In this document: piece by piece, positions 1-64,000 of the stretch
Position numbering within the stretch: position 1 is the stretch's first letter
Layout of the letters: the number at the start of each line of letters is the position of its first letter
Assembly: GCA_049323895.1 (NCBI GenBank)
Contig: JBMOKT010000021.1
Location: forward strand, 193,219-257,218
Direction: 5' to 3'
Length of the DNA stretch: 64,000 nucleotides
DNA from: Bacillota bacterium
GTDB taxonomy: Bacteria; Bacillota; Peptococcia; Peptococcales; BICA1-8
Notes under the pieces: model-generated
The model's input: only the letters and a program-made list of their open reading frames with translations
Told to the model about the DNA's origin: nothing
Databases searched by the model: none
Program-made: the position numbers and the translations under genes

Positions 1-86
1 TTTGTGCGTACATTATTTCACTCTTTCACTTTTACACTAATCTAATTTTTTTCTGTAGCCACTGTAGGTACTGTAGCTACTGACAA
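1..86. repeat. short-period tandem repeat (family A): TTCACTC/TTTCACT/TTTACAC heptads, then CTGTAGCCA CTGTAGGTA CTGTAGCTA 9-mers
   Basis: Read directly. The 9-mer CTGTAGNNA occurs three times at 54-80, and related copies occur at 5650-5668 and 29340-29360. Confidence 0.8.
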
Positions 87-87
87 A

Positions 88-672
88 TTAATTTTTGAAG
101 ATAATCTCCCCGTCTTTAAAGTCTTCGATAATTGCCAGAGATTCAATTTGTACCTGCGCCTTGCTTAGAATGAGCTCCCTGCCTCTTTGAAATCCTTTTT
201 CTATAACGATTCCAATACCGCTTAATTCTGCACCTGATTGTTTTACGATATCTATCAGCCCTGCTGCGGCATTTCCTAAAGCTAAAAAGTCATCAATAAT
301 TAATACTTTATCATGTCCGTTAAGAAACCTTTTATCGACCCGGATTTTCCACAGCTTGTCCTTTGTAAAGGAATAAACTTCACTCTCATAAACCTCATTT
401 GTTAAGTTGGATGCCTCCTGTTTTTTGGCAAAAAGGACAGGCACATTAAAATACTGAGCGGTAATACAAGCCACTGCAATACCCGAAGTTTCAATAGTAA
501 GAATTTTTGTGATATCCTTGTTTGAAAACCTTCTTTTAAATTCCTTGCCCATTTCATTAAACAGGTCCACATCCAGCTGATGATTAAGAAAATTATCGAC
601 TTTAATTATCCTGTTATCTATAACTTTTCCATCCTGTTTTATCCTATCTTTAAGTAATTTCAGCCCAGCCAT
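88..672 (-). CDS. xpt: xanthine phosphoribosyltransferase
   Basis: Tracked ORF 88..975 trimmed to the ATG at 672 (MAGLKLLKDRIKQDGKVI...). It is collinear with Firmicute Xpt as I remember it (KVDNFLNHQ, TIETSGI, PRPP loop VLIIDDFLALGNAA, GIGIVIEK). The 101 extra N-terminal codons of the tracked ORF run through intergenic repeats. Confidence 0.85.
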   Translation of the reverse strand: MAGLKLLKDRIKQDGKVIDNRIIKVDNFLNHQLDVDLFNEMGKEFKRRFSNKDITKILTIETSGIAVACITAQYFNVPVLFAKKQEASNLTNEVYESEVYSFTKDKLWKIRVDKRFLNGHDKVLIIDDFLALGNAAAGLIDIVKQSGAELSGIGIVIEKGFQRGRELILSKAQVQIESLAIIEDFKDGEIIFKN

Positions 673-680
673 CCCCTTTA

Positions 681-795
681 GTTTTTTAGAAAACACGGCT
701 TGCACCGAGCCTTTGGCGACTGCGGAAGCCGATGTTGCTCTTATACTTATTACCTTGTAAAAGTTATACTTTCTAAATAAGTATAAATAAAAAAC
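681..795 (-). repeat. family-C ~100-nt structured intergenic element, copy 1
   Basis: The minus strand reads ATACTTATTTAGAAAGTATAACTTTTACAAGGTAATAAGTATAAGAGCAACATCGGCTTCCGCAGTCGCCAAAGGCTCGGTGCAAGCCGTGTTTTCTAAAA. This is about 85-90 percent identical to the copies at 19144-19246, 19247-19344 and 39507-39576. Confidence 0.85.
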
Positions 796-1020
796 TCCCT
801 GGATTAACAAATCCGGGGAGTTTATATTAAGAGCGCAAAAAAATAAAATGCTTAATACAAACAACCCGTAGTCAGGCAATTTACGGCTGCCTGGTAGAAA
901 CATTTGGACCATATCTCCAAATATATACAAGTCGCTTTTCCGAACATTATTTAGTTTTTCCATCATAATGTTCACTATTTGACAATATATTACCTTATTT
1001 TTAATAAAAATACAATATCA

Positions 1021-1052
1021 AAAAAGAAAAAACTGACTATTCTCAGTCAGTT
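1021..1052 (-). terminator. rho-independent terminator after the GGDEF gene
   Basis: The minus strand has stem AACTGACT / AGTCAGTT followed by TTTTCTTTTT, overlapping the stop codon. Confidence 0.7.
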
Positions 1053-1797
1053 ATATTGGATGATAATTATAACAATTTACCACTAACTCATTTTTCCCTT
1101 TTTCCTTAGCCTGATACATTGCATCATCAGCCCTGTCAATGGCTTCTTCCAGCATTCCACAATCTTCACCAAAAAAAGATAATCCGATAGATACAGTTAC
1201 TTTAGCAGAAGTATTAAAATGAGTGTTTTCTATTAAATTCTTTAAACGCAGGCAAGCATTTTCTCCAATTTCCGGTTTTGTGTTATGAAAAAAAATTACT
1301 AACTCTTCACCACCATACCGGTATGCCTTATCAGTACTTCGGATATTATGTATAATAATATCAGCTATTTTCCTTAGTATCTCATCTCCACGCAGGTGAC
1401 CATATTCATTATTGATTTTGCCAAAGTTGTCAATATCAATAAATGCTACAGTCAGAGGTTCTCTAAATTTACATTTATTTATTTCTGAGATGGCTAAATT
1501 AAAGGAATGACGGTTCAGTAATCCTGTTAGAGGATCTACCTGGGAAGCCCTTTCCAAAAGCTTAGTTCTTTCTTCCTCTTGTTTTAAGTCCTTAAATATT
1601 GAAAGGGTAACAAAATAGTTTATGGTGCCGACAATTACACCTGCAAAAATACAAGAAAGCCAAAATAAGCCCATTATGTTTCGGGGAACATGCATGAACA
1701 AAGATATGTAAAAGGGGAAAAATATACCCATAAGAATGCCCATTCCAACAATTTTTAAAAAAATTATTTTCGATGACTTACCGGCTATTCTATCCAC
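1051..1797 (-). CDS. membrane-anchored diguanylate cyclase (GGDEF domain)
   Basis: Two N-terminal TM helices, then a GGDEF domain: DPLTGLLNR, FIDIDNFGKINNEYGH, RYGGEEL (GGEEL active-site variant), DDAMYQAK. Confidence 0.85.
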   Translation of the reverse strand: MDRIAGKSSKIIFLKIVGMGILMGIFFPFYISLFMHVPRNIMGLFWLSCIFAGVIVGTINYFVTLSIFKDLKQEEERTKLLERASQVDPLTGLLNRHSFNLAISEINKCKFREPLTVAFIDIDNFGKINNEYGHLRGDEILRKIADIIIHNIRSTDKAYRYGGEELVIFFHNTKPEIGENACLRLKNLIENTHFNTSAKVTVSIGLSFFGEDCGMLEEAIDRADDAMYQAKEKGKNELVVNCYNYHPI

Positions 1798-1924
1798 CCC
1801 CCAAATAAAGAAAACAGGACATCAAAAATCCCATTGATGCCCTTTATTGCAGTAATATCTTAGTATTAAATTTGTTTTCAATACCAATTATACAAAATCT
1901 CCTTTTACTGTCAATAAATTTTTT

Positions 1925-2482
1925 TTATTGTTCAGTTGGACACTTAACTGTTTCCTCGGGAATTGGCTGAGTCACTGTATTAGCAGAGGAAGCATTCCCT
2001 CCCGCAGGTACAACAGCTGCAGTCGAAGCCAATTCTTTTAACCAGCCGCCCCATCCGCTTGATAAGGATCTGGTATAATATCCCGAGATATTTAGAAGGG
2101 CCGTTACCTGCCCGCCATTTTGCCCCGTGTAGCAATAAAGAACAACTGGCTTATTCTTTGGTATCTCATTCATCCTATTGCCAACTTCTACGAAAGGAAT
2201 ATTTACTGCCCCCGGAATATGCTCTTTATCATAATCCTCGGCATTTCTTATGTCCAGGATAAAAATATCTTTTTGGGCATCCAGCAAAACCTTAAGTTCA
2301 TCGGCATTTATTCTGTACTGGTCATCAGGCATTCTTTCAAAATACCAGAAGACAGCAGGTTCCAGGGGAGAATCCTGTGCTTTAACCTCTTTGCCCGTAC
2401 CATTTACCAAGGCAATACCCACAAAAATCATTGTAACTAAGCATATCGACAACAGTGCTTTTTCACCATTTGTTTTAAACAT
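1925..2482 (-). CDS. secreted or membrane-anchored rhodanese-domain sulfurtransferase
   Basis: ORF trimmed to the ATG at 2482, which has RBS AAAGGGGA upstream. It has a signal-like hydrophobic N-terminus and a rhodanese core (ILDIRNAEDYDKEHIPGAVNIP, active-site loop CYTGQNGG). Confidence 0.8.
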   Translation of the reverse strand: MFKTNGEKALLSICLVTMIFVGIALVNGTGKEVKAQDSPLEPAVFWYFERMPDDQYRINADELKVLLDAQKDIFILDIRNAEDYDKEHIPGAVNIPFVEVGNRMNEIPKNKPVVLYCYTGQNGGQVTALLNISGYYTRSLSSGWGGWLKELASTAAVVPAGGNASSANTVTQPIPEETVKCPTEQ

Positions 2483-2533
2483 AACAATCCCCTTTCTTAC
2501 CACTATATAATTTCTTAGCCGGAACATAATAAT

Positions 2534-3100
2534 TTAGGATATAGTTTGTTGAATTGAAGAATCCTTTCCAGCCTTTATCTTTATTTCTAGATAATCAGCA
2601 GCATAAACAATAAAACCTATAGCCATACTGTAAAATGCACCTAGGACCAGGGTGTTCAAAGAGATAAAATCAGTCAGCATTAATTCGCCCATTTCAAATG
2701 TATTTAAGTAGACAAACAGATTATTCTGAATAACGGTAAAAGCCAATACGCCCATTATACCCCCAAGGATTACAAAGGCAGCATCCTTCTTCCCTTCGGC
2801 CCAGGCGCCAATGCAAGTACCTGGGCAGTAGCCGGTCACTGCAAAACCAACTCCAAATATTAACCCACCTAGTGTAGTACCTATTAAATTAAATTTAATC
2901 ATGTCCAGAGTAAGCATCCCCATTGCCCGCAGGCTAAAAACACCAATGGTCGAAATGCCAACTGATAAAAACATGAATTTAGCAATGCGCAAATCTATAA
3001 GTCTAAGGGTCTTTAAAATATTTTTGTATTCTAACGCCCCCGCCCTTTGGAGAATAAAGCCGAATAATATTCCAAAAAAAACCGCTAATAAACTATTCAT
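2534..3100 (-). CDS. YeeE/YedE family sulfur-compound transporter, second half-protein
   Basis: Polytopic membrane protein with the CPGTC motif typical of the YeeE/YedE sulfur-transport family. Its start overlaps the upstream gene's stop by 4 nt. Confidence 0.75.
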   Translation of the reverse strand: MNSLLAVFFGILFGFILQRAGALEYKNILKTLRLIDLRIAKFMFLSVGISTIGVFSLRAMGMLTLDMIKFNLIGTTLGGLIFGVGFAVTGYCPGTCIGAWAEGKKDAAFVILGGIMGVLAFTVIQNNLFVYLNTFEMGELMLTDFISLNTLVLGAFYSMAIGFIVYAADYLEIKIKAGKDSSIQQTIS

Positions 3101-3627
3101 CTAGCCGTTCCTCCCTTACCATAAAGAATTAATGCCGTGGGAATTCCAGCTGCAAAGACAGCCATACCAAAGACAATACCACTTACTGCCATTTGGCTCA
3201 TCCCGCTGATAACATGACTGCTGGTACATCCCCCCGCTAAACGAGACCCAAAGAGCAATAAAAAACCTCCTAAAAATGCATGGGTAAATCTAAGATAAGG
3301 TTTATTACCAAAGCGCTCAACCCACATTTGCGGAACTTCTTCCTTTTGAATCTTGACTTTGCTTGTTTTGTTACCAGCAAAAGCCCCAATAAATAAACCC
3401 ATTACAAAAAGCCACTGCCACCCTACGGACAAACTGGCTGTACCGCCGCAGGTCCCCTTGGTCCAAGAACTAATAGGAATCCAATCTGGGAAAAAGAAAT
3501 TAGTTAAATAGCCTGTGGTTTGAGAATAAAAAGTAGTTGTTCCTAAATGATTCCCTGAAAAGAAAATTAGAATATTCAGCATTCCTAAGGCTACACCAGC
3601 TGTAACCCAAGACCATTTGCCATCCAC
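3097..3627 (-). CDS. YeeE/YedE family sulfur-compound transporter, first half-protein
   Basis: Polytopic membrane protein with the GGCTSSHVISG motif of the YeeE/YedE family. Confidence 0.75.
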   Translation of the reverse strand: MDGKWSWVTAGVALGMLNILIFFSGNHLGTTTFYSQTTGYLTNFFFPDWIPISSWTKGTCGGTASLSVGWQWLFVMGLFIGAFAGNKTSKVKIQKEEVPQMWVERFGNKPYLRFTHAFLGGFLLLFGSRLAGGCTSSHVISGMSQMAVSGIVFGMAVFAAGIPTALILYGKGGTAR

Positions 3628-3745
3628 AGTGAGGCCCCCTTATTATATTATCATTATATTATAATTATATGTTATTATTGTTTTTATAATTACGCAATAG
3701 TACTAATTTACTAAAATAAAAAGCTGATTCCTTTATTTGTCGGAA

Positions 3746-3934
3746 TCAGCCCTGTTTATTGATTTCTTTTTGTTTGTAATAGAGACATGTTGTTCCTGAA
3801 GATTGCATTACTACTACCGAAGGAACCTTTGCAGTTTTAAAACCATATGCCTTGCAGCCCCTAGGAAACTTTTTATCCCAGGTTACATAAAAATAACTGC
3901 ATTTTAAACAATTTATATCATCCATACTTGCCAC
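3746..3934 (-). CDS. small Cys-containing hypothetical protein (62 aa)
   Basis: The ORF sits directly downstream of guaA (8-nt gap) and is followed by hairpin GCTGATTCC/GGAATCAGC plus a T-run on the minus strand. I recognise no domain. Confidence 0.5.
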   Translation of the reverse strand: MASMDDINCLKCSYFYVTWDKKFPRGCKAYGFKTAKVPSVVVMQSSGTTCLYYKQKEINKQG

Positions 3935-3942
3935 CTATGTAA

Positions 3943-5487
3943 TTACTCCCACTCAATGGTCCCGGGAGGCTTGGAGGTTATATCATAAACTACCCTATTG
4001 ACATGTTGAACTTCATTTACAATTCTATTAGATATTTTCTCCAGCAATTCATAAGGCAGGCGTGCCCAATCGGCTGTCATAGCATCTTCACTGGTTACCG
4101 CCCTTAGTACGATTGGATATGCATAGGTCCTTTCGTCTCCCATAACCCCTACTGATTTAATGCTAGGTAATACTGCAAAGGATTGCCATATCTTATCATA
4201 TAGCCCTGCCTTTGTAACTTCTTCTAAAATCAGAGAATCTGCTTCCCGTAAAATATCCAGCTTCTCCTGAGTAATGTCACCTATGATTCTAATAGCTAAA
4301 CCAGGACCGGGGAAAGGCTGCCTATTTACAATTACCGGAGGAAGTCCTAGCTCTTTGGCCACATTTCGAACCTCATCCTTGAATAAGTTCCTCAGTGGCT
4401 CAATCAGTTGAAATTTCATATCTTCCGGCAGACCACCCACATTATGGTGGCTTTTAATGGTTGCAGCTGTGGCAGTTCCGCTTTCTATAACATCGGAATA
4501 GAGAGTGCCCTGCACTAAAAACTCACTATCATCAAATTTCTTAGCCTCTTCTTCAAAAACCCTGATAAACTCTTCACCAATACGCTTTCTTTTTTCCTCA
4601 GGATCGGTAATTCCTGCTACCTTTTTCAAAAACCTTTCTTTCACATCTACAAAATCCAGCCTGATGCCAAATTTATCTCCGAAAATTTCCTTTACCTGTT
4701 GGGGTTCATTCTTTCTCATGAAACCATGGTCCACAAAAATACAGGTAAGGTTATCACCAATAGCCTTATGAACCAAAATAGCTGCTACAGAGGAATCAAT
4801 CCCGCCGCTTAAACCGCAAATCACCTTTTTATTTCCAGCCATTTTGCGGATTATCTCTACCTCTTCCTCAATGAAAGAACCCATAGTCCAATCAGCATTA
4901 CATTGGCAGACTTTAAAAAGGAAATTTTCCAAGATAGCCTGCCCGTTGGCAGTATGTTTAACCTCGGGATGAAACTGCACCCCATACAGTTTCTTTTCCA
5001 CATGGGAGAAAGCTGCATATGGTGTATGTTCGGTTTTACCAATGCTTTTGAATCCTTCCGGAACCTCAGTTATGTAGTCTCCGTGGCTCATCCAGCATAA
5101 TTGTTCACAATCCAAACCAGAAAAAAGTTTATCGTCAACATCAACATCCAGGACAGCCTTGCCATATTCTCTTCTTTCAGCCTTTTCCACCTTACCCCCT
5201 AGTGCATAGGTAATTAACTGCATCCCATAGCATATTCCTAAAATAGGAATTCCTAAGTTTAATATTTCAGGGTCACAGTGGGGGGCATTTTCCCCATAAA
5301 CACTGGCCGGACCCCCGGAAAAAACTATTCCCTTGGGGTTAATCTCTTTTATTTTCGCAATAGGGACATTATAGGGAAGCATTTCGGAATAAACTTTTAA
5401 TTCCCTTATCCTTCTGGTTATCAACTGGTTATATTGACCGCCAAAATCCAATACTAAGACGGTATCATGTTTATGCCAATCCAACAT
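3943..5487 (-). CDS. guaA: GMP synthase (glutamine-hydrolysing)
   Basis: Full-length GuaA: GATase domain (GICYGMQ, QFHPE), ATP-PPase SGGIDSS motif, and C-terminal PPGTIEWE. Confidence 0.97.
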
Positions 5488-5506
5488 TAGTTCCTCCTTA
5501 AGATAG

Positions 5507-5552
5507 TTACTAGTGACTGGTTACTGGTTACTGGTTACTAGTTACTAGTAAG
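5507..5552. repeat. family-A heptamer array (GTTACTG/GTTACTA)
   Basis: The sequence reads GTTACTA GTGACTG GTTACTG GTTACTG GTTACTA GTTACTA GTAAGTG. The sense (minus) strand carries TAG or TAA in most units. Confidence 0.85.
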
Positions 5553-5744
5553 TGTGATAGTAAAAGTACGCGTAATGTTTAGCTTACTTGACGTGCCACG
5601 ATGAATGGTAATTTACCGGGATGTGCTGCCGTGACACCGATAATGAATTCTGTAGCACTGTAGCACCGACATTCTGTATATCAATAGAGCTTCCACACGG
5701 ACTAACAGTATCTACCCATTAGCTTTAGCACAACTAATACCGAT

Positions 5745-6281
5745 TTATGAATACGCCTTGGGGTCAAGAACTGCTATATAAGGCAGGTTTCGGTACTTTT
5801 CGGCATAATCCAATCCATAGCCCACAACAAATTCATCAGGTATAGAGTAGCCTCTATAATCGGGGAAAATATCTACCTTTCTCCGTTCAGGCTTGTCCAA
5901 AAAGGAACAAATCTTGACACTTTTGGGGGACCTGGAAATAATATTATCCATCAGGTATTTTAAAGTAAGTCCAGTGTCAATGATATCCTCTACAATAAGC
6001 ACATCCTTATTTTCTACACTCTCATCCAAATCTTTCAAGATTCGAACTACACCTGAAGACTCAGTAGATGTACCATAGCTAGAGACAACCATGGTATCTA
6101 TACTAAGGGGAAGTTTTATCTCCCTGATTAGGTCTGCCAAAAATATTACTGCACCTTTAAGAATACAAATTACAAAAAGATCTTTGCCTTTATAATCCCT
6201 GGTTATTATATCTCCTAGCTCTTTTACTTTTTCCTTAATTTGTTCCTCAGAAATTAATATTTTGCTTACATACGTTTCCAT
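5745..6281 (-). CDS. hpt: hypoxanthine phosphoribosyltransferase
   Basis: Typical Hpt: PRPP loop VLIVEDIIDTGLTL, DEFVVGYGLDYAEKYRNLPYI. Confidence 0.93.
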   Translation of the reverse strand: METYVSKILISEEQIKEKVKELGDIITRDYKGKDLFVICILKGAVIFLADLIREIKLPLSIDTMVVSSYGTSTESSGVVRILKDLDESVENKDVLIVEDIIDTGLTLKYLMDNIISRSPKSVKICSFLDKPERRKVDIFPDYRGYSIPDEFVVGYGLDYAEKYRNLPYIAVLDPKAYS

Positions 6282-6333
6282 TTGTCCCTCCTAATATATG
6301 GTTACTAACAATAGCGTCCCGTTCAACGGAAAA

Positions 6334-6362
6334 ATTATACCAATGGTAGTATATAATGTCAA
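6334..6362 (-). promoter_or_regulatory. consensus sigma-A promoter upstream of hpt
   Basis: The minus strand reads TTGACA (6362-6357), exactly 17 nt, then TATAAT (6339-6334), about 50 nt upstream of the hpt ATG. Confidence 0.7.
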
Positions 6363-6527
6363 CAATGGCGTCTGGTCGTCTAATCGTTTATTCGTCCAAT
6401 CGTCCGTTTATTAAGTAGTCTGTTATGCCTACTTGTCAAAAAAATAGAGATAGGCTAAAAAACCTATCCCTAAGTTTAAACTAAGAATAACTGGTAATGT
6501 TAAAGACGAAAAGACGAACCTTATGGC

Positions 6528-7355
6528 TTATTGCATGGGCGGATTGATTACGATTTCCTGGTTATAATCTGAAAACTCCACACTCATAATAAGACGCTGG
6601 TTTTCATGTTCTTTATTTACTGCACTGATTTCTGCCTTTTTAAGAATTCCAGAGTTATCTACCCAAACAGTATAGACAAAGTCCTTCCAGAGAACGTGGA
6701 GATATTTATTGTCTGTTTCAGCCATTACTTCATACTTCTTGCATTTCTTATCATTTACTTTCTCTTTGCCAATGTACTCAGCATCGATTGGGCCAGAAAA
6801 TGCAAATGTTCCTAAAGGATTTATTTCCTGTATCAACTTCTCTGTAGCCTCTACATTAATATCTTCCACAACCAGCCAGTCTTTTGAGAAAGCATCTTTA
6901 CGATATAACTTGTCAGCCACTTGATAAATTTCAAAATCCGAGTTTACTACATGAAGTTTGCCGGTAAAATGAACATTCCCGTTGCTTTTTTCCCCCGATA
7001 CTTCACTTAAAATCTCCTCTTTACCATCTACAATTCTCTTGGAGACGGCCTCATAACGATATGATTCTGAGTTTAACGTATTGGTTATTGCCTCTAGAAC
7101 TGCTTCTTGCGGAGGTTGAGAATTGTAAGTGCGGTATACCCCTACCCCTCCCCCTGAAATTACAATAACCAGGGCAAAAATCAATAGCCATTTTAAATTA
7201 AAGCTGGGTCTTTTAAACTTTGAAGCACTAAATTTGGATGTGTTTATTTTTGGTACATCAACTTTGGGTGCCTTAAACTTTGGGAAACTTAATTTGGGCT
7301 TCTTAAATCTTGGAAACTTTAAAAACCAAAAGGAAGCTTTTTTTCTAGGTTCCAT
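6528..7355 (-). CDS. membrane-anchored hypothetical protein with a Lys-rich repeat N-terminus
   Basis: The N-terminus has reiterated KF(P/K)x(K/P)K motifs, followed by one TM helix (WLLIFALVIVISGGGVGVY) and a ~200-aa extracytoplasmic domain. A LolA-like fold is suspected but unverified. Confidence 0.6.
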   Translation of the reverse strand: MEPRKKASFWFLKFPRFKKPKLSFPKFKAPKVDVPKINTSKFSASKFKRPSFNLKWLLIFALVIVISGGGVGVYRTYNSQPPQEAVLEAITNTLNSESYRYEAVSKRIVDGKEEILSEVSGEKSNGNVHFTGKLHVVNSDFEIYQVADKLYRKDAFSKDWLVVEDINVEATEKLIQEINPLGTFAFSGPIDAEYIGKEKVNDKKCKKYEVMAETDNKYLHVLWKDFVYTVWVDNSGILKKAEISAVNKEHENQRLIMSVEFSDYNQEIVINPPMQ

Positions 7356-7487
7356 AAAAATCCCCCCTTTTTTCTACTAATTTTTACTAGACAAAAGGTG
7401 AAATTATACCTTGACTACCTGTCCTAATTAAAAAAAAGTCTGAACTTTTTTTAGTCCAGACTTTTTAAAGGTAAAGGCTAAGAAAAT

Positions 7488-7652
7488 AAAGTGGAAAAGT
7501 GCAAAAGTGAAATAGTGGAAGAGAAAAAAATAAAATTGACTATCGACTCTTGTTTTCCGATGTCACGGCGTCACGATGTCACGCCTTTTACTATCAAACT
7601 ATCACACTGGTTTTTACTAGCCACTAGCCACTAACAACTAGCCACTAATATA
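7488..7652. repeat. family-A drifting heptamer array
   Basis: The 7-bp register is held through AAAGTGG AAAAGTG CAAAAGT ... CGATGTC ACGGCGT CACGATG TCACGCC ... TTACTAG CCACTAG CCACTAA CAACTAG CCACTAA. Confidence 0.8.
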
Positions 7653-7655
7653 CAA

Positions 7656-8861
7656 CTATTTGCTCTGCAAATAATTGTTTATTACTCCGCCTAGTTTTTG
7701 AATGCCTTTTTCAATATCTGCCTTGGAAGCATTAGAGAAATTCAGGCGTATAGTATTTTCTCCACCTCCGGTGGCATAAAAACTGTTACCGGGAATAAAT
7801 GCAACTTTTTCCTTAACTGCCTGCTGTAGCAAATCAGTGGAAGATACACCCTCAGGCAGGCGAGCCCAGATAAACAATCCACCGGCAGGCTTAGTCCAGG
7901 TTACTTCAGCAGGGAAATACTCCTCCATGCACTTCAACATTAAGTCCCTTTTTTCTTTATAGGCCGCGATAATTTTGTTAATATGGGGTTCTAGAAGTCC
8001 CCTCTTACAGAATTCATAGACAATCATCTGAGATAGATTGGAAGTGTGGACATCCGTGGCCTGTTTACCGATTATCATTTTGTTTAAAATCTCTTTGGGA
8101 GCAACTGCATAACCTACCCGCAGACCAGGTGAAATTATCTTAGAAAAAGAACCAAGATAAACACTCTGACCATTTTGATCAAAGGATTTTAAAGCAGGAA
8201 TGCTTTCACCGGTGTAGTTTAGGCTGCCGTATGGGTCATCTTCAACTACGGTAATATTATAGTCCTTAACTAAATTAATTACTTCTTTTCTTCTGGTTTC
8301 ACTCATGGTAAGACCAGTTGGGTTTTGAAAGGTAGGTACTAAATAAAGCAGTTTAGCAGCATCCTGTTCTTTACTGAGGGCTTGCTTCAATGAATCAATA
8401 CTTACTCCTTCACTATCAACTTCAGCAATAGTGAACTGAGCCTCATATGTTTTAAATATTTGCAATGCAGCAAGGTATGTAGGATTTTCAACAATAACCT
8501 TATCTCCCGTATTCAGAAAAGCTTTAGCAGCTAAATCAATTCCCTGCTGGGAGCCGGAAAGAATTAAAACTTCATCAGCAGTGGCTCTAATACCTTTTTC
8601 GCCAAGCCAACCTGCAATAAATTCCCGTAACGGTTGATAGCCTTCACTGGAACTGTACTGTAAAATATTTGTATCCGCCGACCCGATTATCTCAGATATA
8701 ATTTCCTTTACCTCATCCATGGGAAAGGCATCGGAAGAGGGCATACCCCCTCCGAAAGATATCATATCCGGCTGTTGTATCAGCTTGAGAATTTCCCTTA
8801 TTACGTTTCCAGACATGTTTTTCAAACGGTCAGCAAATGGAGCATTAGCCAAAATAAACAC
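7656..8861 (-). CDS. PLP-dependent aminotransferase, class I/II (2-aminoadipate/AspC-like)
   Basis: SFSKIISPGLRVGY (PLP lysine motif), NPTG motif, ~400 aa. Confidence 0.8.
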   Translation of the reverse strand: MFILANAPFADRLKNMSGNVIREILKLIQQPDMISFGGGMPSSDAFPMDEVKEIISEIIGSADTNILQYSSSEGYQPLREFIAGWLGEKGIRATADEVLILSGSQQGIDLAAKAFLNTGDKVIVENPTYLAALQIFKTYEAQFTIAEVDSEGVSIDSLKQALSKEQDAAKLLYLVPTFQNPTGLTMSETRRKEVINLVKDYNITVVEDDPYGSLNYTGESIPALKSFDQNGQSVYLGSFSKIISPGLRVGYAVAPKEILNKMIIGKQATDVHTSNLSQMIVYEFCKRGLLEPHINKIIAAYKEKRDLMLKCMEEYFPAEVTWTKPAGGLFIWARLPEGVSSTDLLQQAVKEKVAFIPGNSFYATGGGENTIRLNFSNASKADIEKGIQKLGGVINNYLQSK

Positions 8862-8947
8862 CTTCCTTTTAAAAATTATTTAATAAAAAATACTATACCA
8901 AGGAAGGGGTAAAGTAGCAAGTAGATTAGTTGAGCGTTACAATAAAT

Positions 8948-9020
8948 AAGTGAAAAAGTGCAGTGACAAGTGCCCTGTGACCAGTGGAAAAAAAGTGAAA
9001 GTGTGAAAGAGTGAAAGAGA
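8948..9020. repeat. family-A heptamer array (AGTG every 7 nt)
   Basis: AAGTGAA AAAGTGC AGTGACA AGTGCCC TGTGACC AGTGGAA AAAAAGT GAAAGTG TGAAAGA GTGAAAG. Confidence 0.8.
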
Positions 9021-9231
9021 ATTTGAAACCACGGATTCCTGCGGACCACACGGATAAACACCGATTATTCACTTAGTTAGGTTAGAGATTTCATGGAACA
9101 AACTGATTTCAACTATAATCTAGCGTCAGCGTAATCTTTAATGTCAATTAATAATCTAGCGAAGCGTAATCTTTTTATACCTTTACCTGTCATGCAGAAT
9201 TACTTGTTAGCTTACCTCTACCTTTGCCTGA

Positions 9232-10915
<1,684 letters not shown>

Positions 10916-10922
10916 TTAATTA

Positions 10923-11216
10923 TTAACCAATTATTGCTAAAATGTCTCTTTCACCTAAAATAAGTACATCTTCGCCGTCAACTTTAATTTCAGTGCCGGC
11001 ATATTTGGAGAAAATAACTTTATCCCCTACATTTACTTCTAATGGAGCTTTTTCACCATTTTCTAAAGTTTTGCCTGACCCTACAGCAACAACCTCACCT
11101 TGCTGGGGTTTTTCTTTGGCAGTATCAGGTAAAACAATACCGCTTTTCGTTTTTTCTTCCTGAGCAATGGCTTTGATTACCACTCTGTCACCTAATGGTT
11201 TAATATTCATAAGCAA
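10923..11216 (-). CDS. groS: co-chaperonin GroES
   Basis: [11 protein letters not shown]...[14 protein letters not shown]. It sits 22 nt upstream of groL. Confidence 0.97.
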
Positions 11217-11246
11217 ACCCTCCTTTATTAGTTAAAAGTTTTATTG

Positions 11247-11273
11247 TTAGCACTCACTCGAGGTGAGTGCTAA
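11247..11273. promoter_or_regulatory. CIRCE operator (HrcA binding site)
   Basis: TTAGCACTC-actcgaggt-GAGTGCTAA is an exact match to the CIRCE consensus TTAGCACTC-N9-GAGTGCTAA. It lies 31 nt upstream of groES. Confidence 0.95.
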
Positions 11274-11475
11274 TATCTAATAATAATATTATTCAAGGTT
11301 GGGATGATAATCAAGTTTTTTTTTAATTTTTTTTTACCCAAAAGTAACTTTTTAGGTAAAATATTAATAGAATTCTCCATTTTTCTCTGCCACATCAAAA
11401 AATATGTCCTTTTTGAAAATCTTTTATTCATTATTAGTACATTTTTTTCCATAATTTATTAAAAGAGGTGTTTTT

Positions 11476-12048
11476 ATGAAAGACCTGATCAGAAAAAAAT
11501 ATAAAAAGTTGCGGCAAGATATTATTGAACAAGAAGCTGCAGAGAAAAGCCAAATTATTAGGGAAAAGCTGTTTGCATTGCCTTTTTGGGAAAATGCAAA
11601 AACAATTATGTGCTACTTATCTTTTAAGAACGAAGTAAATACCAAAATGATAATAGAAAGAGCCTGGCAGCAAAAAAAACAGGTAATAATACCCGTTTGC
11701 AAGGCTAATTCTTTTGAAATTATCCCCAGTATATTAAATTCTTTTGATGACCTGGAACCTAGAACCATGGGTATTTTAGAGCCTAAAGAAGGTAAATTAA
11801 TTAAAGCAGATCCTCTGACTATCGACCTTTGTATTATTCCTGGTGTAGCCTTTGACCCTTGGGGACACCGGGTCGGCTTTGGTGCAGGTTACTATGACCG
11901 CTTCCTGCCCCTGTTGAAAAAGGATACCCCCAAGATAGCCTTGTCCTATCAATTGCAAATTAGTCCGGAACCTTTGCCTAGCGATGGATATGATGTTCTG
12001 ATGGACTATATCTTAACAGAAAACAACTTCTACCAAATAAATCGGTGA
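11476..12048 (+). CDS. 5-formyltetrahydrofolate cyclo-ligase
   Basis: About 190 aa with the typical MTHFS C-terminal motifs (IPGVAFDPWGHRVGFGAGYYDRFL). Confidence 0.85.
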   Translation: MKDLIRKKYKKLRQDIIEQEAAEKSQIIREKLFALPFWENAKTIMCYLSFKNEVNTKMIIERAWQQKKQVIIPVCKANSFEIIPSILNSFDDLEPRTMGILEPKEGKLIKADPLTIDLCIIPGVAFDPWGHRVGFGAGYYDRFLPLLKKDTPKIALSYQLQISPEPLPSDGYDVLMDYILTENNFYQINR

Positions 12049-12062
12049 GGCTTTGCCTCACC
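12044..12062. terminator. hairpin between convergent genes
   Basis: GGTGAGGC ttt GCCTCACC spans the stop codon of the plus-strand gene and abuts the stop of the minus-strand gene. No strong T-run follows. Confidence 0.5.
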
Positions 12063-13433
12063 TTAGATTAAAACTACCTGGCAGCCTGTCAGTTCTTCCA
12101 ATTCCCACAAACCTCTCCCTGTAATATCCCTTCCATCCTTATCAAAAGCAATTGATGGCAGTATTAACACATCAGGTGTTCCTCTGTCTCCAAAAAGCAA
12201 TTTAAAAGCGGCAAGGAAATCGTTAATAATTAGTAATCCCGCACACTGGATATTACCACCAAAATACAGGTTTTTCACGGGTACTACCTGTAAATTTTCA
12301 ATGTCTGCAAAATTTTCTTGCAGTAACTTGTGACCTAGCTTTGAAGAGAATAGGACTAACTTTTCCCCCTTCATCCTATTAATGATAGATTGAATATCTT
12401 GGAGTAGTGAAAAAGGGATATCATAATCAAAAACCAACCCACTCTTTTCATTGGTAACCGTAAGCCTAGTCTGGCAACGCCCATGTTTTCCATTTATGCC
12501 CAAGTTATATTGAGCATTTTTTTGCAACATTTTAAAAGCTTCCACCCTGGAAAAGGGCTTCTTGCCATCAATAGCTTCTATTATATCGCCTTTAATAATT
12601 CCCGCCTTTTCTGCCGGACTGTTTCTAATTACACCAACTACCTCTGCCTCTAACCCACTAAGAAGAGATGGCTCAAAGGTAATAGGGCAGAGACAGAGAT
12701 TTTCCCGCCATTCTTTAATTTTGGCATCTAATTCATCCAGTAAATCCTTTCCGGGCAAGAGATTTTGGGGCGTGTATTTGGTAAAACCCGGCTTAAAGAC
12801 CCTAATGGTCTGGGCATTTGCATCACTTAAAAACTTCAGAGTTTCATATAGCTTATCAAAGCCTGTAACATGGGGCATTGCTACAATACTTCCATGAAAA
12901 GCGATATTATATTTACTCAGCACTTCCGGTGCCTTGCAGGCAATGGCAGCCCTTTTATCGTTCATAAGCCTTTCTCTCAATTGTAAATCTGCTATGTTGA
13001 TAGATAAATTAATTTCTAGGGGTTCCATTTCTTTTAATCGTTTTGCCAAATCTTCATCAAAAAAAGAGCCGTTACTTGTAAGCTGAATAATTGCCCGGGG
13101 ATAGGTATGGCGTATTAACTCTAAAGTTTCTATAATTTGCGGATGGGTGAATGGCTCCCCTTCCATAATCAAGCTTGCCGATTCTCCTATAACAATTTTC
13201 CTGTTCTTATCCAAAAAGCCAATTAAATCTTTTATTATATTAAACGGGAGAGGGGGCACACTCACAGCCCGTATTCCCGGGGGATTCTGTCTATGGCTGC
13301 AAAAAATGCACCTAACGTTACAAACAGAAGTCACTGGCAGAATATTATAGGTTTGCACTGTATGATACAAGAGCTGCATTAGCTGTGGATCCATCTTTTC
13401 GACCCCTTTCATCCAATGCAGTAATTGTATCAT
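12063..13433 (-). CDS. radical SAM protein with PDZ domain (DUF512-type)
   Basis: CNVRCIFCSH (CxxxCxxC) near the N-terminus and a PDZ-like segment GIIKGDIIEAIDGK. The true start may be the internal MDPQLMQ (13394). Confidence 0.75.
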   Translation of the reverse strand: MIQLLHWMKGVEKMDPQLMQLLYHTVQTYNILPVTSVCNVRCIFCSHRQNPPGIRAVSVPPLPFNIIKDLIGFLDKNRKIVIGESASLIMEGEPFTHPQIIETLELIRHTYPRAIIQLTSNGSFFDEDLAKRLKEMEPLEINLSINIADLQLRERLMNDKRAAIACKAPEVLSKYNIAFHGSIVAMPHVTGFDKLYETLKFLSDANAQTIRVFKPGFTKYTPQNLLPGKDLLDELDAKIKEWRENLCLCPITFEPSLLSGLEAEVVGVIRNSPAEKAGIIKGDIIEAIDGKKPFSRVEAFKMLQKNAQYNLGINGKHGRCQTRLTVTNEKSGLVFDYDIPFSLLQDIQSIINRMKGEKLVLFSSKLGHKLLQENFADIENLQVVPVKNLYFGGNIQCAGLLIINDFLAAFKLLFGDRGTPDVLILPSIAFDKDGRDITGRGLWELEELTGCQVVLI

Positions 13434-13586
13434 AAAAACGGAATAAAAAAGCGTTTAAGTGGCCAGTTGTTAGTGGCTAGTGGCTAGTAAAAAAACACCT
13501 CTTCGCTCAGCAAAATAAAAGAATCAAATACTTAAGAAATCCATATGGGAGACCAGCTAAAATATACTTGGTGAAGTTTTGGTCAG

Positions 13587-13617
13587 AAAAAGCAAGGCGC
13601 AGACACGACGTCTGCGC
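13587..13617 (-). terminator. rho-independent terminator of the fix operon
   Basis: The minus strand has stem GCGCAGAC / GTCTGCGC followed by CTTGCTTTTT. Confidence 0.7.
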
Positions 13618-13804
13618 TTAGGTTGCATTAACAACATCACTACCTTATTAGGGGCTGGTAAGAATTGTTCAGGACAAGGCGACGAGAAGGGGCAAAACCG
13701 GAGGCATTAATTGGGGACATTCCTCGTTCCAATATTATACCCTTTATTGAGGTGTGTCCCCTTCCTTTTTTACTGGGCAATTATCGCCAGCCCCTCACCA
13801 CACT

Positions 13805-14083
13805 TTAACCGAATTTGTACTGTATCCCAAACCCTCCCCGGGGGTTGCGCCAGTCAATAATATGGGGCGGGCAGGCATAGCGGCAGCTGCCGCATTCCAC
13901 ACAGCCTTCATAGGCTGTGAGAATGCGATTTTCCTCCTCACTCCAGGCATAAACCTTGGCGGGGCAGATATATGTACATGGCTTGAAATCACACTTTAAA
14001 CACTGCTCCCTGTCCACCAATCGAATGTGACTATGTTTATCCGATTGGTACCTGTTTAAAAATAATTTATCTTCCAGTCTCAT
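13805..14083 (-). CDS. fixX: ferredoxin-like protein FixX
   Basis: ORF trimmed to the ATG at 14083, which forms an ATGA overlap with the fixC stop. The Cys pattern CLKCDFKPCTYICP...CVECGSCRYACP is typical of FixX. Confidence 0.85.
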   Translation of the reverse strand: MRLEDKLFLNRYQSDKHSHIRLVDREQCLKCDFKPCTYICPAKVYAWSEEENRILTAYEGCVECGSCRYACPPHIIDWRNPRGGFGIQYKFG

Positions 14084-15384
14084 CCTAAAACCCTCCAAAT
14101 CCTGTAGAGGTCTTTGACCAAATCCCACTTAGGTCTTTGTTCAAATACTTTTTTCATAATAATTCGCTGTTTTTCCCTTTTAGGTATATTGTCAATTGTA
14201 AAGAATTCTTTGCCTACGATGCTTGCCAGCCTTGGGTAGAGGTAAAACAGTTCGGGATTTTCTTCAAAATAACCTGAGGAATGCTGGTATTTTTGCAAAT
14301 CCTTAATGACAAAGGTTTCCTCTAACCTCTTTTGATATTCAGCTAAGGAGTTAATTGTAAAATCACCTTTCTCAAAGGCTTTTACTATAACTTCCCCTGC
14401 TACTTTTCCGGAAATTAAAGCTAAGTTGGATCCTTCCCTATGAAGACCGTTAACCATTTGGGCTGCATCACCTACAATAACAACCCCATTGCCATACAAT
14501 TTAGGCATTGCTTTATATCCACCTTCAGGAATCATATGACCCAGGTATTCCTTTACTTCACCACCGTGGATTAATGGCTTTACCGCCGGGTGTTTTTTGA
14601 GATTTTCCAGTAAGTCGTTGGGGTTAAGTTTTCTATTAATAAGGTGGGACATTAACGCCCCTACACCAATGGAAATACTCTCGTGATTGGTATAAATAAA
14701 TGCAGTTCCCACCATACCTTTGGTAGCTTCACCAATAATTTCTATGGTTGCCCCCTGCCCATCCTCCAGTCCAAATCGATCTTCAATCTTTTCTTTAGGC
14801 AAGGATATTACTTCCTTAACGGCTACGGCCAAGTAATCCCAGGCTAAATACCCTTTCTGCATTCCCAGAGCTTCTTGGGTAAGCATACTGTTTACCCCTT
14901 CTGCCATTACCACTGCATCAGCATATACGTTGCCATCAGGTCTGCCCGTTTTTACACCTATTACTTTACCATCCTCTTTGATAACATCTTCAACTACAGT
15001 TTCACAGATTAATAAGGCTCCTGCTTGTTCCACCTTACGCCCCATCCACCGGTCAAATTTTGCCCTTAAAACGGTAAATGCATTGTAAGGCTGGTCGGCA
15101 AATTCCTGGGTTCGATATCCAACCTTTGAAACTGCATTGTCGGTTGTAAACCAATAATTTGACTCTACTACAGGCCGCTCTAATGGTGCTTCTTCCCAAA
15201 ACTTAGGAAATACCTGTTCTGTTGCCTGCCGGTAAAGAACGCCGCCCATGACATTTTTGGCTCCCGGGTATTCTCCCCTTTCAAACACTATAACCTTAAG
15301 ACCGTTGTTTGCCATTGTATATGCCGCTGCCAAACCTGCAGGACCGGCACCCACAACTATTGCATCAAACTTTTCTTGAACCAC
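14080..15384 (-). CDS. fixC: FAD-dependent ETF-quinone oxidoreductase-like FixC
   Basis: N-terminal FAD fold FDAIVVGAGPAGLAAA, ~430 aa, located between etfA and fixX. Confidence 0.88.
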   Translation of the reverse strand: MVQEKFDAIVVGAGPAGLAAAYTMANNGLKVIVFERGEYPGAKNVMGGVLYRQATEQVFPKFWEEAPLERPVVESNYWFTTDNAVSKVGYRTQEFADQPYNAFTVLRAKFDRWMGRKVEQAGALLICETVVEDVIKEDGKVIGVKTGRPDGNVYADAVVMAEGVNSMLTQEALGMQKGYLAWDYLAVAVKEVISLPKEKIEDRFGLEDGQGATIEIIGEATKGMVGTAFIYTNHESISIGVGALMSHLINRKLNPNDLLENLKKHPAVKPLIHGGEVKEYLGHMIPEGGYKAMPKLYGNGVVIVGDAAQMVNGLHREGSNLALISGKVAGEVIVKAFEKGDFTINSLAEYQKRLEETFVIKDLQKYQHSSGYFEENPELFYLYPRLASIVGKEFFTIDNIPKREKQRIIMKKVFEQRPKWDLVKDLYRIWRVLG

Positions 15385-15396
15385 ATTATTCCCCCC

Positions 15397-16644
15397 TTAA
15401 GACCCCAGCTTCCGGCGGAACTCTTCCGTCAGAAGGGGTAGAATTTTTTGGAACTCACCAACAATACCATAGTTGGCTATTTTAAAGATGGGGGCATCGG
15501 GGTCATTATTTATTGCTACAATTACATCTGCTGTCTGCATACCCACCAAATGCTGAATAGCACCTGAAATGCCTATGGCAAAATAAACCTTGGGTCTTAC
15601 GGTAGCTCCTGTCTGCCCTACTTGATGTGCAACATCAATCCAGCCGGCCTCTACGGCAGCCCGAGAGGCACCAACTGTTCCACCCAGGACCTTGGCTAAA
15701 TCATTTATGTATTTAAAGTTTTCCTGGGTACCCATTCCTTTACCGCCGGCAACAATTATCTCCGCCCGGTCTAGATAAACGGCACTGCCACCCTGGGCTA
15801 CAAATTCCAGGACCTTAGTAAAAATATTTTCCTCCTGCAAATCAATTGTTTCCTCAATCAAAGTACCCGTACGCCCAGCCTTTTTTTCAGGCATAGGCAT
15901 TACCCTTGGTCTTACACTGGCCATTTGCGGGCGGTGGTTCCTGCAAACAATAGTAGCCATGACATTACCGCCAAAGGCCGGTCTAGTTTGCATAAGAAGC
16001 CTGGATTCCTTTTCGATTTTCAACTCAGTACAATCAGCAGTCAATCCTGTTTCAACCTTTGTGGCTACATGACCTGCCAAATCCCTGCCTTGGGTTGTGG
16101 CAGCCATCAGTACTATTTCCGGTTTGTATTTTTTTATCAGCTTGGCCAACGATTCGGAGTAAGGCTCTGTACGATAATCCTTCAATACTGGGTTATCAAT
16201 CAGATAAACCTTATCAGCACCATATTCATATATCTGACCTACTTTGTCTTTAATATTGCTGCCTAAAAATACTCCACACAAATCCACGCCTAAGTCATCA
16301 GCTAATTTCTTCCCGGCACCTAAAAGCTCCCAAGATACTTCGGCAATTTCGCCATAGCTTTGCTCTATTAAAACCCAGACACCAAAATATGCATTGACCA
16401 TGGGGTCCAAGGGCTTGTAGTCCTTTATTTTATCGACAGCTTCTTTCACCGTTTCCTGCGGCTCTTTCCGGCTATCCAAGGTTAGAGCTGCTGTTGGGCA
16501 TACTGCCACACACGCACCACAGTCGGTACACTTTTCCGGGTCGACAACTGCGATGCCATCTTTTAAATCCAAGGCATCAAAGGGACAGGTTTGTACACAC
16601 GCCCCACAGCCTATACAATTCTTTTTTATTACTTCAACGGTCAT
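15397..16644 (-). CDS. etfA: electron transfer flavoprotein alpha subunit (FixB/EtfA) with an N-terminal 2x[4Fe-4S] ferredoxin domain
   Basis: CIGCGACVQTCP and CTDCGACVAVCP in the first 60 aa, then an EtfA core (AGGKGMG, SRAAVEAGW, QVGQTG, AIGISGAIQH). Confidence 0.9.
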   Translation of the reverse strand: MTVEVIKKNCIGCGACVQTCPFDALDLKDGIAVVDPEKCTDCGACVAVCPTAALTLDSRKEPQETVKEAVDKIKDYKPLDPMVNAYFGVWVLIEQSYGEIAEVSWELLGAGKKLADDLGVDLCGVFLGSNIKDKVGQIYEYGADKVYLIDNPVLKDYRTEPYSESLAKLIKKYKPEIVLMAATTQGRDLAGHVATKVETGLTADCTELKIEKESRLLMQTRPAFGGNVMATIVCRNHRPQMASVRPRVMPMPEKKAGRTGTLIEETIDLQEENIFTKVLEFVAQGGSAVYLDRAEIIVAGGKGMGTQENFKYINDLAKVLGGTVGASRAAVEAGWIDVAHQVGQTGATVRPKVYFAIGISGAIQHLVGMQTADVIVAINNDPDAPIFKIANYGIVGEFQKILPLLTEEFRRKLGS

Positions 16645-16659
16645 TTAGTGACCAACTCC

Positions 16660-16865
16660 TTTTCTTCTGGGTGAATATTGTTAGTCTGATTTTTTTCTTG
16701 GGTGAAGAATATTAGTCTGATATTGCTTTTGGGTTAAGATTGTTAGTCTGAATTGCTTGAGGGTGAGGATTGCTAGTCTGACTAGCTTATGGGTGAACAT
16801 TGTTAGATTGTCAGACCCAAAACATTACTCCTTGGACGTGTCAGACGCAACATCTGACCCGTAAG
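16660..16865 (+). repeat. family-B ~30-bp mosaic repeat array inside the etfB-etfA spacer
   Basis: There are five units of (C)TTNTGGGTGAANATTGTTAGTCTGA plus a linker, followed by the module GTCAGACCCAAAACATTACTCCTTGGACGTGTCAGACGCAACATCTGACCC. Confidence 0.85.
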
Positions 16866-17681
16866 CTAATTGGGTATCACCTCTAAAGGAATAAGTTTTT
16901 CAACTAGTGTTTTAACAGCTTGTTCTGGATTCTCTTGCCCGCCGGGGATTATTTCCCCCCCACCCCTTTCGGGTGGTGCAAAAATATTCCGTACCATAGT
17001 AGGTGAACCTTTTAATCCCAGTTTTTCAGCTTCGAAATCAAGCTGGTTTTTATCCCATATCTTACATTGATAACGGGCGGCTCTAATTAAATTATCCAAG
17101 CCGGCATACCTGAGTTCGTTGATGTCCTTAACTACTGTGAGTAATGCAGGAAGTTTAGTCTCAGCCAGCTCTTTGCCGTTTTTTACTTTGCGATAAGCTT
17201 TTATTTTTTCTTCCTGAACATCTATAGTGGAGATTTCCATAACATAAGAGAGCTGGGGCAGATTCATCCTTGCAGCAATCCCCGGACCAACCTGGGCTGT
17301 ATCTCCGTCGACAGCCTGTTTACCGCATAAAACAATGTCAACTTTTTCTTCCTTGTCCAACCTTTCGATAGCCTTAGTCAGCACATAGCTGGTAGCTAAT
17401 GTGTCCGCCCCGGCAAAAGCCCTGTCGCTTAATAAAATTGCCTCATCAGCACCGTAACCCACTGCCTTTTTCAAGGCTTCCAAGGCCATGGAGGGTCCCA
17501 TGGTAATTACAGTTACTTTGCCGCCATATTTATCCTTGAGTTGTAGTGCCGCCTCTAAAGCATGGATATCATAAGGATTAATAATGGCAGGGACACCCTC
17601 CCGGATTAGTGTATTTGTTTCCGGATCTATTCTAACTTCCGTAGTATCTGGAACCTGTTTTAAGCAAACTACATAGTGCAT
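16866..17681 (-). CDS. etfB: electron transfer flavoprotein beta subunit (FixA/EtfB)
   Basis: VCLKQVPDT... is a typical EtfB N-terminus; ~270 aa. Confidence 0.92.
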   Translation of the reverse strand: MHYVVCLKQVPDTTEVRIDPETNTLIREGVPAIINPYDIHALEAALQLKDKYGGKVTVITMGPSMALEALKKAVGYGADEAILLSDRAFAGADTLATSYVLTKAIERLDKEEKVDIVLCGKQAVDGDTAQVGPGIAARMNLPQLSYVMEISTIDVQEEKIKAYRKVKNGKELAETKLPALLTVVKDINELRYAGLDNLIRAARYQCKIWDKNQLDFEAEKLGLKGSPTMVRNIFAPPERGGGEIIPGGQENPEQAVKTLVEKLIPLEVIPN

Positions 17682-17797
17682 ATTCCTTCCCTCCCTATCT
17701 TAAATTTTTCTTCAAACTTCTTTATTTTATGTGATTTAAGTCATATTATTTTTTACCCCACATATATTTTTATAAAACAAAATTTTTTATTAAAGAA

Positions 17798-17982
17798 CTA
17801 TCCACACTATCCACAATTTTTTCCACAGGCTGAACAGCCAGCCTTGCCCCTCCCTATTATATTTTCCACATTTTCCACAGGAAGATGTGGTTTTTACGCT
17901 GCAAAAATTCCACACAAAAAAAAGCCTATAATTCTGGGTTATTCACAACTTTATCCACATTATCCACAGGGAAAAGTCCACA
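17798..17982 (+). promoter_or_regulatory. cluster of ten same-orientation DnaA-box-like 9-mers
   Basis: There are two perfect TTATCCACA boxes (17951-17959, 17960-17968). The others are CTATCCACA x2 (17798, 17807), TTTTCCACA x3 (17819, 17862, 17871), AATTCCACA (17906), TTATTCACA (17939) and AAGTCCACA (17974). A very AT-rich stretch at 17700-17797 precedes them. Confidence 0.6.
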
Positions 17983-18119
17983 AAACATCTGTTCTTTTTT
18001 TTGTTAAGCACTTTACTATTCGCATAAAGCGACATTTTTAGTTCTTGACAAAAAAAAACCAGGATAATTAGTCCTGTTTTTTCCTACCCTCAAAGTCTTA
18101 TTCCTATAGTACTTGAGTC

Positions 18120-18506
18120 CTATTTAAGCATATTCTTGTGGACAATCTCCATAAATGTTTTCATGTCGCCGGTAGAAATATTTTTTTCTTTCATTTCCTT
18201 AGCCAATCGTATATACTCAATGTTTTCCTCATGTAAGATGAAATCTCTTAAATCTATGTCCGTCAGGTTATAAAGATGAGGTTTTTGTTCTTGATTATCC
18301 AAATCCTCTAAAATAATTCCGGGATTTACATTCAGGGCCGCTGAAATTTTAAAAAGACTTTTTAAAGAAGGTGTAGTCTTACCATTTTCAATTAGACTGA
18401 TATATTGTTGGCTTAAACCCGCCATTTCAGCTAAATTTAAGGTGGACAAGCCCTTTTCAAAACGGATTTTTCTAATTTTTGCACCAATATTAATCTCTTC
18501 CAACAA
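18120..18506 (-). CDS. XRE-family HTH transcriptional regulator
   Basis: N-terminal HTH_3 pattern (IRKIRFEKGLSTLNLAEMAGLSQQYISLIENGKTTPSLKSLFKISAALNV). Confidence 0.85.
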   Translation of the reverse strand: MLEEINIGAKIRKIRFEKGLSTLNLAEMAGLSQQYISLIENGKTTPSLKSLFKISAALNVNPGIILEDLDNQEQKPHLYNLTDIDLRDFILHEENIEYIRLAKEMKEKNISTGDMKTFMEIVHKNMLK

Positions 18507-18654
18507 AAATCACCCCGTGCAACAAGTATTTGTTAAATTATCCTTGCAATTGTACAAGTATATCTTGTATAATGTTTATAAAATTTTCCTTAATATCTTC
18601 ACTATTAATGCACATTATATAGTAAAGTATATTAAGAGTACTAGGAGTAGGAAT

Positions 18655-18822
18655 ATGGAAAATAGCAAAGAATTACTAATTGAAATCGAAAAACTCAGGG
18701 CACAGCTTCATAAGATTATTGAGCTTTCCGGCGGGAATTTGCTGTCAGCACAGGTTTTAGAAGCCAGCCAAAAGCTGGACCGCGTTTTAGTAACTTTTCT
18801 TAAGAATGAAAAGAAACTATAA
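18655..18822 (+). CDS. Spo0E-like sporulation regulatory aspartyl-phosphate phosphatase (55 aa)
   Basis: Tracked ORF trimmed to the ATG at 18655, with RBS AGGAG upstream. IEKLRAQLHKIIE...LLSAQVLEASQKLDRVL resembles the Spo0E family SQELD-type helix (here SQKLD). Confidence 0.65.
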   Translation: MENSKELLIEIEKLRAQLHKIIELSGGNLLSAQVLEASQKLDRVLVTFLKNEKKL

Positions 18823-18935
18823 TAAAATTATATACTATTGGCGGATGAAAATAGTAATAATACTTGACTCTTAAATTGTATCACGCCCCTTCGAAAAAAA
18901 ATACACGAACTTTAATTCTGATTGGGTGAGTTATT

Positions 18936-19124
18936 ATGATAAAACAACTACGCCAAGAGAAGGGTTTAACCCAAGAAACTTTGGCTAAAGAATTAAATAT
19001 TACTCTAAGGCACTTCCAAAACATTGAGAATGGCAAAACTACACCTAGTGTTATTATCGGTTTGAAAATAGCTAAAATTTTAGGGTGTGATCCTTATGAC
19101 CTATTTATAATCGACAAAAACTGA
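18936..19124 (+). CDS. small XRE-family HTH protein (62 aa)
   Basis: IKQLRQEKGLTQETLAKELNITLRHFQNIENGKTTPS. Confidence 0.8.
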   Translation: MIKQLRQEKGLTQETLAKELNITLRHFQNIENGKTTPSVIIGLKIAKILGCDPYDLFIIDKN

Positions 19125-19143
19125 GCAAAATGCTCAGTTTTTT
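19121..19143 (+). terminator. rho-independent terminator
   Basis: CTGAGCA aaa TGCTCAG followed by TTTTTT. Confidence 0.8.
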
Positions 19144-19344
19144 CTATACTTAGTTGGAAAGTATTACTTTTTTCAAGGAAATAAGTATAAGTGCAACATC
19201 TGCTTCCGCAGTCGCCAGAGGCTCGGCGCAAGCCGTGTTTTTCTAATACTTATTTGGATTAATTACTTTCTATGGAAATAAGTATAAGTGCAACATCTGC
19301 TTCCGCAGTCGCCAGAGGCTCGGCGCAAGCAGTGTTTTTCTAAA
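19144..19344 (+). repeat. family-C structured element, two tandem copies
   Basis: Copies at 19144-19246 and 19247-19344 each contain ATACTTA...AATAAGTATAAGTGCAACATCTGCTTCCGCAGTCGCCAGAGGCTCGGCGCAAGC(C/A)GTGTTTTTCTAA. Confidence 0.9.
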
Positions 19345-20134
19345 ATGGAATTTGTTTGGGTACACCCTTTTCAAAAACCCAGATGCCTTTAAAATCTAAA
19401 CTTTTTAGAATATTAATGCCTCTCCCTAAATCCTGTCCTAAATGTTCTAAATGATGCGCATCAGAACCTAGGGTGACAATCTCACCCCCTTGTTCCTTAT
19501 ACATCTTAATAACCTCAATTGTTGGCAGAGGTTCCCCCAGTCCTTGTCTATAACCTGAGGTATTTATTTCTATCCCTTTTCCGCTGTCAATGGCTGCTTT
19601 TAAAATTTCTCTCATAATTTCTCGGTAGTCCTCCGCCTTGAACTTTTGAAAATGCCGCGGAACATATCTTTTGAGGACATCAATATGACCAAGGACGTGG
19701 AATTTGCCTTTGCGGGCAGCTTCCAATACCTCCTGGAAATAATCCAAATACACCTGTTGTTCATCTTCATCGCCATAATCACGGTGGAGTAAAAACTCAC
19801 CTATATAATGAACTGATCCGATTAAGAAATCAAAATCCTTATTAGCAATTAACTTTTCATGCTCCTCCAAGTACAAATGTGGTTCTCCTAGCTCCAATCC
19901 CTTTTTTATTACAAGGCTTTTAGCATAACGCTGCCGGCATTGTTCAATCTCCTGAGAATATTTGCTAAAGTCAAAAAGACCTAAGCCCTCGTCCAGAGGG
20001 TTAAGGTCAAAATGCTCCGTGAAAACTACCTCCTGCAGCCCTATTTCTATGGCCTTTCTGCAATATGCATCCATGGAAACTACACTGTCAAAGGAATTAT
20101 TGGTATGAACATGATAATCAGCTAGATAAGACAT
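19340..20134 (-). CDS. histidinol-phosphatase, PHP family (HisJ/HisK-like)
   Basis: DYHVHTNNSFDS N-terminus, internal GSVH and GSDAH metal-ligand motifs, ~265 aa. Confidence 0.8.
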   Translation of the reverse strand: MSYLADYHVHTNNSFDSVVSMDAYCRKAIEIGLQEVVFTEHFDLNPLDEGLGLFDFSKYSQEIEQCRQRYAKSLVIKKGLELGEPHLYLEEHEKLIANKDFDFLIGSVHYIGEFLLHRDYGDEDEQQVYLDYFQEVLEAARKGKFHVLGHIDVLKRYVPRHFQKFKAEDYREIMREILKAAIDSGKGIEINTSGYRQGLGEPLPTIEVIKMYKEQGGEIVTLGSDAHHLEHLGQDLGRGINILKSLDFKGIWVFEKGVPKQIPF

Positions 20135-20147
20135 TTTACCTCCATTT

Positions 20148-20290
20148 TTGTCAGTCTTTAAAGATAGATTATTAGTCTGACAAATACTAATACTGCAAGC
20201 CTTCGGGTCTGATGTACTTCTTGGTCATTTTATTGCGTCTGACAGCAGCATATTTAAGAATATCAGACTAATAATGTTCACCTATAAGCA
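20148..20290. repeat. family-B mosaic repeat with both orientations present
   Basis: GATAGATTATTAGTCTGACA (forward unit), GGGTCTGATGTACTTCTTGGTCATTTTATTGCGTCTGACA, and ATATCAGACTAATAATGTTCACC (reverse unit). Confidence 0.8.
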
Positions 20291-20292
20291 AA

Positions 20293-21315
20293 TCAGCCGA
20301 ATTTAAGGTTTGGTACTGCATTTAAGGTTAAATCGGCGTATTCGCCACGCACAGCTTTATAATGAGCTGCTGCACCAATCATAGCCGCATTATCGGTACA
20401 GTATTTAATAGGGGGATATAAAATTTTTATTCCTTGTAAGCCCCCTAGTTTTTCTAATCTTGCCCTTAATGCTGTGTTGGCAGCAACGCCACCAGCTAAC
20501 AGAATAGTGTTTACCTGGAATTCTTGGGCCGCTCTTATGGTTTTGGTTGCTAAAACATCAACAACTGCTTCCTGAAAACTAGCAGCAATATTCTCTGTAT
20601 TAATAGTATTTCCCTTCATTTGATTCTGATTTAGGTAATTTAGTACAGCTGACTTTATTCCGCTGAAACTAAAATCATAACTCCCCTCTTCCAACCAAGC
20701 CCTTGGCAGCTCTATAGCATTAGGATCTCCCTCTTGGGCTGCCTTTTCGACCTGCGGACCCCCGGGATAGCCTAAACCTATAGAGCGGGCTACCTTATCA
20801 AAGGCCTCACCTGCAGCGTCATCCCGGGTCTGACCTAAAAATACATATTGACCATGCTGGGTAATCTTAACCAGCGTGGTATGTCCACCGGAAACGATGA
20901 GACAAATGACGGGGAACTCAATATTATCATGAACTAAGAAATTGCCATACACATGTCCCTCAATATGGTGTACACCAATTAAAGACTTTCCTGCCGCATA
21001 GGCCATAGCCTTAGCTGCAGAAAGACCTACTAATAATGCACCTACTAAACCAGGTCCATAGGTAACACCATAGTGAGTGATACTGTCAAAGGTTAATCCC
21101 GCCTGGTTTAGTGTCTCATCTATAACAATATTTATTAGCTCCAAGTGTTTTCTGGAGGCTACCTCAGGTACAACTCCGCCAAATTTTTGATGGGTTGTAA
21201 TTTGGGAGGCAACAACTTCAGCTAATATCTCCCTGCCATTTTTTACTATGGCAGCCGCTGTTTCGTCACAACTTGTCTCAATAGCTAGAATTATAGTATC
21301 CTTCATTAATTTCAC
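20293..21315 (-). CDS. tsaD: tRNA N6-adenosine threonylcarbamoyltransferase TsaD
   Basis: ILAIETSCDETAAA, HHIEGH, GVAANTALR. Confidence 0.96.
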   Translation of the reverse strand: MKLMKDTIILAIETSCDETAAAIVKNGREILAEVVASQITTHQKFGGVVPEVASRKHLELINIVIDETLNQAGLTFDSITHYGVTYGPGLVGALLVGLSAAKAMAYAAGKSLIGVHHIEGHVYGNFLVHDNIEFPVICLIVSGGHTTLVKITQHGQYVFLGQTRDDAAGEAFDKVARSIGLGYPGGPQVEKAAQEGDPNAIELPRAWLEEGSYDFSFSGIKSAVLNYLNQNQMKGNTINTENIAASFQEAVVDVLATKTIRAAQEFQVNTILLAGGVAANTALRARLEKLGGLQGIKILYPPIKYCTDNAAMIGAAAHYKAVRGEYADLTLNAVPNLKFG

Positions 21316-21794
21316 TCCAAAATTCCCTCACGAAGAGATTTCCACATGATTACTGCATCCTCATTATTATCAACATAATAACCTTTTCGTAATCCGGCTT
21401 CTTTAAAACCCAATCGTTCATATAATGTCTGTGCACTTTTGTTGGATTTACGCACCTCTAAGGTAATCCTTTCCGCACCCCTGAGGATTGCTTTTTCAAT
21501 TAACTTTAGCATTAATATCTCTCCATAACGTCTGCCCCTGTAGGGTGGCGCGATGGCGATATTGGTAATATGTGCTTCATCCAATATAATCCACATTCCT
21601 CCATAACCGATTACCTTGTCTCTATCTTGGTCAGGTGTTACCACAAAATAAACTGCGAAATTGTTATCCAGCACTTCACAGCTAAATGCATAAGAAGACC
21701 AGGGGGTAGTAAAGGATACATTTTCAATCTCCACAACCTTGGAGACATCTGCCAATTCCATTTCCCGCAGAGTAACCCCGTTTGCTTCACACAT
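21312..21794 (-). CDS. rimI: ribosomal-protein-alanine N-acetyltransferase RimI
   Basis: GNAT fold (IAIAPPYRGRRYGEILM), in the conserved position between tsaB and tsaD. Confidence 0.88.
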   Translation of the reverse strand: MCEANGVTLREMELADVSKVVEIENVSFTTPWSSYAFSCEVLDNNFAVYFVVTPDQDRDKVIGYGGMWIILDEAHITNIAIAPPYRGRRYGEILMLKLIEKAILRGAERITLEVRKSNKSAQTLYERLGFKEAGLRKGYYVDNNEDAVIMWKSLREGILE

Positions 21795-22488
21795 TTTTTG
21801 CCTCCCATTTAACTTCTGCTTCCGATTTTCTTAAGTAAAAGGGTTCTAATCGGAAGATATCGTCAGATAAACCTTCTTGAAGTTTTTTTAAACCCAAAAA
21901 TCCCAAGGAGGCTGCCCTAGGTAAAAGGTTATGGATCGGTGCCCAACCAGCCTTTTCTCCCAGCAAAAGGTGGAGAACTTGGTGGTATTCAGCTACACCG
22001 TCACCCAGAAAGGTAGTTTTGTGCTCTAACTGTAATAGCTTTTCGGCAAGAACCTCTGGATTAATAGCCCAAAAATCGCTTATCCTTTGAAGATCTTCTC
22101 CTTGCATTTCATATAAAGCACAATAGACTTCTTGCTTTCTGGCATTTAAAATAGGGCAAATAACACCAGGGTATCCTTTTAGGTTATAGGCCAAAGCATC
22201 TAAGGTTGGTATCCCTATAAGTTTTAAACCGGTAACCTGAGCAATACTTTTTGCCGTCGCCATACCGATTCTTAAGCCTGTAAAGGAACCTGGTCCGGAA
22301 CTTACGGCAATACCATCAATGTCGGCTAGCTTTAGGTTTGCAGAATCCAGGGTATGTTTAATAAGAGGCAGCAACTGCTGGGAGTGGGTATTTCCCGTAT
22401 TTAGAAAACTCTCTGCCAAAACTCTATTTTTATCAACTATAGCTACTCCTGCAACAGGAGTAGCACTATCTATGCTTAGAATAATCAT
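21787..22488 (-). CDS. tsaB: tRNA threonylcarbamoyladenosine biosynthesis protein TsaB
   Basis: ILSIDSATPVAGVAI..., GPGSFTGLRIG. Confidence 0.92.
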   Translation of the reverse strand: MIILSIDSATPVAGVAIVDKNRVLAESFLNTGNTHSQQLLPLIKHTLDSANLKLADIDGIAVSSGPGSFTGLRIGMATAKSIAQVTGLKLIGIPTLDALAYNLKGYPGVICPILNARKQEVYCALYEMQGEDLQRISDFWAINPEVLAEKLLQLEHKTTFLGDGVAEYHQVLHLLLGEKAGWAPIHNLLPRAASLGFLGLKKLQEGLSDDIFRLEPFYLRKSEAEVKWEAKNV

Positions 22489-22942
22489 GGCCAGTCAACT
22501 CCTCCACTAGCCTTTTATATTTTTCCCCCTGGGGATAAAAACATATTTCTCTGCCTTCTTCCCCTTGATTGAATACTAAAGCTAAATGTTCAGCAGGCAA
22601 GATATCCCTAATTATATCAGCCCATTCTACAACAGTAACACCATTACCGTAAAAGTATTCTTCATATCCTAAATCATCCATTTCCTGCACATCTTTCAAA
22701 CGGTAAACATCCATATGAAATAAAGGTATTCTACCATTGGTATATTCATGGATAATGGTAAAGGTTGGGCTTGTAATATCCTCTTCAATACCCAGACCCC
22801 TGGCAATTCCTTTAGAAAAAACTGTTTTTCCAGCCCCCAACTGACCAATCAGGGCAATAAAGTCACCAGGTTCCAGGTATTTTGCCATCCTTTGTCCCAC
22901 ATATTCGGTTTCTTTCTCTTGTTTAGTTATTACACAAACCAA
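22466..22942 (-). CDS. tsaE: tRNA threonylcarbamoyladenosine biosynthesis ATPase TsaE
   Basis: Walker A GQLGAGKT, SPTFTI, HMDVYRL. Confidence 0.93.
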   Translation of the reverse strand: MVCVITKQEKETEYVGQRMAKYLEPGDFIALIGQLGAGKTVFSKGIARGLGIEEDITSPTFTIIHEYTNGRIPLFHMDVYRLKDVQEMDDLGYEEYFYGNGVTVVEWADIIRDILPAEHLALVFNQGEEGREICFYPQGEKYKRLVEELTGHDYSKHR

Positions 22943-23084
22943 TTAAAAATCCTCCCTAATATTTCCTAACTATAGTCTGTAGTATATCCTAATACAAGAT
23001 TAGAAAAACAGCAAGAAAAAAAACGGCATCTTTGCCGTTTAGGTTCCGCTCCGCTAGCATAAGGCTAAGGTAAAGAAAGGGGAA

Positions 23085-23306
23085 AAGTGAAAAAGTAAAA
23101 TAGTGTAAGAGAAAAAGTACTTCAAAGATAGTCATAAAGTTTACTATCATACTTTCACACTTTCTAACTTACCAACAGCTTAGTCAGCTATTGGCTATTG
23201 ACTATCGACCATCGACAATCGGCCTATCTAGTCACTAGTCACTAGTCACCATTCACCAGTCACCAGTCACCAGTCACCAGTCACCAGTCACCAGTTACCA
23301 GTTACC
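23085..23306. repeat. family-A drifting heptamer array, about 30 consecutive 7-bp units
   Basis: The array ends in GTCACTA x2, GTCACCA, TTCACCA, GTCACCA x5, GTTACCA x2. The same 7-nt register continues upstream through GCTATTG GCTATTG ACTATCG ACCATCG ACAATCG. Confidence 0.9.
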
Positions 23307-23331
23307 TTGCCCAAGATGTTAACCCAGTAGT

Positions 23332-23724
23332 CTACGCATACACCTTAATATCCTTCCCTTTAATAAGGCTGTCCACGTATTGGATGAGAGCCTCTATGTC
23401 AAATGGCTTAAGAATATATCCCACAGCTCCGCCTTTTTTTATCTGTTCAATGGTCTCCACTTCTCCATATGCGGTCATCATTATAACCTTTATTTGGGGG
23501 CGGGAATGTTTGATTTTATATAAAGCAGTAATGCCATCCATTACAGGCATTTTAATATCCATAATCATCAGCTTGGGCAGCATCTCCAGAGCAAGTTTTG
23601 CCCCTTCCTCACCATTAGCTGCAGTTCCAACGCTATAGCCTATGTCTCCTAGTGCAGTTGCCAGCAATGACCTAACACCAAGCTGGTCATCAACAACCAG
23701 TATATCAAGTTTAGACTTGTCCAT
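23332..23724 (-). CDS. single-domain response regulator (CheY-like receiver)
   Basis: ORF trimmed to the ATG at 23724 (RBS GGGGGT). It reads LDILVVDD, has the phospho-acceptor context MIMDIKMPVMDG, and ends with KPF. Confidence 0.85.
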   Translation of the reverse strand: MDKSKLDILVVDDQLGVRSLLATALGDIGYSVGTAANGEEGAKLALEMLPKLMIMDIKMPVMDGITALYKIKHSRPQIKVIMMTAYGEVETIEQIKKGGAVGYILKPFDIEALIQYVDSLIKGKDIKVYA

Positions 23725-23808
23725 ATTTACCCCCAGCAACTCTTTATGCCAAATAATATTAAAAAGTTAATTCTATAAATACCCAAGATATCCTTTGGTG
23801 AAAAATGA

Positions 23809-24960
23809 CTAATTTTGGGATTGTCTGTCGTTTTGTTCAAAAACTTCAATACCATTGATAAAAACCCGGATAGGCTTACTCTTGATATCTAGAGGATGTC
23901 CATTCCAAATAACCAGGTCAGCATCCTTGCCTTTCCTAATACTACCTATCCTATCCTCCAGTCCAAGAATTTTTGCAGGGTTAACAGTCATGGCTTCCAA
24001 TGCCTGCCTTTCATCCATTCCTTCCTTGACAGCAAGGGCAGCACATAAGGGGAGATACTGGACAGGTATTACCGGGTGATCCGTCATTAAAGCCACAACA
24101 ATACCACTTTTAGCTAAAATCCCTGGGGTCTTAAAGGTTCTTTCCCCTAACTCCACCTTAGCCCTGCTGGTTAAAGATGGTCCCACTACTGCTTGAACCT
24201 GGGCTGCCATTAATTCATCAACAATCTTATGACCTTCTGTACAATGCTCTATAATTAATTTAGCTCCAAATTCATCTGCAATCCTGATTGCTGTTAATAT
24301 ATCATCTGCCCGGTGGGCATGGGCTCGAATGGGTAATTGTCCGTCTAGGACCTTTAGTATATTTTCCTTTTTTAGATCCCGTTCCTTATCCCCTTTAGCT
24401 TTGTAATTTTGCGCATCAATAAAAGATTGCCTAAGGAGGGCAGCTGTTGCCATCCTGGTATGGGGCATTTTTTTCTGTTGACCATATACCCTTTTGGGAT
24501 TTTCGCCTAGAGCTATTTTCAATCCTACCTCAGGGTTTATCACCATCTCTTGAAATGATCTTCCCCACACCTTAAGTACACAGGCTAATCCTCCGATCAC
24601 ATTAGCACTTCCTGGTGTAATCATTACCGAAGTAACACCGCCCAAAAGGGCATCCTTAAATCCCAGATCATCAGGATTAATGGCATCTATAGCACGCAAC
24701 TGAGGGGTCAGGGGATCGGTTATTTCGTTAGTGTCATCGCCTTCAATTTGGTAAACCTCTTCTGCAATCCCTACATGGGTATGGGCGTCAATAAAGCCGG
24801 GAAAAATATAATTATTTTCCCCATCAATTACTTGTATATCCTTAGGCAGGGAAATGCCTTCACCTGCTTCAACTATCTTCCCGTTCTCTATCAATATTGT
24901 CCCATTTAGGTAATCATTTTCTTCCATGGTAATGATTTTTCCATTGGTAATGGCAATCAT
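23809..24960 (-). CDS. metal-dependent amidohydrolase family protein
   Basis: PGFIDAHTHVG N-terminal metal motif and a C-terminal GKDADLVIW motif. Confidence 0.8.
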   Translation of the reverse strand: MIAITNGKIITMEENDYLNGTILIENGKIVEAGEGISLPKDIQVIDGENNYIFPGFIDAHTHVGIAEEVYQIEGDDTNEITDPLTPQLRAIDAINPDDLGFKDALLGGVTSVMITPGSANVIGGLACVLKVWGRSFQEMVINPEVGLKIALGENPKRVYGQQKKMPHTRMATAALLRQSFIDAQNYKAKGDKERDLKKENILKVLDGQLPIRAHAHRADDILTAIRIADEFGAKLIIEHCTEGHKIVDELMAAQVQAVVGPSLTSRAKVELGERTFKTPGILAKSGIVVALMTDHPVIPVQYLPLCAALAVKEGMDERQALEAMTVNPAKILGLEDRIGSIRKGKDADLVIWNGHPLDIKSKPIRVFINGIEVFEQNDRQSQN

Positions 24961-25817
24961 GGCTCTATTACCCCAGACATACGAAATACCTCCACGCCTT
25001 TTTCCTCTATTGCCTTAATTAAGAGATTTATTCCTATAGAATCACTGGCCATATGACCTGCCACAATAATATTGCCGATATTTTGTTCCTTAACTGCTTT
25101 TACAATATCATCGGGCACATGCATTAATACTAATGTCCCTATACCAGCTTCAAAATATGCCTTGACTACGTCTTTACCGCCGCTGGTTCCACCGGCCATG
25201 GTTACAAACACCCGCCCAGCATAGCTGCTTTCCGAGCCAACCCGGACCTTGGGCTTAGCATAAGAATTACTATATTCCGGTATTTCTAAGAGAAGATCAA
25301 TAATATCCTTTATTGTGGCTTGAGGTTGATTTGCAAGCCTATCATCCAGGTATTGCTGCAAATAATCTTCCACCAGCAAATCGGCCGGTGAATGGAGGGA
25401 GATAAAAGGCATATCTAACAGCTTGGCAGCATTAGCAGCCTTATCGTAATTAGAAACGTGCATGCTCCTGTCTACCTGTTCCTTTCTCTCGGCTAAAGCC
25501 TTTTGGGCCTTATTGATGGGCACACCAGCCTCAACCATCCTATCTATTTGATTATCCATGACCTTATAAAGATCAACCTTGTGTTTAGAATGAGGATGAT
25601 GGGTAATCACACAATCAATACCAAGTTCCTTAGCTAAAAGTATTTCCGATGTATCAATATCTACCCCAAAGGCAATCTTACGGATATTTTTCCCTGGCAC
25701 AATTATGCCGCTGTCTGCCGGTGCTTCTGTTAACCCTGCGGCCCGCAGGGCAATGTCAAAAATTTGCTGGGTATTTAACATGGATGTACCTCCTTTTTTC
25801 TTGGGTGAAGACTGCAT
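24957..25817 (-). CDS. Nif3-like (DUF34) dinuclear metal centre protein
   Basis: The motifs DCVITHHPH and AGHMASD resemble the Nif3 family. The start may be the internal MLNTQQIF (25781). Confidence 0.5.
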   Translation of the reverse strand: MQSSPKKKGGTSMLNTQQIFDIALRAAGLTEAPADSGIIVPGKNIRKIAFGVDIDTSEILLAKELGIDCVITHHPHSKHKVDLYKVMDNQIDRMVEAGVPINKAQKALAERKEQVDRSMHVSNYDKAANAAKLLDMPFISLHSPADLLVEDYLQQYLDDRLANQPQATIKDIIDLLLEIPEYSNSYAKPKVRVGSESSYAGRVFVTMAGGTSGGKDVVKAYFEAGIGTLVLMHVPDDIVKAVKEQNIGNIIVAGHMASDSIGINLLIKAIEEKGVEVFRMSGVIEP

Positions 25818-25820
25818 GTT

Positions 25821-25975
25821 GAGTGGCTAGTGGCTAGTTGGCAAATAGTCTATAGTCGATAGCTAATGGTTACTAGTATAATGTTTTAATTGACAGTATG
25901 ATAGTATGATGAGTAGTAGTTTACCAATTAGTCTTTTTTCTATAGCACTGTCACACTATCACACTGTCATCCAAG
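25821..25975. repeat. family-A drifting heptamer array
   Basis: GTGGCTA GTGGCTA GTTGGCA AATAGTC TATAGTC GATAGCT AATGGTT ACTAGTA ... ATAGCAC TGTCACA CTATCAC ACTGTCA. Confidence 0.8.
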
Positions 25976-26049
25976 CTTACATATAAGACGTCGCACTATC
26001 ATTCAATTTTGCTGCGGTGCTTCACACTGACCAAAGCTTAACTACAAAG

Positions 26050-28197
26050 TCATAGGCGCATTGTCAATGAAATCCTGCCCCGGGCAGTATCTACTTCAAG
26101 GACCTTAACCTTGACAATATCTCCGACTGCTGCAACCTCCATGGGGTGTTTAATATATTTTTCCCCTAACTGGGATATATGTACCAAACCATCTTGCTTG
26201 ACTCCTATATCAACAAAAGCACCAAAATCAACAACATTTCTAATTGTCCCCTGTAGTTCCATGCCGGGCTTGAGGTCCTCCATAGCTAAAACATCAGTAC
26301 GGAAAAGGGGTGGAGGAAGTTCCTCCCTGGGGTCCCGTCCCGGCTTTTGCAGAGCCTCCATTATATCTTTCAGGGTAGGTTCCCCAATTTCCAGCCTTTG
26401 AGCCATTTCCCTCAGGTTAACCTTGGCTAGAGAACTTCTTATTTGCGTTATTTTTTCAGTATTTAGTTCATTGATACCGAAACCCAAAATTGCAAGGAGC
26501 CTTTCGGCTGCCTGATAGGACTCTGGATGGACAGGAGTATTTTCCAAAGGATTGCTGCCATCAGCGATACGGATAAAACCTGCGCATTGGACAAAAGCCT
26601 TTTGCCCCAACCTCGGTACCTTCATTAGCTGCTCCCGGTTTGTAATTTTGCCATTTTCCTCACGGTATTTGACTATGCCATCAGCTGTTGATTTTGTTAA
26701 TCCGGCTACATACTGCAAGAGGGCACTAGAGGCAGTATTCACTTCCACCCCCACACTGTTTACACATGACTCTACAACTCCGGTTAAAGCTTCATCTAAT
26801 CGCTTAGGCGTCACATCATGCTGATACTGTCCTACACCAACAGCTTTGGGTTCAATTTTCACCAATTCCGCCAAAGGATCTTGCAGCCTTCTCGCAATAG
26901 ATACGGCACTCCTTAAAGAAAGGTCAAAATCAGGAAATTCTTCCTTGGCCAGCTTGGATGCGGAATAAACAGAGGCTCCCGCTTCGGAAACTATGATATA
27001 CTGCACAGGCTTTTCTAAATCCTTGATTAAGCCCGCTACCAATAACTCTGTCTCCCGGGAGGCAGTGCCATTGCCAATAGCAATAATATCAACATTTCTT
27101 TTATCTATTATTTCCTTTATTTGTTTTTTTGCATCCGCGGCTTTATTCTGAGGCGGATGGGGATACATTACCCCGACATCCAGAAGCTTTCCTGTCTCAT
27201 CCACCACAGCCAGTTTGCAGCCGGTTCGATAGCCAGGGTCTACACCCAGCACAACCTTGCTCTTAACAGGTGGCTGCAGCAAAAGGTTATGCAGGTTTTT
27301 GGCAAATACAGTGATTGCCTGTTCCTCTGCCTTAGAGGTCAGTTCGTTCCTTATTTCCCGCTCAATAGCAGGAGCAATCAACCTTTTAAATCCATCCCTA
27401 ATTGCTTCACCTACTAGGTTTTTGCAGTTCAACCCTGCTTGGGAAATATAATTATTTCCGATTCGTTCTATAATTTTGTCTTCCGGCTGGATAATTTTAA
27501 CCTGGAGGGACTTTTCATTTTCTCCTCTATTAACAGCAAGGACCCGATGGGGAGGTATTTTCTTGACAGGCTCTTGGTAATCATAATACATCTCATATGG
27601 TGTTACATCTTCAGTATTTACCCCTTTGGAACTAAGGATACCTTCCTGCCAGACCAGGTGACGGACAATTTTTCTTATTTCGGCATCATCTGCTACCTGT
27701 TCCGCTAAAATATCTTTTGCTCCCTGAAGAGCTTGTCCGATATCTTCTACCCCTAATTCTTCATTTATAAAACCGGCAGCCAGTTCTTCCGGCATTTCCC
27801 TTCTTCCTTTATCCAAAAACATAAAAGCCAAAGGCTCGAGCCCCTTTTCCTTAGCCACACTGGCCCTGGTCTTCCTTTTAGGTCTATAGGGAAGATATAA
27901 ATCCTCTACTTCCTGTAAAACCTTAGCCTCATTGATAGCCTTTTCCAATTCAGGGGTTAGTTTTTCCTGGTCACTAATAGATTTAATTACTTCTTCTTTC
28001 CTTTTGCTTAGATTACGTAAGTATCCAAGCCTTTCAACCAGCTGCCTTAGCAGGGTCTCGTCCATTTCTCCTGTCACTTCTTTTCTATAACGGGCAATAA
28101 AAGGGATGGTATTGCCCTCATCCAATAATCCAATAGTACTGGCAACCTTATTCTGTGGCCAATTCAATTCTTTTGCTAACTGTTCAACATGTGTCAT
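26050..28197 (-). CDS. tex: transcription accessory protein Tex (S1 RNA-binding)
   Basis: 715 aa, N-terminus TIPFIARYRKE, YqgF-like centre, C-terminal S1 domain GTIRNVVDFGAFVDIG. Confidence 0.95.
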   Translation of the reverse strand: MTHVEQLAKELNWPQNKVASTIGLLDEGNTIPFIARYRKEVTGEMDETLLRQLVERLGYLRNLSKRKEEVIKSISDQEKLTPELEKAINEAKVLQEVEDLYLPYRPKRKTRASVAKEKGLEPLAFMFLDKGRREMPEELAAGFINEELGVEDIGQALQGAKDILAEQVADDAEIRKIVRHLVWQEGILSSKGVNTEDVTPYEMYYDYQEPVKKIPPHRVLAVNRGENEKSLQVKIIQPEDKIIERIGNNYISQAGLNCKNLVGEAIRDGFKRLIAPAIEREIRNELTSKAEEQAITVFAKNLHNLLLQPPVKSKVVLGVDPGYRTGCKLAVVDETGKLLDVGVMYPHPPQNKAADAKKQIKEIIDKRNVDIIAIGNGTASRETELLVAGLIKDLEKPVQYIIVSEAGASVYSASKLAKEEFPDFDLSLRSAVSIARRLQDPLAELVKIEPKAVGVGQYQHDVTPKRLDEALTGVVESCVNSVGVEVNTASSALLQYVAGLTKSTADGIVKYREENGKITNREQLMKVPRLGQKAFVQCAGFIRIADGSNPLENTPVHPESYQAAERLLAILGFGINELNTEKITQIRSSLAKVNLREMAQRLEIGEPTLKDIMEALQKPGRDPREELPPPLFRTDVLAMEDLKPGMELQGTIRNVVDFGAFVDIGVKQDGLVHISQLGEKYIKHPMEVAAVGDIVKVKVLEVDTARGRISLTMRL

Positions 28198-28217
28198 TTA
28201 TCTGTCCTCCTTTTATC

Positions 28218-28410
28218 TGCTTGGTGAAGATTAAGGGTCAGTAAAGCTTCTGGGTGAAGATTGCTAGTCTGCTATGCTTCTGGGTGAATATTATGAGTCT
28301 GATTTGCTTTTGGGTTAACATTGTTAGTCTGACATTTCTTACGGGCGAAGTTTGCTAGTCTGATTTTCCTTAGATATGCTTGTGTCAGACGCAAAAATAT
28401 TACTTCTAGG
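28218..28410 (+). repeat. family-B ~30-bp mosaic repeat array
   Basis: There are five to six units such as CTTCTGGGTGAAGATTGCTAGTCTG and CTTCTGGGTGAATATTATGAGTCTGA, ending in the module TGTGTCAGACGCAAAAATATTACTTCT. Confidence 0.85.
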
Positions 28411-28417
28411 GCAAGGT

Positions 28418-29116
28418 TCACTTCTTTGCATTGCCGACTAAATACTCAAACAGTGCTTTGGCATTTTTATCCCGGTCCCAGCAGCATTCAGGATGCCACT
28501 GTACACCAATTATCATTCGTTCCCTGTTTACAGATTCAACAGCTTCTACTATTCCATCCTCTGTCCAAGCGGATTTTATAAGACCGGCTCCAATATCTTT
28601 TACGGCCTGGTGATGAAAGGAATTAACTTTAATTTTATTCTTGCCAATTATATCTAAAAGAAGTGAATTATTTGCCACCTCTATTTCATGGTAGGGTGCC
28701 CATTTGGGAGCCTTTTGGTCATGCTCAATTTTTGTAATATGTTCGATATCCTGGTAGATATTACCTCCCGCTGCAATATTAAGTATTTGCATCCCCCGGC
28801 AGATGCCCAAAACCGGCTTTTTGCCATTAAGAGCCTTTTTAGCAAGATATAGTTCAAAGCGGTCCCGCAGAGGGGTTATTTCTCCGATACCCCTTAAGGG
28901 GCTCTGCCCAAAATAACCTGGATCTACATCCCCGCCGCCGGAAAAAATAATTCCATCAACCTGCTCATATAGTGCTTCTACTAGATTGATGCCTACTGAC
29001 GGCAAAAGAATAGGAATACCACCTAATGACTCAATAGCCTTAACGTAATAATCGGTGATAAAATGTTTTTCTTCGTTATTGTTAAATCCCGCAGTAATAC
29101 CAATAATGGGCTGCAT
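28418..29116 (-). CDS. class I glutamine amidotransferase / peptidase C26 (PuuD-like gamma-glutamyl hydrolase)
   Basis: GICRGMQ nucleophile elbow, SFHHQAV, QWHPE. Confidence 0.82.
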   Translation of the reverse strand: MQPIIGITAGFNNNEEKHFITDYYVKAIESLGGIPILLPSVGINLVEALYEQVDGIIFSGGGDVDPGYFGQSPLRGIGEITPLRDRFELYLAKKALNGKKPVLGICRGMQILNIAAGGNIYQDIEHITKIEHDQKAPKWAPYHEIEVANNSLLLDIIGKNKIKVNSFHHQAVKDIGAGLIKSAWTEDGIVEAVESVNRERMIIGVQWHPECCWDRDKNAKALFEYLVGNAKK

Positions 29117-29409
29117 TTTCTCAACTCCTTATTTCAGTAGCAAAACATTTGCTTACCATATAATAGTAATAATTTTTCATAATTATTACAATTAAAAATA
29201 AACCTTTATCATTGGTGTTATTCTGAAATAAATTTGAAACCACAGGACATTTTGGACCACACGGATAAAAATAGAACTTCATAGTTGGCTTTCGGGTTAT
29301 GAAGCTTAATATTTTCCCATAATAATGCTTTTCTGTAAATTCTGTAGCCACTGTAGCTACTAAAAAACAGCACTTTCATATAAAGTGCTGTTCTTTCTAT
29401 TCTATGTAA

Positions 29410-29763
29410 TTACAGCTCCAGCAAGCCCAAGCTTATTTCTAGAGCATGGCTTATTTTCTGCATCATTTTGTCATCAACGTTGCTTACCTTCTCTTTTAAT
29501 CTCCGTTTATCTATGGTTCTAACCTGTTCAGTCAGCACTACTGAGTCCTTTATCAAACCACTTTCTTTCGCACTAATCTCTACATGGGTTGGAAGTTTGG
29601 CTTTGCTTATTTGGCTGGTGATAGCTGCAACTATCGTTGTAGGACTGTATTGGTTGCCGATATCATTTTGGATAATCAGGACAGGACGTATTCCACCCTG
29701 TTCGGAACCAATAACAGGACTAAGTTCTGCAAAAAAAATATCACCACGCTTGACGTTTACCAT
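29410..29763 (-). CDS. mazF: MazF/EndoA (PemK) family endoribonuclease toxin
   Basis: [31 protein letters not shown]... closely resembles B. subtilis NdoA. Confidence 0.93.
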
Positions 29764-29768
29764 ATTAT

Positions 29769-30059
29769 CTACACTCCAAGTGCTTTATCGAATAAAACTT
29801 GCACTTCATCCTCATTTATTATGCTTTCTTGGGCTAAAGCTAAATTTATAGTTGCCATTTCTTGATAACCTATACGCATCTGCTCTCTCAAAAATCTCCG
29901 CTTCCTCTCTTCGATATATAATTTCATAGCCTCACGGATAAACTCACTACGGTTTTTCTTTTCCAGGGCTACGATACCATCTACCTCATCCAATAGATAA
30001 TCAGGCAATGAAATCATTATCCGTTTTAAATCCGACACGTTTTTACCCCTCCCAAGCAT
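29769..30059 (-). CDS. RHH/CopG-type antitoxin (EndoAI/MazE-like)
   Basis: [12 protein letters not shown]...[12 protein letters not shown] parallels B. subtilis EndoAI. It sits between alr and mazF, as in Bacillus. Confidence 0.85.
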
Positions 30060-30184
30060 AACAAAAAGAATACCCGTATTATAACGTACATACTTAATGC
30101 TATACCATTATATATATTATTTACGACGTGTGTCAATAAAATACCTCTTTTAAAAAAGCCGCCACTTGTGGTATTTTATTACAT

Positions 30185-31309
30185 TTATTCGATATATACC
30201 CGTGGTACTCTCGCAGATATCATACAAACTACTTCATAGTTAATTGTCCCCAGCTTTTCCCCAATCTCGTCAGCACTGATGCAATTATTTCCATTTTGAC
30301 CCAGAAGAATAAAATCATCATCAGTCCTTATCTGCGGACTATCAGTTATATCAACCATGCATTGGTCCATGCATATCTTACCGATAATAGGAAACCGTTT
30401 GCTATTATATAACACTTCTCCCTTTCCAGTCAATAGGCGAGTATATCCATCTGCATATCCTATCGGCAGGGCAGCCAAAATAGTTTCCCGAGAAGTAGTA
30501 AAAATGCCACCATAACTGATGCTAGTTCCTTCAGGGACCCTCTCAATCCTTGATGCTCTGGCTTTAAGAGATAAAGCAGCTCTTAAGTTTATCTTAGCTA
30601 AGTTAACTTGATCCGAAGGCTGAAGTCCATAGAGTATTATACCTGGTCGAACCATATCGAGGTGGGCGTCAGGAATATCTATAATTGCTGCACTGTTTGC
30701 AGCATGTTTAATGGGAAATTTATACCCGGATTGTTTTTCAACTTTGGCAATAAATTCAATAAACCGTTCTAGCTGTAGATAGGTATAGGACTTGTCCCTT
30801 TCATCAGCCTTGGCAAAATGGGTAAAAATACCCTCAATAAATAAATTTTGCAGATTTAAGATTTGATTGACAGCGTTGACATTTTTATCATTAAAAGTAA
30901 AACCGATTCTGCCCATCCCTGTATCTACCTTGAGATGGACTTTTGCAGTCTTGCCTATCCTTGCAGCAATTTTATTTAATTCTTCAGCCTCTTTTAGATT
31001 GTATATTGTCAAAATAATGTCATTTTCTAATGCCCTTGGATAATCCTCCGGGGGAGTCCATCCTAAAACCATAATTGCACTCTCAATTCCCCTCCGCCTT
31101 AAATACTCACCTTCATTGAGAATTGCAACCGCCAGTCTATCTGCTCCTGCCGCCAGACATGCTTTACTAACCTCGAAAGCACCATGACCATAGGCATTAG
31201 CCTTTACTACAGCCATTATAGTTCTTTGACCCACCAGCCTACGGATTTCCTGAACATTATTTTTAATAGCACCTAAATCCACTTCCGCCCAAACAGGTCT
31301 ACTTTTCAT
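30185..31309 (-). CDS. alr: alanine racemase
   Basis: AVVKANAYGHG (PLP lysine motif), ~374 aa. Confidence 0.95.
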   Translation of the reverse strand: MKSRPVWAEVDLGAIKNNVQEIRRLVGQRTIMAVVKANAYGHGAFEVSKACLAAGADRLAVAILNEGEYLRRRGIESAIMVLGWTPPEDYPRALENDIILTIYNLKEAEELNKIAARIGKTAKVHLKVDTGMGRIGFTFNDKNVNAVNQILNLQNLFIEGIFTHFAKADERDKSYTYLQLERFIEFIAKVEKQSGYKFPIKHAANSAAIIDIPDAHLDMVRPGIILYGLQPSDQVNLAKINLRAALSLKARASRIERVPEGTSISYGGIFTTSRETILAALPIGYADGYTRLLTGKGEVLYNSKRFPIIGKICMDQCMVDITDSPQIRTDDDFILLGQNGNNCISADEIGEKLGTINYEVVCMISARVPRVYIE

Positions 31310-32855
31310 AGGGAAAACTCCTCTGCAGTATTTTTGGCACAGCCTCTACAATATCCCCGGCCTTACTGCTGATAGAGCCGCGTTCCTCGGTCACAAGCTC
31401 TCCGGCCAGACCATGAAGAAATACCGCAGTACATATAGCCCCGTCAATATCTTCACACTGTCCAACCAAAGCACCAATCATGCCCGATAAAACATCCCCT
31501 GTGCCTGCAGTAGCAAGGGAAGGACTTCCAGTTGTATTAATATATATTTTTCCATCTGGAGCTGCAATTATTGTGTTTACTCCCTTTAATACAACCCAGA
31601 CTTTATAAGTTTCGGCCAAACCTACAGCTGATTTAATTCTGTCAGACTGTACATGGGCTGTATCTGTTTTTAAAAGTCTGGCCATTTCTCCCGGATGAGG
31701 AGTTAAAATAACAGGTGCTTTACAAACTCTTAATATTTCTAAATCCTCAGCTAAAGCATTTAATCCATCGGCGTCTATCACAATTGGTATTTCTATCTGC
31801 TCTAAAAGCCATTTTATTAATGACAGCAATTCACTGTTTCTACCTAAGCCCGGTCCCAAGACAACGGCTGTTTTTCCCAAGAGGCTGCTTGCTATCTCTG
31901 CCCCGGAAAGAAACCCTAATGAACCCTGGGGTGTTTCCGCAAGGGGCATAGTTATTAATTCCGGAAAACTACCTGCCAGTGATGATTGTATAGAGCGGGG
32001 TACTGCGCCGGTTACTAAGCCTGCTCCAAGGGCAAACGCACCTTGGGCAGCCAGATGTACAGCCCCCACCATTCCCTGAGAACCACCTACTATTAATAAG
32101 TGTCCAAAATTACCTTTATGACAGTCTTTACTCCTCTTGGGAATATAATTATACACATCATCAGGAGTAAGGAGAATTTTATTAATATTTAGACTATCTA
32201 CTAAAGTGTTTGGAATGCTAATATCGACTATTGCCAAATTTCCGGCAAAATCACATCCCGGATTAACGATTAGACCCAGTTTAGGCAGAGCAAAGGTGAC
32301 AGTGGTATCTGCGTGTACACAAGTTTCAGCGGTTTGACCGTTGTCCGCATTTATTCCCGAAGGAATATCTACAGCCAGGATATAACAACCGCTTTCATTA
32401 ATAATATTAATAGCCTTAGCAGCTGTACTGGACATTTCTCCTTTAAAGCCTGTACCAAATAAAGCATCTATAACAATATCAGTGTAATGCAAAGAAAGTT
32501 TAAAAAGGTGAAGACTATTTTCGTTATCCAAAGTATGCCATTTAATAGGCAGTTTCTGGGCAATTTTATAATTTACCAGTGCAGCACCTTTGTATTCCTT
32601 TGTGCCCAGAAGGAACATCTTCACATCGGCTCCAAGATTGGAAAGATGCCGGGCAATAACAAGACCGTCTCCGCCATTGTTACCTTTCCCTGCAGCTATT
32701 ACAACTTTTTTGCCTTTCATAGGGGAGAATTTCTTTTTTAAATATTCCACAACCTGTATCCCAGCATTTTCCATTAACACTAGCTCCGGTATTCCCCAGT
32801 GTTCTACTGCCAGTCTATCAATTCTGGCCATTTCCTGCCCGGTTACAATAAACAA
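31299..32855 (-). CDS. nnr: bifunctional NAD(P)H-hydrate epimerase / ADP-dependent dehydratase (YjeF)
   Basis: N-terminal YjeF_N (GKGNNGGDG) and a C-terminal carbohydrate-kinase-like domain (GTGDVLSG). Confidence 0.9.
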   Translation of the reverse strand: MFIVTGQEMARIDRLAVEHWGIPELVLMENAGIQVVEYLKKKFSPMKGKKVVIAAGKGNNGGDGLVIARHLSNLGADVKMFLLGTKEYKGAALVNYKIAQKLPIKWHTLDNENSLHLFKLSLHYTDIVIDALFGTGFKGEMSSTAAKAINIINESGCYILAVDIPSGINADNGQTAETCVHADTTVTFALPKLGLIVNPGCDFAGNLAIVDISIPNTLVDSLNINKILLTPDDVYNYIPKRSKDCHKGNFGHLLIVGGSQGMVGAVHLAAQGAFALGAGLVTGAVPRSIQSSLAGSFPELITMPLAETPQGSLGFLSGAEIASSLLGKTAVVLGPGLGRNSELLSLIKWLLEQIEIPIVIDADGLNALAEDLEILRVCKAPVILTPHPGEMARLLKTDTAHVQSDRIKSAVGLAETYKVWVVLKGVNTIIAAPDGKIYINTTGSPSLATAGTGDVLSGMIGALVGQCEDIDGAICTAVFLHGLAGELVTEERGSISSKAGDIVEAVPKILQRSFPYEK

Positions 32856-32861
32856 ACCTGC

Positions 32862-33236
32862 TTATCTCCTTTCTAAAACAACCACAGCAGTGGCATAATC
32901 TTTGCCGTGGCTCAAACTTATATGAAAAAAAACTGCACCTGTTTCACAAACCTTGTCCAGCGCTTTACCATGAAAAATTAGCTGGGGTTTGCCTAAAGCG
33001 TCATTTTGCACCTCAATATCCTGCCACTTAAAATCCCTTATCCCTGTGCCCAAAGCCTTAGAAGCTGCTTCTTTAGCTGCGAATCTTGCTGCTAAAGAAG
33101 CAAAAAAATTTCCGGACTTTTGGGCATAATCTATCTCCTGCCTGGTAAATATCCTCTCAGCCAGCCTAGGTCTGGTTTGTATAGCATTCTTTATCCTTGC
33201 AACCTCTAAAATATCTGTTCCAATACCGATAATCAT
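32862..33236 (-). CDS. acpS: holo-[acyl-carrier-protein] synthase
   Basis: MIIGIGTDILEV... The tracked ORF extends to 33284, but AcpS proteins normally begin at this motif. Confidence 0.88.
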   Translation of the reverse strand: MIIGIGTDILEVARIKNAIQTRPRLAERIFTRQEIDYAQKSGNFFASLAARFAAKEAASKALGTGIRDFKWQDIEVQNDALGKPQLIFHGKALDKVCETGAVFFHISLSHGKDYATAVVVLERR

Positions 33237-33261
33237 CATACACTCTCCATGTAGTACTAAT

Positions 33262-33435
33262 GGGTTAGTTATTGGGTCTGACATGCCAAGAAGTAAATGT
33301 ATTGCATCTGATGTACTTTGAGGTCATTCTTCTGCGTCTGACACAAGCATCAGACTAGCAATCTTACCCTCAAGCAATGTCAGACTAACAATCTCAGCCC
33401 ATAAGCAACTCAGACCAGCAATCTCCACCCAGCAG
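33262..33435 (-). repeat. family-B mosaic repeat, reverse orientation
   Basis: GGGTCTGACATGCC..., GCGTCTGACACAAGC, then TCAGACTAGCAATCTTACCC, TCAGACTAACAATCTCAGCCC, TCAGACCAGCAATCTCCACCC. Confidence 0.85.
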
Positions 33436-34779
33436 CTAATTGAGTTCTTGCTCAATCACTTCTGCTATCTGGTTCACAATTTTTTCCAGTTCGTTTAGGT
33501 CATTGCCTTCGGCCATTACTCTAATTAAGGATTCAGTTCCGGAAGCCCTGACTAGTATACGACCCCTCTTTCCCAGCCCCTGCTGAAGCTCAGAAATCAA
33601 CCCTTGTATTTTACTGTTGTTTTCCCAGCCTTTTTTTTGTTTGACCCGGACATTTTTTAGCACCTGTGGGAGTTTTTCCATCTGAGAGGCTAGCTGGGAA
33701 AGGGGTATATCGGTTTTTTTAACTATTTCAACCAGCTTAAGGGCAGTTAATATCCCATCACCAGTTGTATTATAATCCAGGAAAATTATATGTCCCGACT
33801 GCTCACCACCTAAGACAGCCCCTATTTGCAGCATCCTTTCCAAAACATACCTATCCCCTACTTTTGTTTCTTCAATCTCAATACCGAACCTATTAAAAGC
33901 CTGTTTTAAACCCAAGTTGCTCATTACAGTAACAACAACTTTATTGCCGTTAAGCTTCCCTTCCTTGAATAAGTCCAAACCGCACAGAACAAGGATTTGG
34001 TCACCATCAACAACCTCCCCATGATCATCAACGGCTAAAATCCTATCAGCATCACCATCATGGGCAATGCCTAAATGGGCACCATGCTTAAGTACCGCTG
34101 TCCGTAGTGCCTCCATATGGGTGGATCCGCAATCATCATTAATATTCAAACCGTCGGGATTGGTAAAAATATCTATTACCTCTGCGCCTAATTCTCGAAA
34201 TAATTCAGGTGAAATTTTATAGGCAGCACCGTTAGCACAATCAATTACTATCTTTAAACCAGTAAAATCAGTTCGGATTGTTGTCTTTAAAAAGTCTTTA
34301 TATAGTTCCTCGCCATCTTTAACATACTCTACCCTGCCAATACCGGAACCGGTAGGATAGGGGATGCCCTCCAGCTTATTTAAGAGAGCATTTTCAATTT
34401 GTTCTTCTAAGGCATCGGGAAGTTTAAACCCCAAATTGTTAAAAAACTTTATGCCGTTATCCCTTGCCGGGTTATGAGAGGCGGAAATTACTATTCCAGC
34501 CATTGCTCCTAACTTCTTTGTTAAAAATGCAATAGCAGGTGTTGGCATTACGCCAACCTTAAAAACATTGACACCAACAGAGCATATCCCGGAGATTAAA
34601 GCACTTTCCAACATATCACCGGAAATTCGGGTATCCTTACCAATTACAATATGTTTTTCACCTTCAAAATCCTTGCTTAAATAATAAGCTCCTGCCCTTC
34701 CTAATTGGTATGCCAATTCAGGTGTCAGCTGTGAATTGGCTTCACCTCTCACACCATCGGTTCCAAATATTTTTCCCAA
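33436..34779 (-). CDS. glmM: phosphoglucosamine mutase
   Basis: Tracked ORF trimmed to the TTG at 34779, with RBS AGGAG 8 nt upstream. It reads (M)GKIFGTDGVRGEAN and has the active-site motif SASHNPARDNG. The 42 extra codons run through repeats. Confidence 0.93.
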   Translation of the reverse strand: MGKIFGTDGVRGEANSQLTPELAYQLGRAGAYYLSKDFEGEKHIVIGKDTRISGDMLESALISGICSVGVNVFKVGVMPTPAIAFLTKKLGAMAGIVISASHNPARDNGIKFFNNLGFKLPDALEEQIENALLNKLEGIPYPTGSGIGRVEYVKDGEELYKDFLKTTIRTDFTGLKIVIDCANGAAYKISPELFRELGAEVIDIFTNPDGLNINDDCGSTHMEALRTAVLKHGAHLGIAHDGDADRILAVDDHGEVVDGDQILVLCGLDLFKEGKLNGNKVVVTVMSNLGLKQAFNRFGIEIEETKVGDRYVLERMLQIGAVLGGEQSGHIIFLDYNTTGDGILTALKLVEIVKKTDIPLSQLASQMEKLPQVLKNVRVKQKKGWENNSKIQGLISELQQGLGKRGRILVRASGTESLIRVMAEGNDLNELEKIVNQIAEVIEQELN

Positions 34780-34804
34780 ATCTATCGCTCCTATCGTTTT
34801 ATCT

Positions 34805-35178
34805 ATTGGGTAAGTGTATTGGGTCTGATATACTCCTTGGTCAGTCTTGTGCGTCTGACAACACCTGAGAAGTAGGATTTTGGGTCTGACATACCAGGCA
34901 GCCAATATTTTGCGTCTGCTGTACTATTTGGTCAGTCTATTGCGTCTGACACAAGCATTTTTAAGAATATCGACTAGCAATGTTTACCCAGTAGTTTGTC
35001 AGACTAACAATCTCAACCCATTAGAGCATCAGACTAACTATCTTCACTTAGAAGCAACATCAGACTAACAATCTTCGCCCGTGAGTATATCAGACCCGTA
35101 ATGTTTACCCTAAAGTACAACAGACTAACTATCTTCACCCACAAGCAACGTCAGACAAACTATCTCAACCCAGAAGTG
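34805..35178 (-). repeat. family-B mosaic repeat, largest array (~375 bp) in the cdaR-glmM spacer
   Basis: There are three GGGTCTGA...GCGTCTG(A/C) modules, then seven units of TCAGACTAAC(A/T)ATCT(C/T)(A/C)(A/C)CC(C), the reverse complement of GGGTGAAGATTGTTAGTCTGA. Confidence 0.9.
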
Positions 35179-35183
35179 TAAAA

Positions 35184-36440
35184 TTACTGCGAAATCTCAC
35201 CTGCCTGGGTCGATGGTTTATCTTCCTGCGGCTTAATCTCTACCTTTAATTTTATTGGCTCAACCTGCAAGACCTGAACATCACTTGGTGCGTCAGCATG
35301 TATCTCTAGTTCATGGGTACCAATCTCCAAGCCTGCCACATCTACAAAAGCCTGAATATCTTTTTCCGTCAGCTTGCTTACTACTTCATTTTTTCCTTCA
35401 ACCATTATCTTTGCCTTGTCGGCGGCTAATACAATCCTTTGGGTGCTCTTACCGTTATGCACCTTAATTTGTATATCAAAACTCTTTTTAACTGAACCTT
35501 CTTCCACCTGAACCATTACTTTTACTTTTGTACCATATAATAAAGTAACTCCTGATGGTACGCTTAAATCAATTTCCTGAATAATATTTTCCTTGGCGCC
35601 TGCCAGGGAAATAGGCAGAGTCTGCACCCTATCAATGGTGTCAAGTTTATTGAAAGGTCCAAGTATTTTTACAGTCTCAGGTTCAACCAAAATTCTTGCA
35701 ATTTGGAAGCCATCAGCAGGTTTGCCCTCAAAGACAGGTTTAACAGGCACAGTCTTGTTTGGGGTATCCTGGATGATAGGAATGAAAACCTCTACCGTAT
35801 TTGGGATGATTTTCAATGTATCTGATCCATACCAATTACCCCATCTATCCTGAACCTTAATGGGTAAATTCAATACCAAATTAGACTGAGCAGAGTTAAG
35901 GTTTACATCAGCCCGGGCTTCTGTTAAACTTTCCAAAATCTTACCAGGTCCTCTGATAACTACCTGAGAGGGTTTGACGGAAGCCTTAAAGCTTGAATAA
36001 CCATGGGCGGTCTGCCCTAGTAAAGCCACCTTAACCGGCACCTGTTTTTCAGAAATCTTATCAATATTTACTACAACCTCTTTCGGATAGATTTCCTTTA
36101 TTTCAATACCCAAAGGATTGGATATCTTTACTGGAACACTCTGTTCACCCATTTTAACTTGCGACAAGTCCAAAACAGCCTGGAAATCTTTAAGCCCAAG
36201 CCCACTGACTACTTTTTGGTCGCCGCTGATTTTGATATTTACTGAAGGGGCTTTAGAAGTAAGGGTTAAATCATCCCTTAAATTTTCATGGGAAACTGTC
36301 AGATTAAGGTTCTTTTCAACAGGAGGGTTTTGATCGGCAGAAACATAAAACCACAACAAAACAGCAAGAAGTATGGCAATTATTTTATAAATCAAGTTAT
36401 CCTTAAATGGTTCACCCATCATTATGACCTCCAGTTCCAA
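35184..36440 (-). CDS. cdaR: YbbR-domain protein CdaR (diadenylate cyclase regulator)
   Basis: N-terminal TM helix followed by repeated YbbR-like beta domains, in the conserved position between cdaA and glmM. The start may be the ATG at 36422 or 36419. Confidence 0.85.
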   Translation of the reverse strand: MELEVIMMGEPFKDNLIYKIIAILLAVLLWFYVSADQNPPVEKNLNLTVSHENLRDDLTLTSKAPSVNIKISGDQKVVSGLGLKDFQAVLDLSQVKMGEQSVPVKISNPLGIEIKEIYPKEVVVNIDKISEKQVPVKVALLGQTAHGYSSFKASVKPSQVVIRGPGKILESLTEARADVNLNSAQSNLVLNLPIKVQDRWGNWYGSDTLKIIPNTVEVFIPIIQDTPNKTVPVKPVFEGKPADGFQIARILVEPETVKILGPFNKLDTIDRVQTLPISLAGAKENIIQEIDLSVPSGVTLLYGTKVKVMVQVEEGSVKKSFDIQIKVHNGKSTQRIVLAADKAKIMVEGKNEVVSKLTEKDIQAFVDVAGLEIGTHELEIHADAPSDVQVLQVEPIKLKVEIKPQEDKPSTQAGEISQ

Positions 36441-37231
36441 TTAAAGAAATGGGTTGCAGCTTTTTGTTGTGGTGCAATTTTACTAAGAAGCAATTCTTTT
36501 AAAGTTACTTCATCCAAATACCTAGTTAACTTACCTTCTTCTGCTACAGAGATAACACCCGTCTCTTCGGAAACCATAACCACTACCGAATCGGAAACCT
36601 CAGTTATGCCCAAAGCAGCCCGATGTCTGGTACCAAGTTCTTTACTTAAATTGGGGTTTTCAGAAAGGGGCAAAAAACAACCGGCGGCAGCCATGCGGTT
36701 TGCCCTAAGGATTACAGCACCATCATGCAGTGGGGTTTTAGGAACAAAAGTATTTAATATTAGTTCACTTGTCACCAATCCGTCAACTTTAATTCCCGTT
36801 TCTACGAAGTCAGCCAGACCGGTTTGCCTTTCTATAACCAGTAGTGCTCCTATCTTCTTTTTAGCCATTATCTTAACAGCCCTTACCAATTCGCTGACTA
36901 ATTTTTCTACATCTTCCTGGGCCAAATATTCTGAACGGGTAAAAAGTTTCCCTCTTCCCAATTGCTCCAGCGCCCTTCTCAACTCCGGCTGAAACACAAT
37001 AGGAATAGCAATAAAAAAAACGGTTTGGGCCTTTTCTAATAGCCAGTTAATTGACTTTAGCCCAAAAATCTCACTAGCTACCGTTGCAATAAGTATAACA
37101 AAAAGACCGTTTATTAACTGTACCGCCCGAGTACCTTTTACAATCAGCATCAGCCTATAAATAACAAAGGCTACAATGGCAACATCAATTAAATTTATGG
37201 GATTTAAGATTTTTAAGAATTGTCCTAACAA
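36422..37231 (-). CDS. cdaA: diadenylate cyclase CdaA
   Basis: Three N-terminal TM helices and a DisA_N domain (GALLVIER, PLHDGAVIL, GTRHRAALG). Confidence 0.93.
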   Translation of the reverse strand: MLGQFLKILNPINLIDVAIVAFVIYRLMLIVKGTRAVQLINGLFVILIATVASEIFGLKSINWLLEKAQTVFFIAIPIVFQPELRRALEQLGRGKLFTRSEYLAQEDVEKLVSELVRAVKIMAKKKIGALLVIERQTGLADFVETGIKVDGLVTSELILNTFVPKTPLHDGAVILRANRMAAAGCFLPLSENPNLSKELGTRHRAALGITEVSDSVVVMVSEETGVISVAEEGKLTRYLDEVTLKELLLSKIAPQQKAATHFFNWNWRS

Positions 37232-37531
37232 GGCGGCACCTCCTTTAATTAACTATTTAAATACATTTTCGATAATTTCAAAAAAAACCCTGTTTTATAA
37301 ATTCCCATTTTTAAATATTTTTGTATTTTACTTAAGACTTCTCCCGATAATACTATTATACATTTTTTTATTGACAGTTAACGTTTTTCTCCTTAAGTTA
37401 TTATAGCAAGGAATATTTTCTATCTTTTTTTTATATCAGTCTATGCTATAATAAGTTGAAGAATTAGTATAGACTATCTTTATAAATTTAACTTTATCGC
37501 AGTCTATTATTGAGCTAAGGGGGTAGGAACA

Positions 37532-38248
37532 GTGAGAAAATGGGTCTTGCCAATTACTATAGTCTGTATTATATCCGGTTTGTTGCTATCACTGCAATTT
37601 AGAGTTCAGGCTTCGCTGGTTTCTAACCCTGTAGGACAGAAAAATCAAGCTTTAGTGGGACTTATCAACAACCTGGAAGCAGAAATAATCAGATATCAAA
37701 CAGAATTAGGTGACCTGCGCTCGGAATTGGAAAATATCGAAAACAATACAGCTTCTGGTCAGTCAGATATTAAAGCCCTCCAACAAAAAGTACAAAGGGC
37801 AAAGCTTAAAGCCGGTCTGTTGCCGGTTAAAGGCAGGGGTATTAAAGTTATCCTTGATGATAATAAGGCAGGACTTAACGCATCACCTAACGATGATCCA
37901 AATAGGTATATAATTCACTATGAGAATATACTTAATATTATTGCCGAATTAAAGCTTGGTAAAGCAGAAGCAATTAGTATTAATGGTCAAAGGCTGGTTA
38001 CATCGTCGGAAATAAGATGTGTCGGAAACGTCATCTTGGTTAATACTACCAGGCTTGCTCCACCCTTTGAGATTTCGGCTATAGGCAACCCGGAAATTCT
38101 CGAGGAGGTCCTTTTATCAGGGGAATATGATTTGCTTAAAAGTGCCGGATTCCCTGTCAGCTATACTATTTATCAAAAGGAGAATCCCTTGGAAATACCC
38201 GCCTATTCAGGAACCTATCAAATCAATTATACCAAGTTAAATAAGTAG
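37532..38248 (+). CDS. DUF881 family division/sporulation-associated protein
   Basis: N-terminal TM helix, coiled coil, and a C-terminal motif block (GPGIKVIL-like GRGIKVILDD, ELKLGKAEAISINGQRL). Confidence 0.75.
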   Translation: MRKWVLPITIVCIISGLLLSLQFRVQASLVSNPVGQKNQALVGLINNLEAEIIRYQTELGDLRSELENIENNTASGQSDIKALQQKVQRAKLKAGLLPVKGRGIKVILDDNKAGLNASPNDDPNRYIIHYENILNIIAELKLGKAEAISINGQRLVTSSEIRCVGNVILVNTTRLAPPFEISAIGNPEILEEVLLSGEYDLLKSAGFPVSYTIYQKENPLEIPAYSGTYQINYTKLNK

Positions 38249-38256
38249 GTGATATT

Positions 38257-38619
38257 ATGTGGCTCCCTCTTTTAGGTTTATTTTTTGGTGCTATCATTGG
38301 TTCTGCAGTATCCTTTCAAATACCTTTGGTTTTTGCCAAATATATGTCTGTCGCCGTTTTGGCCTCATTAGATTCCGTCTTTGGTGGGGTTAAAGGGGTT
38401 TTGGAAGAAACATTTGACGGCACTGTACTTCTAACAGGTTTCTTTACAAATACGCTTTTAGCTGCCTTGTTAGCATATCTAGGCGACCGCTTGGGAGTTG
38501 ACCTTTATATGGCGGCAGTTTTTGCCTTCGGTGTCAGGTTATTTCAAAACCTGGCAATTATCCGCCATCACCTGCTTTGCAGAAGCCTGAAAAACTACCG
38601 GGGGTGCCCCAGAAAATAA
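38257..38619 (+). CDS. sbp: small basic protein Sbp (DUF1290)
   Basis: MWLPLLGLFFGAIIG...SLDSVFGG...LGDRLGVDLY is typical of Sbp, between two DUF881 genes as in Bacillus ylxX-ylxW-sbp. Confidence 0.8.
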   Translation: MWLPLLGLFFGAIIGSAVSFQIPLVFAKYMSVAVLASLDSVFGGVKGVLEETFDGTVLLTGFFTNTLLAALLAYLGDRLGVDLYMAAVFAFGVRLFQNLAIIRHHLLCRSLKNYRGCPRK

Positions 38620-38639
38620 CCTATTAGGTTATTTTCGTC

Positions 38640-38765
38640 CTTTTGGGTGAAGATTGCTAGTCTGATGTTTGTGTCAGACGCTCAAGCTAAACCTATAAGT
38701 ATGTCAGACCCAATACACTAACCCAATAGTACCGTCAGACGCAATAAATTAGCTTCTTGGTCATA
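38640..38765 (+). repeat. family-B mosaic repeat inside the sbp-DUF881 spacer
   Basis: TTTTGGGTGAAGATTGCTAGTCTGA, then GTGTCAGACGCTCAAGC, ATGTCAGACCCAATACAC, CCGTCAGACGCAATAAATTAGC. Confidence 0.85.
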
Positions 38766-38781
38766 GAAAGTCGGTGATATC

Positions 38782-39474
38782 ATGCAAAAAAGCCATTGGC
38801 AAATACCTATTACTATAGTATTAGTTTTCCTGGGGATTTTATTGTCCGCCCAGTTTCAAACTCAAACCCGGGTTTTGTCTGATCTTTCCATGCAAAAATC
38901 CGAGGATTTAATTGCCATGGTTAGAAACCTAAGTGATAAAAGGCTGCAACTGGAGAATGAATTAGCAGAAACAGAAAATAAACTCTTTTCTATTAGAAGT
39001 TCTACTTCTGACGAAATAAATATTATAAACAACCTAAAAAGTGAACTAAATAAGCTGGAACTCATCAACGGAACAAAGGAAATAAAAGGCCCAGGCCTGA
39101 GGGTAATAATAAATCAAGATTCACCTATACTGTATATTGATATTGTCAGTATAATTAACGAACTATGGGCTGCGGGTGCAGAAGCCGTTTCAGTAAATGA
39201 TATTAGAATTGAAGCTAATACAGCTATATTCTATACTGAAACCCAAAATGCAATGTTTATTACCTTGAATAACCGCCCCCTCTTTTTCCCAATAATTATT
39301 AATGCTATCGGCAATACCAACACGTTGGAAAAAGGACTTACTTTACCGGGTGGTATAATGGACAACCTAGCTCTTTTCAGAGCTTACCCGGTCTTAGAAC
39401 ATGCAGAAGAAATAATCATTCCTGCAATAGAAGAAGAAACATTATTTCAAGAACTACAAGCAGTTAAAAAATAG
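38782..39474 (+). CDS. DUF881 family protein (second paralog)
   Basis: Same architecture as 37532..38248 (GPGLRVIINQD, ELWAAGAEAVSVNDIRI). Confidence 0.75.
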   Translation: MQKSHWQIPITIVLVFLGILLSAQFQTQTRVLSDLSMQKSEDLIAMVRNLSDKRLQLENELAETENKLFSIRSSTSDEINIINNLKSELNKLELINGTKEIKGPGLRVIINQDSPILYIDIVSIINELWAAGAEAVSVNDIRIEANTAIFYTETQNAMFITLNNRPLFFPIIINAIGNTNTLEKGLTLPGGIMDNLALFRAYPVLEHAEEIIIPAIEEETLFQELQAVKK

Positions 39475-39506
39475 GGCAGTTCATAAATATGAACCGCCCT
39501 ATTTTT
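39473..39506 (+). terminator. rho-independent terminator
   Basis: AGGGCAGTTCAT aaat ATGAACCGCCCT followed by ATTTTT. Confidence 0.8.
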
Positions 39507-39576
39507 ATACTTATTAAAAGAGTATGACTTTTACAAGGTAAAAAGTATAAGTGCAACATCGGCTTCCGGAGTCGCC
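39507..39576 (+). repeat. family-C element, copy 4, 3'-truncated
   Basis: ATACTTATTAAAAGAGTATGACTTTTACAAGGTAAAAAGTATAAGTGCAACATCGGCTTCCGGAGTCGCC stops exactly at the stop codon of the convergent 600-aa gene. Confidence 0.8.
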
Positions 39577-41378
39577 TAAATTAATACACCCATTTGCCTT
39601 GCCAAATTCTGTTTTGTGACCAAGGGAACCAGCAAACTTAACATAGGGTTCTTTTTAACTCTGCACAGATACTTTAATTTATTCCAGTTATTTACGCTAT
39701 CACTATTATAGGAGCCAATTTCAATATAGCCTGCATCTACTACTTCTAAGTGTTTTAAAATAGCGTCTATCTTAGACCGATAAGTCAAAATTAATAAATC
39801 TCTGCCGCTAAATATTGCTTGTATATCTATATGTTGGTTCTTAATTTGAAAAATCTTGGTATCCCCCAGGAAAAAAGTTTCATTGTAATTTTCAGCAAAT
39901 ACCTTATACCACTTCTCAACCTCTTCTTCAGGTATATATAAAACACCTCTATTGTCAATAGTATCACTCAGCAAAGCCTCTTGTGAACCAATAACCCGGT
40001 ATATTTCTCTGACAGTACAGCAATTGCGGTTTACAAATTCTAAGCGGATATCCTTGAAACCCTTAGTTTCCATCATCAATTTATAGCTTATCTCCGCAAT
40101 ATTTTTTAGTTTTGAATTGAAAATAATCAATTCTTTATTGGTAATAATAAATTCTCCATAAACATCTTGGCATATATCTATACCGTCTTTTACCTGATTC
40201 CGAAGTTTAAACCACTTATAACACAGTCCACCGTCAAACTCCCCTGTAAGGTGTATTTCCGGCCAGTTCTCAAAATGTTTACGAAAGAGGCTAGGATTAT
40301 TTATTTTATAAATATCTGCGTACACCTTAAAATTCAAGGGGTTTAGGGGGTCTTCTTTGCCAATAGGTACGAAATCCTTTATTTCAACATTGTCAATTAG
40401 CCATGTATTCCCCGCTTTAGAGAGTTTAAAAATAAAATCAATTTTTCGTAAATCTTCATTTTCGTCGCTGGCAACAACACGGATAAGGTAGAAAAGAGAT
40501 TCCCCCTCCGACCATGAGGAGAGGTGAATACTTTTTATGAAATTGTATTTTTCCAGGGGATTAGACCAATTCTCTATGAAATCTTCTCTAGTACCAAATA
40601 TGTTTTGCAATTCCACACCCGAAAGGTCATAAATTAAACCCGCGTCCATATTTTTCAGACCAAGTAAATATGCATTAACTATAGTTTTTGGGGGGAAATT
40701 CTCTTTGCTTAATTTTCTAGTTAAATTTGAATTATCTACGAAACTTGATTCTTTTTGGGGCTCAACAAACCAACAATATTGAGAAAAACCACCGGCATAT
40801 TTGGTATTGTATTTTTTGTTTTGCCCAAGAGCATCAGAAAGCAGCTTTCGGCCTTCATCAATAGTCAGGCATACAAAATTTTGTTTTTTTAAGCTATTTA
40901 AAATATCATTCTTATTCCTGCTTTTATATTGGAAATATTCCTTAACCCCTAAATGGTTGAAAGCCAAAGAAAAATAGTGAGCCTGAAAACTGCCTGCACT
41001 CTCAGTTACAAAGACTAAAACACAGTTCCCCTCTAACCGGGTTGGTGTAGCAAATGTCCCGACTATTTCTGACTGATTTTCCCTTTTCCCTCCCGGAGTC
41101 TCTATATAGACCCCCATACTTTCAAATTTTTTCAATGTCCTTTCAGCAATTTTTTGTATTTCACCCGTCATTTCCTCGGAAAGCAGGCTAAAAAAAGGTA
41201 TCAATTTTCTATTGTTAGACTTGGCCAGATTTAATACCAGTTTTAGCTGGACCTGGGGAGGTAAATTTTCAATTATATTAAGGCAAGTACCCCCTGCCCC
41301 CTCCATTTCAGCTAGAACAGTCAATTCTTTAGCTATTTCACTGTAAATATTTTTATTCGCAAAATCTCTTATTTGCAC
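39576..41378 (-). CDS. hypothetical protein (600 aa), no recognisable domain
   Basis: Long uninterrupted ORF with host-like codon and AT usage. I see no motifs that I can assign. Confidence 0.6.
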   Translation of the reverse strand: MQIRDFANKNIYSEIAKELTVLAEMEGAGGTCLNIIENLPPQVQLKLVLNLAKSNNRKLIPFFSLLSEEMTGEIQKIAERTLKKFESMGVYIETPGGKRENQSEIVGTFATPTRLEGNCVLVFVTESAGSFQAHYFSLAFNHLGVKEYFQYKSRNKNDILNSLKKQNFVCLTIDEGRKLLSDALGQNKKYNTKYAGGFSQYCWFVEPQKESSFVDNSNLTRKLSKENFPPKTIVNAYLLGLKNMDAGLIYDLSGVELQNIFGTREDFIENWSNPLEKYNFIKSIHLSSWSEGESLFYLIRVVASDENEDLRKIDFIFKLSKAGNTWLIDNVEIKDFVPIGKEDPLNPLNFKVYADIYKINNPSLFRKHFENWPEIHLTGEFDGGLCYKWFKLRNQVKDGIDICQDVYGEFIITNKELIIFNSKLKNIAEISYKLMMETKGFKDIRLEFVNRNCCTVREIYRVIGSQEALLSDTIDNRGVLYIPEEEVEKWYKVFAENYNETFFLGDTKIFQIKNQHIDIQAIFSGRDLLILTYRSKIDAILKHLEVVDAGYIEIGSYNSDSVNNWNKLKYLCRVKKNPMLSLLVPLVTKQNLARQMGVLI

Positions 41379-41713
41379 AGAATTAACTTCCTTTCTAAGG
41401 ATAATGTTTTTCTATATATATAGCGTTTCTCCCTGGAAAGGTGTTTTTCCTTTAGTTTTTTTCCGTAATTTTCCACCACGATTCGCCAAACAACTACACT
41501 TTAGTCCAATATATGGTATTTGTTGTATTACATCTTCCTATATTTAGTGATAGTTAATATATAAATAAAGTATGCAGGGAAAGTACTTTATGCTATTAAA
41601 AGACGGAGTATCAGAAAAGAGATATTTTTTTATACAGCAGGAGAAACGTAAAATAATTAGAATTTAGTATTAAACCTTTTCTGTTTTCCATAATCAAAAA
41701 AGGAGGAATAGGT

Positions 41714-42172
41714 TTGAAAAAATTCAATCTTCATTTTGAGCCTGCTTTTCCCCGGGCTGAAGAAGAAATCCTAGAGATATTTAAAGACGCAACAGATAAA
41801 TCATGGGTAAAAAAAGGACTGCTGCAGGCAATCCTCGATAATCTCCCCTTTAATATTATGGTCCTCAATGATACATCTACCATAACCTATGTTAACTCTC
41901 ACTTTTGCCAGTTAATAGGTTATACCAGAGAGGAATTAATTGACCTTACCCTTAGTGAATTTGCCCAGCTTTTAGTATCTGAATCTGAGTATGACTTTAC
42001 CCGTTACCCCAGGATTTTAGCCGGAGAAACCATTGTAAATTACAGCTATACCTTTAGGCACAAGAAAAATTATAATTTAAAAGTAAAATACAATTCTTAT
42101 CCTTTACGCATCAACCCTAATGAGAAACCCATTGGCTGCCTTTGTATAATTGAACCTATTGAAAACTGCTAA
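41714..42172 (+). CDS. stand-alone PAS-domain protein
   Basis: TTG start. AILDNLPFNIMVLNDTSTITYVNSHFCQLIGYTREELIDLTL is a typical PAS core. Confidence 0.7.
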   Translation: MKKFNLHFEPAFPRAEEEILEIFKDATDKSWVKKGLLQAILDNLPFNIMVLNDTSTITYVNSHFCQLIGYTREELIDLTLSEFAQLLVSESEYDFTRYPRILAGETIVNYSYTFRHKKNYNLKVKYNSYPLRINPNEKPIGCLCIIEPIENC

Positions 42173-42236
42173 GGAAGACAGCTTTCAATAGGTTCAACTA
42201 AATTTATCTAAGTAGATTTTCCTTATAATCTAATTC

Positions 42237-42446
42237 TTAACAGCCGGAGCAGGAACCGCAACTGCCGCTGGTGCAGGCGGAACCGGCATTGCCTCCCGAA
42301 ACCCCACCTAGATTCACCCTGTTGAACTTTTGTTGTATTTCTTTTGTTCCACAGGCTGGACAGGATACTTTTCCTTTATCCTTAATACTGGTCTGAACGG
42401 TAAAACTTTTTGCACATTCCTTACATTTAAAATCATAGGTCGGCAT
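42237..42446 (-). CDS. FmdB-family zinc-ribbon protein
   Basis: MPTYDFKCKECAKSF...CPACG is the FmdB/CxxC_CxxC_SSSS pattern, with a Gly/Ser/Cys-rich tail. Confidence 0.85.
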   Translation of the reverse strand: MPTYDFKCKECAKSFTVQTSIKDKGKVSCPACGTKEIQQKFNRVNLGGVSGGNAGSACTSGSCGSCSGC

Positions 42447-42592
42447 ACCAACACCCCCTTTTATTTAATTGTCCTTATTATTTAATATTAACATTTTTAT
42501 TGGCAATTGAGTACCTTCGAAATATGCAGGAAAAAACCCATGCACCATAGAATTAAATTAGAGAATGCCACTAAGTTAAAGGTGGGTATTAA

Positions 42593-43678
42593 ATGCTCAA
42601 AATAAACCAGGTAATATACTTAGAACCCCAATCCCCTATCTATAATGAACATTACGAGGGCACCATAATAGAAATCGCCGAAACCACTTTTACCATTACC
42701 ATGCCATATGACAAGGGTAAGCTGGTTCTATTGGGTGTGGGTACCATGTTAAGGATAAACATCCCTGGTGCAAAAGACTGGTTTGTCTCCGAGGTAATTG
42801 GCAGGACCTTTACCCCTAAACCCTCTCTTATAATAACCATACCTTTAACCTTAATGGAAAAACGGGTCTCAAAAAAGACTAAGGTTATTGCCATAACAAG
42901 TGGCAAAGGCGGCGTTGGCAAAACCAGTTTTACTATCAATTTTGGGATAACCTTGAGCCAAATGGGTTATAGAACTTTTATTATTGATGCAGATTTGGGA
43001 ACGGCTAATGTTGATGTCCTTCTCGATTTACATCCTAAATATAATTTGAATCATATTCTAAGCAGAGAAAAGGATATACTAGATATAATGATAGAAGGAC
43101 CGGGAGGCGTACAGCTTATACCCGGAGGTTCCGGTCTGCAAAATTTAGCTGACCTTGATGAATGGCATTTTAACCGGTTAATAAACAGTTTTCAAACCTT
43201 AGAGAAATATGCCGATATCATTCTGGTGGATACAGGGGCAGGACTATCAAAAAATGTAATAAATTTTGTGCTTGCCAGTGACGAAATAATTGTTGTAACT
43301 ACTCCGGAGCCCCATGCCATTACCGATGCATATGCTATTATAAAGGTAATGGATGACAGGGATCCTTCTTTACGCCCTAAACTAGTTCTTAACAGGGTGG
43401 AAAGCCCCGAGGAGGCCAGACAAATATCCGATAAGATGATTAGAGTAACAGAACGCTTCTTGTCCATCAGACTAGAAAGTCTAGGCTATATTCTAGAAGA
43501 TACCAATGTACTACGGGCTATTAAAAAATTAAAGCCCTTTGTGCTAAGTGAGCCCTCTACACCCGCTGCCCAGTGTGTTAGAAATATCGCCCAGAAACTG
43601 CTTAGCCCCGACCTGCAGCAGGACTATGAAGTACGCAAAAACTTTTTCCATAAGTTTAAGGAGTTGTTTAATCGATGA
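42593..43678 (+). CDS. MinD/ParA-type P-loop ATPase (FlhG/YlxH-like) with an N-terminal PilZ-like domain
   Basis: Deviant Walker A ITSGKGGVGKTS, IIDADLGTANV, and Walker B IILVDTGAG. The ~90 N-terminal residues look like a PilZ beta-barrel, which is unverified. Confidence 0.75.
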   Translation: MLKINQVIYLEPQSPIYNEHYEGTIIEIAETTFTITMPYDKGKLVLLGVGTMLRINIPGAKDWFVSEVIGRTFTPKPSLIITIPLTLMEKRVSKKTKVIAITSGKGGVGKTSFTINFGITLSQMGYRTFIIDADLGTANVDVLLDLHPKYNLNHILSREKDILDIMIEGPGGVQLIPGGSGLQNLADLDEWHFNRLINSFQTLEKYADIILVDTGAGLSKNVINFVLASDEIIVVTTPEPHAITDAYAIIKVMDDRDPSLRPKLVLNRVESPEEARQISDKMIRVTERFLSIRLESLGYILEDTNVLRAIKKLKPFVLSEPSTPAAQCVRNIAQKLLSPDLQQDYEVRKNFFHKFKELFNR

Positions 43679-45450
43679 CTTTGGATTCCTATATAAATAA
43701 CTTGCCTTGGGACAACATGGAAATCTCTCTTACACCCCTTGCTCAACAGATACTTGAAGAAAGATATTTACTAAAGAATAGTAAAAGGGAAATCATTGAA
43801 ACACCCCTTGAAATGTATATCCGTACTGCAAAATTTATGGCTGAATGTGAAAAAACTGATGAAGAAAAAACCTATTGGTTTAATAAATTTATTAATGGCT
43901 TGACCACCCAAAAGTGGTGTGTTTCCAGCCCAGGTTTAATGAATGCCGGCACTGTGCTACCCCAGCTTAGTGCCTGTTTTATTCTGGAGATTGAAGATAA
44001 TTTAGAAAATATTTTTAATACCCTTAAACAGGCTGCCCTAATCTATAAATCCGGGGGCGGTGTGGGCTTTTATTTTGGCCGCCTCAGGGAGCAGCAAGCT
44101 ATTATTAATACTACTAAAGGAATTTCCAGCGGCATCCCCTCCTGGTTAAACCTTTATGATACAGCTGTAAACTGTGTAGCCCAGGGTGGCAAGCGCCGGG
44201 GTGCAGCCTTAGGCCTTCTCCCCATAAACCATCCCGATATAGAATACTGGCTGGAGGCAAAATCCCTGGAAGGTAAACTAAGGAATTTTAACTTGTCAGT
44301 TTCAGTTTCCCAGGAATTTATGGAGGCGCTATTAAAAGACCAAGAAGTCCCATTAATAAGTCCTCGGGGATATACCGTTAAAACCGTGCCGGCCCGGAGT
44401 CTTTGGGAAAAGCTGTGCTATCAAGCATGGCTTAAGGCAGAGCCTGGTGTTTTCTTTGAGGATAGGATAAACAAGGACAACGCTAATCCCCATTTGGGCA
44501 GAATAAACTGCAGCAATCCCTGTGCTGAATTTGTCAATATCAATTACTCTTCATGCAATCTGGCCTCCATCAACCTTGAAAAACACCTAATATGCAAGGG
44601 CAATAATATAGCTTTCAATTGGCCGCTTTTTGAAGAAACTATTATTACGGTACAACGGTTTTTAGACAATATGATTGATGTCAACCAGCTTCCTCTTCCT
44701 GAATTAACCGAGACAGCCCAAAAGATTCGACCTCAGGGCTTGGGTTTCATGGGTTTAGCCCGAACCTTGAAATCATTAGGAATAGGATACCATACCCCTC
44801 GAGCAAGGCAATGGGTATCCCAAATGACTAGTTTTTTACGGAATACTGCAGAAAAGGCTTCCCATAACTTAGCTAAGGAAAGAGGGGTATATCCTGCCTG
44901 GGAGGGCTCCAACTGGCATGCCCAGGGGAAACCTATGCGCAACAGCTGTTTACTGGCTATTGCTCCCACTGGTACTATTGCTACTCTGTGTAATACCTCC
45001 TGGGGGCTGGAGCCTGATTTTGCCCCTATTTATTATAGAGAGATTTTGAATGGACAAAGCTTTTATGAGATTGATCCAATTTTACTGCAGGCTATGCAAA
45101 AGCTAAATATAGATACCCCTAAGCTGCGGGAGAGAATCCTAGCAGAGGGCTCTATTCAAAACCTGGATGAATTCCCTCGGGAGTATAAAGAAATATTTGT
45201 CTACGCTAAGGATATACATTCCCTTGACCATATAAAAATGCAGGCAGTTATTCAAGAACATGTGGATGGTGCCTGCAGTAAAACTATCAACCTGCCGTAC
45301 CAGGCGACAGTTAAGGATGTAGATGAGGCTTTCAGAGCTGCCTACCGATTTGGTCTAAAAGGCTGTACAGTTTACCGTGACCAAAGCCGGGAAAAACAGG
45401 TTTTACACAATTGTAAAATAGATAACAGCTGTCCGGAGTGTCAGATATAA
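43675..45450 (+). CDS. nrdJ: adenosylcobalamin-dependent (class II) ribonucleotide reductase, compact form
   Basis: The motifs match class II RNR: LEERYLLK, SSPGLMNAG, QLSACFIL, YKSGGGVGF, AQGGKRRGA, NFNLSV, CSNPCAEF, SSCNLASINL, and a C-terminal CPEC. The start overlaps the upstream stop (ATGA). Confidence 0.8.
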   Translation: MTLDSYINNLPWDNMEISLTPLAQQILEERYLLKNSKREIIETPLEMYIRTAKFMAECEKTDEEKTYWFNKFINGLTTQKWCVSSPGLMNAGTVLPQLSACFILEIEDNLENIFNTLKQAALIYKSGGGVGFYFGRLREQQAIINTTKGISSGIPSWLNLYDTAVNCVAQGGKRRGAALGLLPINHPDIEYWLEAKSLEGKLRNFNLSVSVSQEFMEALLKDQEVPLISPRGYTVKTVPARSLWEKLCYQAWLKAEPGVFFEDRINKDNANPHLGRINCSNPCAEFVNINYSSCNLASINLEKHLICKGNNIAFNWPLFEETIITVQRFLDNMIDVNQLPLPELTETAQKIRPQGLGFMGLARTLKSLGIGYHTPRARQWVSQMTSFLRNTAEKASHNLAKERGVYPAWEGSNWHAQGKPMRNSCLLAIAPTGTIATLCNTSWGLEPDFAPIYYREILNGQSFYEIDPILLQAMQKLNIDTPKLRERILAEGSIQNLDEFPREYKEIFVYAKDIHSLDHIKMQAVIQEHVDGACSKTINLPYQATVKDVDEAFRAAYRFGLKGCTVYRDQSREKQVLHNCKIDNSCPECQI

Positions 45451-45494
45451 CTCCGACGGAGTTAGTGGCTAGTTGTTAGTGGCTAGTGGATAGT

Positions 45495-45528
45495 AGGTCG
45501 GGTGTTCAAGTCACCTTGCCAGCTCCAT
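45495..45528 (+). repeat. 34-bp direct repeat, left copy (candidate att site)
   Basis: AGGTCGGGTGTTCAAGTCACCTTGCCAGCTCCAT is identical to 60439-60472. Confidence 0.9.
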
Positions 45529-45538
45529 TTAAGAGAAA

Positions 45539-45572
45539 ATCCTTAGAATCGCAGTAGTTCTAAGGATTTTTT
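45539..45572. terminator. bidirectional rho-independent terminator
   Basis: ATCCTTAGAA tcgcagtag TTCTAAGGAT, flanked by an A-run and a T-run. Confidence 0.8.
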
Positions 45573-45592
45573 ATACTTTACCCACCGGAAAT

Positions 45593-45877
45593 TCAGTCTT
45601 TCATTGATAATGCAAAATCTATTGAACTCAATGATGATTCAACATTTGACAGACTTGAATGTATGTCAGTCAGATCATATCCAGTTGAACCCTTGATGCT
45701 CTCAACTGACGAATGTATATCTGAGAGATCATATCCGGCTGAGCCTTTAATACCTTCAATTGCCTCAGTTATATCGGATAGGCTATTTGATCCACCTCCA
45801 GTCAATACGTCCATTTTAGAATTCAATTCAATTAACTGATCTCGAATTTCCATCATTACACTAATTAGTTCTTCCAC
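45593..45877 (-). CDS. small acidic protein (94 aa) with internal ~21-aa tandem repeats
   Basis: IEGIKGSAGYDLSDIHSSVES / IKGSTGYDLTDIHSSLSNVES. It lies 32 nt downstream of the giant helicase gene on the same strand. Confidence 0.6.
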   Translation of the reverse strand: MEELISVMMEIRDQLIELNSKMDVLTGGGSNSLSDITEAIEGIKGSAGYDLSDIHSSVESIKGSTGYDLTDIHSSLSNVESSLSSIDFALSMKD

Positions 45878-45909
45878 ACTTGCACGCTCCTTTCATCTAA
45901 TTTTGGGTT

Positions 45910-48900
45910 TTAAACTGCCACGACTTTTCCGTCAGTTTCTTTCACTCGTCCGCTTTTTAATAAATATTCATATGCCTTTTGCAGGTTAACCTGGATTCTA
46001 TCACCGGAACGTGCAAAGCCATATTCTCTTGCGGTGGATTGCAACAAGCTATCTTTAAGAATACCATAGCTATTTGAAACAATAACCAACATAGCTTCAG
46101 CAAGCTCGTCGGTGCTTATATAATTTATGGGTCTGGTATTGCCTGTGGCTTTTGGTATAACTTTTGTGTAGTCGGAAGGATAAAAGAAGTCACCATTACG
46201 TACGACACCTTTTAAAGATTTTAGAGCATAATCAACTTCTCCACGAACCTTTACAGTCGCTTTTTCGTTACCAAGGAGTGGAGCCAGATTTTTGCACAGT
46301 AATTCGTAATGAATAGGATATTCATTATTAACCACCGCCTTGATACAATCGCCCATGCTTAGGTAACCAGAAGCATTGCGTGGCAAAGAGCTGAAATTTG
46401 TGAACGCCTGTTTTTCAAATCCATAGGGATTAACTATATTATCCGAACTGGCACCACTTTCTTTTTCATTTATACTTAAAAATTCGCTTTCCGCCTGTGA
46501 CAACGGCATTTGAGAATCTGGCTCGCTTTCTTCGGCATAATTATTAATTGCACTTTCTACGGCATCAATGAGTTTATGCCCTTCAGTCACAGGGTCTTTG
46601 ATCCAGTCGGTAGACCAAATACGATGGATTTTCCAGCCCATATCTTCAAGTACCGCCTGACGCAGACGATCTCGTTCTCGTGCCGTTCTCGCAGAGTGAT
46701 AAGCAGCACCATCACATTCAATCCCTATAACATATTGTCCGCTGATGGTCGGATGCTTAACAGCCATATCTATGCGATAACCAGAACATCCAACCTGTGT
46801 CGCAAGCTTGTAGCCTTTTCGATCCAAAAAGTTGTAGACAGCAGCCTCAAAAGGGGAATCATGTTCGATAACATCGCTTTCTGTTATTTCTCTTAATAAC
46901 ACTGACGACCCATTCATGGCAAAGTCGATGTAAGAACGGAGCAGTTTCGGCCCTTCTCTCGTGATGCGTTCAACTTCAATATCAGTCGGCAGAATGGAAC
47001 CAACTAATTTTACATTATGCTTTGCTCTTGTAATAGCAACATTAAGGCGTCGCTCTCCGCCGTCTTTAGTAAGCGGACCAAAATTCATTGCAAACTTTCC
47101 TGTTGCATCTTTGGCGTAGCCTATGCTGAATATAATGGTATCGCGTTCATCCCCTTGGACATTCTCTAAATTTTTTACGAAGAATGCCTCATCATTGTCC
47201 TCATTGAAAAATGATTCATACTGCTGATTTTCTTTTCGCATCTGACGTATGACTGTATCTATAGCCTGTTGTTGAACTTCCCCGAAAGCTATAACACCAA
47301 GAGAACGATTAGGAAATCTTCTGAAATGATCAAATACAAGTTCTCCGATGCGTTTGGCTTCAATCATATTTCCTTTTTTACCACCACGGTCATAATAGCC
47401 GTCCGGCACATAAATGTATTCAACACCATTATGCGGCACTTTATCAACGTTAGCAGGGAAAGTGATTAGGTTATTTTTATAAATCTTGGTATTCGAGAAA
47501 GCGATAAGATGTTCATGTCTGCTACGATAATGCCAAAGCAGGGTACGCTCGGGAAGCAGGCCAGCTTCATCTAAAATTGATTCATAAGCATTTGTGTCGT
47601 CGTATTCATCATCATCAACATCTGTATCAAAATCGGCATCGGAGGCAGATGACATAAAGAAATTGGTTGGCGGCAATTGCTTACTATCTCCTGCAATTAC
47701 AACCTGTTTACCTCTTGAAATCGCTCCAATAGCATTTTCGGTGCATACTTGTGAAGCCTCATCAAAGATAATGATATCGAAATCATAACTTTCCGCTTCT
47801 AAAAACAGGCTCACGGATAAAGGGGACATCATTAAGCATGGCTTAAGAGTAAGGAGCAGATTGGGGATAGCCCTGAATAATTTGCGAATAGGCATAATTC
47901 TTCGCTGTTTTCCAAGCTCTCTTTTCAGAATGCTTAATTCATCAACACCTGAAGTGAATCGTTCAAAAGCTGGAAGAGAATCAATTAATTTTTTCTTGAT
48001 CCGTGCTTTTGCTATCTCAAATTGAAGCTTGTCAAGACGAGAAAATTCAGCAATTGTATTTTCCTGTACTCTTCGGCGAAAATTGAGAACGGCTGGATAC
48101 TGAGGTAGAATTGCGTCAAGCCATAAACGATAAAACCGTTTCTTAAACATCGGAATAATAAGAGCGGCATCAATATGAAGTTCTTCAATCTTGGTTATAT
48201 AATCAGCAAGTCCCTCATTCTGGCAATTAGTACGAGCATTTCTGAAATCAATCCATTCCTCAAGCAAAGAGAGCCCATTCATACACTTGGTAACTCTATC
48301 GTAGAGAGCAAGCATACCTAAACCCTTAATATCATCCTTGTTTTCAAATATATCAAGGAACCAAGAGAACTCTGTATTCATATCAGCTATGGCGTTGGTT
48401 AAATCGGCCAAGTATTTTGCAGACAAATTTATTTTGGATTCATTGGTGCATATGTTTCTGATAAAATCTGTGTTAACTCTATAATTTTCGCAAATCTTCC
48501 TAAAATCATTTGCCCAATTTAAGGAGCTAAGAACATTTGACCAATCGGTATCCATGCCCTTGTAAAGGAAGTCATAATGCCTCTGTAAATCAGCATCACA
48601 CTCTTCTAAAGTATTGGCCAAGGCGGCAAGAAGAGATAATTTGTCTTTACTTTGCAATATGAGATTAAAAGCTTTAATCAGCTTTGACAGCAGTGTTAAA
48701 TCCGTGTTTTCACCGGAATAGTGTTCGCCAAAGGTTTGTGCTAATATTTGATTGTTTTCTGAAAGCCATATAGAGACCTCATCCAGCTCTCGGAGAGAGG
48801 TCAATGTTTCAATAATTTCAGCATCACGGACTTTATTGACAATCTGTTTATATAAACCTTTAATAGTTTTTTTATCAGTCCTGTATTGACCTTTGAAGAT

Positions 48901-50934
48901 TTTGAAAAACGATGTGTAATCCGTTTTGAACCTTGAAAGCATTGCACGGAAATCTAAATCTAAAATTTCTCGGTCAAAGGTTGATAGTAACTTATTTCGT
49001 AGCCCAAGAATGTTTTCTATATTCTGTTTCGCTGTATCAAAGAGTGCCTGTGCTTTTTGAAAATCTCCACTGTTCCAAACTGAATAGCAGTAAGTGTTTA
49101 AAATCGCAGCATCCAACTTCTCAATCTCAGAATTAATCCGAGATAATGATAATAATTCATTTGGCTCAGAAAGTGGAATGCTCGAATCATAAGCGGAGAG
49201 TTCATTATAAATATTCGACAATTCATTTTGAACATTTTTATAACTGATTTTAAGCACGGAAAATTTATCCACTTCATTCCATAATGGCGCAATATCTTCG
49301 CCAACAAGCCAATTGAAAGGTACTTTGGGCGAAAGTTTGGCTATATCTAAAATACTGACAATTTCAGAAAGCCCTGTAAAAGATGGCTTATAATCTAATT
49401 CCAAGTCAGTAAAAATGCGATTATAAATAGCAGCGGCAGCTTTAATTTTAGGTAGCAATTTTGATGAATACGCACCTATATCGTGGCTGAGTTCATTAGT
49501 AACTGCCGGTACATGAGCGTTATTCCATGGGTTGGTTTTATAATCATCACTCATTTTTCCAATAGTGGTGGTAAATTGAGTAAGTAAATTAATGTAACGA
49601 TTAAATTTTTGAGGCGTTTTATCTGCGGCATTTTCAAGGCTGAAAATGATATTTTCATAGCTTTCAAGATTAGCTAATTCGCCATTTACCTGATAAATTG
49701 TCTTCCCAAGTGGTTCGACGACGGTAAAGATTTGTCGTGCATATTCATTAAGCTTTTGTTTATCTTCTTGCAGCAAGTCAAGTTTTTGATAAGCCTCGTC
49801 ATTCAGATTTGCCCTTTGCCGAGAAAGATTTAAAACGGAAGCAAGTTGTTCCAAAACATCCTTCTTGTTTGCTTTGTAGCTGTGAAGAGTTAAGCAAAAT
49901 TCATTTAGACCTACAGAAGTAAGACGTTTACGAACCACCTCAAGGGCAGCCATCTTTTCTGAAACAAATAAAACTTTCTTGCCGGAAGCCAAGCATTCCG
50001 CGATAATATTTGTTATGGTTTGACTTTTTCCTGTACCAGGAGGCCCCTGCAGTACGAAACTAACCCCTTTTTTAGCAAGAAGAACAGCATCCTGTTGGCT
50101 TGAATCAGCATCAACAACTTGAAATATGTCAGAAGGTAGTGTCTGCGTATCATGGTCAAAATCGTTTACATCTTCGTATGTAGAGCCGATGGCCGTAGTG
50201 TCACCAGTTAGAGCCCGTACGATAGGATGCCCCTTAATCTTGTCCTTATGGATTTCCAAATCCCGATACATATTTATTTTTAAGAACGAAAGCAAGGAAA
50301 GTCCTGTCTCATGAACGACTTCCCATCTATTAGTTTTTATTAACAAATTAACTTTTGAAAAATAATCTGACAGGTTTTCTTCCGCATCAAATTCAGGAAG
50401 ATCAATACCAAAGTCATTTGACATCTTAAAGGCAAGCGTAGGATTGAGAGTAATTTCATCCTCATGAAGGCTTAGTTCATACGGCGATGTAATTGATTCC
50501 AATGTCAGCGTAACGGGAACGAGGATAATAGGCGATAAAAAATATTGTTCAGAGTTAATATCTTCGCTCCATTTAAGAAAACCAAATGACAGATAAAGGA
50601 TATTAACACCCTGCTCTTCCATTGCAGTTTTAGCCTTTTCTCGAAGATTGCGGAGTGTTTTTTGCTGATCTTTTATTGCCTGATTTGTCATAATATTTCT
50701 TTCTAAGCTGTTCTCTTGCTCATCGCTTAGAAGGGAAATTTGGTCTTCGTCATAATAGGGGAATTCAATAGGATTTTCATTTACAACAAAGCTATCCCAT
50801 AGTTTAAAAATAGATGGCTTTTGTATTCTCAAATTAGAACGTTTTGAATCACGGTAATTAAGCAAACGATTTCTTTTGCCTAGGTCAAGCAGTTTGTTTT
50901 TCCATGCTTCGAGTTTCTGATCGATATTCGGCAT
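45910..50934 (-). CDS. DUF4011 / SF1 (Upf1-DNA2-like) helicase / Vsr-DUF559-like endonuclease / DUF3320 giant protein (HheA-like)
   Basis: Start set to the ATG at 50934 (RBS GGAGGA 8 nt upstream); the tracked ORF begins at a TTG at 50952. The N-terminus LLDLGKRNRLLNYR is the DUF4011 signature. Helicase motifs are LQGPPGTGKSQT (I), IIFDEASQ (II), VIAGDSKQLPP, HYRSRHE, NVQGDERD and RRLNVAITRAK. The nuclease core is GYRIDMAV...IGIECDGAAYHSARTARERDRLRQAVLEDMGWKIHRIWSTDW. Confidence 0.8.
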   Translation of the reverse strand: MPNIDQKLEAWKNKLLDLGKRNRLLNYRDSKRSNLRIQKPSIFKLWDSFVVNENPIEFPYYDEDQISLLSDEQENSLERNIMTNQAIKDQQKTLRNLREKAKTAMEEQGVNILYLSFGFLKWSEDINSEQYFLSPIILVPVTLTLESITSPYELSLHEDEITLNPTLAFKMSNDFGIDLPEFDAEENLSDYFSKVNLLIKTNRWEVVHETGLSLLSFLKINMYRDLEIHKDKIKGHPIVRALTGDTTAIGSTYEDVNDFDHDTQTLPSDIFQVVDADSSQQDAVLLAKKGVSFVLQGPPGTGKSQTITNIIAECLASGKKVLFVSEKMAALEVVRKRLTSVGLNEFCLTLHSYKANKKDVLEQLASVLNLSRQRANLNDEAYQKLDLLQEDKQKLNEYARQIFTVVEPLGKTIYQVNGELANLESYENIIFSLENAADKTPQKFNRYINLLTQFTTTIGKMSDDYKTNPWNNAHVPAVTNELSHDIGAYSSKLLPKIKAAAAIYNRIFTDLELDYKPSFTGLSEIVSILDIAKLSPKVPFNWLVGEDIAPLWNEVDKFSVLKISYKNVQNELSNIYNELSAYDSSIPLSEPNELLSLSRINSEIEKLDAAILNTYCYSVWNSGDFQKAQALFDTAKQNIENILGLRNKLLSTFDREILDLDFRAMLSRFKTDYTSFFKIFKGQYRTDKKTIKGLYKQIVNKVRDAEIIETLTSLRELDEVSIWLSENNQILAQTFGEHYSGENTDLTLLSKLIKAFNLILQSKDKLSLLAALANTLEECDADLQRHYDFLYKGMDTDWSNVLSSLNWANDFRKICENYRVNTDFIRNICTNESKINLSAKYLADLTNAIADMNTEFSWFLDIFENKDDIKGLGMLALYDRVTKCMNGLSLLEEWIDFRNARTNCQNEGLADYITKIEELHIDAALIIPMFKKRFYRLWLDAILPQYPAVLNFRRRVQENTIAEFSRLDKLQFEIAKARIKKKLIDSLPAFERFTSGVDELSILKRELGKQRRIMPIRKLFRAIPNLLLTLKPCLMMSPLSVSLFLEAESYDFDIIIFDEASQVCTENAIGAISRGKQVVIAGDSKQLPPTNFFMSSASDADFDTDVDDDEYDDTNAYESILDEAGLLPERTLLWHYRSRHEHLIAFSNTKIYKNNLITFPANVDKVPHNGVEYIYVPDGYYDRGGKKGNMIEAKRIGELVFDHFRRFPNRSLGVIAFGEVQQQAIDTVIRQMRKENQQYESFFNEDNDEAFFVKNLENVQGDERDTIIFSIGYAKDATGKFAMNFGPLTKDGGERRLNVAITRAKHNVKLVGSILPTDIEVERITREGPKLLRSYIDFAMNGSSVLLREITESDVIEHDSPFEAAVYNFLDRKGYKLATQVGCSGYRIDMAVKHPTISGQYVIGIECDGAAYHSARTARERDRLRQAVLEDMGWKIHRIWSTDWIKDPVTEGHKLIDAVESAINNYAEESEPDSQMPLSQAESEFLSINEKESGASSDNIVNPYGFEKQAFTNFSSLPRNASGYLSMGDCIKAVVNNEYPIHYELLCKNLAPLLGNEKATVKVRGEVDYALKSLKGVVRNGDFFYPSDYTKVIPKATGNTRPINYISTDELAEAMLVIVSNSYGILKDSLLQSTAREYGFARSGDRIQVNLQKAYEYLLKSGRVKETDGKVVAV

Positions 50935-50935
50935 A

Positions 50936-51145
50936 TTAGGTATCCTCCTCAACTAATTCGACGATATCCCCGATGTCAACATTTAGAGCGGTACAAACTT
51001 TTACAAGCGCATCCATACTCACATATTCGTCTTTTCCTAATTTAGCAAGTGTTGATGTGCTGATATTTGCTTTTTCAAGTAAATCGATTTTTTTCATACC
51101 TTTATCGATAAGCAGTTTCCATAGTTTTTTATAAGATATTTTCAT
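50936..51145 (-). CDS. XRE-family HTH protein (69 aa) preceding the helicase-nuclease gene
   Basis: LWKLLIDKGMKKIDLLEKANISTSTLAKLGKDEYVSMDALVKVCTALNV. Its stop lies 1 nt from the helicase ATG. Confidence 0.85.
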   Translation of the reverse strand: MKISYKKLWKLLIDKGMKKIDLLEKANISTSTLAKLGKDEYVSMDALVKVCTALNVDIGDIVELVEEDT

Positions 51146-51330
51146 TTCGGCACCTCTCAGGCTACAGTATTAAAATGCATTATATTACATTATATTACTT
51201 TTTCGATAAAACACAATATAAAATCTACCAATCTGTAAATTACATCATCAAAACTACAATTTATTTGCAGACTTGTGAAAGTAGGTAGAGTATTGTCTGT
51301 TGCTGAAGGGAGGTAGTTAAAATAAAGAAA

Positions 51331-51930
51331 ATGACTGCCGGAATAGCTGTTATCGCCTGTGTCGCATTATGTGCCACTGTGTGGCCACGAAGCGCCGAGG
51401 TCGGGGATTTACCCACCGAGCCGGTAAAAACTGCCGTAACCACCGAAATTGAGGCTCGGTCAGAGGGAATTCCGCAAATTCTTTTCTCTACAGAGTCTCC
51501 TGCGCCTAATACTGAGGGTGCCGTAGAGAGTGAGCAGGAGAACCTTGTGGTAACATCAGAAGAAAAAACAGAAACAGCACCGCCGATAGCCCTGACATCT
51601 CACGCTGTATCAAAATCCGTACCAGCCTCCACCGAACCAAAACCAGGTGATAGAACAGTCAGCGACGGCAAGCCTTATTTCTGGATACCAGGCTTCGGAT
51701 GGATTGAATACAGCGGTAAGCAAAGTGTCGAAGTCATCGCCAAGGATATGTTCGAGAACGGTCATAAAATCGGCTCTATGGGAGGCAGCGAAGTACCACC
51801 GAGAGAATCAACCCCTCCAGCATTAAAGCAACTGAAATCAACCGATGGAGAAATTTATATAATGTTCGTTGAAGTGCCTGAGAAGAACAGTACCCCGCCG
51901 CCATATAAACCCGAAGCAGTGTCCCCGTAA
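51331..51930 (+). CDS. hypothetical membrane-anchored Pro/Glu/Thr-rich protein, likely conjugative-element cargo
   Basis: N-terminal TM helix and the conserved-looking core GKPYFWIPGFGWIEYSGK...DMFENGHKIGSMG. GC is clearly higher than in the surroundings. The link to ICE proteins found next to serine recombinases comes from memory only. Confidence 0.5.
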   Translation: MTAGIAVIACVALCATVWPRSAEVGDLPTEPVKTAVTTEIEARSEGIPQILFSTESPAPNTEGAVESEQENLVVTSEEKTETAPPIALTSHAVSKSVPASTEPKPGDRTVSDGKPYFWIPGFGWIEYSGKQSVEVIAKDMFENGHKIGSMGGSEVPPRESTPPALKQLKSTDGEIYIMFVEVPEKNSTPPPYKPEAVSP

Positions 51931-51947
51931 ACCTACTTTTCAATATA

Positions 51948-51977
51948 AGATCTGCAATACACAGCAGGTCTTTTTTA
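51948..51977 (+). terminator. rho-independent terminator
   Basis: AGATCTGC aatacaca GCAGGTCT followed by TTTTTT. Confidence 0.7.
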
Positions 51978-52125
51978 TTGACTGATTATAAGAACAAAAA
52001 AATTCCGTGCAGATATCTCTCCCAACGTGAAAGTAAGTAGGAGGTAAAAATTTTGGTCCAACGGGTCCTCTCAAAGTGTAAATAATTAGAGGAAAAATTT
52101 ACTCCGTGCAGCCCCCTGATTTTTT

Positions 52126-54022
52126 CCCTAAAGTAAGCTCTCGGAAAGTAAGTAGTAAAAGCCGGTAGAAATTAGCAACCAGACTAAAAAAATTATGTTT
52201 TTGAAAAGAAAGTTATGTAAAAAGGGAAAATGTGCAAGACAAATAGACCTAGCATTTGATTTTTTTAAAAAAACTAGGCTAAAAAGATGTTTGTATTAAA
52301 AGGGATATATTAAGCAGCTATCTGTTTCACTTCACTTTCCCATTGCAGAATTAAACCTTTAATATCTAGTTTAAGATGCTTAACCATTGCATCCATATGT
52401 AAGCACATGGCGTCAACAAAAACTCTAAAGTTCCAAGCTCTGGAACTACGGATTTTACCTCTTTTTTCTAAGCGGTAATCTTCCTTAAGTCTCTTATTAA
52501 AGCGTTCAGAAGCAGTGCGACGTTTATAACGTTCTTTCCAGAGAGCACTATCACGAGGGATGCGAGTAAAAAAGCGAAGATTATCTTCTTCCCTAGTGTA
52601 AATAACACGACCATAGGAAGAATTTGAACAAGAGGCAGAGCAATTAATATTCCATTTTTTTCGCGATTTAGGACAGCGCCATTTATGCCTTTGCCGGTCC
52701 TTACAATAACCATGATAAGCCATAATATGATCGGCTTTATTGCAAAAAGGGATACCATCTTTAGTGAAGGAGAAGTCATTATTAAGAGCAGAGACACCGG
52801 TATTACGATTGTTTAAATCAATGATAGCTGTGACATTATTGGTATGCAATAACTGGTAAATAGGGTAAGCATCATGAGCGGAATCTAAGATGCATTCACT
52901 AAAATTAAACTCAGGATAAAGCTGTAAAGCATCAAAAAAAGAATAAACAAAAGCAATACTATCATGGCGATTGGCCTTATGGAGATAAAGATAAACAGGT
53001 AAATCGTAAGGGCTATTGGTAGCGGTAAATGCATAAAGGCTACGACCATAATAGTATTCCTCCCGATAGCTATCCCAGCCCCAAGTGGCATCAGGGTCAC
53101 TATACTTACGGGAGCACTTACAATTAAAAACTTTGTTTTTTCTACAATCACAAATTAATTTTCCGTAACGGCTTGCACCCGTGCGGACTGAGGTACCGTC
53201 CCCGGCAATAGAAAGGTTATTTATATCCCCCAAAAGCCCCTTTTGAGCAGAGGGAATGACAAAGCACTCCTTAAAGATCTGCTGTAACAGGTCATGAGGA
53301 CGGGAATGGAAACTAGGTGGATGCTTTAGAAGTCGGTTAACCAAACGTTTAACAGCGCCGGGTTTTTTAAGAGGCGACTTATCCCCTTTTTTCTTGCCTT
53401 TTTTAGGTTTGCGCCGGGGTTTACGGACCTTACTTGAGATATAAGCAGAAGTAGCTAACCAAAGACGTTTTAAGAAATCATAAAAAGTACCTACCCCGGG
53501 GACATCATTAGGATGAAAGCCACTTAAGATGGCCCAGATGGGAAAAGCCTTCAGGTTATTGACCCAATCATCGATAGTTCTTTCTTGGGTTAACTCCATT
53601 AGGAGTAGGGACCGAAAAATATCTACGGGATCACGGGAAGGGGCTCCTTTATTAGGAGAATAACTGTCATTTAAATTTGTAGCTACTTTACTTAAATCAG
53701 TAACCCATACTCTGGCAAATTCCCGTTGATGAAGTAAAACAGTTTGAGTTGTTCCTGATAGGAAGTAATGAATTTTTAATTGTTCAACTACAAATTGTTG
53801 AAACTCTTGATGAGAACGAGAAGATTTTAGCATAAAAATCACCATCCAAAACCTTGTTAGTAGGCAAAAATGCCTCCATCGCAATTATGGTGGTGATTTG
53901 GATTTGTCAAGTCCCAATTTGTTATCTATGAGATTTGGAGGAAAAAACAAAAATGGCCAAGGTGAAGACCTTGAACCATATAGCTTTCGGAATTTCCGAG
54001 AGACTTACTAAAGAATTAGGAG
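52126..54022 (-). mobile_element. IS element (IS1182/IS5-superfamily-like), 1897 bp, with an 8-bp target site duplication
   Basis: Imperfect terminal inverted repeats: CCCTAAAGTAAGCTCTCGGAAA (52126-52147) versus the reverse complement of TTTCCGAGAGACTTACTAAAGAATTAGGAG (53993-54022). GATTTTTT flanks both ends (52118-52125 and 54023-54030). One transposase ORF lies inside. Confidence 0.7.
52310..53833 (-). CDS. DDE transposase with DUF772-like N-terminal domain (IS1182/IS5 type)
   Basis: ORF trimmed to the ATG at 53833. The N-terminal block GAPSRDPVDIFRSLLLMEL...VPGVGTFYDFLKRLW fits the DUF772 pattern. Candidate DDE residues lie in IAGDGT, LDSAHDAYPIY and SERFNKRLKE. Confidence 0.75.
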   Translation of the reverse strand: MLKSSRSHQEFQQFVVEQLKIHYFLSGTTQTVLLHQREFARVWVTDLSKVATNLNDSYSPNKGAPSRDPVDIFRSLLLMELTQERTIDDWVNNLKAFPIWAILSGFHPNDVPGVGTFYDFLKRLWLATSAYISSKVRKPRRKPKKGKKKGDKSPLKKPGAVKRLVNRLLKHPPSFHSRPHDLLQQIFKECFVIPSAQKGLLGDINNLSIAGDGTSVRTGASRYGKLICDCRKNKVFNCKCSRKYSDPDATWGWDSYREEYYYGRSLYAFTATNSPYDLPVYLYLHKANRHDSIAFVYSFFDALQLYPEFNFSECILDSAHDAYPIYQLLHTNNVTAIIDLNNRNTGVSALNNDFSFTKDGIPFCNKADHIMAYHGYCKDRQRHKWRCPKSRKKWNINCSASCSNSSYGRVIYTREEDNLRFFTRIPRDSALWKERYKRRTASERFNKRLKEDYRLEKRGKIRSSRAWNFRVFVDAMCLHMDAMVKHLKLDIKGLILQWESEVKQIAA

Positions 54023-54119
54023 GATTTTTTTCACTCAACCCCTCAAAATTTTCCCTAAAGATATAGAGGGCAAAATTTTTTTCCGTCCAAACCCCTGTTT
54101 TTTTCCTTATAGATATAGT

Positions 54120-54976
54120 ATTCCGTCACCAGAGGAGGATTGGATTGTAGTCGAAAATGCACATGAGTCAATCATCTCACAGGAGCTTTGGGACACAGTG
54201 CAGCAGCTGATGAAGAGCCGCAAACGTGAGAACAGCAGCGGAGAGGTACAGATGTTTGCGGGATTGGTCAAGTGTTCAAAATGCGGCTCTTCACTTAATG
54301 TCAGCTTCGATAAGAAGAAAGGCAAATACACCGGTTTCTCCTGCTGGGTATACAAGAACTATGGCAAGGAACGGTGCACATCTCACGCAATTGGCTGGAA
54401 AACCACCATGAATCAACTTGTGCTGGAGGACATCCGCTGTAATGCAAAGGCGGCGAAGCTGGCGACGTCTAAATACAAGGATATGATTATTGCCGCAAAG
54501 ACTGAAAAGAAAAAGCAGGAAACCGAAAAATGCAAGCGTGAACTGAAAACCATAGAAAAAAGAATCACCGAGCTGGACAAGATTATGAACAAGCTCTACG
54601 AGGACTTGGCACTCGAACAGAAAAGCTCGCCGAGGAGCGCTATCAAGTCATGTCCAAACGCTACGAGGAAGAGCAGGCAGGGCTTAAAGAGCGGAGAAAT
54701 CAGATCACTGAACTGATTTCCCGTGCCGAGTTGGTATACGAAAATATTGATAAATTCCTGCCGATTATACAAAAGTACACCGATATAACTGAGCTGAATA
54801 CACAAATCCTTAACGAGCTGATACAGAAGATTGTGGTCTACGAAAAGACAGATAACCCTGATGGCAGCAAAAGCCAGCGAGTGGACATACATTATAATTT
54901 TATCGGGTATGTGGAAATGAAAGAGATGTTCGGGCTGCCGATGGTCATGGCAATGGCGAAGGAACTCGTCGGATGA
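54120..54976 (+). pseudogene. large serine recombinase, C-terminal two-thirds only, 5'-truncated and frameshifted
   Basis: It begins abruptly with IPSPEEDWIVVENAHESIISQELWDTVQ (recombinase domain), then the zinc beta-ribbon VKCSKCGSSL...CTSH and a coiled coil. The frame changes near 54615 (frame of 54198..54716 to frame of 54650..54976). No resolvase catalytic N-domain is present. Confidence 0.8.
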
Positions 54977-55001
54977 ATGCAATGCCCGGATGCAATACGG
55001 A

Positions 55002-55030
55002 TTGCGAATAAAGGAAATATTTGTTATAAT
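55002..55030 (+). promoter_or_regulatory. candidate extended -10 promoter for the 55.2-60.4 kb cassette
   Basis: TTGCGA (55002-55007), 17 nt, TG-n-TATAAT (55022-55030). A 34-nt near-palindrome (55058-55091) and a hairpin with T-run (55104-55135) lie between it and the first gene. Confidence 0.35.
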
Positions 55031-55182
55031 ATATCTAAATAGCAGAATATTCGGATGATTATAAGCCCCTCGAATTCGATGGGTTTATAATCTTGGACTA
55101 CTTAAATTACTTCCCTGCGAGGTAATTTATTTTATATGGTTGAAATTTCTTGAGGTATTTAAGGTGAAAGGGGTTATAAATA

Positions 55183-56271
55183 ATGAAATATGAGATTGAT
55201 TTCATTGGGATAAATGAAGACTGCAAAGATGCCTCTACCGTCTGCTTTCGTTTCTATTCAAAGAAAAATCAGCGATACATTGTTGGCGTATATGACGGAG
55301 GATTTAAAGCACACGGAGAAGCTCTTGTAAAACTTTTGGATAAATATTACTTCCAAAATGATTCTGAACCGAGCATCGACTTTGTTATATGCTCGCATAG
55401 TGACGATGATCATGCATCTGGGCTTACAGAGATTTTCTACAATTTCTCTGTAAATCATTTAATAATGAATAGGCCTTGGGAATACGCCGATGATCTATAT
55501 GAGTATATAAGTGATGGAAGAAAACTGTTAATAGCCTAAAACAAGAATTGAAGGAAAAGTATAGCTCTATAGCTGCATTGGAAGAAAAGGCTATTGAACA
55601 AGGAACAACTATTCATGAGGGTTTTCAGGGGTCTGAATATTTTTGATGCACTTACAATTCTATCGCCATCAAAAGAAATGTTCCTTGACCTGATAATTGA
55701 ATCCTCTAAAACGCCGCTAACGCCAGTAAGTGAAAGTTCTTCGCTGTTCAGAAAATTTATTGAAGCAGCTGTGACAATGATTGCGGATATTTGGGGGAAG
55801 GACTCTATACGCGAAGGAGAGTCAACGACTGCCGAGAATGAAACTTCTATCGTAATACATGGTAATATGGATGATAGTGGAGAATTCCTCTTGACAGGTG
55901 ATGCAGGAGTTCGTGCATTAAGTGCCTCAGCTGACTATGCGGAGAGTCAAGGAATCGATTTGCACTCTGTCAATTTTCACCAGATTCCTCACCATGGAGG
56001 AAGGCATAATGTATCCCCAAGTGTTCTTAACAGGATAATTGGAGATATCGTAGAAGAAGGCAGTAAGGCAGTCAAAACCGCATTTGTTTCAATCGGGAAA
56101 AACTCTGACCATCCTAAAAAAATGGTTGTTAATGCCTATATCCGTAGAGGAGTAAAGGTGTTCGAAGCGCGGGCTTCATCAAAATGGCATCACCATGGTA
56201 CCCCTGGCAGAGAAGACTATAGTCCGGCAACTTCCCTATCATTTAGTAACCAAGTTGAGAGTTGGGATTGA
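55183..56271 (+). pseudogene. MBL-fold (ComEC/Rec2-like) metallo-hydrolase, interrupted by two opposite frameshifts
   Basis: Metal motif ICSHSDDDHASGL in the first ORF and LLTGDAG...FHQIPHHGGRHN in the second. Both tracked ORFs are in the same frame, but the ~110 nt between them (about 55520-55630) is only open in another frame (KTVNSLKQELKEKYSSIAALEEKAIEQGTTIHEGFQG). Confidence 0.7.
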
Positions 56272-56282
56272 TAGGTAGCACT

Positions 56283-56954
56283 ATGAGTACGCTTAAAAGT
56301 TATAGAGATAATGAGTTAAAATGGTTCATTTTAGCGTATTTGTTTTTAGTAATTGGGAGTAGCAATCTTGACATTGTTAAAAGCACTGATATGGAAGCAT
56401 TATCAAAAATAGAGAGTTTGGTTTCAACGGCTTTGATTTCAGGAGCGATATGTTCTCTGGCATTTGTAATAGATAGTCTTTATTCGCAGTTGATGAAGGA
56501 CACTCTGCTCTATTTGGGTATTACAAAGATGCCTGGGACAACTGTATTTACTCGAATAAAAAATGGGACGTTAAATGATATTCGCTTTGGAATAATACAT
56601 GCGCAAGAAAAGTACAAAGACATTATAGATAATATTCCTTCGAATAAATCAAAAGCTCGTTATGAAAATTCAAATTGGTATAAGATATATGTCAAACATA
56701 AAGAAGATTCTGCGGTCAGTTCAGTGCATAGAGATTTCCTATTATGCAGAGATCTGTACATAACAACGATATCATTGGCAGTTCTAACTGGAATAGCAAT
56801 GGTTGTGAAATTAGTTTCTTTTAGCTGGATTTTATTGGGTTACCTAATTGCTACGGCTATTATAACAAGCTGTTCTGCACATAACAAAGCTCACAGATTT
56901 GTAAATACTGTGATAGCTGTGGATGTCGCAGCAATGGCAAACGATGAGAAGTAG
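56283..56954 (+). CDS. hypothetical 4-TM membrane protein
   Basis: It has two N-terminal and two C-terminal hydrophobic helices around a ~90-aa soluble segment. It follows the MBL gene almost directly (11-nt gap; the longer tracked ORF start at 56262 would overlap it). No recognised domain. Confidence 0.6.
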   Translation: MSTLKSYRDNELKWFILAYLFLVIGSSNLDIVKSTDMEALSKIESLVSTALISGAICSLAFVIDSLYSQLMKDTLLYLGITKMPGTTVFTRIKNGTLNDIRFGIIHAQEKYKDIIDNIPSNKSKARYENSNWYKIYVKHKEDSAVSSVHRDFLLCRDLYITTISLAVLTGIAMVVKLVSFSWILLGYLIATAIITSCSAHNKAHRFVNTVIAVDVAAMANDEK

Positions 56955-56998
56955 TTAAATTCCCTACAAATTAGGGGGTACTTCAGAGAGAGGGAAAT

Positions 56999-57859
56999 AT
57001 GTCAAATTTAAACGCTGAAGAATATAAATCATTTGAAAGCATAAAGCATGTTCGCGAAAACGGAAAGAGAATTTTGGTTCGCGCGGGAGCTTGCTGAGGT
57101 TTTAGAATATGTACAATGGAGAAATTTTCAGAAAGTAATTGACCGTGCTATTCTTGCCTGTAAAAACAGCGGATTTGCGGTTATCGACCATTTTGCTGAG
57201 GTCAGCAAAATGGTCGATATAGGCAGTTTAACTCAAAGAAAAATTAGAGAGACTATGAACTTACACGCTATGCTTGTTACTTAATTGTTCAAAACGGCGA
57301 TCCGAGAAAAGAAATTATCGCATTGGGTCAAACCTATTTCGCTATACAGACGCGGTGCCAGGAAGTCCAGGATGCTTTTAATCAGCTTGACGAAAACAAC
57401 AAACGGTTAGTTGTTCGCGGCAATATAAAACATTGGAATCAGCTCCTTGCTGAAGCGGCACACAATGCCGGAGTTATTACCGATGAGGAATTTGCAATCT
57501 TCCAGAATGCCGGATACATGGGCCTTTATGGCGGCATGACGGTCTCCGATATTCATACAAGAAAAGGCTTGAAGAAAAACGATAAAATCCTTGATTATAT
57601 GGGCAGCACAGAGCTGATTGCTAATCTGTTCAGAATTTCGCAGACCGAAGAAAAGCTGAAGCGGGATGAGGTTTCTACGGTGGAAGCCGCAAATAATACC
57701 CATTACGAGGTCGGTGAAAAAATCCGTAAAGCCATTATTGAAATGGGGGCTACCCTTCCGGAAGACCTGCCTGTTCCGGAGAAAAATATTCAGACTATTG
57801 AGCGTGAGGAAATTCGCAAGCTTAGAAATTCGAAAAAGAAGCTGATGCTGGATGAATAA
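56999..57859 (+). pseudogene. dinD: DNA-damage-inducible protein D (DinD) homolog, two frameshifts
   Basis: The conserved DinD-like sequence is spread over three frame segments. These are MSNLNAEEYKSFESIKHVRENGKE (from 56999), FWFARELAEVLEYVQWRNFQKVIDRA... (57048..57284 frame), and [35 protein letters not shown]... (57323..57859 frame). Confidence 0.7.
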
Positions 57860-57930
57860 ACCCGTCGATTTCGACTGGTTTAAATGATAGTTGCCTTCTA
57901 TATTTACTTTTCAAACAGGGGGTTGCAGTT

Positions 57931-58863
57931 TTGGAGCAAAAGAAATCGACTGATTTTAATATCTATTATTTAAATTTCTCAAAAGTTTATGAAATTGCCA
58001 TGATGATAAACAATGTTATTCTTACTAAAATCGAAAAAGATCATAGTAAAAGTTTTGAGGAGCAATATGGCTTTACATCATCAATATCAGCCCAAGGAAC
58101 GAAATCATTTCTTGATGGAATAAAGGCTTCAATATCTTCAGACGCGAGAGAAACATCTTTTTCTTCTTCTAAGGTTATCGAAACATTAGATGTGAAAACG
58201 ACTAAATCCATATTGCTCCGAAGAGTAATTGAACGATGTGCAAATGTTAAAAACTTTGATGAATTAAGTGAAGGAGACCTTGTTAAGATTGATAATGTCA
58301 GGCTTGAATTGTTAGATGAAGAAAGCCTGCGACAGTTTTTAATTCTCAGACGAGATGCTTTAAAAGGGGTTAGGGTTGAAGGCATGGAGATTAATAATCT
58401 CATTAGTTCCATGCTACAAGATTATGCCTACATACTTAAGGGGTCTGTAGCCGACAACAAAAAAGATTCTGCTATTACTGAAATTATTATTAAAATCCCT
58501 CTTGAAATACAAACGGAGTTTGAAAACAAATATAATATAGACGATTTACTTATTGGGCATGTCTCTGTTGTGGGCATGTACAAAGGAATTGTAAAAGAAG
58601 AATTTATATCATCGAATACGTTTACTTATCTTCAGGAAATAGGTATTCGTCAGTCGGCGGACAGTACTTCAAAAATTATTAAGAGTTCCACGCCGCCAGT
58701 TCCAATTGCCGGGAAAGCAGCACAAAAACAAGACGAGTATCATTTCATTGATACTTTAGCAATTATACAGGACGTTGCTTTTAAATTAGAGGAACTGAAA
58801 ACGACTAAATTGCATTGGTGGAACAAGATTGGCATTTGGCTTAGTAATTTGAAGAGGAGTTGA
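57931..58863 (+). CDS. hypothetical 310-aa protein, candidate DolA-like (DUF6414?) partner of the AAA+ ATPase
   Basis: TTG start with AGGGGG 8 nt upstream and no TM segments. Its stop lies 3 nt before the next gene. The family assignment rests only on architecture. Confidence 0.45.
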   Translation: MEQKKSTDFNIYYLNFSKVYEIAMMINNVILTKIEKDHSKSFEEQYGFTSSISAQGTKSFLDGIKASISSDARETSFSSSKVIETLDVKTTKSILLRRVIERCANVKNFDELSEGDLVKIDNVRLELLDEESLRQFLILRRDALKGVRVEGMEINNLISSMLQDYAYILKGSVADNKKDSAITEIIIKIPLEIQTEFENKYNIDDLLIGHVSVVGMYKGIVKEEFISSNTFTYLQEIGIRQSADSTSKIIKSSTPPVPIAGKAAQKQDEYHFIDTLAIIQDVAFKLEELKTTKLHWWNKIGIWLSNLKRS

Positions 58864-58866
58864 AGA

Positions 58867-60411
58867 ATGTCTCTTTATACTTTATATACATATAAAGACA
58901 TCAATGAGTTCCGTCAGATACAGAAAGATTTTGAAATTTATCCATTCATTTTTGCGGAGACTAAAGATCTGTTAGAATCCGAACCTGATTCGGTTATAGA
59001 TATTTCTGCATTAATCTATCTGCTGAGAGTTAACAAAGATAATTGTTATTCCGCACGAATTAATCTCAGAGAGATGACGGAAGATACCAGGATAATCGTC
59101 CATGAATCACTTGCGGACGATGCTATTTTTTTCTTCCCGGATTTGTTTTCGTCGCATGAATCATTCTTTAAAAACAATGATGCTTCAGATGATGCAGAGA
59201 AATCCGCAATTGTATCTCTACTTACTCGTCAATCGATATATGTATATTATAATTCAAATGATTTGGCAAAGATTATTGAATATGCTAATGGACACAACAT
59301 TCCTTTAGCTACTTTTTCCCGTGCATCTGGTGACTTAAAATCGGAACTCGAAAAATTTAATAAGTCTGCAGAAATGGCAATAGTAGATTTAACATCTGTT
59401 TCCCATGCAATAGAAGATAATAAAAATCTTATTTATGCTCTTGAAATGTTTATAAATCAATTTAAGAATTTAAAAGTAATAGCTTTGGCAGCTCAAATAG
59501 ATACCATATTGAGATATTTCCCTTTATATTTCTCTGGACAAGAACCCATCAAAAAATTACTTCCTGACCTTGAAGGCATCTCTGAGGTCGAAGGTCATGT
59601 GGAAAAAGACATAGTTAAATTAACTACTCTATCAAAACCTGAAACTGATGAGTTTATTGAAAAATTTAACCATAACTTAATAGGGCATTCGCACTTCAAA
59701 GACAAATTTAAGTACTATATGAAGAATTTTATTGAACTGAATAAAGCGAAAGAGCAAAAGGTTTTGTCTTTATTTTTGTTAGGTTCTTCGGGGATAGGCA
59801 AAACAGAGGTAGCACGTTTAATTGCTAATGGACTACGACAAGACAGTTATTTAGCTAAGATTAACTTTCAGAATTATAGCAGTCATGATGCATTGAACAG
59901 CTTGATAGGAAGCCCGGCGGGTTATATCGGTTGTGAACATGGTGAACTGAGCGATAAAGTGAAAAAGAGTAAAGTCGGAGTTATTTTGTGCGACGAATTT
60001 GAGAAAACAACACGGCCAGTCTTTTCGTTCTTTCTTGAATTGCTGGAAGAGGGAAAATTCACTGATTCAATGGCCAGAGAATATGAATTGGATGGTTATG
60101 TAATAGTTTTTACATCTAATCTGCAGAATGAGGCTGAATATAAAAAAATTATTCCGCCAGAACTACAAACGAGATTTGACTTGGTCTGTGAATTTGAAGA
60201 GCCAACGTATAGCGAGAAAACACAATTTTTGGAGTTATTGCTTGAGCAGGCGCAATCTAAATTTATGGATCAGTTTTCGAAGATTGAGATGACAGCTGCC
60301 GAAAAAAACCAGCTATTTAATTTTAGTTACTCAAATATAAAAGCTTTGCGTGATATAAAAAAGGTTTTCAATCTACGGTTGATGGATTTCTTTATTTCGA
60401 AAGGCTTTTGA
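58867..60411 (+). CDS. ClpA/ClpB-type (AAA_2) AAA+ ATPase with a unique ~280-aa N-terminal region, candidate DolB-like
   Basis: Walker A LLGSSGIGKTEVARL, substrate-side motif LIGSPAGYIGCEHGELS, Walker B VILCDEFEK, LELLEEGKFTD, sensor VIVFTSNL. This is the D2-like module of Clp/Hsp100 proteins, without the other Clp domains. Confidence 0.65.
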   Translation: MSLYTLYTYKDINEFRQIQKDFEIYPFIFAETKDLLESEPDSVIDISALIYLLRVNKDNCYSARINLREMTEDTRIIVHESLADDAIFFFPDLFSSHESFFKNNDASDDAEKSAIVSLLTRQSIYVYYNSNDLAKIIEYANGHNIPLATFSRASGDLKSELEKFNKSAEMAIVDLTSVSHAIEDNKNLIYALEMFINQFKNLKVIALAAQIDTILRYFPLYFSGQEPIKKLLPDLEGISEVEGHVEKDIVKLTTLSKPETDEFIEKFNHNLIGHSHFKDKFKYYMKNFIELNKAKEQKVLSLFLLGSSGIGKTEVARLIANGLRQDSYLAKINFQNYSSHDALNSLIGSPAGYIGCEHGELSDKVKKSKVGVILCDEFEKTTRPVFSFFLELLEEGKFTDSMAREYELDGYVIVFTSNLQNEAEYKKIIPPELQTRFDLVCEFEEPTYSEKTQFLELLLEQAQSKFMDQFSKIEMTAAEKNQLFNFSYSNIKALRDIKKVFNLRLMDFFISKGF

Positions 60412-60438
60412 TATTTATACTACCTTACCAACAACCAC

Positions 60439-60472
60439 AGGTCGGGTGTTCAAGTCACCTTGCCAGCTCCAT
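60439..60472 (+). repeat. 34-bp direct repeat, right copy
   Basis: Identical to 45495-45528. Confidence 0.9.
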
Positions 60473-60480
60473 GAAAAAAA

Positions 60481-60512
60481 AACGTGTAGTTTCAACGACT
60501 ACACGTTTTTTT
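60481..60512. terminator. bidirectional rho-independent terminator
   Basis: AACGTGTAGT ttcaacg ACTACACGTT, flanked by an A9 run and a T7 run. Confidence 0.8.
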
Positions 60513-60587
60513 ATTGTCTTTTATTTATATCACTGTCAAATTGAATAATATTATAACAAATGTTATAATAAATGCAACATAATCGAG

Positions 60588-60806
60588 GTGAGTAAAATGG
60601 ATTATCCTCAAATGATTAGAGAAATACGTTCAATATTAAATATTAGCCAGGAGGACTTGGCTCGTGCGTTGCATATTAGTTTTGCAACTGTGAACCGTTG
60701 GGAAAACGCAAAAACCACTCCAAGTAAAATGGCACAGCGAACATTAATCGATTTTTGTAAAAAGAATAAGTCCCTTCAGTCGGTGATAGATAGGTATAAA
60801 TTTTAA
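60588..60806 (+). CDS. XRE-family HTH protein (72 aa), possible controller of the R-M module
   Basis: IREIRSILNISQEDLARALHISFATVNRWENAKTTPS. Confidence 0.8.
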   Translation: MSKMDYPQMIREIRSILNISQEDLARALHISFATVNRWENAKTTPSKMAQRTLIDFCKKNKSLQSVIDRYKF

Positions 60807-60835
60807 GCAAGATTCTTTATTGGGGGTAAAACAGA

Positions 60836-62485
60836 ATGTCCACAAATATATCAAAGCAAAAAAGAGATGACCTTGTAAATAAAATCAAAGCAATTCGCAC
60901 CTATATCGCCAGCGGCTATCAAAATGAGAATACCGGCAATCTTTTAACATACCTAAGCGAATTAGAAAAAGAGGTTAAGGCTAAAAAATATGGTCTTGTG
61001 TTCGAGGAACACCTCGAAGCAGTGGACGAATTGCTCGAAACGCACGTTCCTGTGTTGGCTGAAGAGAAAGAACTTTTTATCGACAACGGCGGGCAAGTGA
61101 ATTTCCTCATTGAGGGAGATAACCTTGCCGCTCTGCGTTTGCTTGAAAAAACACACCGTGGTCGGATTGATTTTATCTATATAGACCCGCCGTACAATAC
61201 GGGAGGGACAGACTTTAGGTATGATGATACTATTGTAGCAAAAGAGGATGGGTTTAGGCACTCTAAATGGATTTCATTTATGCAGAAACGCTTGGATATT
61301 GCGCGAAAGTTGTTAACTGAAGATGGGCTGATTTTCATTAGCATAGACGATAACGAATTGGCTACTCTGAAATTATTGTGCGATTCGATATTTGGCGAGG
61401 ATAACAGAGTGGAAACAATTGTGTGGAAAAGCAAGTATGGTGCTGGAGCAAAGACTGTTGGCTTTATAAGCGTTCATGAATATGTTTTATGCTACAGTAA
61501 AAATCCGATTAAGAACCTCACCTCGGAACTGGATGAAGAGGGTCAACAAAAATATAACAAGAAAGACAGTAAATTTGACCAACGAGGCGGATATCTTACC
61601 CAACCTCTTATGACCACGAGCCTTGGCGACCGTCCCAATTTGGTCTATGACATTGAATATAATGGAGATGTGATACATCCTCGCAAACAATGGGTTTGGA
61701 GTAGAGAGAGGCTTGAAGAAGCTATAGCCAATGATGAGGTTGTTTTTAGTCGCCAAAAAGATGGAAGCTATTCAGTCAGAGCAAAAAAATATCTTTATGA
61801 TGAACAAGGCAACATTAGGCGCGGAAAGCCACTTTCTGTAATGGTTAGACCTTTGACTCAAGATGGAACTGAAGAGATTCGCCATATTTTTGGATCAGAG
61901 GACACTTTCAAGTTTTCAAAACCAAGTGAATTAATTCGATTTTTTATTACTTTGGAAGTAAACGATAAACCTAATAAGTCGTTTACAATCCTCGATTTTT
62001 TTGCCGGTTCAGGCACAACAGGTGAAGCCGTAATGAAGGCAAATGTCAAAGACAAAGGTGAGCGCCGTTTCATACTTTGTACAAACAACGAGAATGACAT
62101 ATGTCGGAATGTCACATATCAAAGAATAAAAAAATCAAGCGAAGAATTGAAAAGCAAATCTTCCTTAAAGTATTACCGAATTGAGTTTGTACCAATTACC
62201 GAGCGACTTTACTACGAATATGCCGATGAATTGCTTCTACATATCTGCGAATTGGTGGAGTTGGAGAACGGCGTTAATTTCATCGGCAATACTGAAATCG
62301 CTATCGTGCTGACGGATGATGAAATGGAAAAATTCGTCGCCAACATTGCCGAATTCAAAAAATGCCGCAAACTCTATGTCGGGCATAACGTGCTTCCGAC
62401 AGGCGAGCAGCAAGATGCCTTGAAAAAAGCCCATATCGAAGTGAACGTGATACCGAACTACTATTATAACGAGTTGGAGGTCTGA
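60836..62485 (+). CDS. mod: Type III restriction-modification DNA methyltransferase (Mod), N6-adenine / N4-cytosine beta class
   Basis: Motif IV IYIDPPYNTG precedes motif I DFFAGSGTTGEAV (beta-class order). The HSKWISFM block is typical of Mod proteins. A Res-type helicase follows directly. Confidence 0.85.
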   Translation: MSTNISKQKRDDLVNKIKAIRTYIASGYQNENTGNLLTYLSELEKEVKAKKYGLVFEEHLEAVDELLETHVPVLAEEKELFIDNGGQVNFLIEGDNLAALRLLEKTHRGRIDFIYIDPPYNTGGTDFRYDDTIVAKEDGFRHSKWISFMQKRLDIARKLLTEDGLIFISIDDNELATLKLLCDSIFGEDNRVETIVWKSKYGAGAKTVGFISVHEYVLCYSKNPIKNLTSELDEEGQQKYNKKDSKFDQRGGYLTQPLMTTSLGDRPNLVYDIEYNGDVIHPRKQWVWSRERLEEAIANDEVVFSRQKDGSYSVRAKKYLYDEQGNIRRGKPLSVMVRPLTQDGTEEIRHIFGSEDTFKFSKPSELIRFFITLEVNDKPNKSFTILDFFAGSGTTGEAVMKANVKDKGERRFILCTNNENDICRNVTYQRIKKSSEELKSKSSLKYYRIEFVPITERLYYEYADELLLHICELVELENGVNFIGNTEIAIVLTDDEMEKFVANIAEFKKCRKLYVGHNVLPTGEQQDALKKAHIEVNVIPNYYYNELEV

Positions 62486-62487
62486 AT

Positions 62488-64000
62488 ATGAACATTACTC
62501 TTGCGAATTACCAATTAGCCGCGATTGCGAAGTTGAACGAGGGTATGGCTTCCGACAAGCGTGATATTGTTCTTAAAAGCTGTACTGGAAGCGGCAAGAC
62601 CGTTATTCTCACACACTTTATGAGCGAGTATTGCCGCAGCCACGGCAACACCGTGTTTGTGTGGCTTACACCCGGAAAAGGCAACCTCGAAGAACAGAGC
62701 AAAGCCAAAATGGATAAGCACATCCACGGGGCGCAGACGAAATTGCTTTATGATGTAATGACAAGTGGCTTCGAAGCAAACGACTGCTGCTTTATCAATT
62801 GGGAGAAGCTGACCAAGAAAGGTAATAACGCCCTCAAGGAGGGCGAACGTACCAATTTCAAAGAACATATTGAAAAGGCTCTTGATAATGGGATTTCTTT
62901 CGTTATCATAGTGGACGAGTCGCATCAGAATGACACAATCAAAGCAAAAGAGATTCTGGACTATTTCAAGACCGAGAAGATAATTCGCTCCTCCGCCACG
63001 CCCAAGGGCTATACAGATGCCTTTATGGTCGATGTCCCCGAAGCGGACGTAATTGCAGAGGGGCTCATAAAGAAGTTGCTTATCATCAACGAAAATTTCT
63101 CGCAGAGCATTGAAGTTGCAGATCAAGTCGAATTCTTACTTGATAAAGCAGTGGCAAAGCAGCAGGAACTTCGTGCCGCTTTTTTGCAACATAATGCGGA
63201 CGTAAATCCTCTGGTTGTTATTCAGCTGCCAAACAACTCTGATCTTTTGCTTTCGCAGGTTGAGAAATACCTTGAAAGTAAGGGCATCACATATGAAAAT
63301 AATCAACTTGCGGTTTGGCTCGCTGACAAAAAGCAGAATGATGAAGGGATTGACGAACCAAATGCCGAGCCTGTGGCTATAATCATCAAGCAAGCTATAG
63401 CGACGGGTTGGGATTGCCCACGGGCACACATATTGGTCAAACTTCGTGACAATATGAGCGAGACCTTTGAGATTCAGACTATCGGGCGTATCCGGCGCAT
63501 GCCGGAACAAAAGCACTATGAAAGCGATTTGCTCGACAGTTGCTACCTTTACACTTTGGACGAGAAGTTTACAGAGAGTGTTAAACAGCACCTTGGCAAA
63601 GATGCGCTTGATGCCCTGAAACTCTATATTAAGGCAGAGCATCGTGGCTTTACGATTATCAGCGAGTATAAAACCGATGTGCCGTTTCCCCGTGATGCCG
63701 CCCTTGCCCTTAAGGTGTTGGCAAAACATTTTGAAACGAAGTATTCGGCGAAGCCAAAAGCAAAGGAAAACAGAACTCGCCTTGAGACCGCTGGATATGT
63801 TTTCTCGGAATTGGTAGTTGAAGAAACCAAGTCCGGTTCTGTTACGTCGCTTGTAAAAGAGGAGTTTAATTCGCTGAATACAATAAATATCAGCCAAAAA
63901 CTTGATACGCACAAGCACGGGCGAGAGTACCACCATTGCGCTGCCGAAATTGGCTTAAAGCTGACGCTTGAATACAGCACTATTAACACCATTCTTCAGA
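62488..64000 (+). CDS. res: Type III restriction enzyme Res subunit (SF2 DEAH helicase-nuclease), 3'-partial
   Basis: This gene is not in the ORF track because it has no stop inside the window. I translated it by hand from the ATG at 62488 (RBS GGAGG 7 nt upstream), and it is open to 64000. Motifs are LKSCTGSGKT (I), IIVDESH (II), SATP (III), and IKQAIATGWDCPRAHILVKL...QTIGRIRR (V/VI). Confidence 0.8.
   Translation, partial: MNITLANYQLAAIAKLNEGMASDKRDIVLKSCTGSGKTVILTHFMSEYCRSHGNTVFVWLTPGKGNLEEQSKAKMDKHIHGAQTKLLYDVMTSGFEANDCCFINWEKLTKKGNNALKEGERTNFKEHIEKALDNGISFVIIVDESHQNDTIKAKEILDYFKTEKIIRSSATPKGYTDAFMVDVPEADVIAEGLIKKLLIINENFSQSIEVADQVEFLLDKAVAKQQELRAAFLQHNADVNPLVVIQLPNNSDLLLSQVEKYLESKGITYENNQLAVWLADKKQNDEGIDEPNAEPVAIIIKQAIATGWDCPRAHILVKLRDNMSETFEIQTIGRIRRMPEQKHYESDLLDSCYLYTLDEKFTESVKQHLGKDALDALKLYIKAEHRGFTIISEYKTDVPFPRDAALALKVLAKHFETKYSAKPKAKENRTRLETAGYVFSELVVEETKSGSVTSLVKEEFNSLNTINISQKLDTHKHGREYHHCAAEIGLKLTLEYSTINTILQ

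Follow-up and report, generated by a model that had tools for sequence, protein, structure and literature searches.

The window analysed here, a stretch of 64,000 nucleotides, carries a set of drifting heptamer repeats next to a response-regulator gene near 23 kb. The question raised by this locus is what these repeats are: translation stops that work in every reading frame, a lattice for a binding factor, filler produced by slippage, or a part of something larger. We have therefore read the locus unit by unit, and compared it with the other repeats of the window, of the whole genome and of related genomes.

The response-regulator receiver gene lies on the minus strand at 23332–23739 (ORF list; Pfam PF00072, E 1e-28). 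Its TAG stop codon occupies 23332–23334, and the repeats begin 25 nt downstream of it. The original prediction described about 30 consecutive heptamers in one register. Direct reading and Tandem Repeats Finder (TRF) gave instead 16 heptamers in two blocks within 23187–23306, and the register is broken because an 8-nt spacer (23222–23229) separates the blocks and shifts the frame of the repeat by one base. The larger one, block A (23230–23306, minus strand), was reported by TRF as a period-7 array of 11.0 copies with 94% matches and the unit AGTCACC, and it ranks among the five longest period-7 arrays of the genome. Its 11 units have the G-form on the sense strand, where they read (GTAACTG)2 (GTGACTG)5 GTGAATG GTGACTG (GTGACTA)2, with TGA, TAA and TAG spread over all three sense frames. 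Block B (23187–23221, minus strand) consists of five units, GATTGTC GATGGTC GATAGTC AATAGCC AATAGC on the sense strand, and appeared in TRF as two overlapping period-7 rows (23187–23205 and 23200–23221; GCTATTG and GACAATC). On the forward strand, the order is GCTATTG twice, ACTATCG, ACCATCG and ACAATCG, then the spacer GCCTATCT, followed by AGTCACT twice, AGTCACC, ATTCACC, AGTCACC five times and AGTTACC twice. Adjacent units of the large block differ by no more than one base, so that the stepwise drift noticed at first reading was confirmed.

The repeats do not end with the heptamers. Further along the sense strand, we observed an octamer arm, AGAAAGTG TGAAAGTA TGATAGTA, at 23143–23164 (TRF period 8), and a complementary C-form arm, CTTTTTCTCTTACACTATTTTACTTTTTCACTTTT, at 23083–23116 (TRF period 8 or 16); the two are paired as a hairpin in the minimum-energy fold of the RNA. 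They are followed by a degenerate tail at 23044–23082 (CCCCTTTCTTTACCTTAGCCTTATGCTAGCGG...) containing decayed C-form heptamers (CTTAGCC). The whole 23-kb island has a minimum free energy of −108.5 kcal/mol (z = −5.2). The terminator scan placed a terminator-like hairpin, AAACGGCAAAGATGCCGTTT with a T-run, at 23013–23040, and this is the putative native terminator of the response-regulator gene, downstream of the repeats. The adjoining minus-strand segment 22943–23012 (TTCTTGCTGTTTTTC...GGATATACTACAG...GGGAGGA) was assigned as the leader and promoter of tsaE from the TsaE Pfam match and the orthologous gaps of genomes L005–L010. It is conserved across genera and sets the boundary of the space open to the repeats.

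A second island of the window gave the same picture. It lies on the minus strand at 7488–7652, past the stop codon of an aminotransferase gene (7656), and nhmmer aligned it collinearly with the 23-kb island across query positions 76–271. It contains an exact copy of a 28-nt CTAG-containing box at 7620–7647 (C21:200838–200865; TRF row 7616–7647), then octamers of three kinds (GTGTGATA, CGTGACAT and C-form CACTTTT); a terminator lies beyond them at 7433–7466. The counterpart of the 23083–23116 arm is TTTCTCTTCCACTATTTCACTTTTGCACTTTTCC in this island, and the CTTAGCCTTTACC tail is also present. When the 317-nt island at 23 kb was used as the nhmmer query on the genome, collinear matches of 100–270 nt were obtained with at least 10 other islands (for example, C8:298510–298305, E 3e-16). 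A common module order is seen in the copies printed by nhmmer, and a module of the block B type (GGTCGAT/AGTCAAT) follows the heptamers in other islands too.

These results suggest that the 23-kb stretch is probably one copy of a mosaic element of roughly 290 nt with a conserved order of word modules. We consider it likely, to the same degree, that the segment 23044–23306 on the minus strand belongs to a lineage-specific, non-coding family built of 7-, 8- and sometimes 9-nt words. The proposed order begins with GTGACTR heptamers and, where present, the 28-nt CTAG box. Next would come GGTCGAT/AGTCAAT heptamers and G-form octamers and, beyond a loop, C-form octamers and a decayed tail. The 23-kb copy is placed between the response-regulator stop codon and the terminator, and this location points to its probable transcription as a 3′ trailer.

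The 28-nt box (TAGTGGCTAGTTGTTAGTGGCTAGTGGC) is the most sharply defined module of the family. We found 65 non-overlapping matches with at most four mismatches in the genome, of which 7 were exact and 26 had one mismatch, while the reversed-sequence control of the box had no match genome-wide. At the ~65 loci and in other genera, the box keeps the variant TAGTTGT in second place, and exact copies occur in three genomes of other genera of the family (G004, G005 and G008). As proteins of these genera are only ~76% identical, an exact box across genera argues for a sequence-specific constraint that would be unexplained by pure neutrality. As RNA, the box folds only through G-U pairs around its two CTAG cores. 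Most boxes are solitary; a few gaps contain inverted pairs 350–650 nt apart. Segments of ~100 nt with 94–100% identity recur at six or more loci, and the multi-copy flank beside the box is itself a non-coding module of ~100 nt in convergent gaps. An insertion sequence beside the box was rejected on this ground, as the repeated flank amounts only to this module. A link to RAYT transposases and REP sequences was rejected as well: the genome has eight matches to PF01797 (Y1/HUH transposase), flanked by GGGGACGGTTC-type repeats, and these flanks have neither heptamers nor the CTAG box. Viral contigs had no exact copy of the box. The Rfam search, at gathering score (Rfam 15), gave no match in the islands and a single match in the window, a purine riboswitch at 849–950.

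The other repeats of the window, which had been listed as related arrays, are of mixed character. By TRF, we observed heptamers at 5504–5549, 7616–7647, 13458–13488, 25822–25838 and 45461–45494, but the period is 8 at 16–38, 6376–6404, 7488–7608, 8990–9019 and 25891–25969, and 9 at 53–82 and 29342–29361. The CTAG-rich ones among them are copies of the dispersed 28-nt box. On the minus strand, words at 16–82 follow the stop of a gene ending at 88 and are octamers (AAAAGTGA AAGAGTGA on the sense strand) and nonamers (sense TAGCTACAG...). The heptamer array at 5504–5549 (minus strand, 6.6 copies) has the C-form on its sense strand (…GTAACCAGTAACCAGTCACTAGTAACTA) and stops a few bases short of AAGGAGG, the Shine–Dalgarno sequence of guaA (GMP synthase Pfam match). 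Minus-strand octamers at 6376–6518, of the TTAGACGA type at 6376–6404 and two copies of TCGTCTTT at 6502–6518, form an inverted pair around a terminator at 6445–6472, upstream of a perfect promoter match at 6334–6362 (promoter and terminator scans). At 8990–9019 (minus strand), ahead of the aminotransferase gene, the sense strand carries C-form octamers (CACTCTTTCACTTT). The box at 13458–13488 (minus strand) also has the C-form on the sense strand, with a terminator upstream at 13597–13617 and a gene starting at 13433 downstream.

Two sites lie on the plus strand. The island at 25822–25969 runs opposite to transcription, matches C21:219025–219191 on the plus strand in nhmmer, and has its G-form 5′ end next to the start of a NIF3-like gene; its octamer arms, GACAGTATGATAGT and ACTATCACACTGTC, make a hairpin. 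The box at 45461–45494 has one mismatch (box match C21:238681) and lies 10 nt past the stop codon of nrdJ (RNR Pfam match), immediately left of a 32-nt direct repeat. Exact copies of this direct repeat flank an accessory segment of ~15 kb (45496–60471). The idea that the arrays are restricted to native DNA received modest support from the window, with 28 rows of period 7–9 in 7.1 kb of intergenic DNA at 1–46 kb against one in 2.0 kb at 46–64 kb. A switch of GC skew near 52 kb had been considered as a replication origin and was rejected, as it coincides with the 15-kb accessory segment on the other strand.

At the scale of the genome, the proposed TRF survey confirmed that period-7 arrays are concentrated in intergenic DNA, at ~11 times the shuffled level. 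Of the 417 period-7 rows reported by TRF, 311 fell outside long ORFs, in 13% of the DNA, and 106 within the ORFs that make up the other 87%. Intergenic counts were 303 against 26.8 in dinucleotide shuffles for period 7, 180 against 31.8 for period 8 and 60 against 5.4 for period 14. Gaps with arrays are longer than those without (median 267 and 105 nt). The main units are GGCTAGT, GTGACTA and GTGACTG, with at most GG per unit, and most arrays are short (median 3.6 copies). An assembly artefact was rejected, as the arrays are internal to contigs, lie between conserved genes and recur in independent metagenome-assembled genomes (MAGs) from different studies. Chi sites are G-rich signals of 5–8 nt; a Chi-like recombination signal was also rejected, the heptamers being nearly missing from coding DNA and symmetric within each gap.

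Could polymerase slippage produce these arrays, each of them local in origin, with neither copying between loci nor function? Many bacteria have more heptameric simple sequence repeats (SSRs) than expected, for which slippage has been suggested as the origin (PMC4692102). At the arrays analysed here, neighbouring units differ by single-base steps, and identical variant units are clustered in runs: adjacent units are identical in 26 cases, where permuted arrays gave 17.8 ± 2.5 and none of the 200 permutations reached 26. Units that differ at orthologous sites, described below, point the same way. However, slippage by itself does not account for a 28-nt box with TAGTTGT in second place at ~65 loci and across genera, for collinear islands of several modules, or for the near-identical ~100-nt segments at dispersed loci, nor does it predict a polarity related to gene boundaries. 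The suggestion of slippage-generated filler thus holds for the variant runs and the differing orthologous words and fails for the conserved box and module order, and we regard it as an improbable explanation of the whole. Within the mosaic family, copying between loci and genera would have dispersed the element, and point mutation followed by slippage-type duplication would have shaped it locally, giving the runs of identical variants and the drifting look of the arrays.

Next, we compared related genomes, all of them from outside the genus. The sequence (TAGTGGC)3 was present in six of the eight other family genomes, in none of 32 from other families of the order, and at low copy number in 6 of 400 in a sample of the phylum. 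Genomes G000, G001, G004, G005 and G008 are rich in the 28-nt box, and G002, G003, G006 and G007 are poor in it. Three genomes of the family have no copy of the box. In six related genomes, the response-regulator terminator and the tsaE promoter are kept, and the stretch from stop codon to terminator is variable: L007 has 13 GCCCAGG heptamers and L005 has three GTGCCCA, while L010, a more distant member of the family, has none and represents the empty site. Similarly, in the Tex–NIF3 gap, relatives bear different heptamers or octamers in the same position. The same mutation and slippage would lead to different words at orthologous gaps of related genera, and the elements would occupy the dispensable portion of a gap up to the stop codon or ribosome-binding site, with terminators and promoters spared. 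Many contigs of the relatives terminate in arrays.

We also determined how the arrays are placed with respect to genes. Gene calls came from a longest-ORF map, so that distances to start codons are approximate. None of the 65 boxes is inside an ORF. The arrays are split about evenly, half before start codons and half past stop codons, on opposite strands. The G-form reads inward from the nearest gene boundary, in a ratio of 91:23 at starts and 76:35 at stops, and for arrays within 30 nt of the boundary this proportion is 88% and 84%, respectively; the G-form is therefore on the sense strand past stops and on the antisense strand ahead of starts. G-form arrays lie a median of 11–25 nt past stop codons. 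The 5′ end of the box lies at a median distance of 12 nt from stop codons and 42 nt from start codons, its 3′ side is 177–262 nt from the next gene, and boxes on the start side end 16–25 nt away from the start codon, immediately past the Shine–Dalgarno sequence. The polarity was repeated in G005, a genome of another genus (36.5 against 172 nt; 10 of 14). Genome-wide, G-form arrays precede the terminator (15:5) and C-form arrays follow it (14:5). Replication-strand bias was rejected as a cause, as just 82 of 216 arrays have their G-form on the G-skewed strand; this is close to the expectation from the mixture of starts and stops, so that no separate replication-strand effect is needed.

The two forms differ in their predicted folding. 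G-form RNA self-pairs through G-U pairs (−2.9 kcal/mol per 10 nt), whereas the C-rich form is unstructured (−0.95 kcal/mol per 10 nt). From the inward polarity of the G-form, the trailer RNA would then be the structured form and the leader RNA the unstructured, C-rich one. Selection on RNA structure as the full cause of the polarity was rejected: the dose-response is weak at starts (r = 0.19, p = 0.04) and absent at stops. The GTGACTA family folds in both orientations, yet it matches the other units in polarity. Alternatively, the polarity could stem from a palindromic, two-armed origin. Gaps with both forms have the G-form first in ten cases and the C-form first in one. Within a single gap, enrichment of the complementary arm is weak (15 against 8.4 per kb; 16.5 against 10 for same-strand copies), and a simple two-armed model of the heptamers is thus not established; in contrast, the two octamer arms at 23 kb are paired in the predicted fold.

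Because seven is not a multiple of three, a stop triplet inside a unit cycles through all the frames, and the arrays might halt ribosomes that read through or have shifted frame. At 23 kb, the stops in three frames of the sense (minus) strand were verified for both heptamer blocks, and most heptamer arrays of the window, the 23-kb array included, have stops in all three sense frames. Among the 136 arrays in co-directional gaps, 128 have at least one sense-frame stop against ~59 expected from unit shuffles, and G-form arrays begin within the short distance of stop codons given above. However, the antisense strand is equally stop-rich: stops in all three frames occur on the sense strand of 79 of the 136 arrays and on the antisense strand of 95, and among 38 distinct units 25 have a stop in sense and 22 in antisense, where 50% is expected. 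As 120 of 134 arrays fall in one cluster of related units, their stops are not independent events. About half of the arrays precede start codons, in the reversed orientation. The leaky stop codon TGA is rarer in genes ahead of arrays (7.8% against 16.9%), and in this AT-rich intergenic DNA the next in-frame stop lies a median of 7 codons away with an array and 10 without one. Octamers and nonamers of the element often have no stop on the sense strand, and for another heptamer family the stops have been read as a constraint on the location of the repeats rather than as their function (MacGregor 2015, PMC4679880).

From the parity of antisense stops, the lack of TGA enrichment and a gain of ~3 codons, we concluded that the data do not support a role as a frame-independent translation stop or insulator, and we hold it to be very improbable; the claim that started this analysis is accordingly of modest interest. 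The stop richness is not specific to the sense strand. Random orientation with respect to transcription, named as evidence against the claim, was not found, but the orientation flips between gene ends and gene starts. The stop triplets appear to be a by-product of the units themselves, which bring them along on both strands (CTAG, TGAC), and they may be part of the reason that arrays are limited to non-coding DNA. Annotation of these subsurface genomes should take the arrays into account, as an array can provide a stop codon or extend over one.

Some of the same observations could indicate a functional cis-element, in which a lineage-specific DNA- or RNA-binding factor reads the lattice, the CTAG box or both, and acts genome-wide on the stability of mRNA ends, translation initiation or chromosome organisation. 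The exact box across genera, the fixed position a few bases from stops or just beyond ribosome-binding sites and the polarity repeated in another genus all fit this idea, and by arithmetic three heptamers make 21 bp, or two helical turns. In Nostoc, deletion of heptamer repeats altered the regulation of a reporter (preprint 10.1101/2022.06.06.494920), and CspB is cited in PMC4679880 as binding heptamer repeats. Against a functional cis-element, units and their copy numbers are freely replaced at orthologous sites, the site is empty in the more distant L010, three genomes of the family lack the box, and neither an Rfam family nor a candidate factor was identified. We therefore judge such a function to be rather unlikely.

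The arrays might also be phase-variable contingency loci, with array length switching or tuning the neighbouring genes, as the heptamers are prone to slippage and some adjoin ribosome-binding sites. Contigs C10 and C41 share a gene start, after which their islands are not the same; heterogeneity of the population could account for this. However, boxes are excluded from ORFs, and arrays, which exceed the 16–18-nt promoter spacer, were seen in no such spacer, although this comparison was not systematic. They also flank the housekeeping genes tsaE, guaA and Tex, and the few copies of a typical array fit poorly with such switching. This is the least probable of the explanations weighed here, and we give it almost no credence.

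The mosaic elements are most likely selfish or neutral DNA with a small effect on the host or none. A side effect on the structure of mRNA ends is possible. A bolder idea, which we put forward only tentatively and hold to be somewhat unlikely, is that the box and the heptamer lattices attached to it are more than passive DNA and serve a system not yet described as its cis-sites. This could be a mobile element of the non-autonomous type, with a G-form end that homes to gene boundaries, at stop codons and ribosome-binding sites alike. It could also be a lineage-specific factor that recognises the 7-nt lattice on DNA or RNA and determines the fate of mRNA ends throughout the genome. The exact cross-genus box, the placement near stops and ribosome-binding sites and the repeated polarity fit such a system.

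Among known repeats, REP/BIME of Proteobacteria and BOX of Streptococcus pneumoniae offer a parallel in architecture. They are mosaic, non-coding and extragenic, occur in hundreds of copies past gene ends or within operons, are transcribed, form hairpins and vary in the number of internal modules. Their units are imperfect palindromes of 20–45 nt, whereas the present family consists of tandem 7–9-nt words, has no sequence similarity or Rfam match to them and no RAYT link.

Heptamer repeats between genes were recognised in cyanobacteria as early as 1990; Xanthomonas and giant sulfur bacteria were added later. No described family was named at first reading, but the class is known: the cyanobacterial STRR, the TAACTGA repeats of Beggiatoa and the GGGAATC repeats of Xanthomonas are examples. 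STRR (short tandemly repeated repetitive sequences) were reportedly described in heterocystous cyanobacteria by Mazel et al. in 1990, and the units of STRR1–3 are CCCCAGT, TTGGTCA and CAACAGT. The arrays of this genome belong to the broad class of intergenic, STRR-like heptameric SSRs, with which they share the length of the unit, the intergenic excess and the lineage specificity. Strict membership of STRR was rejected, as the units are GGCTAGT, GTGACTA and GTGACTG and the organism groups with Peptococcaceae-like MAGs. GCCCAGT and GCCCAGG of L005 and L007, one base off STRR1, are taken as a coincidence. According to PMC2670836, STRR are tandem 7-bp units of a few to about a dozen copies at hundreds of intergenic sites, with lineage-specific units that can form hairpins between the genes of an operon. 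Here, the host is an uncultured, Peptococcaceae-like member of Bacillota and the units are different; the multi-word mosaic order, the 28-nt box and the boundary polarity were not found described for STRR.

The TAACTGA direct repeats are found in marine Beggiatoaceae, some Cyanobacteria and Bacteroidetes (MacGregor 2015, PMC4679880). They are also intergenic direct heptamers mixed with related ones and oriented by the neighbouring gene, with stops in all three frames of one orientation and indels between strains in 7-nt steps (PMC4679880). Their unit is absent among those found here. The TAACTGA sets are not predicted to fold, and most sets of the Guaymas Beggiatoa (BOGUAY) precede start codons (PMC4679880), whereas the G-form analysed here folds strongly and the arrays are divided evenly between gene ends and starts on opposite strands. 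The heptameric SSRs GGGAATC and GGGGAYT of Xanthomonas and Nostoc (Rehm et al. 2015, PMC4692102) show a similar intergenic excess, a distance of ~28 nt from the neighbouring ORF and site-wise variation of length and sequence among related genomes. They contain G-runs with G-quadruplex potential, whereas the present units have no G-runs and thus fall outside the G-quadruplex group; the Xanthomonas and Nostoc repeats are also found equally on both strands with respect to aligned ORFs, and their description includes no mosaic architecture (PMC4692102).

The Peptococcaceae-like elements break metagenome assemblies, as indicated by the contigs of relatives that end in them. With its grammar of 7-, 8- and 9-nt words, its 28-nt box and a polarity that flips between gene ends and starts, the family has more internal structure than the heptamer repeats described so far, and the grammar, the box and the polarity rule lead to testable predictions on selection for RNA structure or on a factor that recognises the element.

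The mosaic repeat at 23044-23306 is real, non-random and lineage-specific, and belongs to the STRR-like class. All the genes around it are on the minus strand, on which the response-regulator receiver gene (23332-23739) is followed by the repeats, by a terminator-like hairpin with a T-run (23040-23021) and then by the tsaE leader, so that the element lies between a stop codon and the terminator of its own gene. The 7.6-kb island (7488-7652) shares this layout, in that an aminotransferase stop is followed by repeat words of 7-9 nt and then by a terminator at 7466-7433.

The original prediction described about 30 consecutive in-register heptamers at 23085-23306. We found 16, arranged in two blocks that are one base out of register. 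On the plus strand, block A (23230-23306) reads AGTCACT twice, AGTCACC, ATTCACC, AGTCACC five times and AGTTACC twice, and was scored by Tandem Repeats Finder (TRF) as period 7 with 11.0 copies and 94% matches. Block B (23187-23221) reads GCTATTG twice, then ACTATCG, ACCATCG and ACAATCG, and was returned as two short period-7 rows; the 8-nt spacer between the blocks is GCCTATCT. The first 100 bases of the claimed array are not heptameric: 23083-23116 and 23143-23164 have a period of 8 or 16 and are complementary arms, reading AGAAAGTGTGAAAGTATGATAGTA ... CTTACACTATTTTACTTTTTCACTTTTC on the minus strand, which pair with each other in the predicted RNA fold. Among the related arrays listed at that time, those at 5504, 7616, 13458, 25822 and 45461 are heptameric, while the others have a period of 8 or 9.

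Next, we considered the whole genome (3.95 Mb, 41 contigs, ∼39% GC), in which the window occupies C21:193219-257218, using our own longest-ORF gene map, which covers 87% of the genome and on which all the gene boundaries rest. TRF gave 311 period-7 rows outside ORFs (13% of the DNA) compared with 106 inside. Intergenic period-7 rows numbered 303 against 26.8 in dinucleotide-preserving shuffles, and the corresponding values were 180 against 31.8 for period 8 and 60 against 5.4 for period 14. The arrays have a median of 3.6 and a maximum of 12.4 copies, the one at 23 kb being among the five longest in the genome, and the median length of gaps is 267 nt where a period-7 array is present and 105 nt where there is none.

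When the 317-nt island 23015-23331 (minus strand) was used as an nhmmer query, at least 10 other islands were collinear with it over 100-270 nt, spanning several word modules. These include C8:298510-298305 (contig C8; E = 3e-16), C40:10340-10558, C39:191448-191666, C13:511161-511373 and the 7.6-kb island. In the copies printed, the order of modules is GTGACTR heptamers, TAAAAC, a CTAG box and more GTGACTG or GGTCGAT/AGTCAAT heptamers, followed by GTKTGATA octamers, a variable middle, C-rich octamers (CACTTTT, ACTATCAC) and, at the end, a decayed tail. In the 23-kb copy, all modules but the CTAG box are present. The drifting heptamers are the slippage-prone module of a mosaic repeat. In the region 6334-6518, we also observed octamer words, TCGTCTTT (twice) and (T)TAGACGA (four times), forming an inverted pair around a terminator at 6445-6472, directly upstream of a perfect promoter match (TTGACA-17-TATAAT, extended by TG).

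The CTAG-rich tracts first taken for arrays turned out to be copies of a dispersed 28-nt box, TAGTGGCTAGTTGTTAGTGGCTAGTGGC, with the variant unit TAGTTGT in second place in every case. The genome has 65 non-overlapping matches with up to four mismatches (7 exact, 26 with one mismatch), and none to the reversed box used as control. Three further genomes of the family have exact copies as well, G004 from one other genus and G005 and G008 from a second; the viral contigs searched had none. At six or more loci, segments of ∼100 nt that contain the box share 94-100% identity. As this recurrence and identity cannot be produced by slippage at each site, the box must either be copied between loci or be kept constant by something that recognises it. 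The ∼100-nt sub-family, found in convergent gaps (C22:40077, C26:108053, C28:36114, C40:26006, C29:12831 and C31:163966; 94-100% identity), consists of a small A-run/hairpin/T-run, the CTAG box and then TAGTAAAACACATTAAAAAGCTGTACTGGGCTAGTTATCCACAAC, and its tail has a DnaA-box-like TTATCCACA. C10:1-170 and C41:1-170 share their first ∼124 nt (gene start, SD and CTAG box), after which the island content diverges, owing either to differences between strains at a single locus or to a fork of the assembly within the repeat.

Heptamer arrays lie on either strand with respect to transcription, yet their orientation is not random. Starting at the closest gene boundary and reading 5′ to 3′ into the gap, one meets the heptamers in their G-rich form (G-form), at ratios of 91:23 at gene starts and 76:35 at gene ends; at ≤30 nt from the boundary this form accounts for 88% (n = 51) and 84% (n = 57). 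All three types of gap (co-directional, convergent and divergent) obey the rule. The median distance of the 5′ end of the box is 12 nt from a stop codon (31 copies, of which some overlap it) or 42 nt from a start (30 copies, among them a group at 16-25 nt, immediately beyond the SD); from its 3′ side, the next gene is 177-262 nt away. The 20 loci of G005, from another genus, show this asymmetry too, with distances of 36.5 against 172 nt and the 5′ side closer in 10 of 14.

At the mRNA level, trailers would carry the G-form and leaders its C-rich complement (C-form). The G-form RNA is predicted to self-fold through G-U pairs (−2.9 kcal/mol per 10 nt), while the C-form is without such folding (−0.95 kcal/mol per 10 nt), and the fold of the whole 23-kb island has −108.5 kcal/mol (z = −5.2). 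G-form arrays stand before terminators at 15:5 and C-form arrays after them at 14:5. The polarity could arise from selection on RNA structure, tolerated in trailers and avoided ahead of ribosome-binding sites; a weak relation was observed at starts (r = 0.19, p = 0.04), but not at stops. It could also reflect a palindromic origin, as suggested by the G...C order in 10 of the 11 gaps holding both forms and by one 738-nt gap with 30-nt inverted boxes (one mismatch), although complementary copies within a gap are barely more enriched than same-strand copies. Because of symmetry, structural selection and palindromic origin predict the same geometry. An undescribed system of recognition or mobility behind the conserved box and the polarity seems to us rather unlikely.

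Stops in all three minus-strand frames, as originally predicted, are present in both heptamer blocks of the 23-kb stretch. Of the 136 arrays in co-directional gaps, 79 contain a stop in every sense frame and only 8 contain no stop; shuffling the unit letters gave 58 and 77 arrays, respectively. The antisense strand is at least as rich in stops (all three frames in 95/136), and distinct units with a stop (25/38 sense, 22/38 antisense, 50% expected) show no clear excess. TGA is rarer, not commoner, as the stop of array-followed genes (7.8% against 16.9%), the median distance to the next in-frame stop is 7 codons where an array is present and 10 where it is absent, half of the arrays precede start codons, and the octamer and nonamer modules frequently lack sense-strand stops. 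Taken together, these observations leave the proposed role as a frame-independent translational stop or backstop unsupported. Nearly all arrays derive from a single family of units based on CTAG and TGAC, with 120 of 134 in one single-linkage cluster of units one change apart, and the stops belong to the founder unit itself. They may be part of the reason why arrays keep to the space outside genes. The observed/expected ratio of CTAG is 0.43 in ORFs (depleted) and 1.01 in intergenic DNA, where the CTAG-bearing repeats prevent depletion.

Local array evolution does look like slippage: in a within-array permutation of units with only eight usable arrays, adjacent identical variant-unit pairs numbered 26 against 17.8 ± 2.5, a value reached in 0 of 200 permutations. 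The closest genomes (Peptococcaceae bacterium BICA1-8, Clostridiaceae bacterium BRH_c20a and similar MAGs) have ∼76% protein identity. In six related genomes, the terminator and the tsaE promoter/leader are kept almost base for base, and the stretch from the response-regulator stop to the terminator is unrelated, with 13 GCCCAGG-type heptamers in locus L007, three GTGCCCA in L005, other words in L006, L008 and L009, and no words in L010. The Tex-NIF3 gap of L006-L009 has C-form heptamers or octamers just upstream of the ribosome-binding site, the unit being different in each. Repeats thus turn over rapidly from genus to genus. Other intergenic repeats were seen as well: a second family of ∼30-bp units (…GGGTGAAGATTGTTAGTCTGA…) between co-oriented genes (16664-16806, 28246-28366, 33342-33425 and 34999-35074), with related single units in the orthologous RR-tsaE gaps of L005, L007 and L009; a dispersed module, AACCACGG…CACACGGATAAACACSGAT, at 9030-9070 and in a different, orthologous gap (Tex-NIF3) of L006-L009; and a tandemly duplicated 97-nt unit (19135-19343; 2.1 copies, 88% matches).

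(TAGTGGC)3 with up to two mismatches was found in six of eight other family genomes, in none of 32 genomes from other families of the order, and in few copies in 6 of 400 genomes of a phylum sample; other heptamer units are sporadic in loci fetched from more distant Bacillota MAGs. Many contigs of G005 and G008 end within arrays, indicating that the repeats break assemblies. Within the window, the arrays end at 45494, adjoining an exact 32-nt direct repeat (45496-45527 and 60440-60471) that brackets a 15-kb accessory segment. Inside it are a DDE transposase, recombinase and MBL-fold fragments and an AAA+ ATPase, and a DNA methylase gene (60836-62485) is found immediately past its right end. 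This segment is nearly without arrays of 7-9-nt words; the part of the window to which it belongs (46-64 kb) has one TRF row in 2.0 kb of intergenic DNA, compared with 28 in 7.1 kb elsewhere in the window. The confinement of arrays to native DNA has modest support. Low-GC contigs are also poorer in boxes (1 observed, ∼3.5 expected). The GC-skew and gene-strand switch near 52 kb was rejected as a replication origin, as it is caused by the accessory insert. DnaA-box-like 9-mers (TTATCCACA, ACTATCCAC, ATTTTCCAC) cluster at 17797-17968, and TATCCACA doublets occupy a comparable place in the distant relatives L011, L022, L030, L037 and L045. A purine riboswitch (RF00167, 85.6 bits, 849-950, minus strand) falls within the mechanical ORF 88-975, so the real gene start must be downstream of it, below 849.

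No described family could be named originally; the class of intergenic heptamer repeats is, in fact, already known. Its STRR heptamers were reportedly described by Mazel in 1990. In cyanobacteria, they make hairpins in the gaps between genes, without a known function (PMC2670836), and the TAACTGA repeats of Beggiatoaceae belong to the same class (PMC4679880). In Xanthomonas and Nostoc, G-rich heptamers occur at ∼28 nt from the adjacent ORF and differ among related genomes (PMC4692102), and for Nostoc heptamers near start codons there is some reporter evidence of a regulatory effect (10.1101/2022.06.06.494920). This cited literature describes no Firmicutes, multi-word grammar, conserved box or polarity rule, and Rfam had no match within the repeat islands. 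REP elements are linked to RAYT, whereas no such link is seen for the present heptamers and box, the eight Y1 transposase matches of the genome being flanked by another repeat. Y1 (PF01797) transposase-like genes of 265-280 aa (C8:315998-316789, C32:81747-82556, C24:24796-25617 and C8:91440-92276) are flanked by inverted GGGGACGGTTC / GAACCGTCCCC motifs, and together these resemble a REP/RAYT-like system of their own, with no relation to the heptamers. In architecture, the nearest analogues are the mosaic extragenic elements BIME and BOX.

Follow-up and report, generated by a model that had tools for sequence, protein, structure and literature searches.

The window, that is, the whole 64,000-nt stretch of DNA analyzed here, from an uncultured Peptococcaceae-like bacterium, contains the genes cdaA, cdaR, and glmM, and the spacer between cdaR and glmM is filled by arrays of ~30-bp repeat units. 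Elements of the same kind lie in five other spacers. Based on Pfam, the genes flanking the six spacers are etfB/etfA, tsaD/PHP phosphoesterase, C26 amidotransferase/tex, glmM/acpS, cdaA-cdaR/glmM, and DUF881-sbp(DUF1290)/DUF881; a gene for a fixC-like FAD oxidoreductase is located downstream of etfA. The elements, each with an A arm and a B arm, and the genes around the main locus are as follows:

16663-16867, plus strand: element 1, etfB>etfA spacer, antisense, with the genes on the minus strand; A arm of five units at 16663-16818 (+), directly abutting a B arm of two inverted units at 16804-16867
20154-20289, minus strand: element 2, tsaD>PHP spacer, sense; one A unit at 20256-20289 (-), core ..ATATGCTGCTG, three inverted units at 20154-20249
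28216-28411, plus strand: element 3, C26 amidotransferase>tex spacer, antisense to the genes; A arm of five units at 28216-28370 (+), core ..ATGCTTGTG, one B unit at 28378-28411
33255-33436, minus strand: element 4, glmM>acpS spacer, sense; A arm of three units at 33343-33436 (-), core TGCTTGTG, B arm of three units at 33255-33348
34802-35177, minus strand: element 5 (main locus), cdaR>glmM spacer, sense; A arm of seven units at 34962-35177 (-), the innermost degenerate, core ATATTCTTAAAAATGCTTGTG, B arm of five units at 34802-34956
38639-38761, plus strand: element 6, sbp(DUF1290)>DUF881 spacer, sense; one perfect A unit at 38639-38672, core TGTTTGTG, three B units at 38667-38761
33436-34779, minus strand: glmM (phosphoglucosamine mutase), with elements on both sides
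35184-36440, minus strand: cdaR/YbbR (Pfam), operon partner upstream of element 5
36422-37231, minus strand: cdaA (Pfam), operon partner upstream of element 5

The elements span the gap between the upstream stop codon and a point ~5-25 nt ahead of the RBS that follows. The A arm of element 4 begins at the G of the TAG stop codon of glmM, and the first linker of the element opens with this TAG triplet; its B arm stops ~5 nt before the RBS of acpS (GGAGAG), and the B arm of element 5 stops ~10 nt before the RBS of glmM. Based on the RBS and the conserved N terminus, the true start codon of glmM is the TTG at 34779, whereas the longest open reading frame starts with a TTG at 34905 inside the array, and the Pfam match to this long frame begins only at residue 45. 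Similarly, the true start codon of acpS, as judged from its RBS and conserved N terminus, is the ATG at 33236/33239, while the longest frame starts with the ATG at 33284 inside the array. The arrays mislead gene callers, by which loci of this type will probably be misannotated. We also note a weak AT-rich terminator-like hairpin with an 11-bp stem (38612-38636, +) between the stop codon of sbp and the first A unit of element 6.

At all six loci, the layout is the same, i.e., stop codon, A arm, core, B arm, and RBS of the next gene. The A arm comprises 1-7 direct units, GCTTnT-GGGTGAAGATTGYTAGTCTGA, with a 9-10-nt linker and a period of 30-31 bp; the core is a short stretch with GCTTGTG, usually ..ATGCTTGTG; and the B arm comprises 1-5 inverted units, TCAGACGCAA..., read as TGTCAGACGCAA...ACC. 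When reverse complemented, the B units turn out to be related to the A units (e.g., GGTCAGTCTATTGCGTCTGACA and GGGTAAGTGTATTGGGTCTGACA); therefore, what the original prediction described as a second module (TTGCGTCTGACA or GTCAGACGCAA) is the opposite arm of one element, and the units of both arms are directed toward the core. Instead of a free combination of two modules, we found a fixed two-armed architecture with an inherent polarity. In the same vein, the presence of both orientations, which had been ascribed to 20148-20290, is not special to that locus but is found at all six; in element 2, the outermost of the three inverted units is an inverted TAG-type unit. The arms differ in length.

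The units are nonpalindromic, ~30 bp long, and arranged in convergent arrays, with the consensus GG(G)T..A.....TTG.GTCTGACA plus linker. At the seven loci measured, neighboring units are spaced by 29-33 bp in 114 of 119 pairs and by 60-64 bp in the other five; the spacing of the units corresponds to approximately three helical turns. The best-conserved positions (GG.T, a T, and GTCTGA(CA)) reach up to 1.8 bits, the others have 0.1-0.3 bits, and the linkers are semiconserved (GCTTnT or ACTTnT). The suggestion that TAG and TGA lie in different frames of each unit is correct for two of the three frames, which are closed by TGA at positions 4-6 and 19-21 and by TAG at positions 14-16; the third frame is open.

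The units are readily distinguished from chance. The 21-nt core GGGTGAAGATTGYTAGTCTGA has 17 matches with ≤3 mismatches in the window, as opposed to 0 in 100 dinucleotide shuffles, and 21 matches with ≤5 mismatches. With a weight matrix of 34 nt, refined by iteration on the window plus four relatives, we identified 38 units in the window, all of which are inside the six spacers and none in coding DNA; the chance expectation is zero, and the control rate was one weak or marginal match per 21 kb of Desulfonispora DNA. Tandem Repeats Finder independently reported period-30 arrays at 16664, 28246, 33342, and 34999. These data bear out the array coordinates proposed earlier as well as the idea of a dispersed, noncoding mosaic repeat within conserved operons, with units found only in the spacers of operon-like gene strings. 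In a crude ORF map, 6 of 23 codirectional gaps hold an element, compared with none of seven divergent and none of six convergent gaps, and four elements are sense and two antisense, so that the orientation relative to the flanking genes differs between loci, as had been noted; the occupancy and orientation statistics are based on six loci.

Neither sigma-70-like promoters nor intrinsic terminators are enriched within the arrays. A comparison with Rfam, which the original prediction had recommended, uncovered no catalogued structured RNA in the arrays: with Rfam 15 at the gathering threshold, the only match in the window is a purine riboswitch elsewhere, and with E values up to 1, positions 33200-35250 have no match. 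RNAalifold on 125 single units predicted no base pairs on either strand, and the mean minimum free energy of the units is -3.88 versus -3.97 for shuffles. Whole elements fold better than shuffles where the arms are balanced, with z scores of -2.2 to -3.8 for etfB>etfA, glmM>acpS, cdaR>glmM, and tsaD>PHP (sense strand); z is ~0 at C26>tex and about 0 or weak at sbp>DUF881. Because only the elements with balanced arms fold somewhat better than shuffles, a stable hairpin is not a defining property, and the long hairpin envisioned earlier is a weak idea considering the unequal arms and the inconsistent advantage over shuffles.

These observations bear on the possibility that the elements act at the RNA level, with the transcribed arms pairing as a long imperfect duplex, or the units binding an RNA-binding protein, to form a processing or stability site that uncouples the cistrons. 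The location within operons, the lack of own promoters or terminators, and the foldback potential of four of the six elements are compatible with this possibility, and BOX and REP partly act in this way (PMC3049150). However, two of six copies are antisense, as is also the case in relatives; the arms are unequal (5A/1B and 1A/3B), and for two elements folding gives no advantage over shuffles; the change from GCG to TAG in one arm (see below) lowers the complementarity of the arms; and there is neither a unit-level structure nor an Rfam match. Thus, we consider a function at the RNA level quite unlikely.

The nearest GlmM homologs (66-74% identity) are from uncultured Clostridia/Peptococcaceae-like metagenome-assembled genomes and from Desulfonispora thiosulfatigenes; named relatives by GlmM are 'Clostridiaceae bacterium BRH_c20a' and 'Peptococcaceae bacterium BICA1-8'. 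We compared the window with the syntenic loci of relatives (numbered with an L, e.g., L003, L004, L008, L010, and L014). A tree based on six proteins has the topology (Desulfonispora,(window,(L008,(L003,(BRH_c20a,BICA1-8))))), and the window shares a protein identity of 0.67-0.71 with the others (about 69% for five related uncultured lineages). All six loci of the window are occupied in relatives by the same kind of element, always with two convergent arms, and the arm rich in A-type units is on the same side as in the window in up to five related lineages; for etfB>etfA in BRH_c20a, the unit counts are ambiguous (2/6 versus 1/4 A-type) and the polarity of the center backs the side assignment. 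In Desulfonispora, the spacers are 0-115 bp at the five loci checked, and cdaR and glmM abut without a spacer, in agreement with the earlier notion that the arrays separate genes that are normally adjacent. Because the relatives are occupied and the Desulfonispora genes abut, we conclude that the occupancy is ancient. The comparison with sister lineages, proposed earlier as a means to date the insertions, shows by the shared spacers and polarity that the copies entered these spacers before the lineage of the window split from the BRH_c20a/BICA1-8 group and were inherited in place.

Occupancy is not invariant. The element is missing in L008 at cdaR>glmM and in L003 upstream of tex, and L014 has three extra copies at RR>tsaE, rimI>tsaD, and fixX>rSAM. 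Four lineages have the junction TAG-CTTnTGGG at the glmM stop codon in common. Moreover, the first A unit (GGGTGAAG) contains the TGA that serves as the stop codon of cdaR in L003 (7895-7897), L004 (9646-9648), and L010 (3259-3261); therefore, in these three relatives, the element supplies the end of the upstream frame. An asparaginase II gene is present between the C26 amidotransferase gene and tex in L003 (14754-15749), L004 (16670-17665), and L008 (16285-17280) and absent at that place in the window and Desulfonispora; the element is upstream of tex in both arrangements.

Could the same spacers have been colonized repeatedly? In such a scenario, a mobile element strongly selective in site and orientation, which targets junctions between a stop codon and an RBS, would have reinserted in each lineage, and the copies would be young and nonorthologous. 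This would account for the higher similarity among paralogs than among orthologs (see below), the lineage-specific copies in L014, and the start of the elements at or within the upstream stop codon. It would, however, require that up to five lineages were hit in the same 6 of ~23 codirectional gaps, with polarity unchanged, and we saw neither a target-site duplication nor a conserved target motif. The junction at the glmM stop codon common to four lineages and the spacers of L004 and L010, which are partly alignable and differ by whole-unit indels, also speak against it. Therefore, we regard repeated independent insertion as highly improbable.

The center of the elements is larger in relatives and consists of heptamers along with further short words, the order of which is fixed (GTGNCCA runs, GGTTAAG, CGCTTCGCTAG, and CACCGAN). 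In the window, the same words form separate arrays in other spacers; drifting tandem arrays of 7-8-nt words are found at 5504-5549, 7488-7647, 8990-9019, 13458-13488, 23083-23306, 25822-25969, 29342-29361, and 45461-45494. The related words GGTTAAG, CGCT(T/C)CGCTAG, and GTGNCCA make up the ordered center between the 30-bp arms in L003, L004, L010, and L015. Because the words in the window are related to the center words of the relatives, the heptamer and 30-bp families look like modules of one larger system. In the more distant relatives L012 (7345-7570) and L013 (7345-7950), with a GlmM identity of 66-67%, the glmM>acpS spacer has other word-based repeats, including GTCAGTG/CACTGAC arms, CACTTAC runs, and GGTTAAG words, while L011 has none. 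Such elements seem to have resided in the glmM>acpS spacer for a long time.

Fourfold synonymous sites are saturated between the window and its relatives (identity of 0.32-0.34); therefore, inherited neutral DNA should be unrecognizable, but the family motif and the polarity nevertheless persist. The best match of each window element is a paralog in the window (74-113 bits; 73-76% identity over 108-176 nt), as opposed to 40-74 bits for its positional ortholog. The picture is the same for the six BRH_c20a elements, with paralogs at 119-236 bits and orthologs at 61-85 bits, even in comparison with BICA1-8 (93% protein identity; synonymous identity of 0.78). Moreover, the A units of the window have switched from GCG to TAG, which is present in 16 of 21 units compared with 3 of 64 in relatives (p = 2e-10). 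In addition, GCTT has replaced ACTT in the A-type linkers of the window, and the B units of the window retain GCG or GGG. The closer similarity of paralogs than of orthologs together with the GCG-to-TAG switch shows concerted evolution; at the level of sequence, these comparisons show that the copies of one genome track a genome-specific consensus. The best link among the six window copies is 76% over 174 nt, and there are no long near-identical tracts that would point to very recent exchange between the window copies; we saw no event of mobility or conversion.

The arrays change by whole units. The elements of BRH_c20a and BICA1-8 differ by whole-unit indels, and the unit number at one locus ranges from 1 to 7 between lineages. 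Between near-identical BRH_c20a-like contigs, the sole difference is one 21-bp tandem indel in the center of an element. Over a 265-nt stretch, the cdaR>glmM array shows no difference between a subsurface metagenome from 2015, in which the same organism is present at 2-3× depth, and the source sample from 2025, so array turnover is slow on that scale. In a comparison of "orthologous" units of L004 and L010, the orthology of which is uncertain at the level of single units, the identity is 0.88 at high-information and 0.50 at low-information positions, the latter being lower than the synonymous identity of 0.78; we read this result as probable unit turnover that breaks unit-level orthology rather than as a clean test of selection.

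Overall, the units are 55-68% identical. The identity within an array (0.655) equals that between arrays (0.675), ruling out local tandem amplification, and unit scores show no gradient along the arms, ruling out polar, CRISPR-like array growth. A and B units stay distinct although they are ~100 bp apart, with an identity at variable positions of 0.29, as expected by chance. These data weigh heavily on the idea of a neutral minisatellite, in which the arrays change only by slippage or unequal exchange of the 30-bp unit, with neither a factor nor a function. The highly variable unit number and the 21-bp tandem indel between close strains are what such a process would produce; however, neighboring units are no more alike than units elsewhere, the arms have no gradient, the dispersed copies have a common genome-specific consensus, and the motif survives where synonymous sites are saturated. 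Consequently, we disfavor the neutral minisatellite, for which we see barely any probability.

Alternatively, a DNA-binding protein with an architectural or regulatory role could occupy the units as phased sites, much as BIMEs are bound by Lrp, IHF, or gyrase, and purifying selection would retain the units as insulators or organizers between cistrons, with the consensus coevolving with the binding protein. The strict spacing of 29-33 bp, the position-specific conservation from 0.1 to 1.8 bits, occupancy and polarity that are kept across saturated divergence, the distinctness of A and B types even ~100 bp apart (0.29 at variable positions), and the genome-wide GCG-to-TAG switch would all fit, and the same star-like pattern could arise if each unit were under purifying selection for a host function. 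It is less easily explained how the same locus can have 1-7 units in different lineages, why L008 lacks the whole element at cdaR>glmM, and L003 the one upstream of tex, with no apparent consequence, and why L014 has extra copies; furthermore, the binding protein is hypothetical, and the outgroup manages without the elements. On balance, we judge a platform for a host function unlikely.

Together, the old, stable occupancy and the genome-wide concerted evolution form a pattern for which neither pure decay nor local slippage nor one ancient burst can readily account. With roughly even confidence, we favor the explanation that the elements are a resident, noncoding, two-armed mosaic repeat with a BIME/BOX-like lifestyle, which is a transcribed passenger homogenized by a lineage-specific process or factor. 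Copies sit between the upstream stop codon and the next RBS in codirectional gene strings, and units are gained, lost, and overwritten, such that the sequence is continually renewed toward the genome-specific consensus. By analogy with RAYT-REP and Ssn-NTS, the driver may be a lineage-specific, sequence-specific trans-acting protein that recognizes the unit; slippage or RecA-dependent conversion would be a poorer fit than such a dedicated protein. Given that perfect matches between units are short and that A and B types remain distinct at a distance of ~100 bp, generic homologous recombination seems less likely than a dedicated, sequence-specific factor, which is hypothetical. Transcription would run through the arrays, which would be carried in the operon mRNAs as long intercistronic passengers and would be modulatory at most for expression.

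More tentatively, and with a probability that we place clearly below even, the ~30-bp units may be the recognition sites of a putative lineage-specific nuclease or recombinase or of an architectural protein, with the heptamer words as its inner modules. If so, this putative protein would rewrite or maintain the arrays in place and coevolve with them, as with GCG units in relatives and TAG units here, and the elements would represent a new repeat-enzyme system analogous to REP-RAYT and NTS-Ssn, with nonpalindromic units in phased convergent arrays at operon junctions. What makes the elements of interest is the unusually clean contrast between positions and polarity that have been frozen since before genus-level splits and a copy sequence that is kept genome specific. 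This contrast is explained neither by neutral decay nor by simple slippage or one-off transposition and points to an active homogenizing mechanism or factor in little-studied subsurface Bacillota. Little is understood of intergenic repeat families, among them REP, BIME, and BOX, and arrays that split classic coupled pairs (cdaR-glmM and etfB-etfA) would be natural test beds for the tolerance of long intercistronic inserts.

We found no described repeat family that matches the elements; the literature holds analogues only, and the elements are of a known kind (BIME/BOX-like) with their own anatomy. The original prediction did not name a sequence family, and there was no match in Rfam, in pattern scans, in the literature, or by blastn against plasmids and phages. 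The tandem TAG-type pattern had one chance match in 185,579 species genomes (in a coding region of Bacteroidota) and one in 241 million metagenome records from JGI (an unrelated 30-bp duplication), the genome of the window evidently being outside both collections; a two-unit pattern of the GCG type had eight chance matches in viral contigs, none with arrays.

The likeness to BIME/REP that had been pointed out is correct for the lifestyle and not for membership. REP/BIME are dispersed, intergenic, often inside operons, and in mosaic clusters with both orientations, and the REP consensus is species specific and retained through a long host history (PMC2817692, PMC3333891, PMC3686654, PMC3116915). 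Similarly, the elements described here are dispersed, noncoding, intergenic, and mosaic, occur in both orientations, and have a genome-specific consensus; we also count the cotranscription of REP/BIME with flanking genes as a likeness, although read-through is a prediction in our case. By contrast, a REP unit is an imperfect palindrome of 20-40 bp that carries a GTAG/CGTC tag, and REPs alternate in orientation at regular spacing within a BIME, while the units here are nonpalindromic, form no hairpin, and do not alternate, so we rejected membership in REP/BIME. Also unlike BIME, the arrays are direct, with a single orientation switch at the core and a strict period of 30-32 bp, and the host belongs to the Bacillota and not to the Proteobacteria. 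With respect to RAYT, the Y1 HUH transposase whose gene is flanked by the repeats in REP/BIME, none of the 20 flanking proteins scanned has a transposase domain. With respect to MITEs, which are characterized by terminal inverted repeats, target-site duplication, and a related autonomous IS, the arms are mutually inverted, and we saw no direct repeats around the elements, neither at the six loci themselves nor when these were compared with the empty sites of the outgroup.

BOX of Streptococcus pneumoniae, boxA-(boxB)n-boxC, is modular, lacks genes, spans 67-637 bp, and varies in size between strains (PMC3049150). Our elements resemble BOX as a Firmicute repeat with variable tandem modules and no encoded transposase, located in intergenic DNA that is transcribed for BOX and predicted to be so here. 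In BOX, however, the terminal modules A and C pair around one variable module, whereas here the variable tandem units are the arms; and BOX copies are mostly polymorphic insertions, whereas the elements here are at orthologous sites across genera. Lacking distinct terminal modules and sequence similarity to BOX, they are not members of that family. The paired tandem-repeat "global regulator binding sites" of Geobacter metallireducens consist of two sets on opposite strands at a variable distance in tens of intergenic copies, one of them between the co-operonic proBA genes, and their function is unknown (PMC2700814); those units are 7-9 nt and repeated 3-4 times as opposed to ~30 nt and 1-7 times here, and the phylum is another and the sequences are unrelated. 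NTS/SRM comprise hundreds of copies of a short motif, the consensus of which tracks the cognate, sequence-specific Ssn GIY-YIG nuclease that the respective genome encodes (PMC11893778). We suggest a repeat-enzyme pairing of this type here; however, NTS are hairpin-forming single motifs rather than phased arrays, and neither the window nor the syntenic loci of the relatives showed an Ssn-like gene.

Several other candidates were rejected. CRISPR arrays have repeats of 23-47 nt with unique spacers of similar length in between, usually along with cas genes; as originally stated, the elements are not of this kind, because the linkers are 9-10 nt and semiconserved, there are no unique spacers, and the arrays invert at the core. 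ToxI-like arrays of type III toxin-antitoxin systems are near-identical tandem repeats of ~36 nt directly upstream of a gene for a toxin endoribonuclease; here, the units are only 55-68% identical and lie at six housekeeping junctions, with no adjoining toxin gene. A riboswitch or leader, a coding repeat, and a promoter or terminator cassette were ruled out on anatomy. Further analogues are the foldback (FB) transposons of Drosophila, which have long inverted arms of tandem short units, including units of ~31 bp, and are eukaryotic with autonomous partners. The small dispersed repeats (SDR) of Nostoc are very short, palindromic mobile units tied to heptamer arrays, and heptamer arrays also occur in the element centers of the relatives. 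Neither FB nor SDR is known from conserved operon junctions.

Other features of the window include the purine riboswitch aptamer mentioned above (RF00167; 849-950, minus strand; 85.6 bits). A 97-nt unit is tandemly duplicated at 19135-19343 downstream of the PHP gene (2.1 copies, 88% matches) and represents a different repeat family. Upstream of etfB, tandem 9-mers resembling DnaA boxes (TTATCCACA, ACTATCCAC, and ATTTTCCAC) are present at 17797-17968, adjoined by a terminator-like hairpin at 17866-17890. The GC skew turns from negative to positive at ~50000-52000, with the cumulative minimum near 50-52 kb; all six elements are in the negative-skew part, and none is in the part from 40 to 64 kb, which has a putative accessory segment.

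What the first reader, a model, noticed from the sequence alone, without database searches (positions are those of the whole stretch)
45593..51145. HTH / giant DUF4011-helicase-Vsr-like nuclease / small repeat protein operon (Hhe-like with extra partners)
The ~1675-aa protein combines a DUF4011-type N-terminus (LLDLGKRNRLLNYR), all SF1 Upf1/DNA2-like helicase motifs, a DUF559/Vsr-like endonuclease core (IGIECDGAAYHS...RDRLRQAVLEDMGWKIHRIW) and a DUF3320-like tail. As I recall, this is the domain set given for the single-gene Hhe system of Gao et al. 2020. Here the gene is translationally linked to an upstream XRE HTH (stop 1 nt from its ATG) and followed after 32 nt by a 94-aa repeat protein, so it looks like a three-gene unit. 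A tandem 10-mer CATTATATTA x2 (51168-51187) sits in the HTH promoter region. On the coding strand it reads TAATATAATG x2, a plausible autoregulatory operator overlapping -10 boxes.
Basis: partly seen in the sequence, partly recalled or inferred. Interest (0 to 1): 0.6.

Follow-up and report, generated by a model that had tools for sequence, protein, structure and literature searches.

The report
Giant helicase-nuclease defence gene with partners
This is a very large helicase-plus-nuclease gene of a catalogued (mostly single-gene) anti-phage family, sitting in a decayed mobile defence island; its upstream repressor is a recent add-on, while the tiny acidic repeat protein after it belongs to a rare, undescribed family that keeps turning up right behind this kind of helicase.

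Summary
All three ORFs exist as described: HTH 50936-51145, 1674-aa helicase-nuclease 45910-50934 and a 94-aa repeat protein 45593-45877, all on the minus strand. The tandem 10-mer is at 51178-51197, 10 nt from the stated position.

The giant protein belongs to the DUF4011 / Upf1-like SF1B helicase / MTES_1575 (Vsr-like) nuclease superfamily. Its best match is PADLOC's untested candidate PDC-S37. It scores below NCBI's equivalog cut-offs for the validated relatives ProA (Prometheus) and Hhe.

It is accessory: 2 of 41 related genomes carry such a gene. It lies at the end of a 15-kb defence island bracketed by 34-bp direct repeats.

Family-wide it is a single-gene system. Across 80 species-level loci no neighbour is conserved.

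The HTH, with its 1-nt stop/start junction, occurs only in relatives at least 85% identical. The "operator" is a window-specific 10-bp duplication of the -10 box.

The small protein is the interesting part. It is under purifying selection and very acidic, and it belongs to a tiny family with no database annotation. In 8 of 11 contexts it lies downstream of a DUF4011 helicase or its remnant, across two separate helicase clades. Its function is unknown.

Verdict: a known kind, with a possibly new lineage-specific accessory.

The parts
45910..50934 (-). Giant helicase-nuclease, 1674 aa, of the PDC-S37 / Prometheus / Hhe superfamily
   Evidence: ORF. PADLOC PDC-S37 1435 bits and Hhe 636 bits. NCBIfam ProA 1296 bits against 1500 and Hhe 898 bits against 2000. 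More than 7900 homologs across phyla.
50425..50895 (-). DUF4011 N-terminal domain (aa 14-170)
   Evidence: Pfam PF13195, E 3.6e-39 and 1.1e-40 on the isolated segment.
50023..50046 (-). Walker A motif GPPGTGKS (aa 297-304) of SF1B helicase domain 1A
   Evidence: Invariant in the 15-sequence alignment A1. Covered by AAA_19, AAA_30 and AAA_11 hits. PDB profile hits to IGHMBP2 and Upf1 fall on aa 276-397.
47815..49857 (-). About 680-aa insert with no recognisable domain, splitting the helicase core (aa 360-1040)
   Evidence: No Pfam family at E below 0.07. It lies between the Walker A region and motif II (DEAS, aa 1058-1061). The literature notes a characteristic insertion in the helicase of Prometheus (PMC13700489).
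46996..47793 (-). Helicase motifs II-VI (AAA_11 C-terminal part plus AAA_12, aa 1048-1313)
   Evidence: Pfam PF13086 and PF13087. PDB profile hits to Sen1 and DNA2 fall on aa 1045-1104.
46561..46851 (-). MTES_1575 / Vsr-like PD-(D/E)xK nuclease domain (aa 1362-1458)
   Evidence: Pfam PF18741, E 2.6e-37; DUF559 weak. D1389, E1406, D1408 and H1413 are invariant in A1.
46243..46347 (-). Sub-threshold DUF3320-like stretch in the C-terminal tail (aa 1530-1564)
   Evidence: Pfam PF11784, 20.5 bits against a cut-off of 25. PF11784 is recorded for several homologs.
50936..51145 (-). 69-aa Cro/C1-type HTH (HTH_26), with its stop 1 nt from the helicase ATG
   Evidence: Pfam PF13443, 66.9 bits. It is 94-97% identical and shows the same 1-nt junction in L081 and L083, and L089 has the same 1-nt junction (coordinates). 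dN/dS 0.03-0.12.
51189..51216 (-). Conserved core promoter: TTGTGT (51216-51211), 16-nt spacer, TATAAT (51194-51189)
   Evidence: The alignment of four relatives keeps TTG(T/C)GT, the spacer and the -10 box. A promoter-like site also appears in the scan.
51178..51197 (-). Tandem TAATATAATG x2, a window-specific 10-bp duplication of the -10 region
   Evidence: Exact tandem. The second copy is absent from L081, L083 and L089. No genome-wide enrichment over the control.
45593..45877 (-). 94-aa acidic repeat protein: N-terminal helix, three 18-aa repeats, C-terminal helix
   Evidence: ORF. dN/dS 0.08-0.17. Family alignment A2. pI 4.15, net charge -12. AF2 model with four helices, pLDDT 81, pTM 0.38. 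Lies downstream of DUF4011 helicases in 8 of 11 contexts.
45536..45570 (-). Hairpin followed by a U-rich tract, the likely intrinsic terminator of the operon
   Evidence: RNA fold -14.6 kcal/mol, z -2.1. No terminator-like site between the helicase and the small gene.
45495..45528 (+). Left copy of a perfect 34-bp direct repeat that looks like a tRNA 3' end (left island boundary)
   Evidence: the repeat finder D1. No complete tRNA in the window.
60439..60472 (+). Right copy of the 34-bp direct repeat (right island boundary)
51331..51930 (+). DUF6550 protein, divergent from the HTH and part of the mobile-element backbone
   Evidence: Pfam PF20187. The same divergent arrangement occurs in L081.
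52310..53884 (-). IS1182-like DDE transposase that replaces the middle of the element
   Evidence: Pfam DDE_Tnp_1 and NCBIfam IS1182. The window lacks the L081 3045-7258 backbone.
54198..54716 (+). Stump of a large serine recombinase
   Evidence: Zn_ribbon_recom. 81% DNA identity to the intact L081 recombinase over 833 bp.

Best explanation
The locus is an anti-phage defence cassette carried as cargo at the end of a decayed serine-recombinase mobile element, inside a 15-kb defence island.

Effector (inferred). The effector is one giant protein of the DUF4011 / SF1B helicase / Vsr-like nuclease superfamily. This superfamily holds PADLOC candidate PDC-S37 and the validated Prometheus ProA and Hhe. 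By analogy with its Upf1/Sen1/DNA2-like motor, I infer that it loads on invader-specific nucleic-acid structures (single-stranded DNA or R-loops) and translocates 5'->3' using ATP. It would then cut with the C-terminal PD-(D/E)xK nuclease. The DUF4011 head, the ~680-aa insert and the DUF3320-like tail would serve as sensing or autoinhibitory parts.

HTH (inferred function). The 69-aa Cro/C1-type HTH was added in the recent ancestry of this clade. It is translationally coupled to the helicase and most likely represses the shared sigma-70-type promoter. That would keep a dangerous nuclease at a low, fixed dose.

Small protein (least certain step). The 94-aa acidic repeat protein is most likely co-transcribed: the gap is 32 nt, it has its own RBS, and the only terminator follows it. 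My preferred reading is a lineage-specific accessory that binds the helicase-nuclease, for example as a DNA-mimic-like modulator or inhibitor. It is dispensable for the family's core activity.

Shown: domain content, intact catalytic motifs, accessory distribution, defence-island setting, the conservation pattern of the neighbours, and purifying selection on all three genes.

Inferred: anti-phage activity of this clade, the substrate, repression by the HTH, co-transcription, and any physical contact between the small protein and the helicase.
For: Identity:
- PADLOC PDC-S37 1435 bits and Hhe 636 bits.
- NCBIfam ProA 1296 bits and Hhe 898 bits.
- Pfam DUF4011, AAA_11/12 and MTES_1575.
- PDB profile hits to IGHMBP2, Sen1, Upf1 and DNA2.
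- Walker A, DEAS, motif VI and nuclease D/E/D/H residues are invariant.

Accessory and mobile:
- DUF4011 is present in 2 of 41 relatives.
- Cross-phylum homologs at 57-60% identity.
- 496 plasmid records carry a homolog.
- 34-bp direct repeats bracket 45495-60472.
- The recombinase stump and DUF6550 match the intact element in L081.
- Neighbours match PDC-M37A/B, PDC-S13 and type III R-M models.

Single-gene core: no conserved neighbour in 80 species-level loci.

HTH:
- Identical 1-nt junction, and HTH proteins 94-97% identical, in L081 and L083. L089 has the same 1-nt junction (coordinates).
- dN/dS 0.03-0.12.
- Conserved promoter.
- A 63%-identical HTH also precedes a helicase that is only 40% identical in L028.

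Small protein:
- dN/dS 0.08-0.17.
- 8 of 11 contexts lie downstream of a DUF4011 helicase or its remnant, always on the same strand.
- These helicases fall in two separate well-supported clades.
- pI about 4.1 across the family.

Literature:
- Hhe protects against lambda, T3, T7 and PhiV-1, and needs its Vsr-domain Glu (bioRxiv 10.1101/2022.06.16.496414).
- ProA was validated in P. aeruginosa, and all of its domains are needed (PMC13700489 citing van den Berg et al. 2024).
Against: - No experiment exists for PDC-S37 or this clade. Most PDCs are unvalidated (PMC12988326).
- The protein falls below the curated equivalog cut-offs of both validated relatives and lacks the first ~356 ProA profile positions.
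- In P. aeruginosa a large DUF4011 gene is a conserved core gene flanking a defence hotspot (PMC10250203). Not every member need be a mobile defence gene.
- HTH function and operator are untested, and the tandem 10-mer is not conserved.
- The small protein is absent from close helicase relatives L083 (85%), L086 (77%) and L084 (72%).
- It persists intact where the helicase is deleted (L090) or absent (L095, G153).
- It shows no fusion to helicases among the 52 representatives.
- Its AF2 pTM is 0.38 and it has no fold match.
- No transcript data could be obtained.
Confidence: 0.7

Rival explanations
1. The small protein is an unrelated cargo gene that merely shares the variable slot at the end of these mobile elements. 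It could be, for example, an acidic anti-restriction or DNA-mimic protein serving the element itself. It would have no functional tie to the helicase, and only the HTH-helicase pair (or the helicase alone) would be the defence unit.
For: - DNA homology between the window and its relatives stops exactly at the helicase stop codon.
- The slot behind it holds different genes: nothing extra in the window, a 248-aa gene in L081, a 394-aa gene in L083, a 500-aa gene in L086.
- The small gene survives intact beside a deleted helicase (L090), and behind IS fragments with no helicase nearby (L095, G153).
- Recombinase or integrase genes follow it in L093, L096 and L099.
- It is absent from all 80 species-level helicase loci.
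Against: - 8 of 11 contexts place it downstream of, and on the same strand as, a DUF4011 helicase.
- These include two helicase clades only ~56% identical to each other and separated on the tree by many helicases without it.
- Elements with different recombinases (serine and tyrosine) still keep the helicase-then-small order.
- The 32-nt gap has an RBS and no terminator.
Confidence: 0.4
2. One reading: HTH, helicase-nuclease and small protein form an obligate three-gene defence system. This would be a multi-component variant of Hhe in which all three are required.
For: - Tight spacing: a 1-nt and a 32-nt gap, with one promoter and one terminator.
- The same three genes in the same order occur in L089, and in L081 with an inserted gene.
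- All three are under purifying selection.
Against: - The trio is limited to relatives at least 86% identical.
- L083 (85%) has the HTH but another downstream gene. L086 (77%) and L084 (72%) have neither partner.
- The ~1850-aa helicases that carry the small protein have no HTH.
- Family-wide, no partner is conserved.
- Validated relatives work as single genes (PMC13700489).
Confidence: 0.1
3. The giant protein is a housekeeping DNA repair or R-loop-processing enzyme rather than a defence protein. Its island location would be incidental.
For: - Its nearest solved relatives (Sen1, DNA2, IGHMBP2, Upf1) are housekeeping nucleic-acid enzymes.
- In P. aeruginosa a large DUF4011 gene is conserved in every isolate (PMC10250203).
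Against: - Present in only 2 of 41 related genomes, and single-copy here.
- Bracketed by direct repeats together with a transposase, a recombinase stump and other defence candidates.
- Frequently plasmid-borne.
- The tree mixes phyla.
- The relatives ProA and Hhe have measured anti-phage activity.
Confidence: 0.05

Closest known systems
PDC-S37 (PADLOC-DB v2 'phage defence candidate', single gene; model PDLC05009)
   Same: Best-scoring model, reaching the C-terminal end of the profile (1435 bits, E = 0). Single large gene embedded among other defence genes, which is how PDCs were defined (guilt by embedding; PMC12988326).
   Different: PDC-S37 has no published experimental test that I could find: zero papers mention it. 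Here the gene has a clade-specific HTH in front and a rare small protein behind, and neither is part of the PDC-S37 definition.
Prometheus ProA (Pseudomonas aeruginosa; van den Berg et al. 2024, Cell Host Microbe 32:1427, as cited in PMC13700489)
   Same: The same four-part plan: DUF4011, a DNA2/Upf1-like helicase with a large insertion, a nuclease, and a DUF3320-type tail. It is a single-protein system, and NCBIfam ProA is the top NCBIfam hit (1296 bits, aa 5-1642).
   Different: Below the equivalog cut-off (1500). The first ~356 ProA profile positions have no counterpart, since the match starts at profile position 357. DUF3320 is sub-threshold here. ProA has no reported HTH or small-protein partner.
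Hhe (Gao et al. 2020 single-gene system; E. coli)
   Same: DUF4011 N-terminus, SF1 helicase and Vsr-like nuclease. In Hhe the nuclease Glu is essential and the system protects against lambda, T3, T7 and PhiV-1. PADLOC Hhe scores 636 bits and NCBIfam Hhe 898 bits.
   Different: The best-scoring matched stretch covers only the C-terminal half (aa 679-1448 in PADLOC, 831-1474 in NCBIfam). The score is far below the equivalog cut-off (2000). The N-terminal half and the insert differ.
Controller (C) proteins of restriction-modification systems and other small XRE/Cro regulators in front of defence genes
   Same: A small Cro/C1-type HTH (HTH_26, 66.9 bits) sits immediately upstream of, and is translationally coupled to, a potentially self-toxic nuclease gene, behind a shared promoter.
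   Different: No operator has been identified. The candidate tandem 10-mer is not conserved. DNA binding and autoregulation are untested.
Acidic DNA-mimic proteins (Ocr, ArdA and similar): a resemblance in character only
   Same: Small, strongly acidic (pI about 4.1, net -9 to -16), all-helical, and encoded on a mobile element next to a nucleic-acid enzyme.
   Different: No sequence or fold similarity was detected. The regular 18-aa repeat architecture is unlike known mimics, and no phage homologs were found.

Membership tests
PDC-S37 (PADLOC) | Significant match to the PADLOC PDC-S37 profile that reaches the C-terminal end of the profile | tested here: met
   PDLC05009: E = 0, 1435.5 bits, 3 stretches. 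The best stretch aligns aa 760-1670 to profile 645-1543 of 1550.
PDC-S37 (PADLOC) | Single-gene system found embedded among defence genes | tested here: met
   No conserved neighbour in 80 loci. In the window it sits in an island with PDC-M37A/B, PDC-S13-like and PDC-M48B-like genes, next to a type III R-M system.
PDC-S37 (PADLOC) | Demonstrated anti-phage activity | not testable with these tools
   No paper mentions PDC-S37. Most PDCs are unvalidated.
Prometheus ProA | NCBIfam equivalog NF058533 score at or above the curated cut-off (1500 bits) | tested here: not met
   1296.3 bits. The alignment covers profile 357-1903, so the first 356 positions are unmatched.
Prometheus ProA | Four domains: DUF4011, DNA2/Upf1-like helicase with a characteristic insertion, nuclease, DUF3320 | tested here: inconclusive
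   DUF4011, the split helicase with a ~680-aa insert, and the MTES_1575 nuclease are all clear. DUF3320 reaches only 20.5 bits against 25, although several homologs carry it.
Hhe | NCBIfam equivalog NF042953 score at or above the curated cut-off (2000 bits) | tested here: not met
   898.3 bits. The best stretch aligns aa 831-1474 to profile 1054-1696.
Hhe | DUF4011 N-terminus plus SF1 helicase plus Vsr-like nuclease with catalytic acidic residues | tested here: met
   Pfam hits. D1389, E1406 and D1408 are invariant in A1. Equivalence of E1406 to Hhe E1731 is inferred and was not aligned here.
SF1B Upf1-like helicases | Walker A, motif II (DE), motif VI arginines, and similarity to Upf1/Sen1/IGHMBP2/DNA2 | tested here: met
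   GPPGTGKS 297-304, DEAS 1058-1061 and GGERRLNVAITRA 1292-1304 are invariant. PDB profile hits at E 1.5e-12 to 2e-6.
Cro/C1-type HTH (Pfam HTH_26) | Pfam PF13443 above the gathering score | tested here: met
   66.9 bits against 22.
VanU transcriptional regulator | NCBIfam equivalog NF000090 at or above 150 bits | tested here: not met
   80.5 bits. It is a relative only, and there is no van operon here.
Baculo_PEP_C (only Pfam hit of the small protein) | Pfam PF04513 above the gathering score (38 bits) | tested here: not met
   19.5 bits. This is compositional coiled-coil similarity. There is no PHROG, PADLOC or NCBIfam hit.

The most novel reading that the evidence does not exclude
The acidic 18-aa-repeat protein is a dedicated partner of DUF4011 helicase-nucleases. 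It would be a DNA-mimic-like inhibitor or trigger-sensing adaptor that gates the nuclease. That would make this, together with the ~1850-aa Desulfosporosinus-type loci, a previously unrecognised two-component (here three-gene, regulated) variant of Prometheus/Hhe-type immunity. The variable 'middle' genes, which share exchangeable N- and C-terminal modules, would be further adaptors.
Probability: 0.25. Interest if true: 0.6.

Novelty: new variant of a known kind. Interest (0 to 1): 0.4.

Why it matters
DUF4011 helicase-nucleases (Hhe, Prometheus, PDC-S37) are widespread and are treated as single-gene immune systems. How they are kept off in uninfected cells, and what triggers them, is not known. 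A small, rare, strongly conserved acidic protein that repeatedly follows such helicases in one bacterial lineage is a concrete, cheap-to-test candidate regulator or inhibitor. The clade-specific HTH gives a second handle on dosage control. If the small protein is only a hitchhiker, the locus is an ordinary new member of a catalogued candidate family. Its value is then mainly as a worked example that neighbours seen in one genome need not belong to the system.

Tried and rejected
- Operator hypothesis. I aligned the promoter regions of four relatives. The second 10-mer is a window-only insertion. A genome-wide count of such tandems (2) equals the reversed-pattern control. Rejected as a conserved operator. 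A near-tandem copy at 3641-3661 precedes an unrelated ORF.
- tRNA at the island boundary. ARAGORN finds no tRNA and Rfam finds only a purine riboswitch. The 34-bp repeat only resembles a tRNA 3' end.
- Annotation of the small protein. Pfam, PADLOC, NCBIfam and PHROGs give nothing above threshold. tblastn against phages finds no match. Foldseek against PDB and BFVD finds nothing. TRF sees no DNA-level tandem array.
- Rosetta-stone fusion of the small protein to a helicase. None of the 52 HMMER representatives is a ~1700-aa protein. The large hits are coiled-coil or tail-type repeat proteins.
- The 34-bp repeat at the element ends of relatives. Not found within 5 mismatches.
- The primary Prometheus paper is not in the library. 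It is cited second-hand.
Only 10 of the ~21 small-protein clusters, plus one genome hit, could be placed in context.
Full report
**Observation.** The HTH (69 aa, 50936-51145) ends in TAA. One base later comes the ATG of the giant ORF (45910-50934, 1674 aa), preceded by GAGGAGGA. The ATG, rather than the upstream TTG, is the start that matches the homolog consensus MxNIDxKLEAWK. Thirty-two bases after the helicase stop, behind a GGAG, a GTG opens a 94-aa ORF (45593-45877). A hairpin with a U-rich tail follows it at 45536-45570 (-14.6 kcal/mol). No terminator-like site lies between the genes. The tandem TAATATAATG x2 is real but lies at 51178-51197, 10 nt from the stated coordinates.

**What the giant protein is.**
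- Pfam gives DUF4011 (aa 14-170, E 3.6e-39), the SF1 helicase domains AAA_11/AAA_12, and the MTES_1575 restriction-endonuclease-like domain (aa 1362-1458, E 2.6e-37). DUF559/Vsr is a weak secondary hit.
- The helicase core is split by a ~680-aa insert with no recognisable domain. The claimed DUF3320 tail is only sub-threshold in this protein (20.5 bits against 25), although several homologs carry it.
- A profile of 15 homologs hits IGHMBP2, Sen1, Upf1 and DNA2 in the PDB, so the motor is Upf1-like SF1B. No member of the family itself has a solved structure in the copy searched.
- Walker A (GPPGTGKS 297-304), DEAS (1058-1061), motif VI and the nuclease residues D1389, E1406, D1408 and H1413 are invariant. 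The enzyme therefore looks catalytically intact.
- Against defence libraries the best model is PADLOC's PDC-S37 (1435 bits), well above Hhe (636 bits, C-terminal half only).
- In NCBIfam the best model is 'anti-phage protein ProA' (1296 bits). That is below its 1500-bit equivalog cut-off, and the first 356 profile positions are unmatched. Hhe follows at 898 bits against 2000.
- ProA is the single protein of the Prometheus system, validated in P. aeruginosa. [quoted passage not shown] 2024).
- Hhe is reported to protect against lambda, T3, T7 and PhiV-1 and to depend on a Glu of its Vsr domain.
- PDCs are guilt-by-embedding candidates that mostly await validation.
- So the protein is a member of the superfamily. 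It is an equivalog of neither validated system and fits the untested PDC-S37 best.

**Accessory, not housekeeping.**
- Both the helicase and the small gene are single-copy in the 3.95-Mb genome.
- A DUF4011 gene is present in only 2 of 41 related genomes.
- The family has more than 7900 members. Homologs at 57-60% identity occur in Bacillota, Bacteroidota, Synergistota, Verrucomicrobiota and others. It also occurs on 496 plasmid records, including haloarchaeal ones.
ARAGORN finds no complete tRNA.
- Inside that segment lie a DUF6550 gene, an IS1182-like transposase and a serine-recombinase stump.
- The closest relative (L081, Candidatus Dichloromethanomonas, helicase 91% identical) has the intact element: resolvase/recombinase, AAA_25, DUF6076, DUF6550, then HTH and helicase. 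The window matches its ends but has lost the middle.
- The rest of the segment carries PDC-M37A/B, a PDC-S13-like fragment and a PDC-M48B-like fragment. A type III R-M system starts just beyond the right repeat.

**Are the partners part of the system? Family-wide, no.**
- I fetched 80 species-level loci with flanks. tblastn finds the small protein in none of them. It finds an HTH homolog directly upstream in one (L028) and a fragment in another (L052).
- I then scanned the same-strand ORFs immediately upstream (41) and downstream (58) against Pfam. Upstream there are 2 HTH_26, 1 HTH_17 and 1 HTH_3. Downstream the only recurrences are a protein kinase (3 loci, with overlapping or 1-nt junctions) and one PC4-like protein.
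- This fits a single-gene system.

**The HTH.**
- All four members of the immediate clade with upstream sequence (window, L081 91%, L089 86%, L083 85%) have the same 69-aa HTH_26 protein. The HTH proteins of L081 and L083 are 94-97% identical to the window's. All four share the same 1-nt junction. The HTH gene has dN/dS 0.03-0.12.
- Relatives at 77% (L086) and 72% (L084) lack it.
- A 63%-identical HTH also precedes a helicase that is only 40% identical, from a different clade (L028). This HTH lineage has therefore paired with such helicases more than once.
- The four promoter regions share TTG(T/C)GT, a 16-nt spacer, TATAAT, and two AATTGYAG-like motifs further upstream. The second TAATATAATG is a 10-bp insertion found only in the window.
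- Genome-wide there are two such tandems. The other lies at 3641-3661, before an unrelated ORF. The reversed-pattern control also gives two.
- The 'operator' reading is therefore not supported. A repressor role for the HTH remains the sensible inference from its family and position, but it is untested.

**The small protein.**
- It is a real gene. Against three orthologs, dS is 0.33-0.52 and dN 0.04-0.06, giving dN/dS of 0.08-0.17. That is like the helicase (0.07-0.08).
- Its family is tiny. It has 21 clusters among 5.8 billion proteins and 52 representatives among 1.84 billion. It appears in 1 of 88 genomes of the class and in 2 strong hits among 401 genomes of the phylum.
- Members share a conserved N-terminal helix, 2-5 copies of an 18-aa repeat (G.GYDL[ST]DI...L..I.G) and a conserved C-terminal segment. 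Length differences come in whole repeat units.
- All members are strongly acidic, with pI about 4.1 and net charge -9 to -16.
- AlphaFold2 predicts four helices (pLDDT 81) but an uncertain packing (pTM 0.38).
- Nothing matches in Pfam, PADLOC, NCBIfam, PHROGs, phage genomes, PDB or BFVD.

**Where the small protein sits.** I could examine eleven distinct contexts.
- Window: 32 nt after the helicase.
- L089: HTH, helicase, a 134-nt gap, then the small gene.
- L081: a 248-aa gene lies between, and the small gene is cut by an IS.
- L092: an 1847-aa helicase, an overlapping 224-aa gene, then the small gene.
- L093/L094: helicase C-terminus, three tiny ORFs, the small gene, then a serine recombinase.
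- L096-L098: an 1859-aa helicase, a 41-aa ORF, the small gene, then a tyrosine integrase.
- L099: helicase C-terminus, then the small gene.
- L090/L091: at first sight a helicase-free type I R-M island. In fact it retains the last ~90 helicase codons (83.5% identical) just upstream of the small gene.
- L095 and genome G153 have no helicase within 9 kb. Both have IS fragments directly upstream.
- L101 is too short to tell.

That makes 8 of 11 contexts with a DUF4011 helicase or its remnant upstream, always on the same strand. On a helicase tree, the small-linked helicases fall into two separate, well-supported clades, each nested among helicases without it. The tree needs at least two gains or several losses. 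The two clades are ~56% identical over the C-terminal half.

Against an obligate role, three things stand out. Close relatives L083, L086 and L084 lack the small gene. Homology between the window and its relatives stops exactly at the helicase stop, and different genes occupy the slot behind it. The small gene also persists where the helicase is gone.

**Mechanism (inferred).** The SF1B motor probably engages invader single-stranded DNA or R-loop-type structures and translocates 5'->3'. The PD-(D/E)xK domain would cut. The head, the insert and the tail would sense or autoinhibit. The HTH would set a low dose from a shared promoter. The small acidic protein would be co-transcribed. My preferred, weakly held reading is that it modulates the enzyme, perhaps as a nucleic-acid mimic. 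The hitchhiker reading is nearly as likely.

**Verdict.** The core is a new member of a known, catalogued kind. The recurrent small acidic partner and the clade-specific coupled HTH make the locus a possible new variant. Interest is moderate.

**Limits.**
- The primary Prometheus paper could not be read.

Noticed in passing
window 45495-45528 and 60439-60472: A perfect 34-bp direct repeat that resembles a tRNA 3' end (T-arm plus acceptor) brackets a ~15-kb accessory segment. No complete tRNA or tmRNA is detected anywhere in the window, so the true integration target is unclear.
   Followed up: partly
L081:13068-13814, L092:7206-7880, L083:8711-9895: The 'middle' genes between helicase and small protein are modular. 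L081's 248-aa and L092's 224-aa proteins share a ~130-aa C-terminal domain (46% identity), although their helicases belong to different clades. L081's 248-aa and L083's 394-aa proteins share the first 100 aa (65%). L092's protein has an EF-Tu domain-2 fold at its N-terminus. None has a Pfam family for the shared parts.
   Followed up: partly
L090:7675-7947: A remnant of the last ~90 codons of a window-type helicase (83.5% identity) sits just upstream of an intact small-protein gene. It lies inside a type I R-M / HigBA-like island. The helicase was deleted but the small gene was kept.
   Followed up: yes
L015:8376-10061, L016:11552-13246, L022:9497-11182: In one Clostridia subclade of DUF4011 helicases, a ~560-aa Ser/Thr protein kinase gene follows with an overlapping or 1-nt junction. 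This may be a different two-gene variant of the family.
   Followed up: no
L020:11515-11739 and L093:1397-1588: A small PC4/YdbC-like single-stranded-DNA-binding protein directly follows the helicase in two unrelated loci.
   Followed up: no
L097, L099 and L101 (genes next to the small protein): A ~1000-aa Metallophos plus NACHT/NB-ARC STAND-type protein recurs within 1-2 genes of the small protein in three contexts. In L101 it is directly downstream on the same strand.
   Followed up: no
window 3641-3661 (-): The only other tandem of the TAATATAAT motif in the whole genome (TAATATAATG-A-TAATATAATA) lies directly upstream of the RBS of an unrelated 176-aa ORF (3097-3627, -).
   Followed up: partly
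window 55594-56271, 57323-57859, 57931-60411, 60836-63999: Other defence-type genes lie in and beside the island: a PDC-M48B-like MBL-fold fragment, a PDC-S13-like fragment, a complete PDC-M37A/B pair (the B protein is distantly DolB-like), and a type III R-M methyltransferase plus restriction subunit just outside the right repeat.
   Followed up: partly
L081:14154-14648: In the closest relative the small-protein gene is truncated at codon 78 by what looks like an IS256-type transposase gene. This is read from the sequence only and was not scanned.
   Followed up: no
window 849-950 (-): Purine riboswitch aptamer (Rfam RF00167, 85.6 bits).
   Followed up: no
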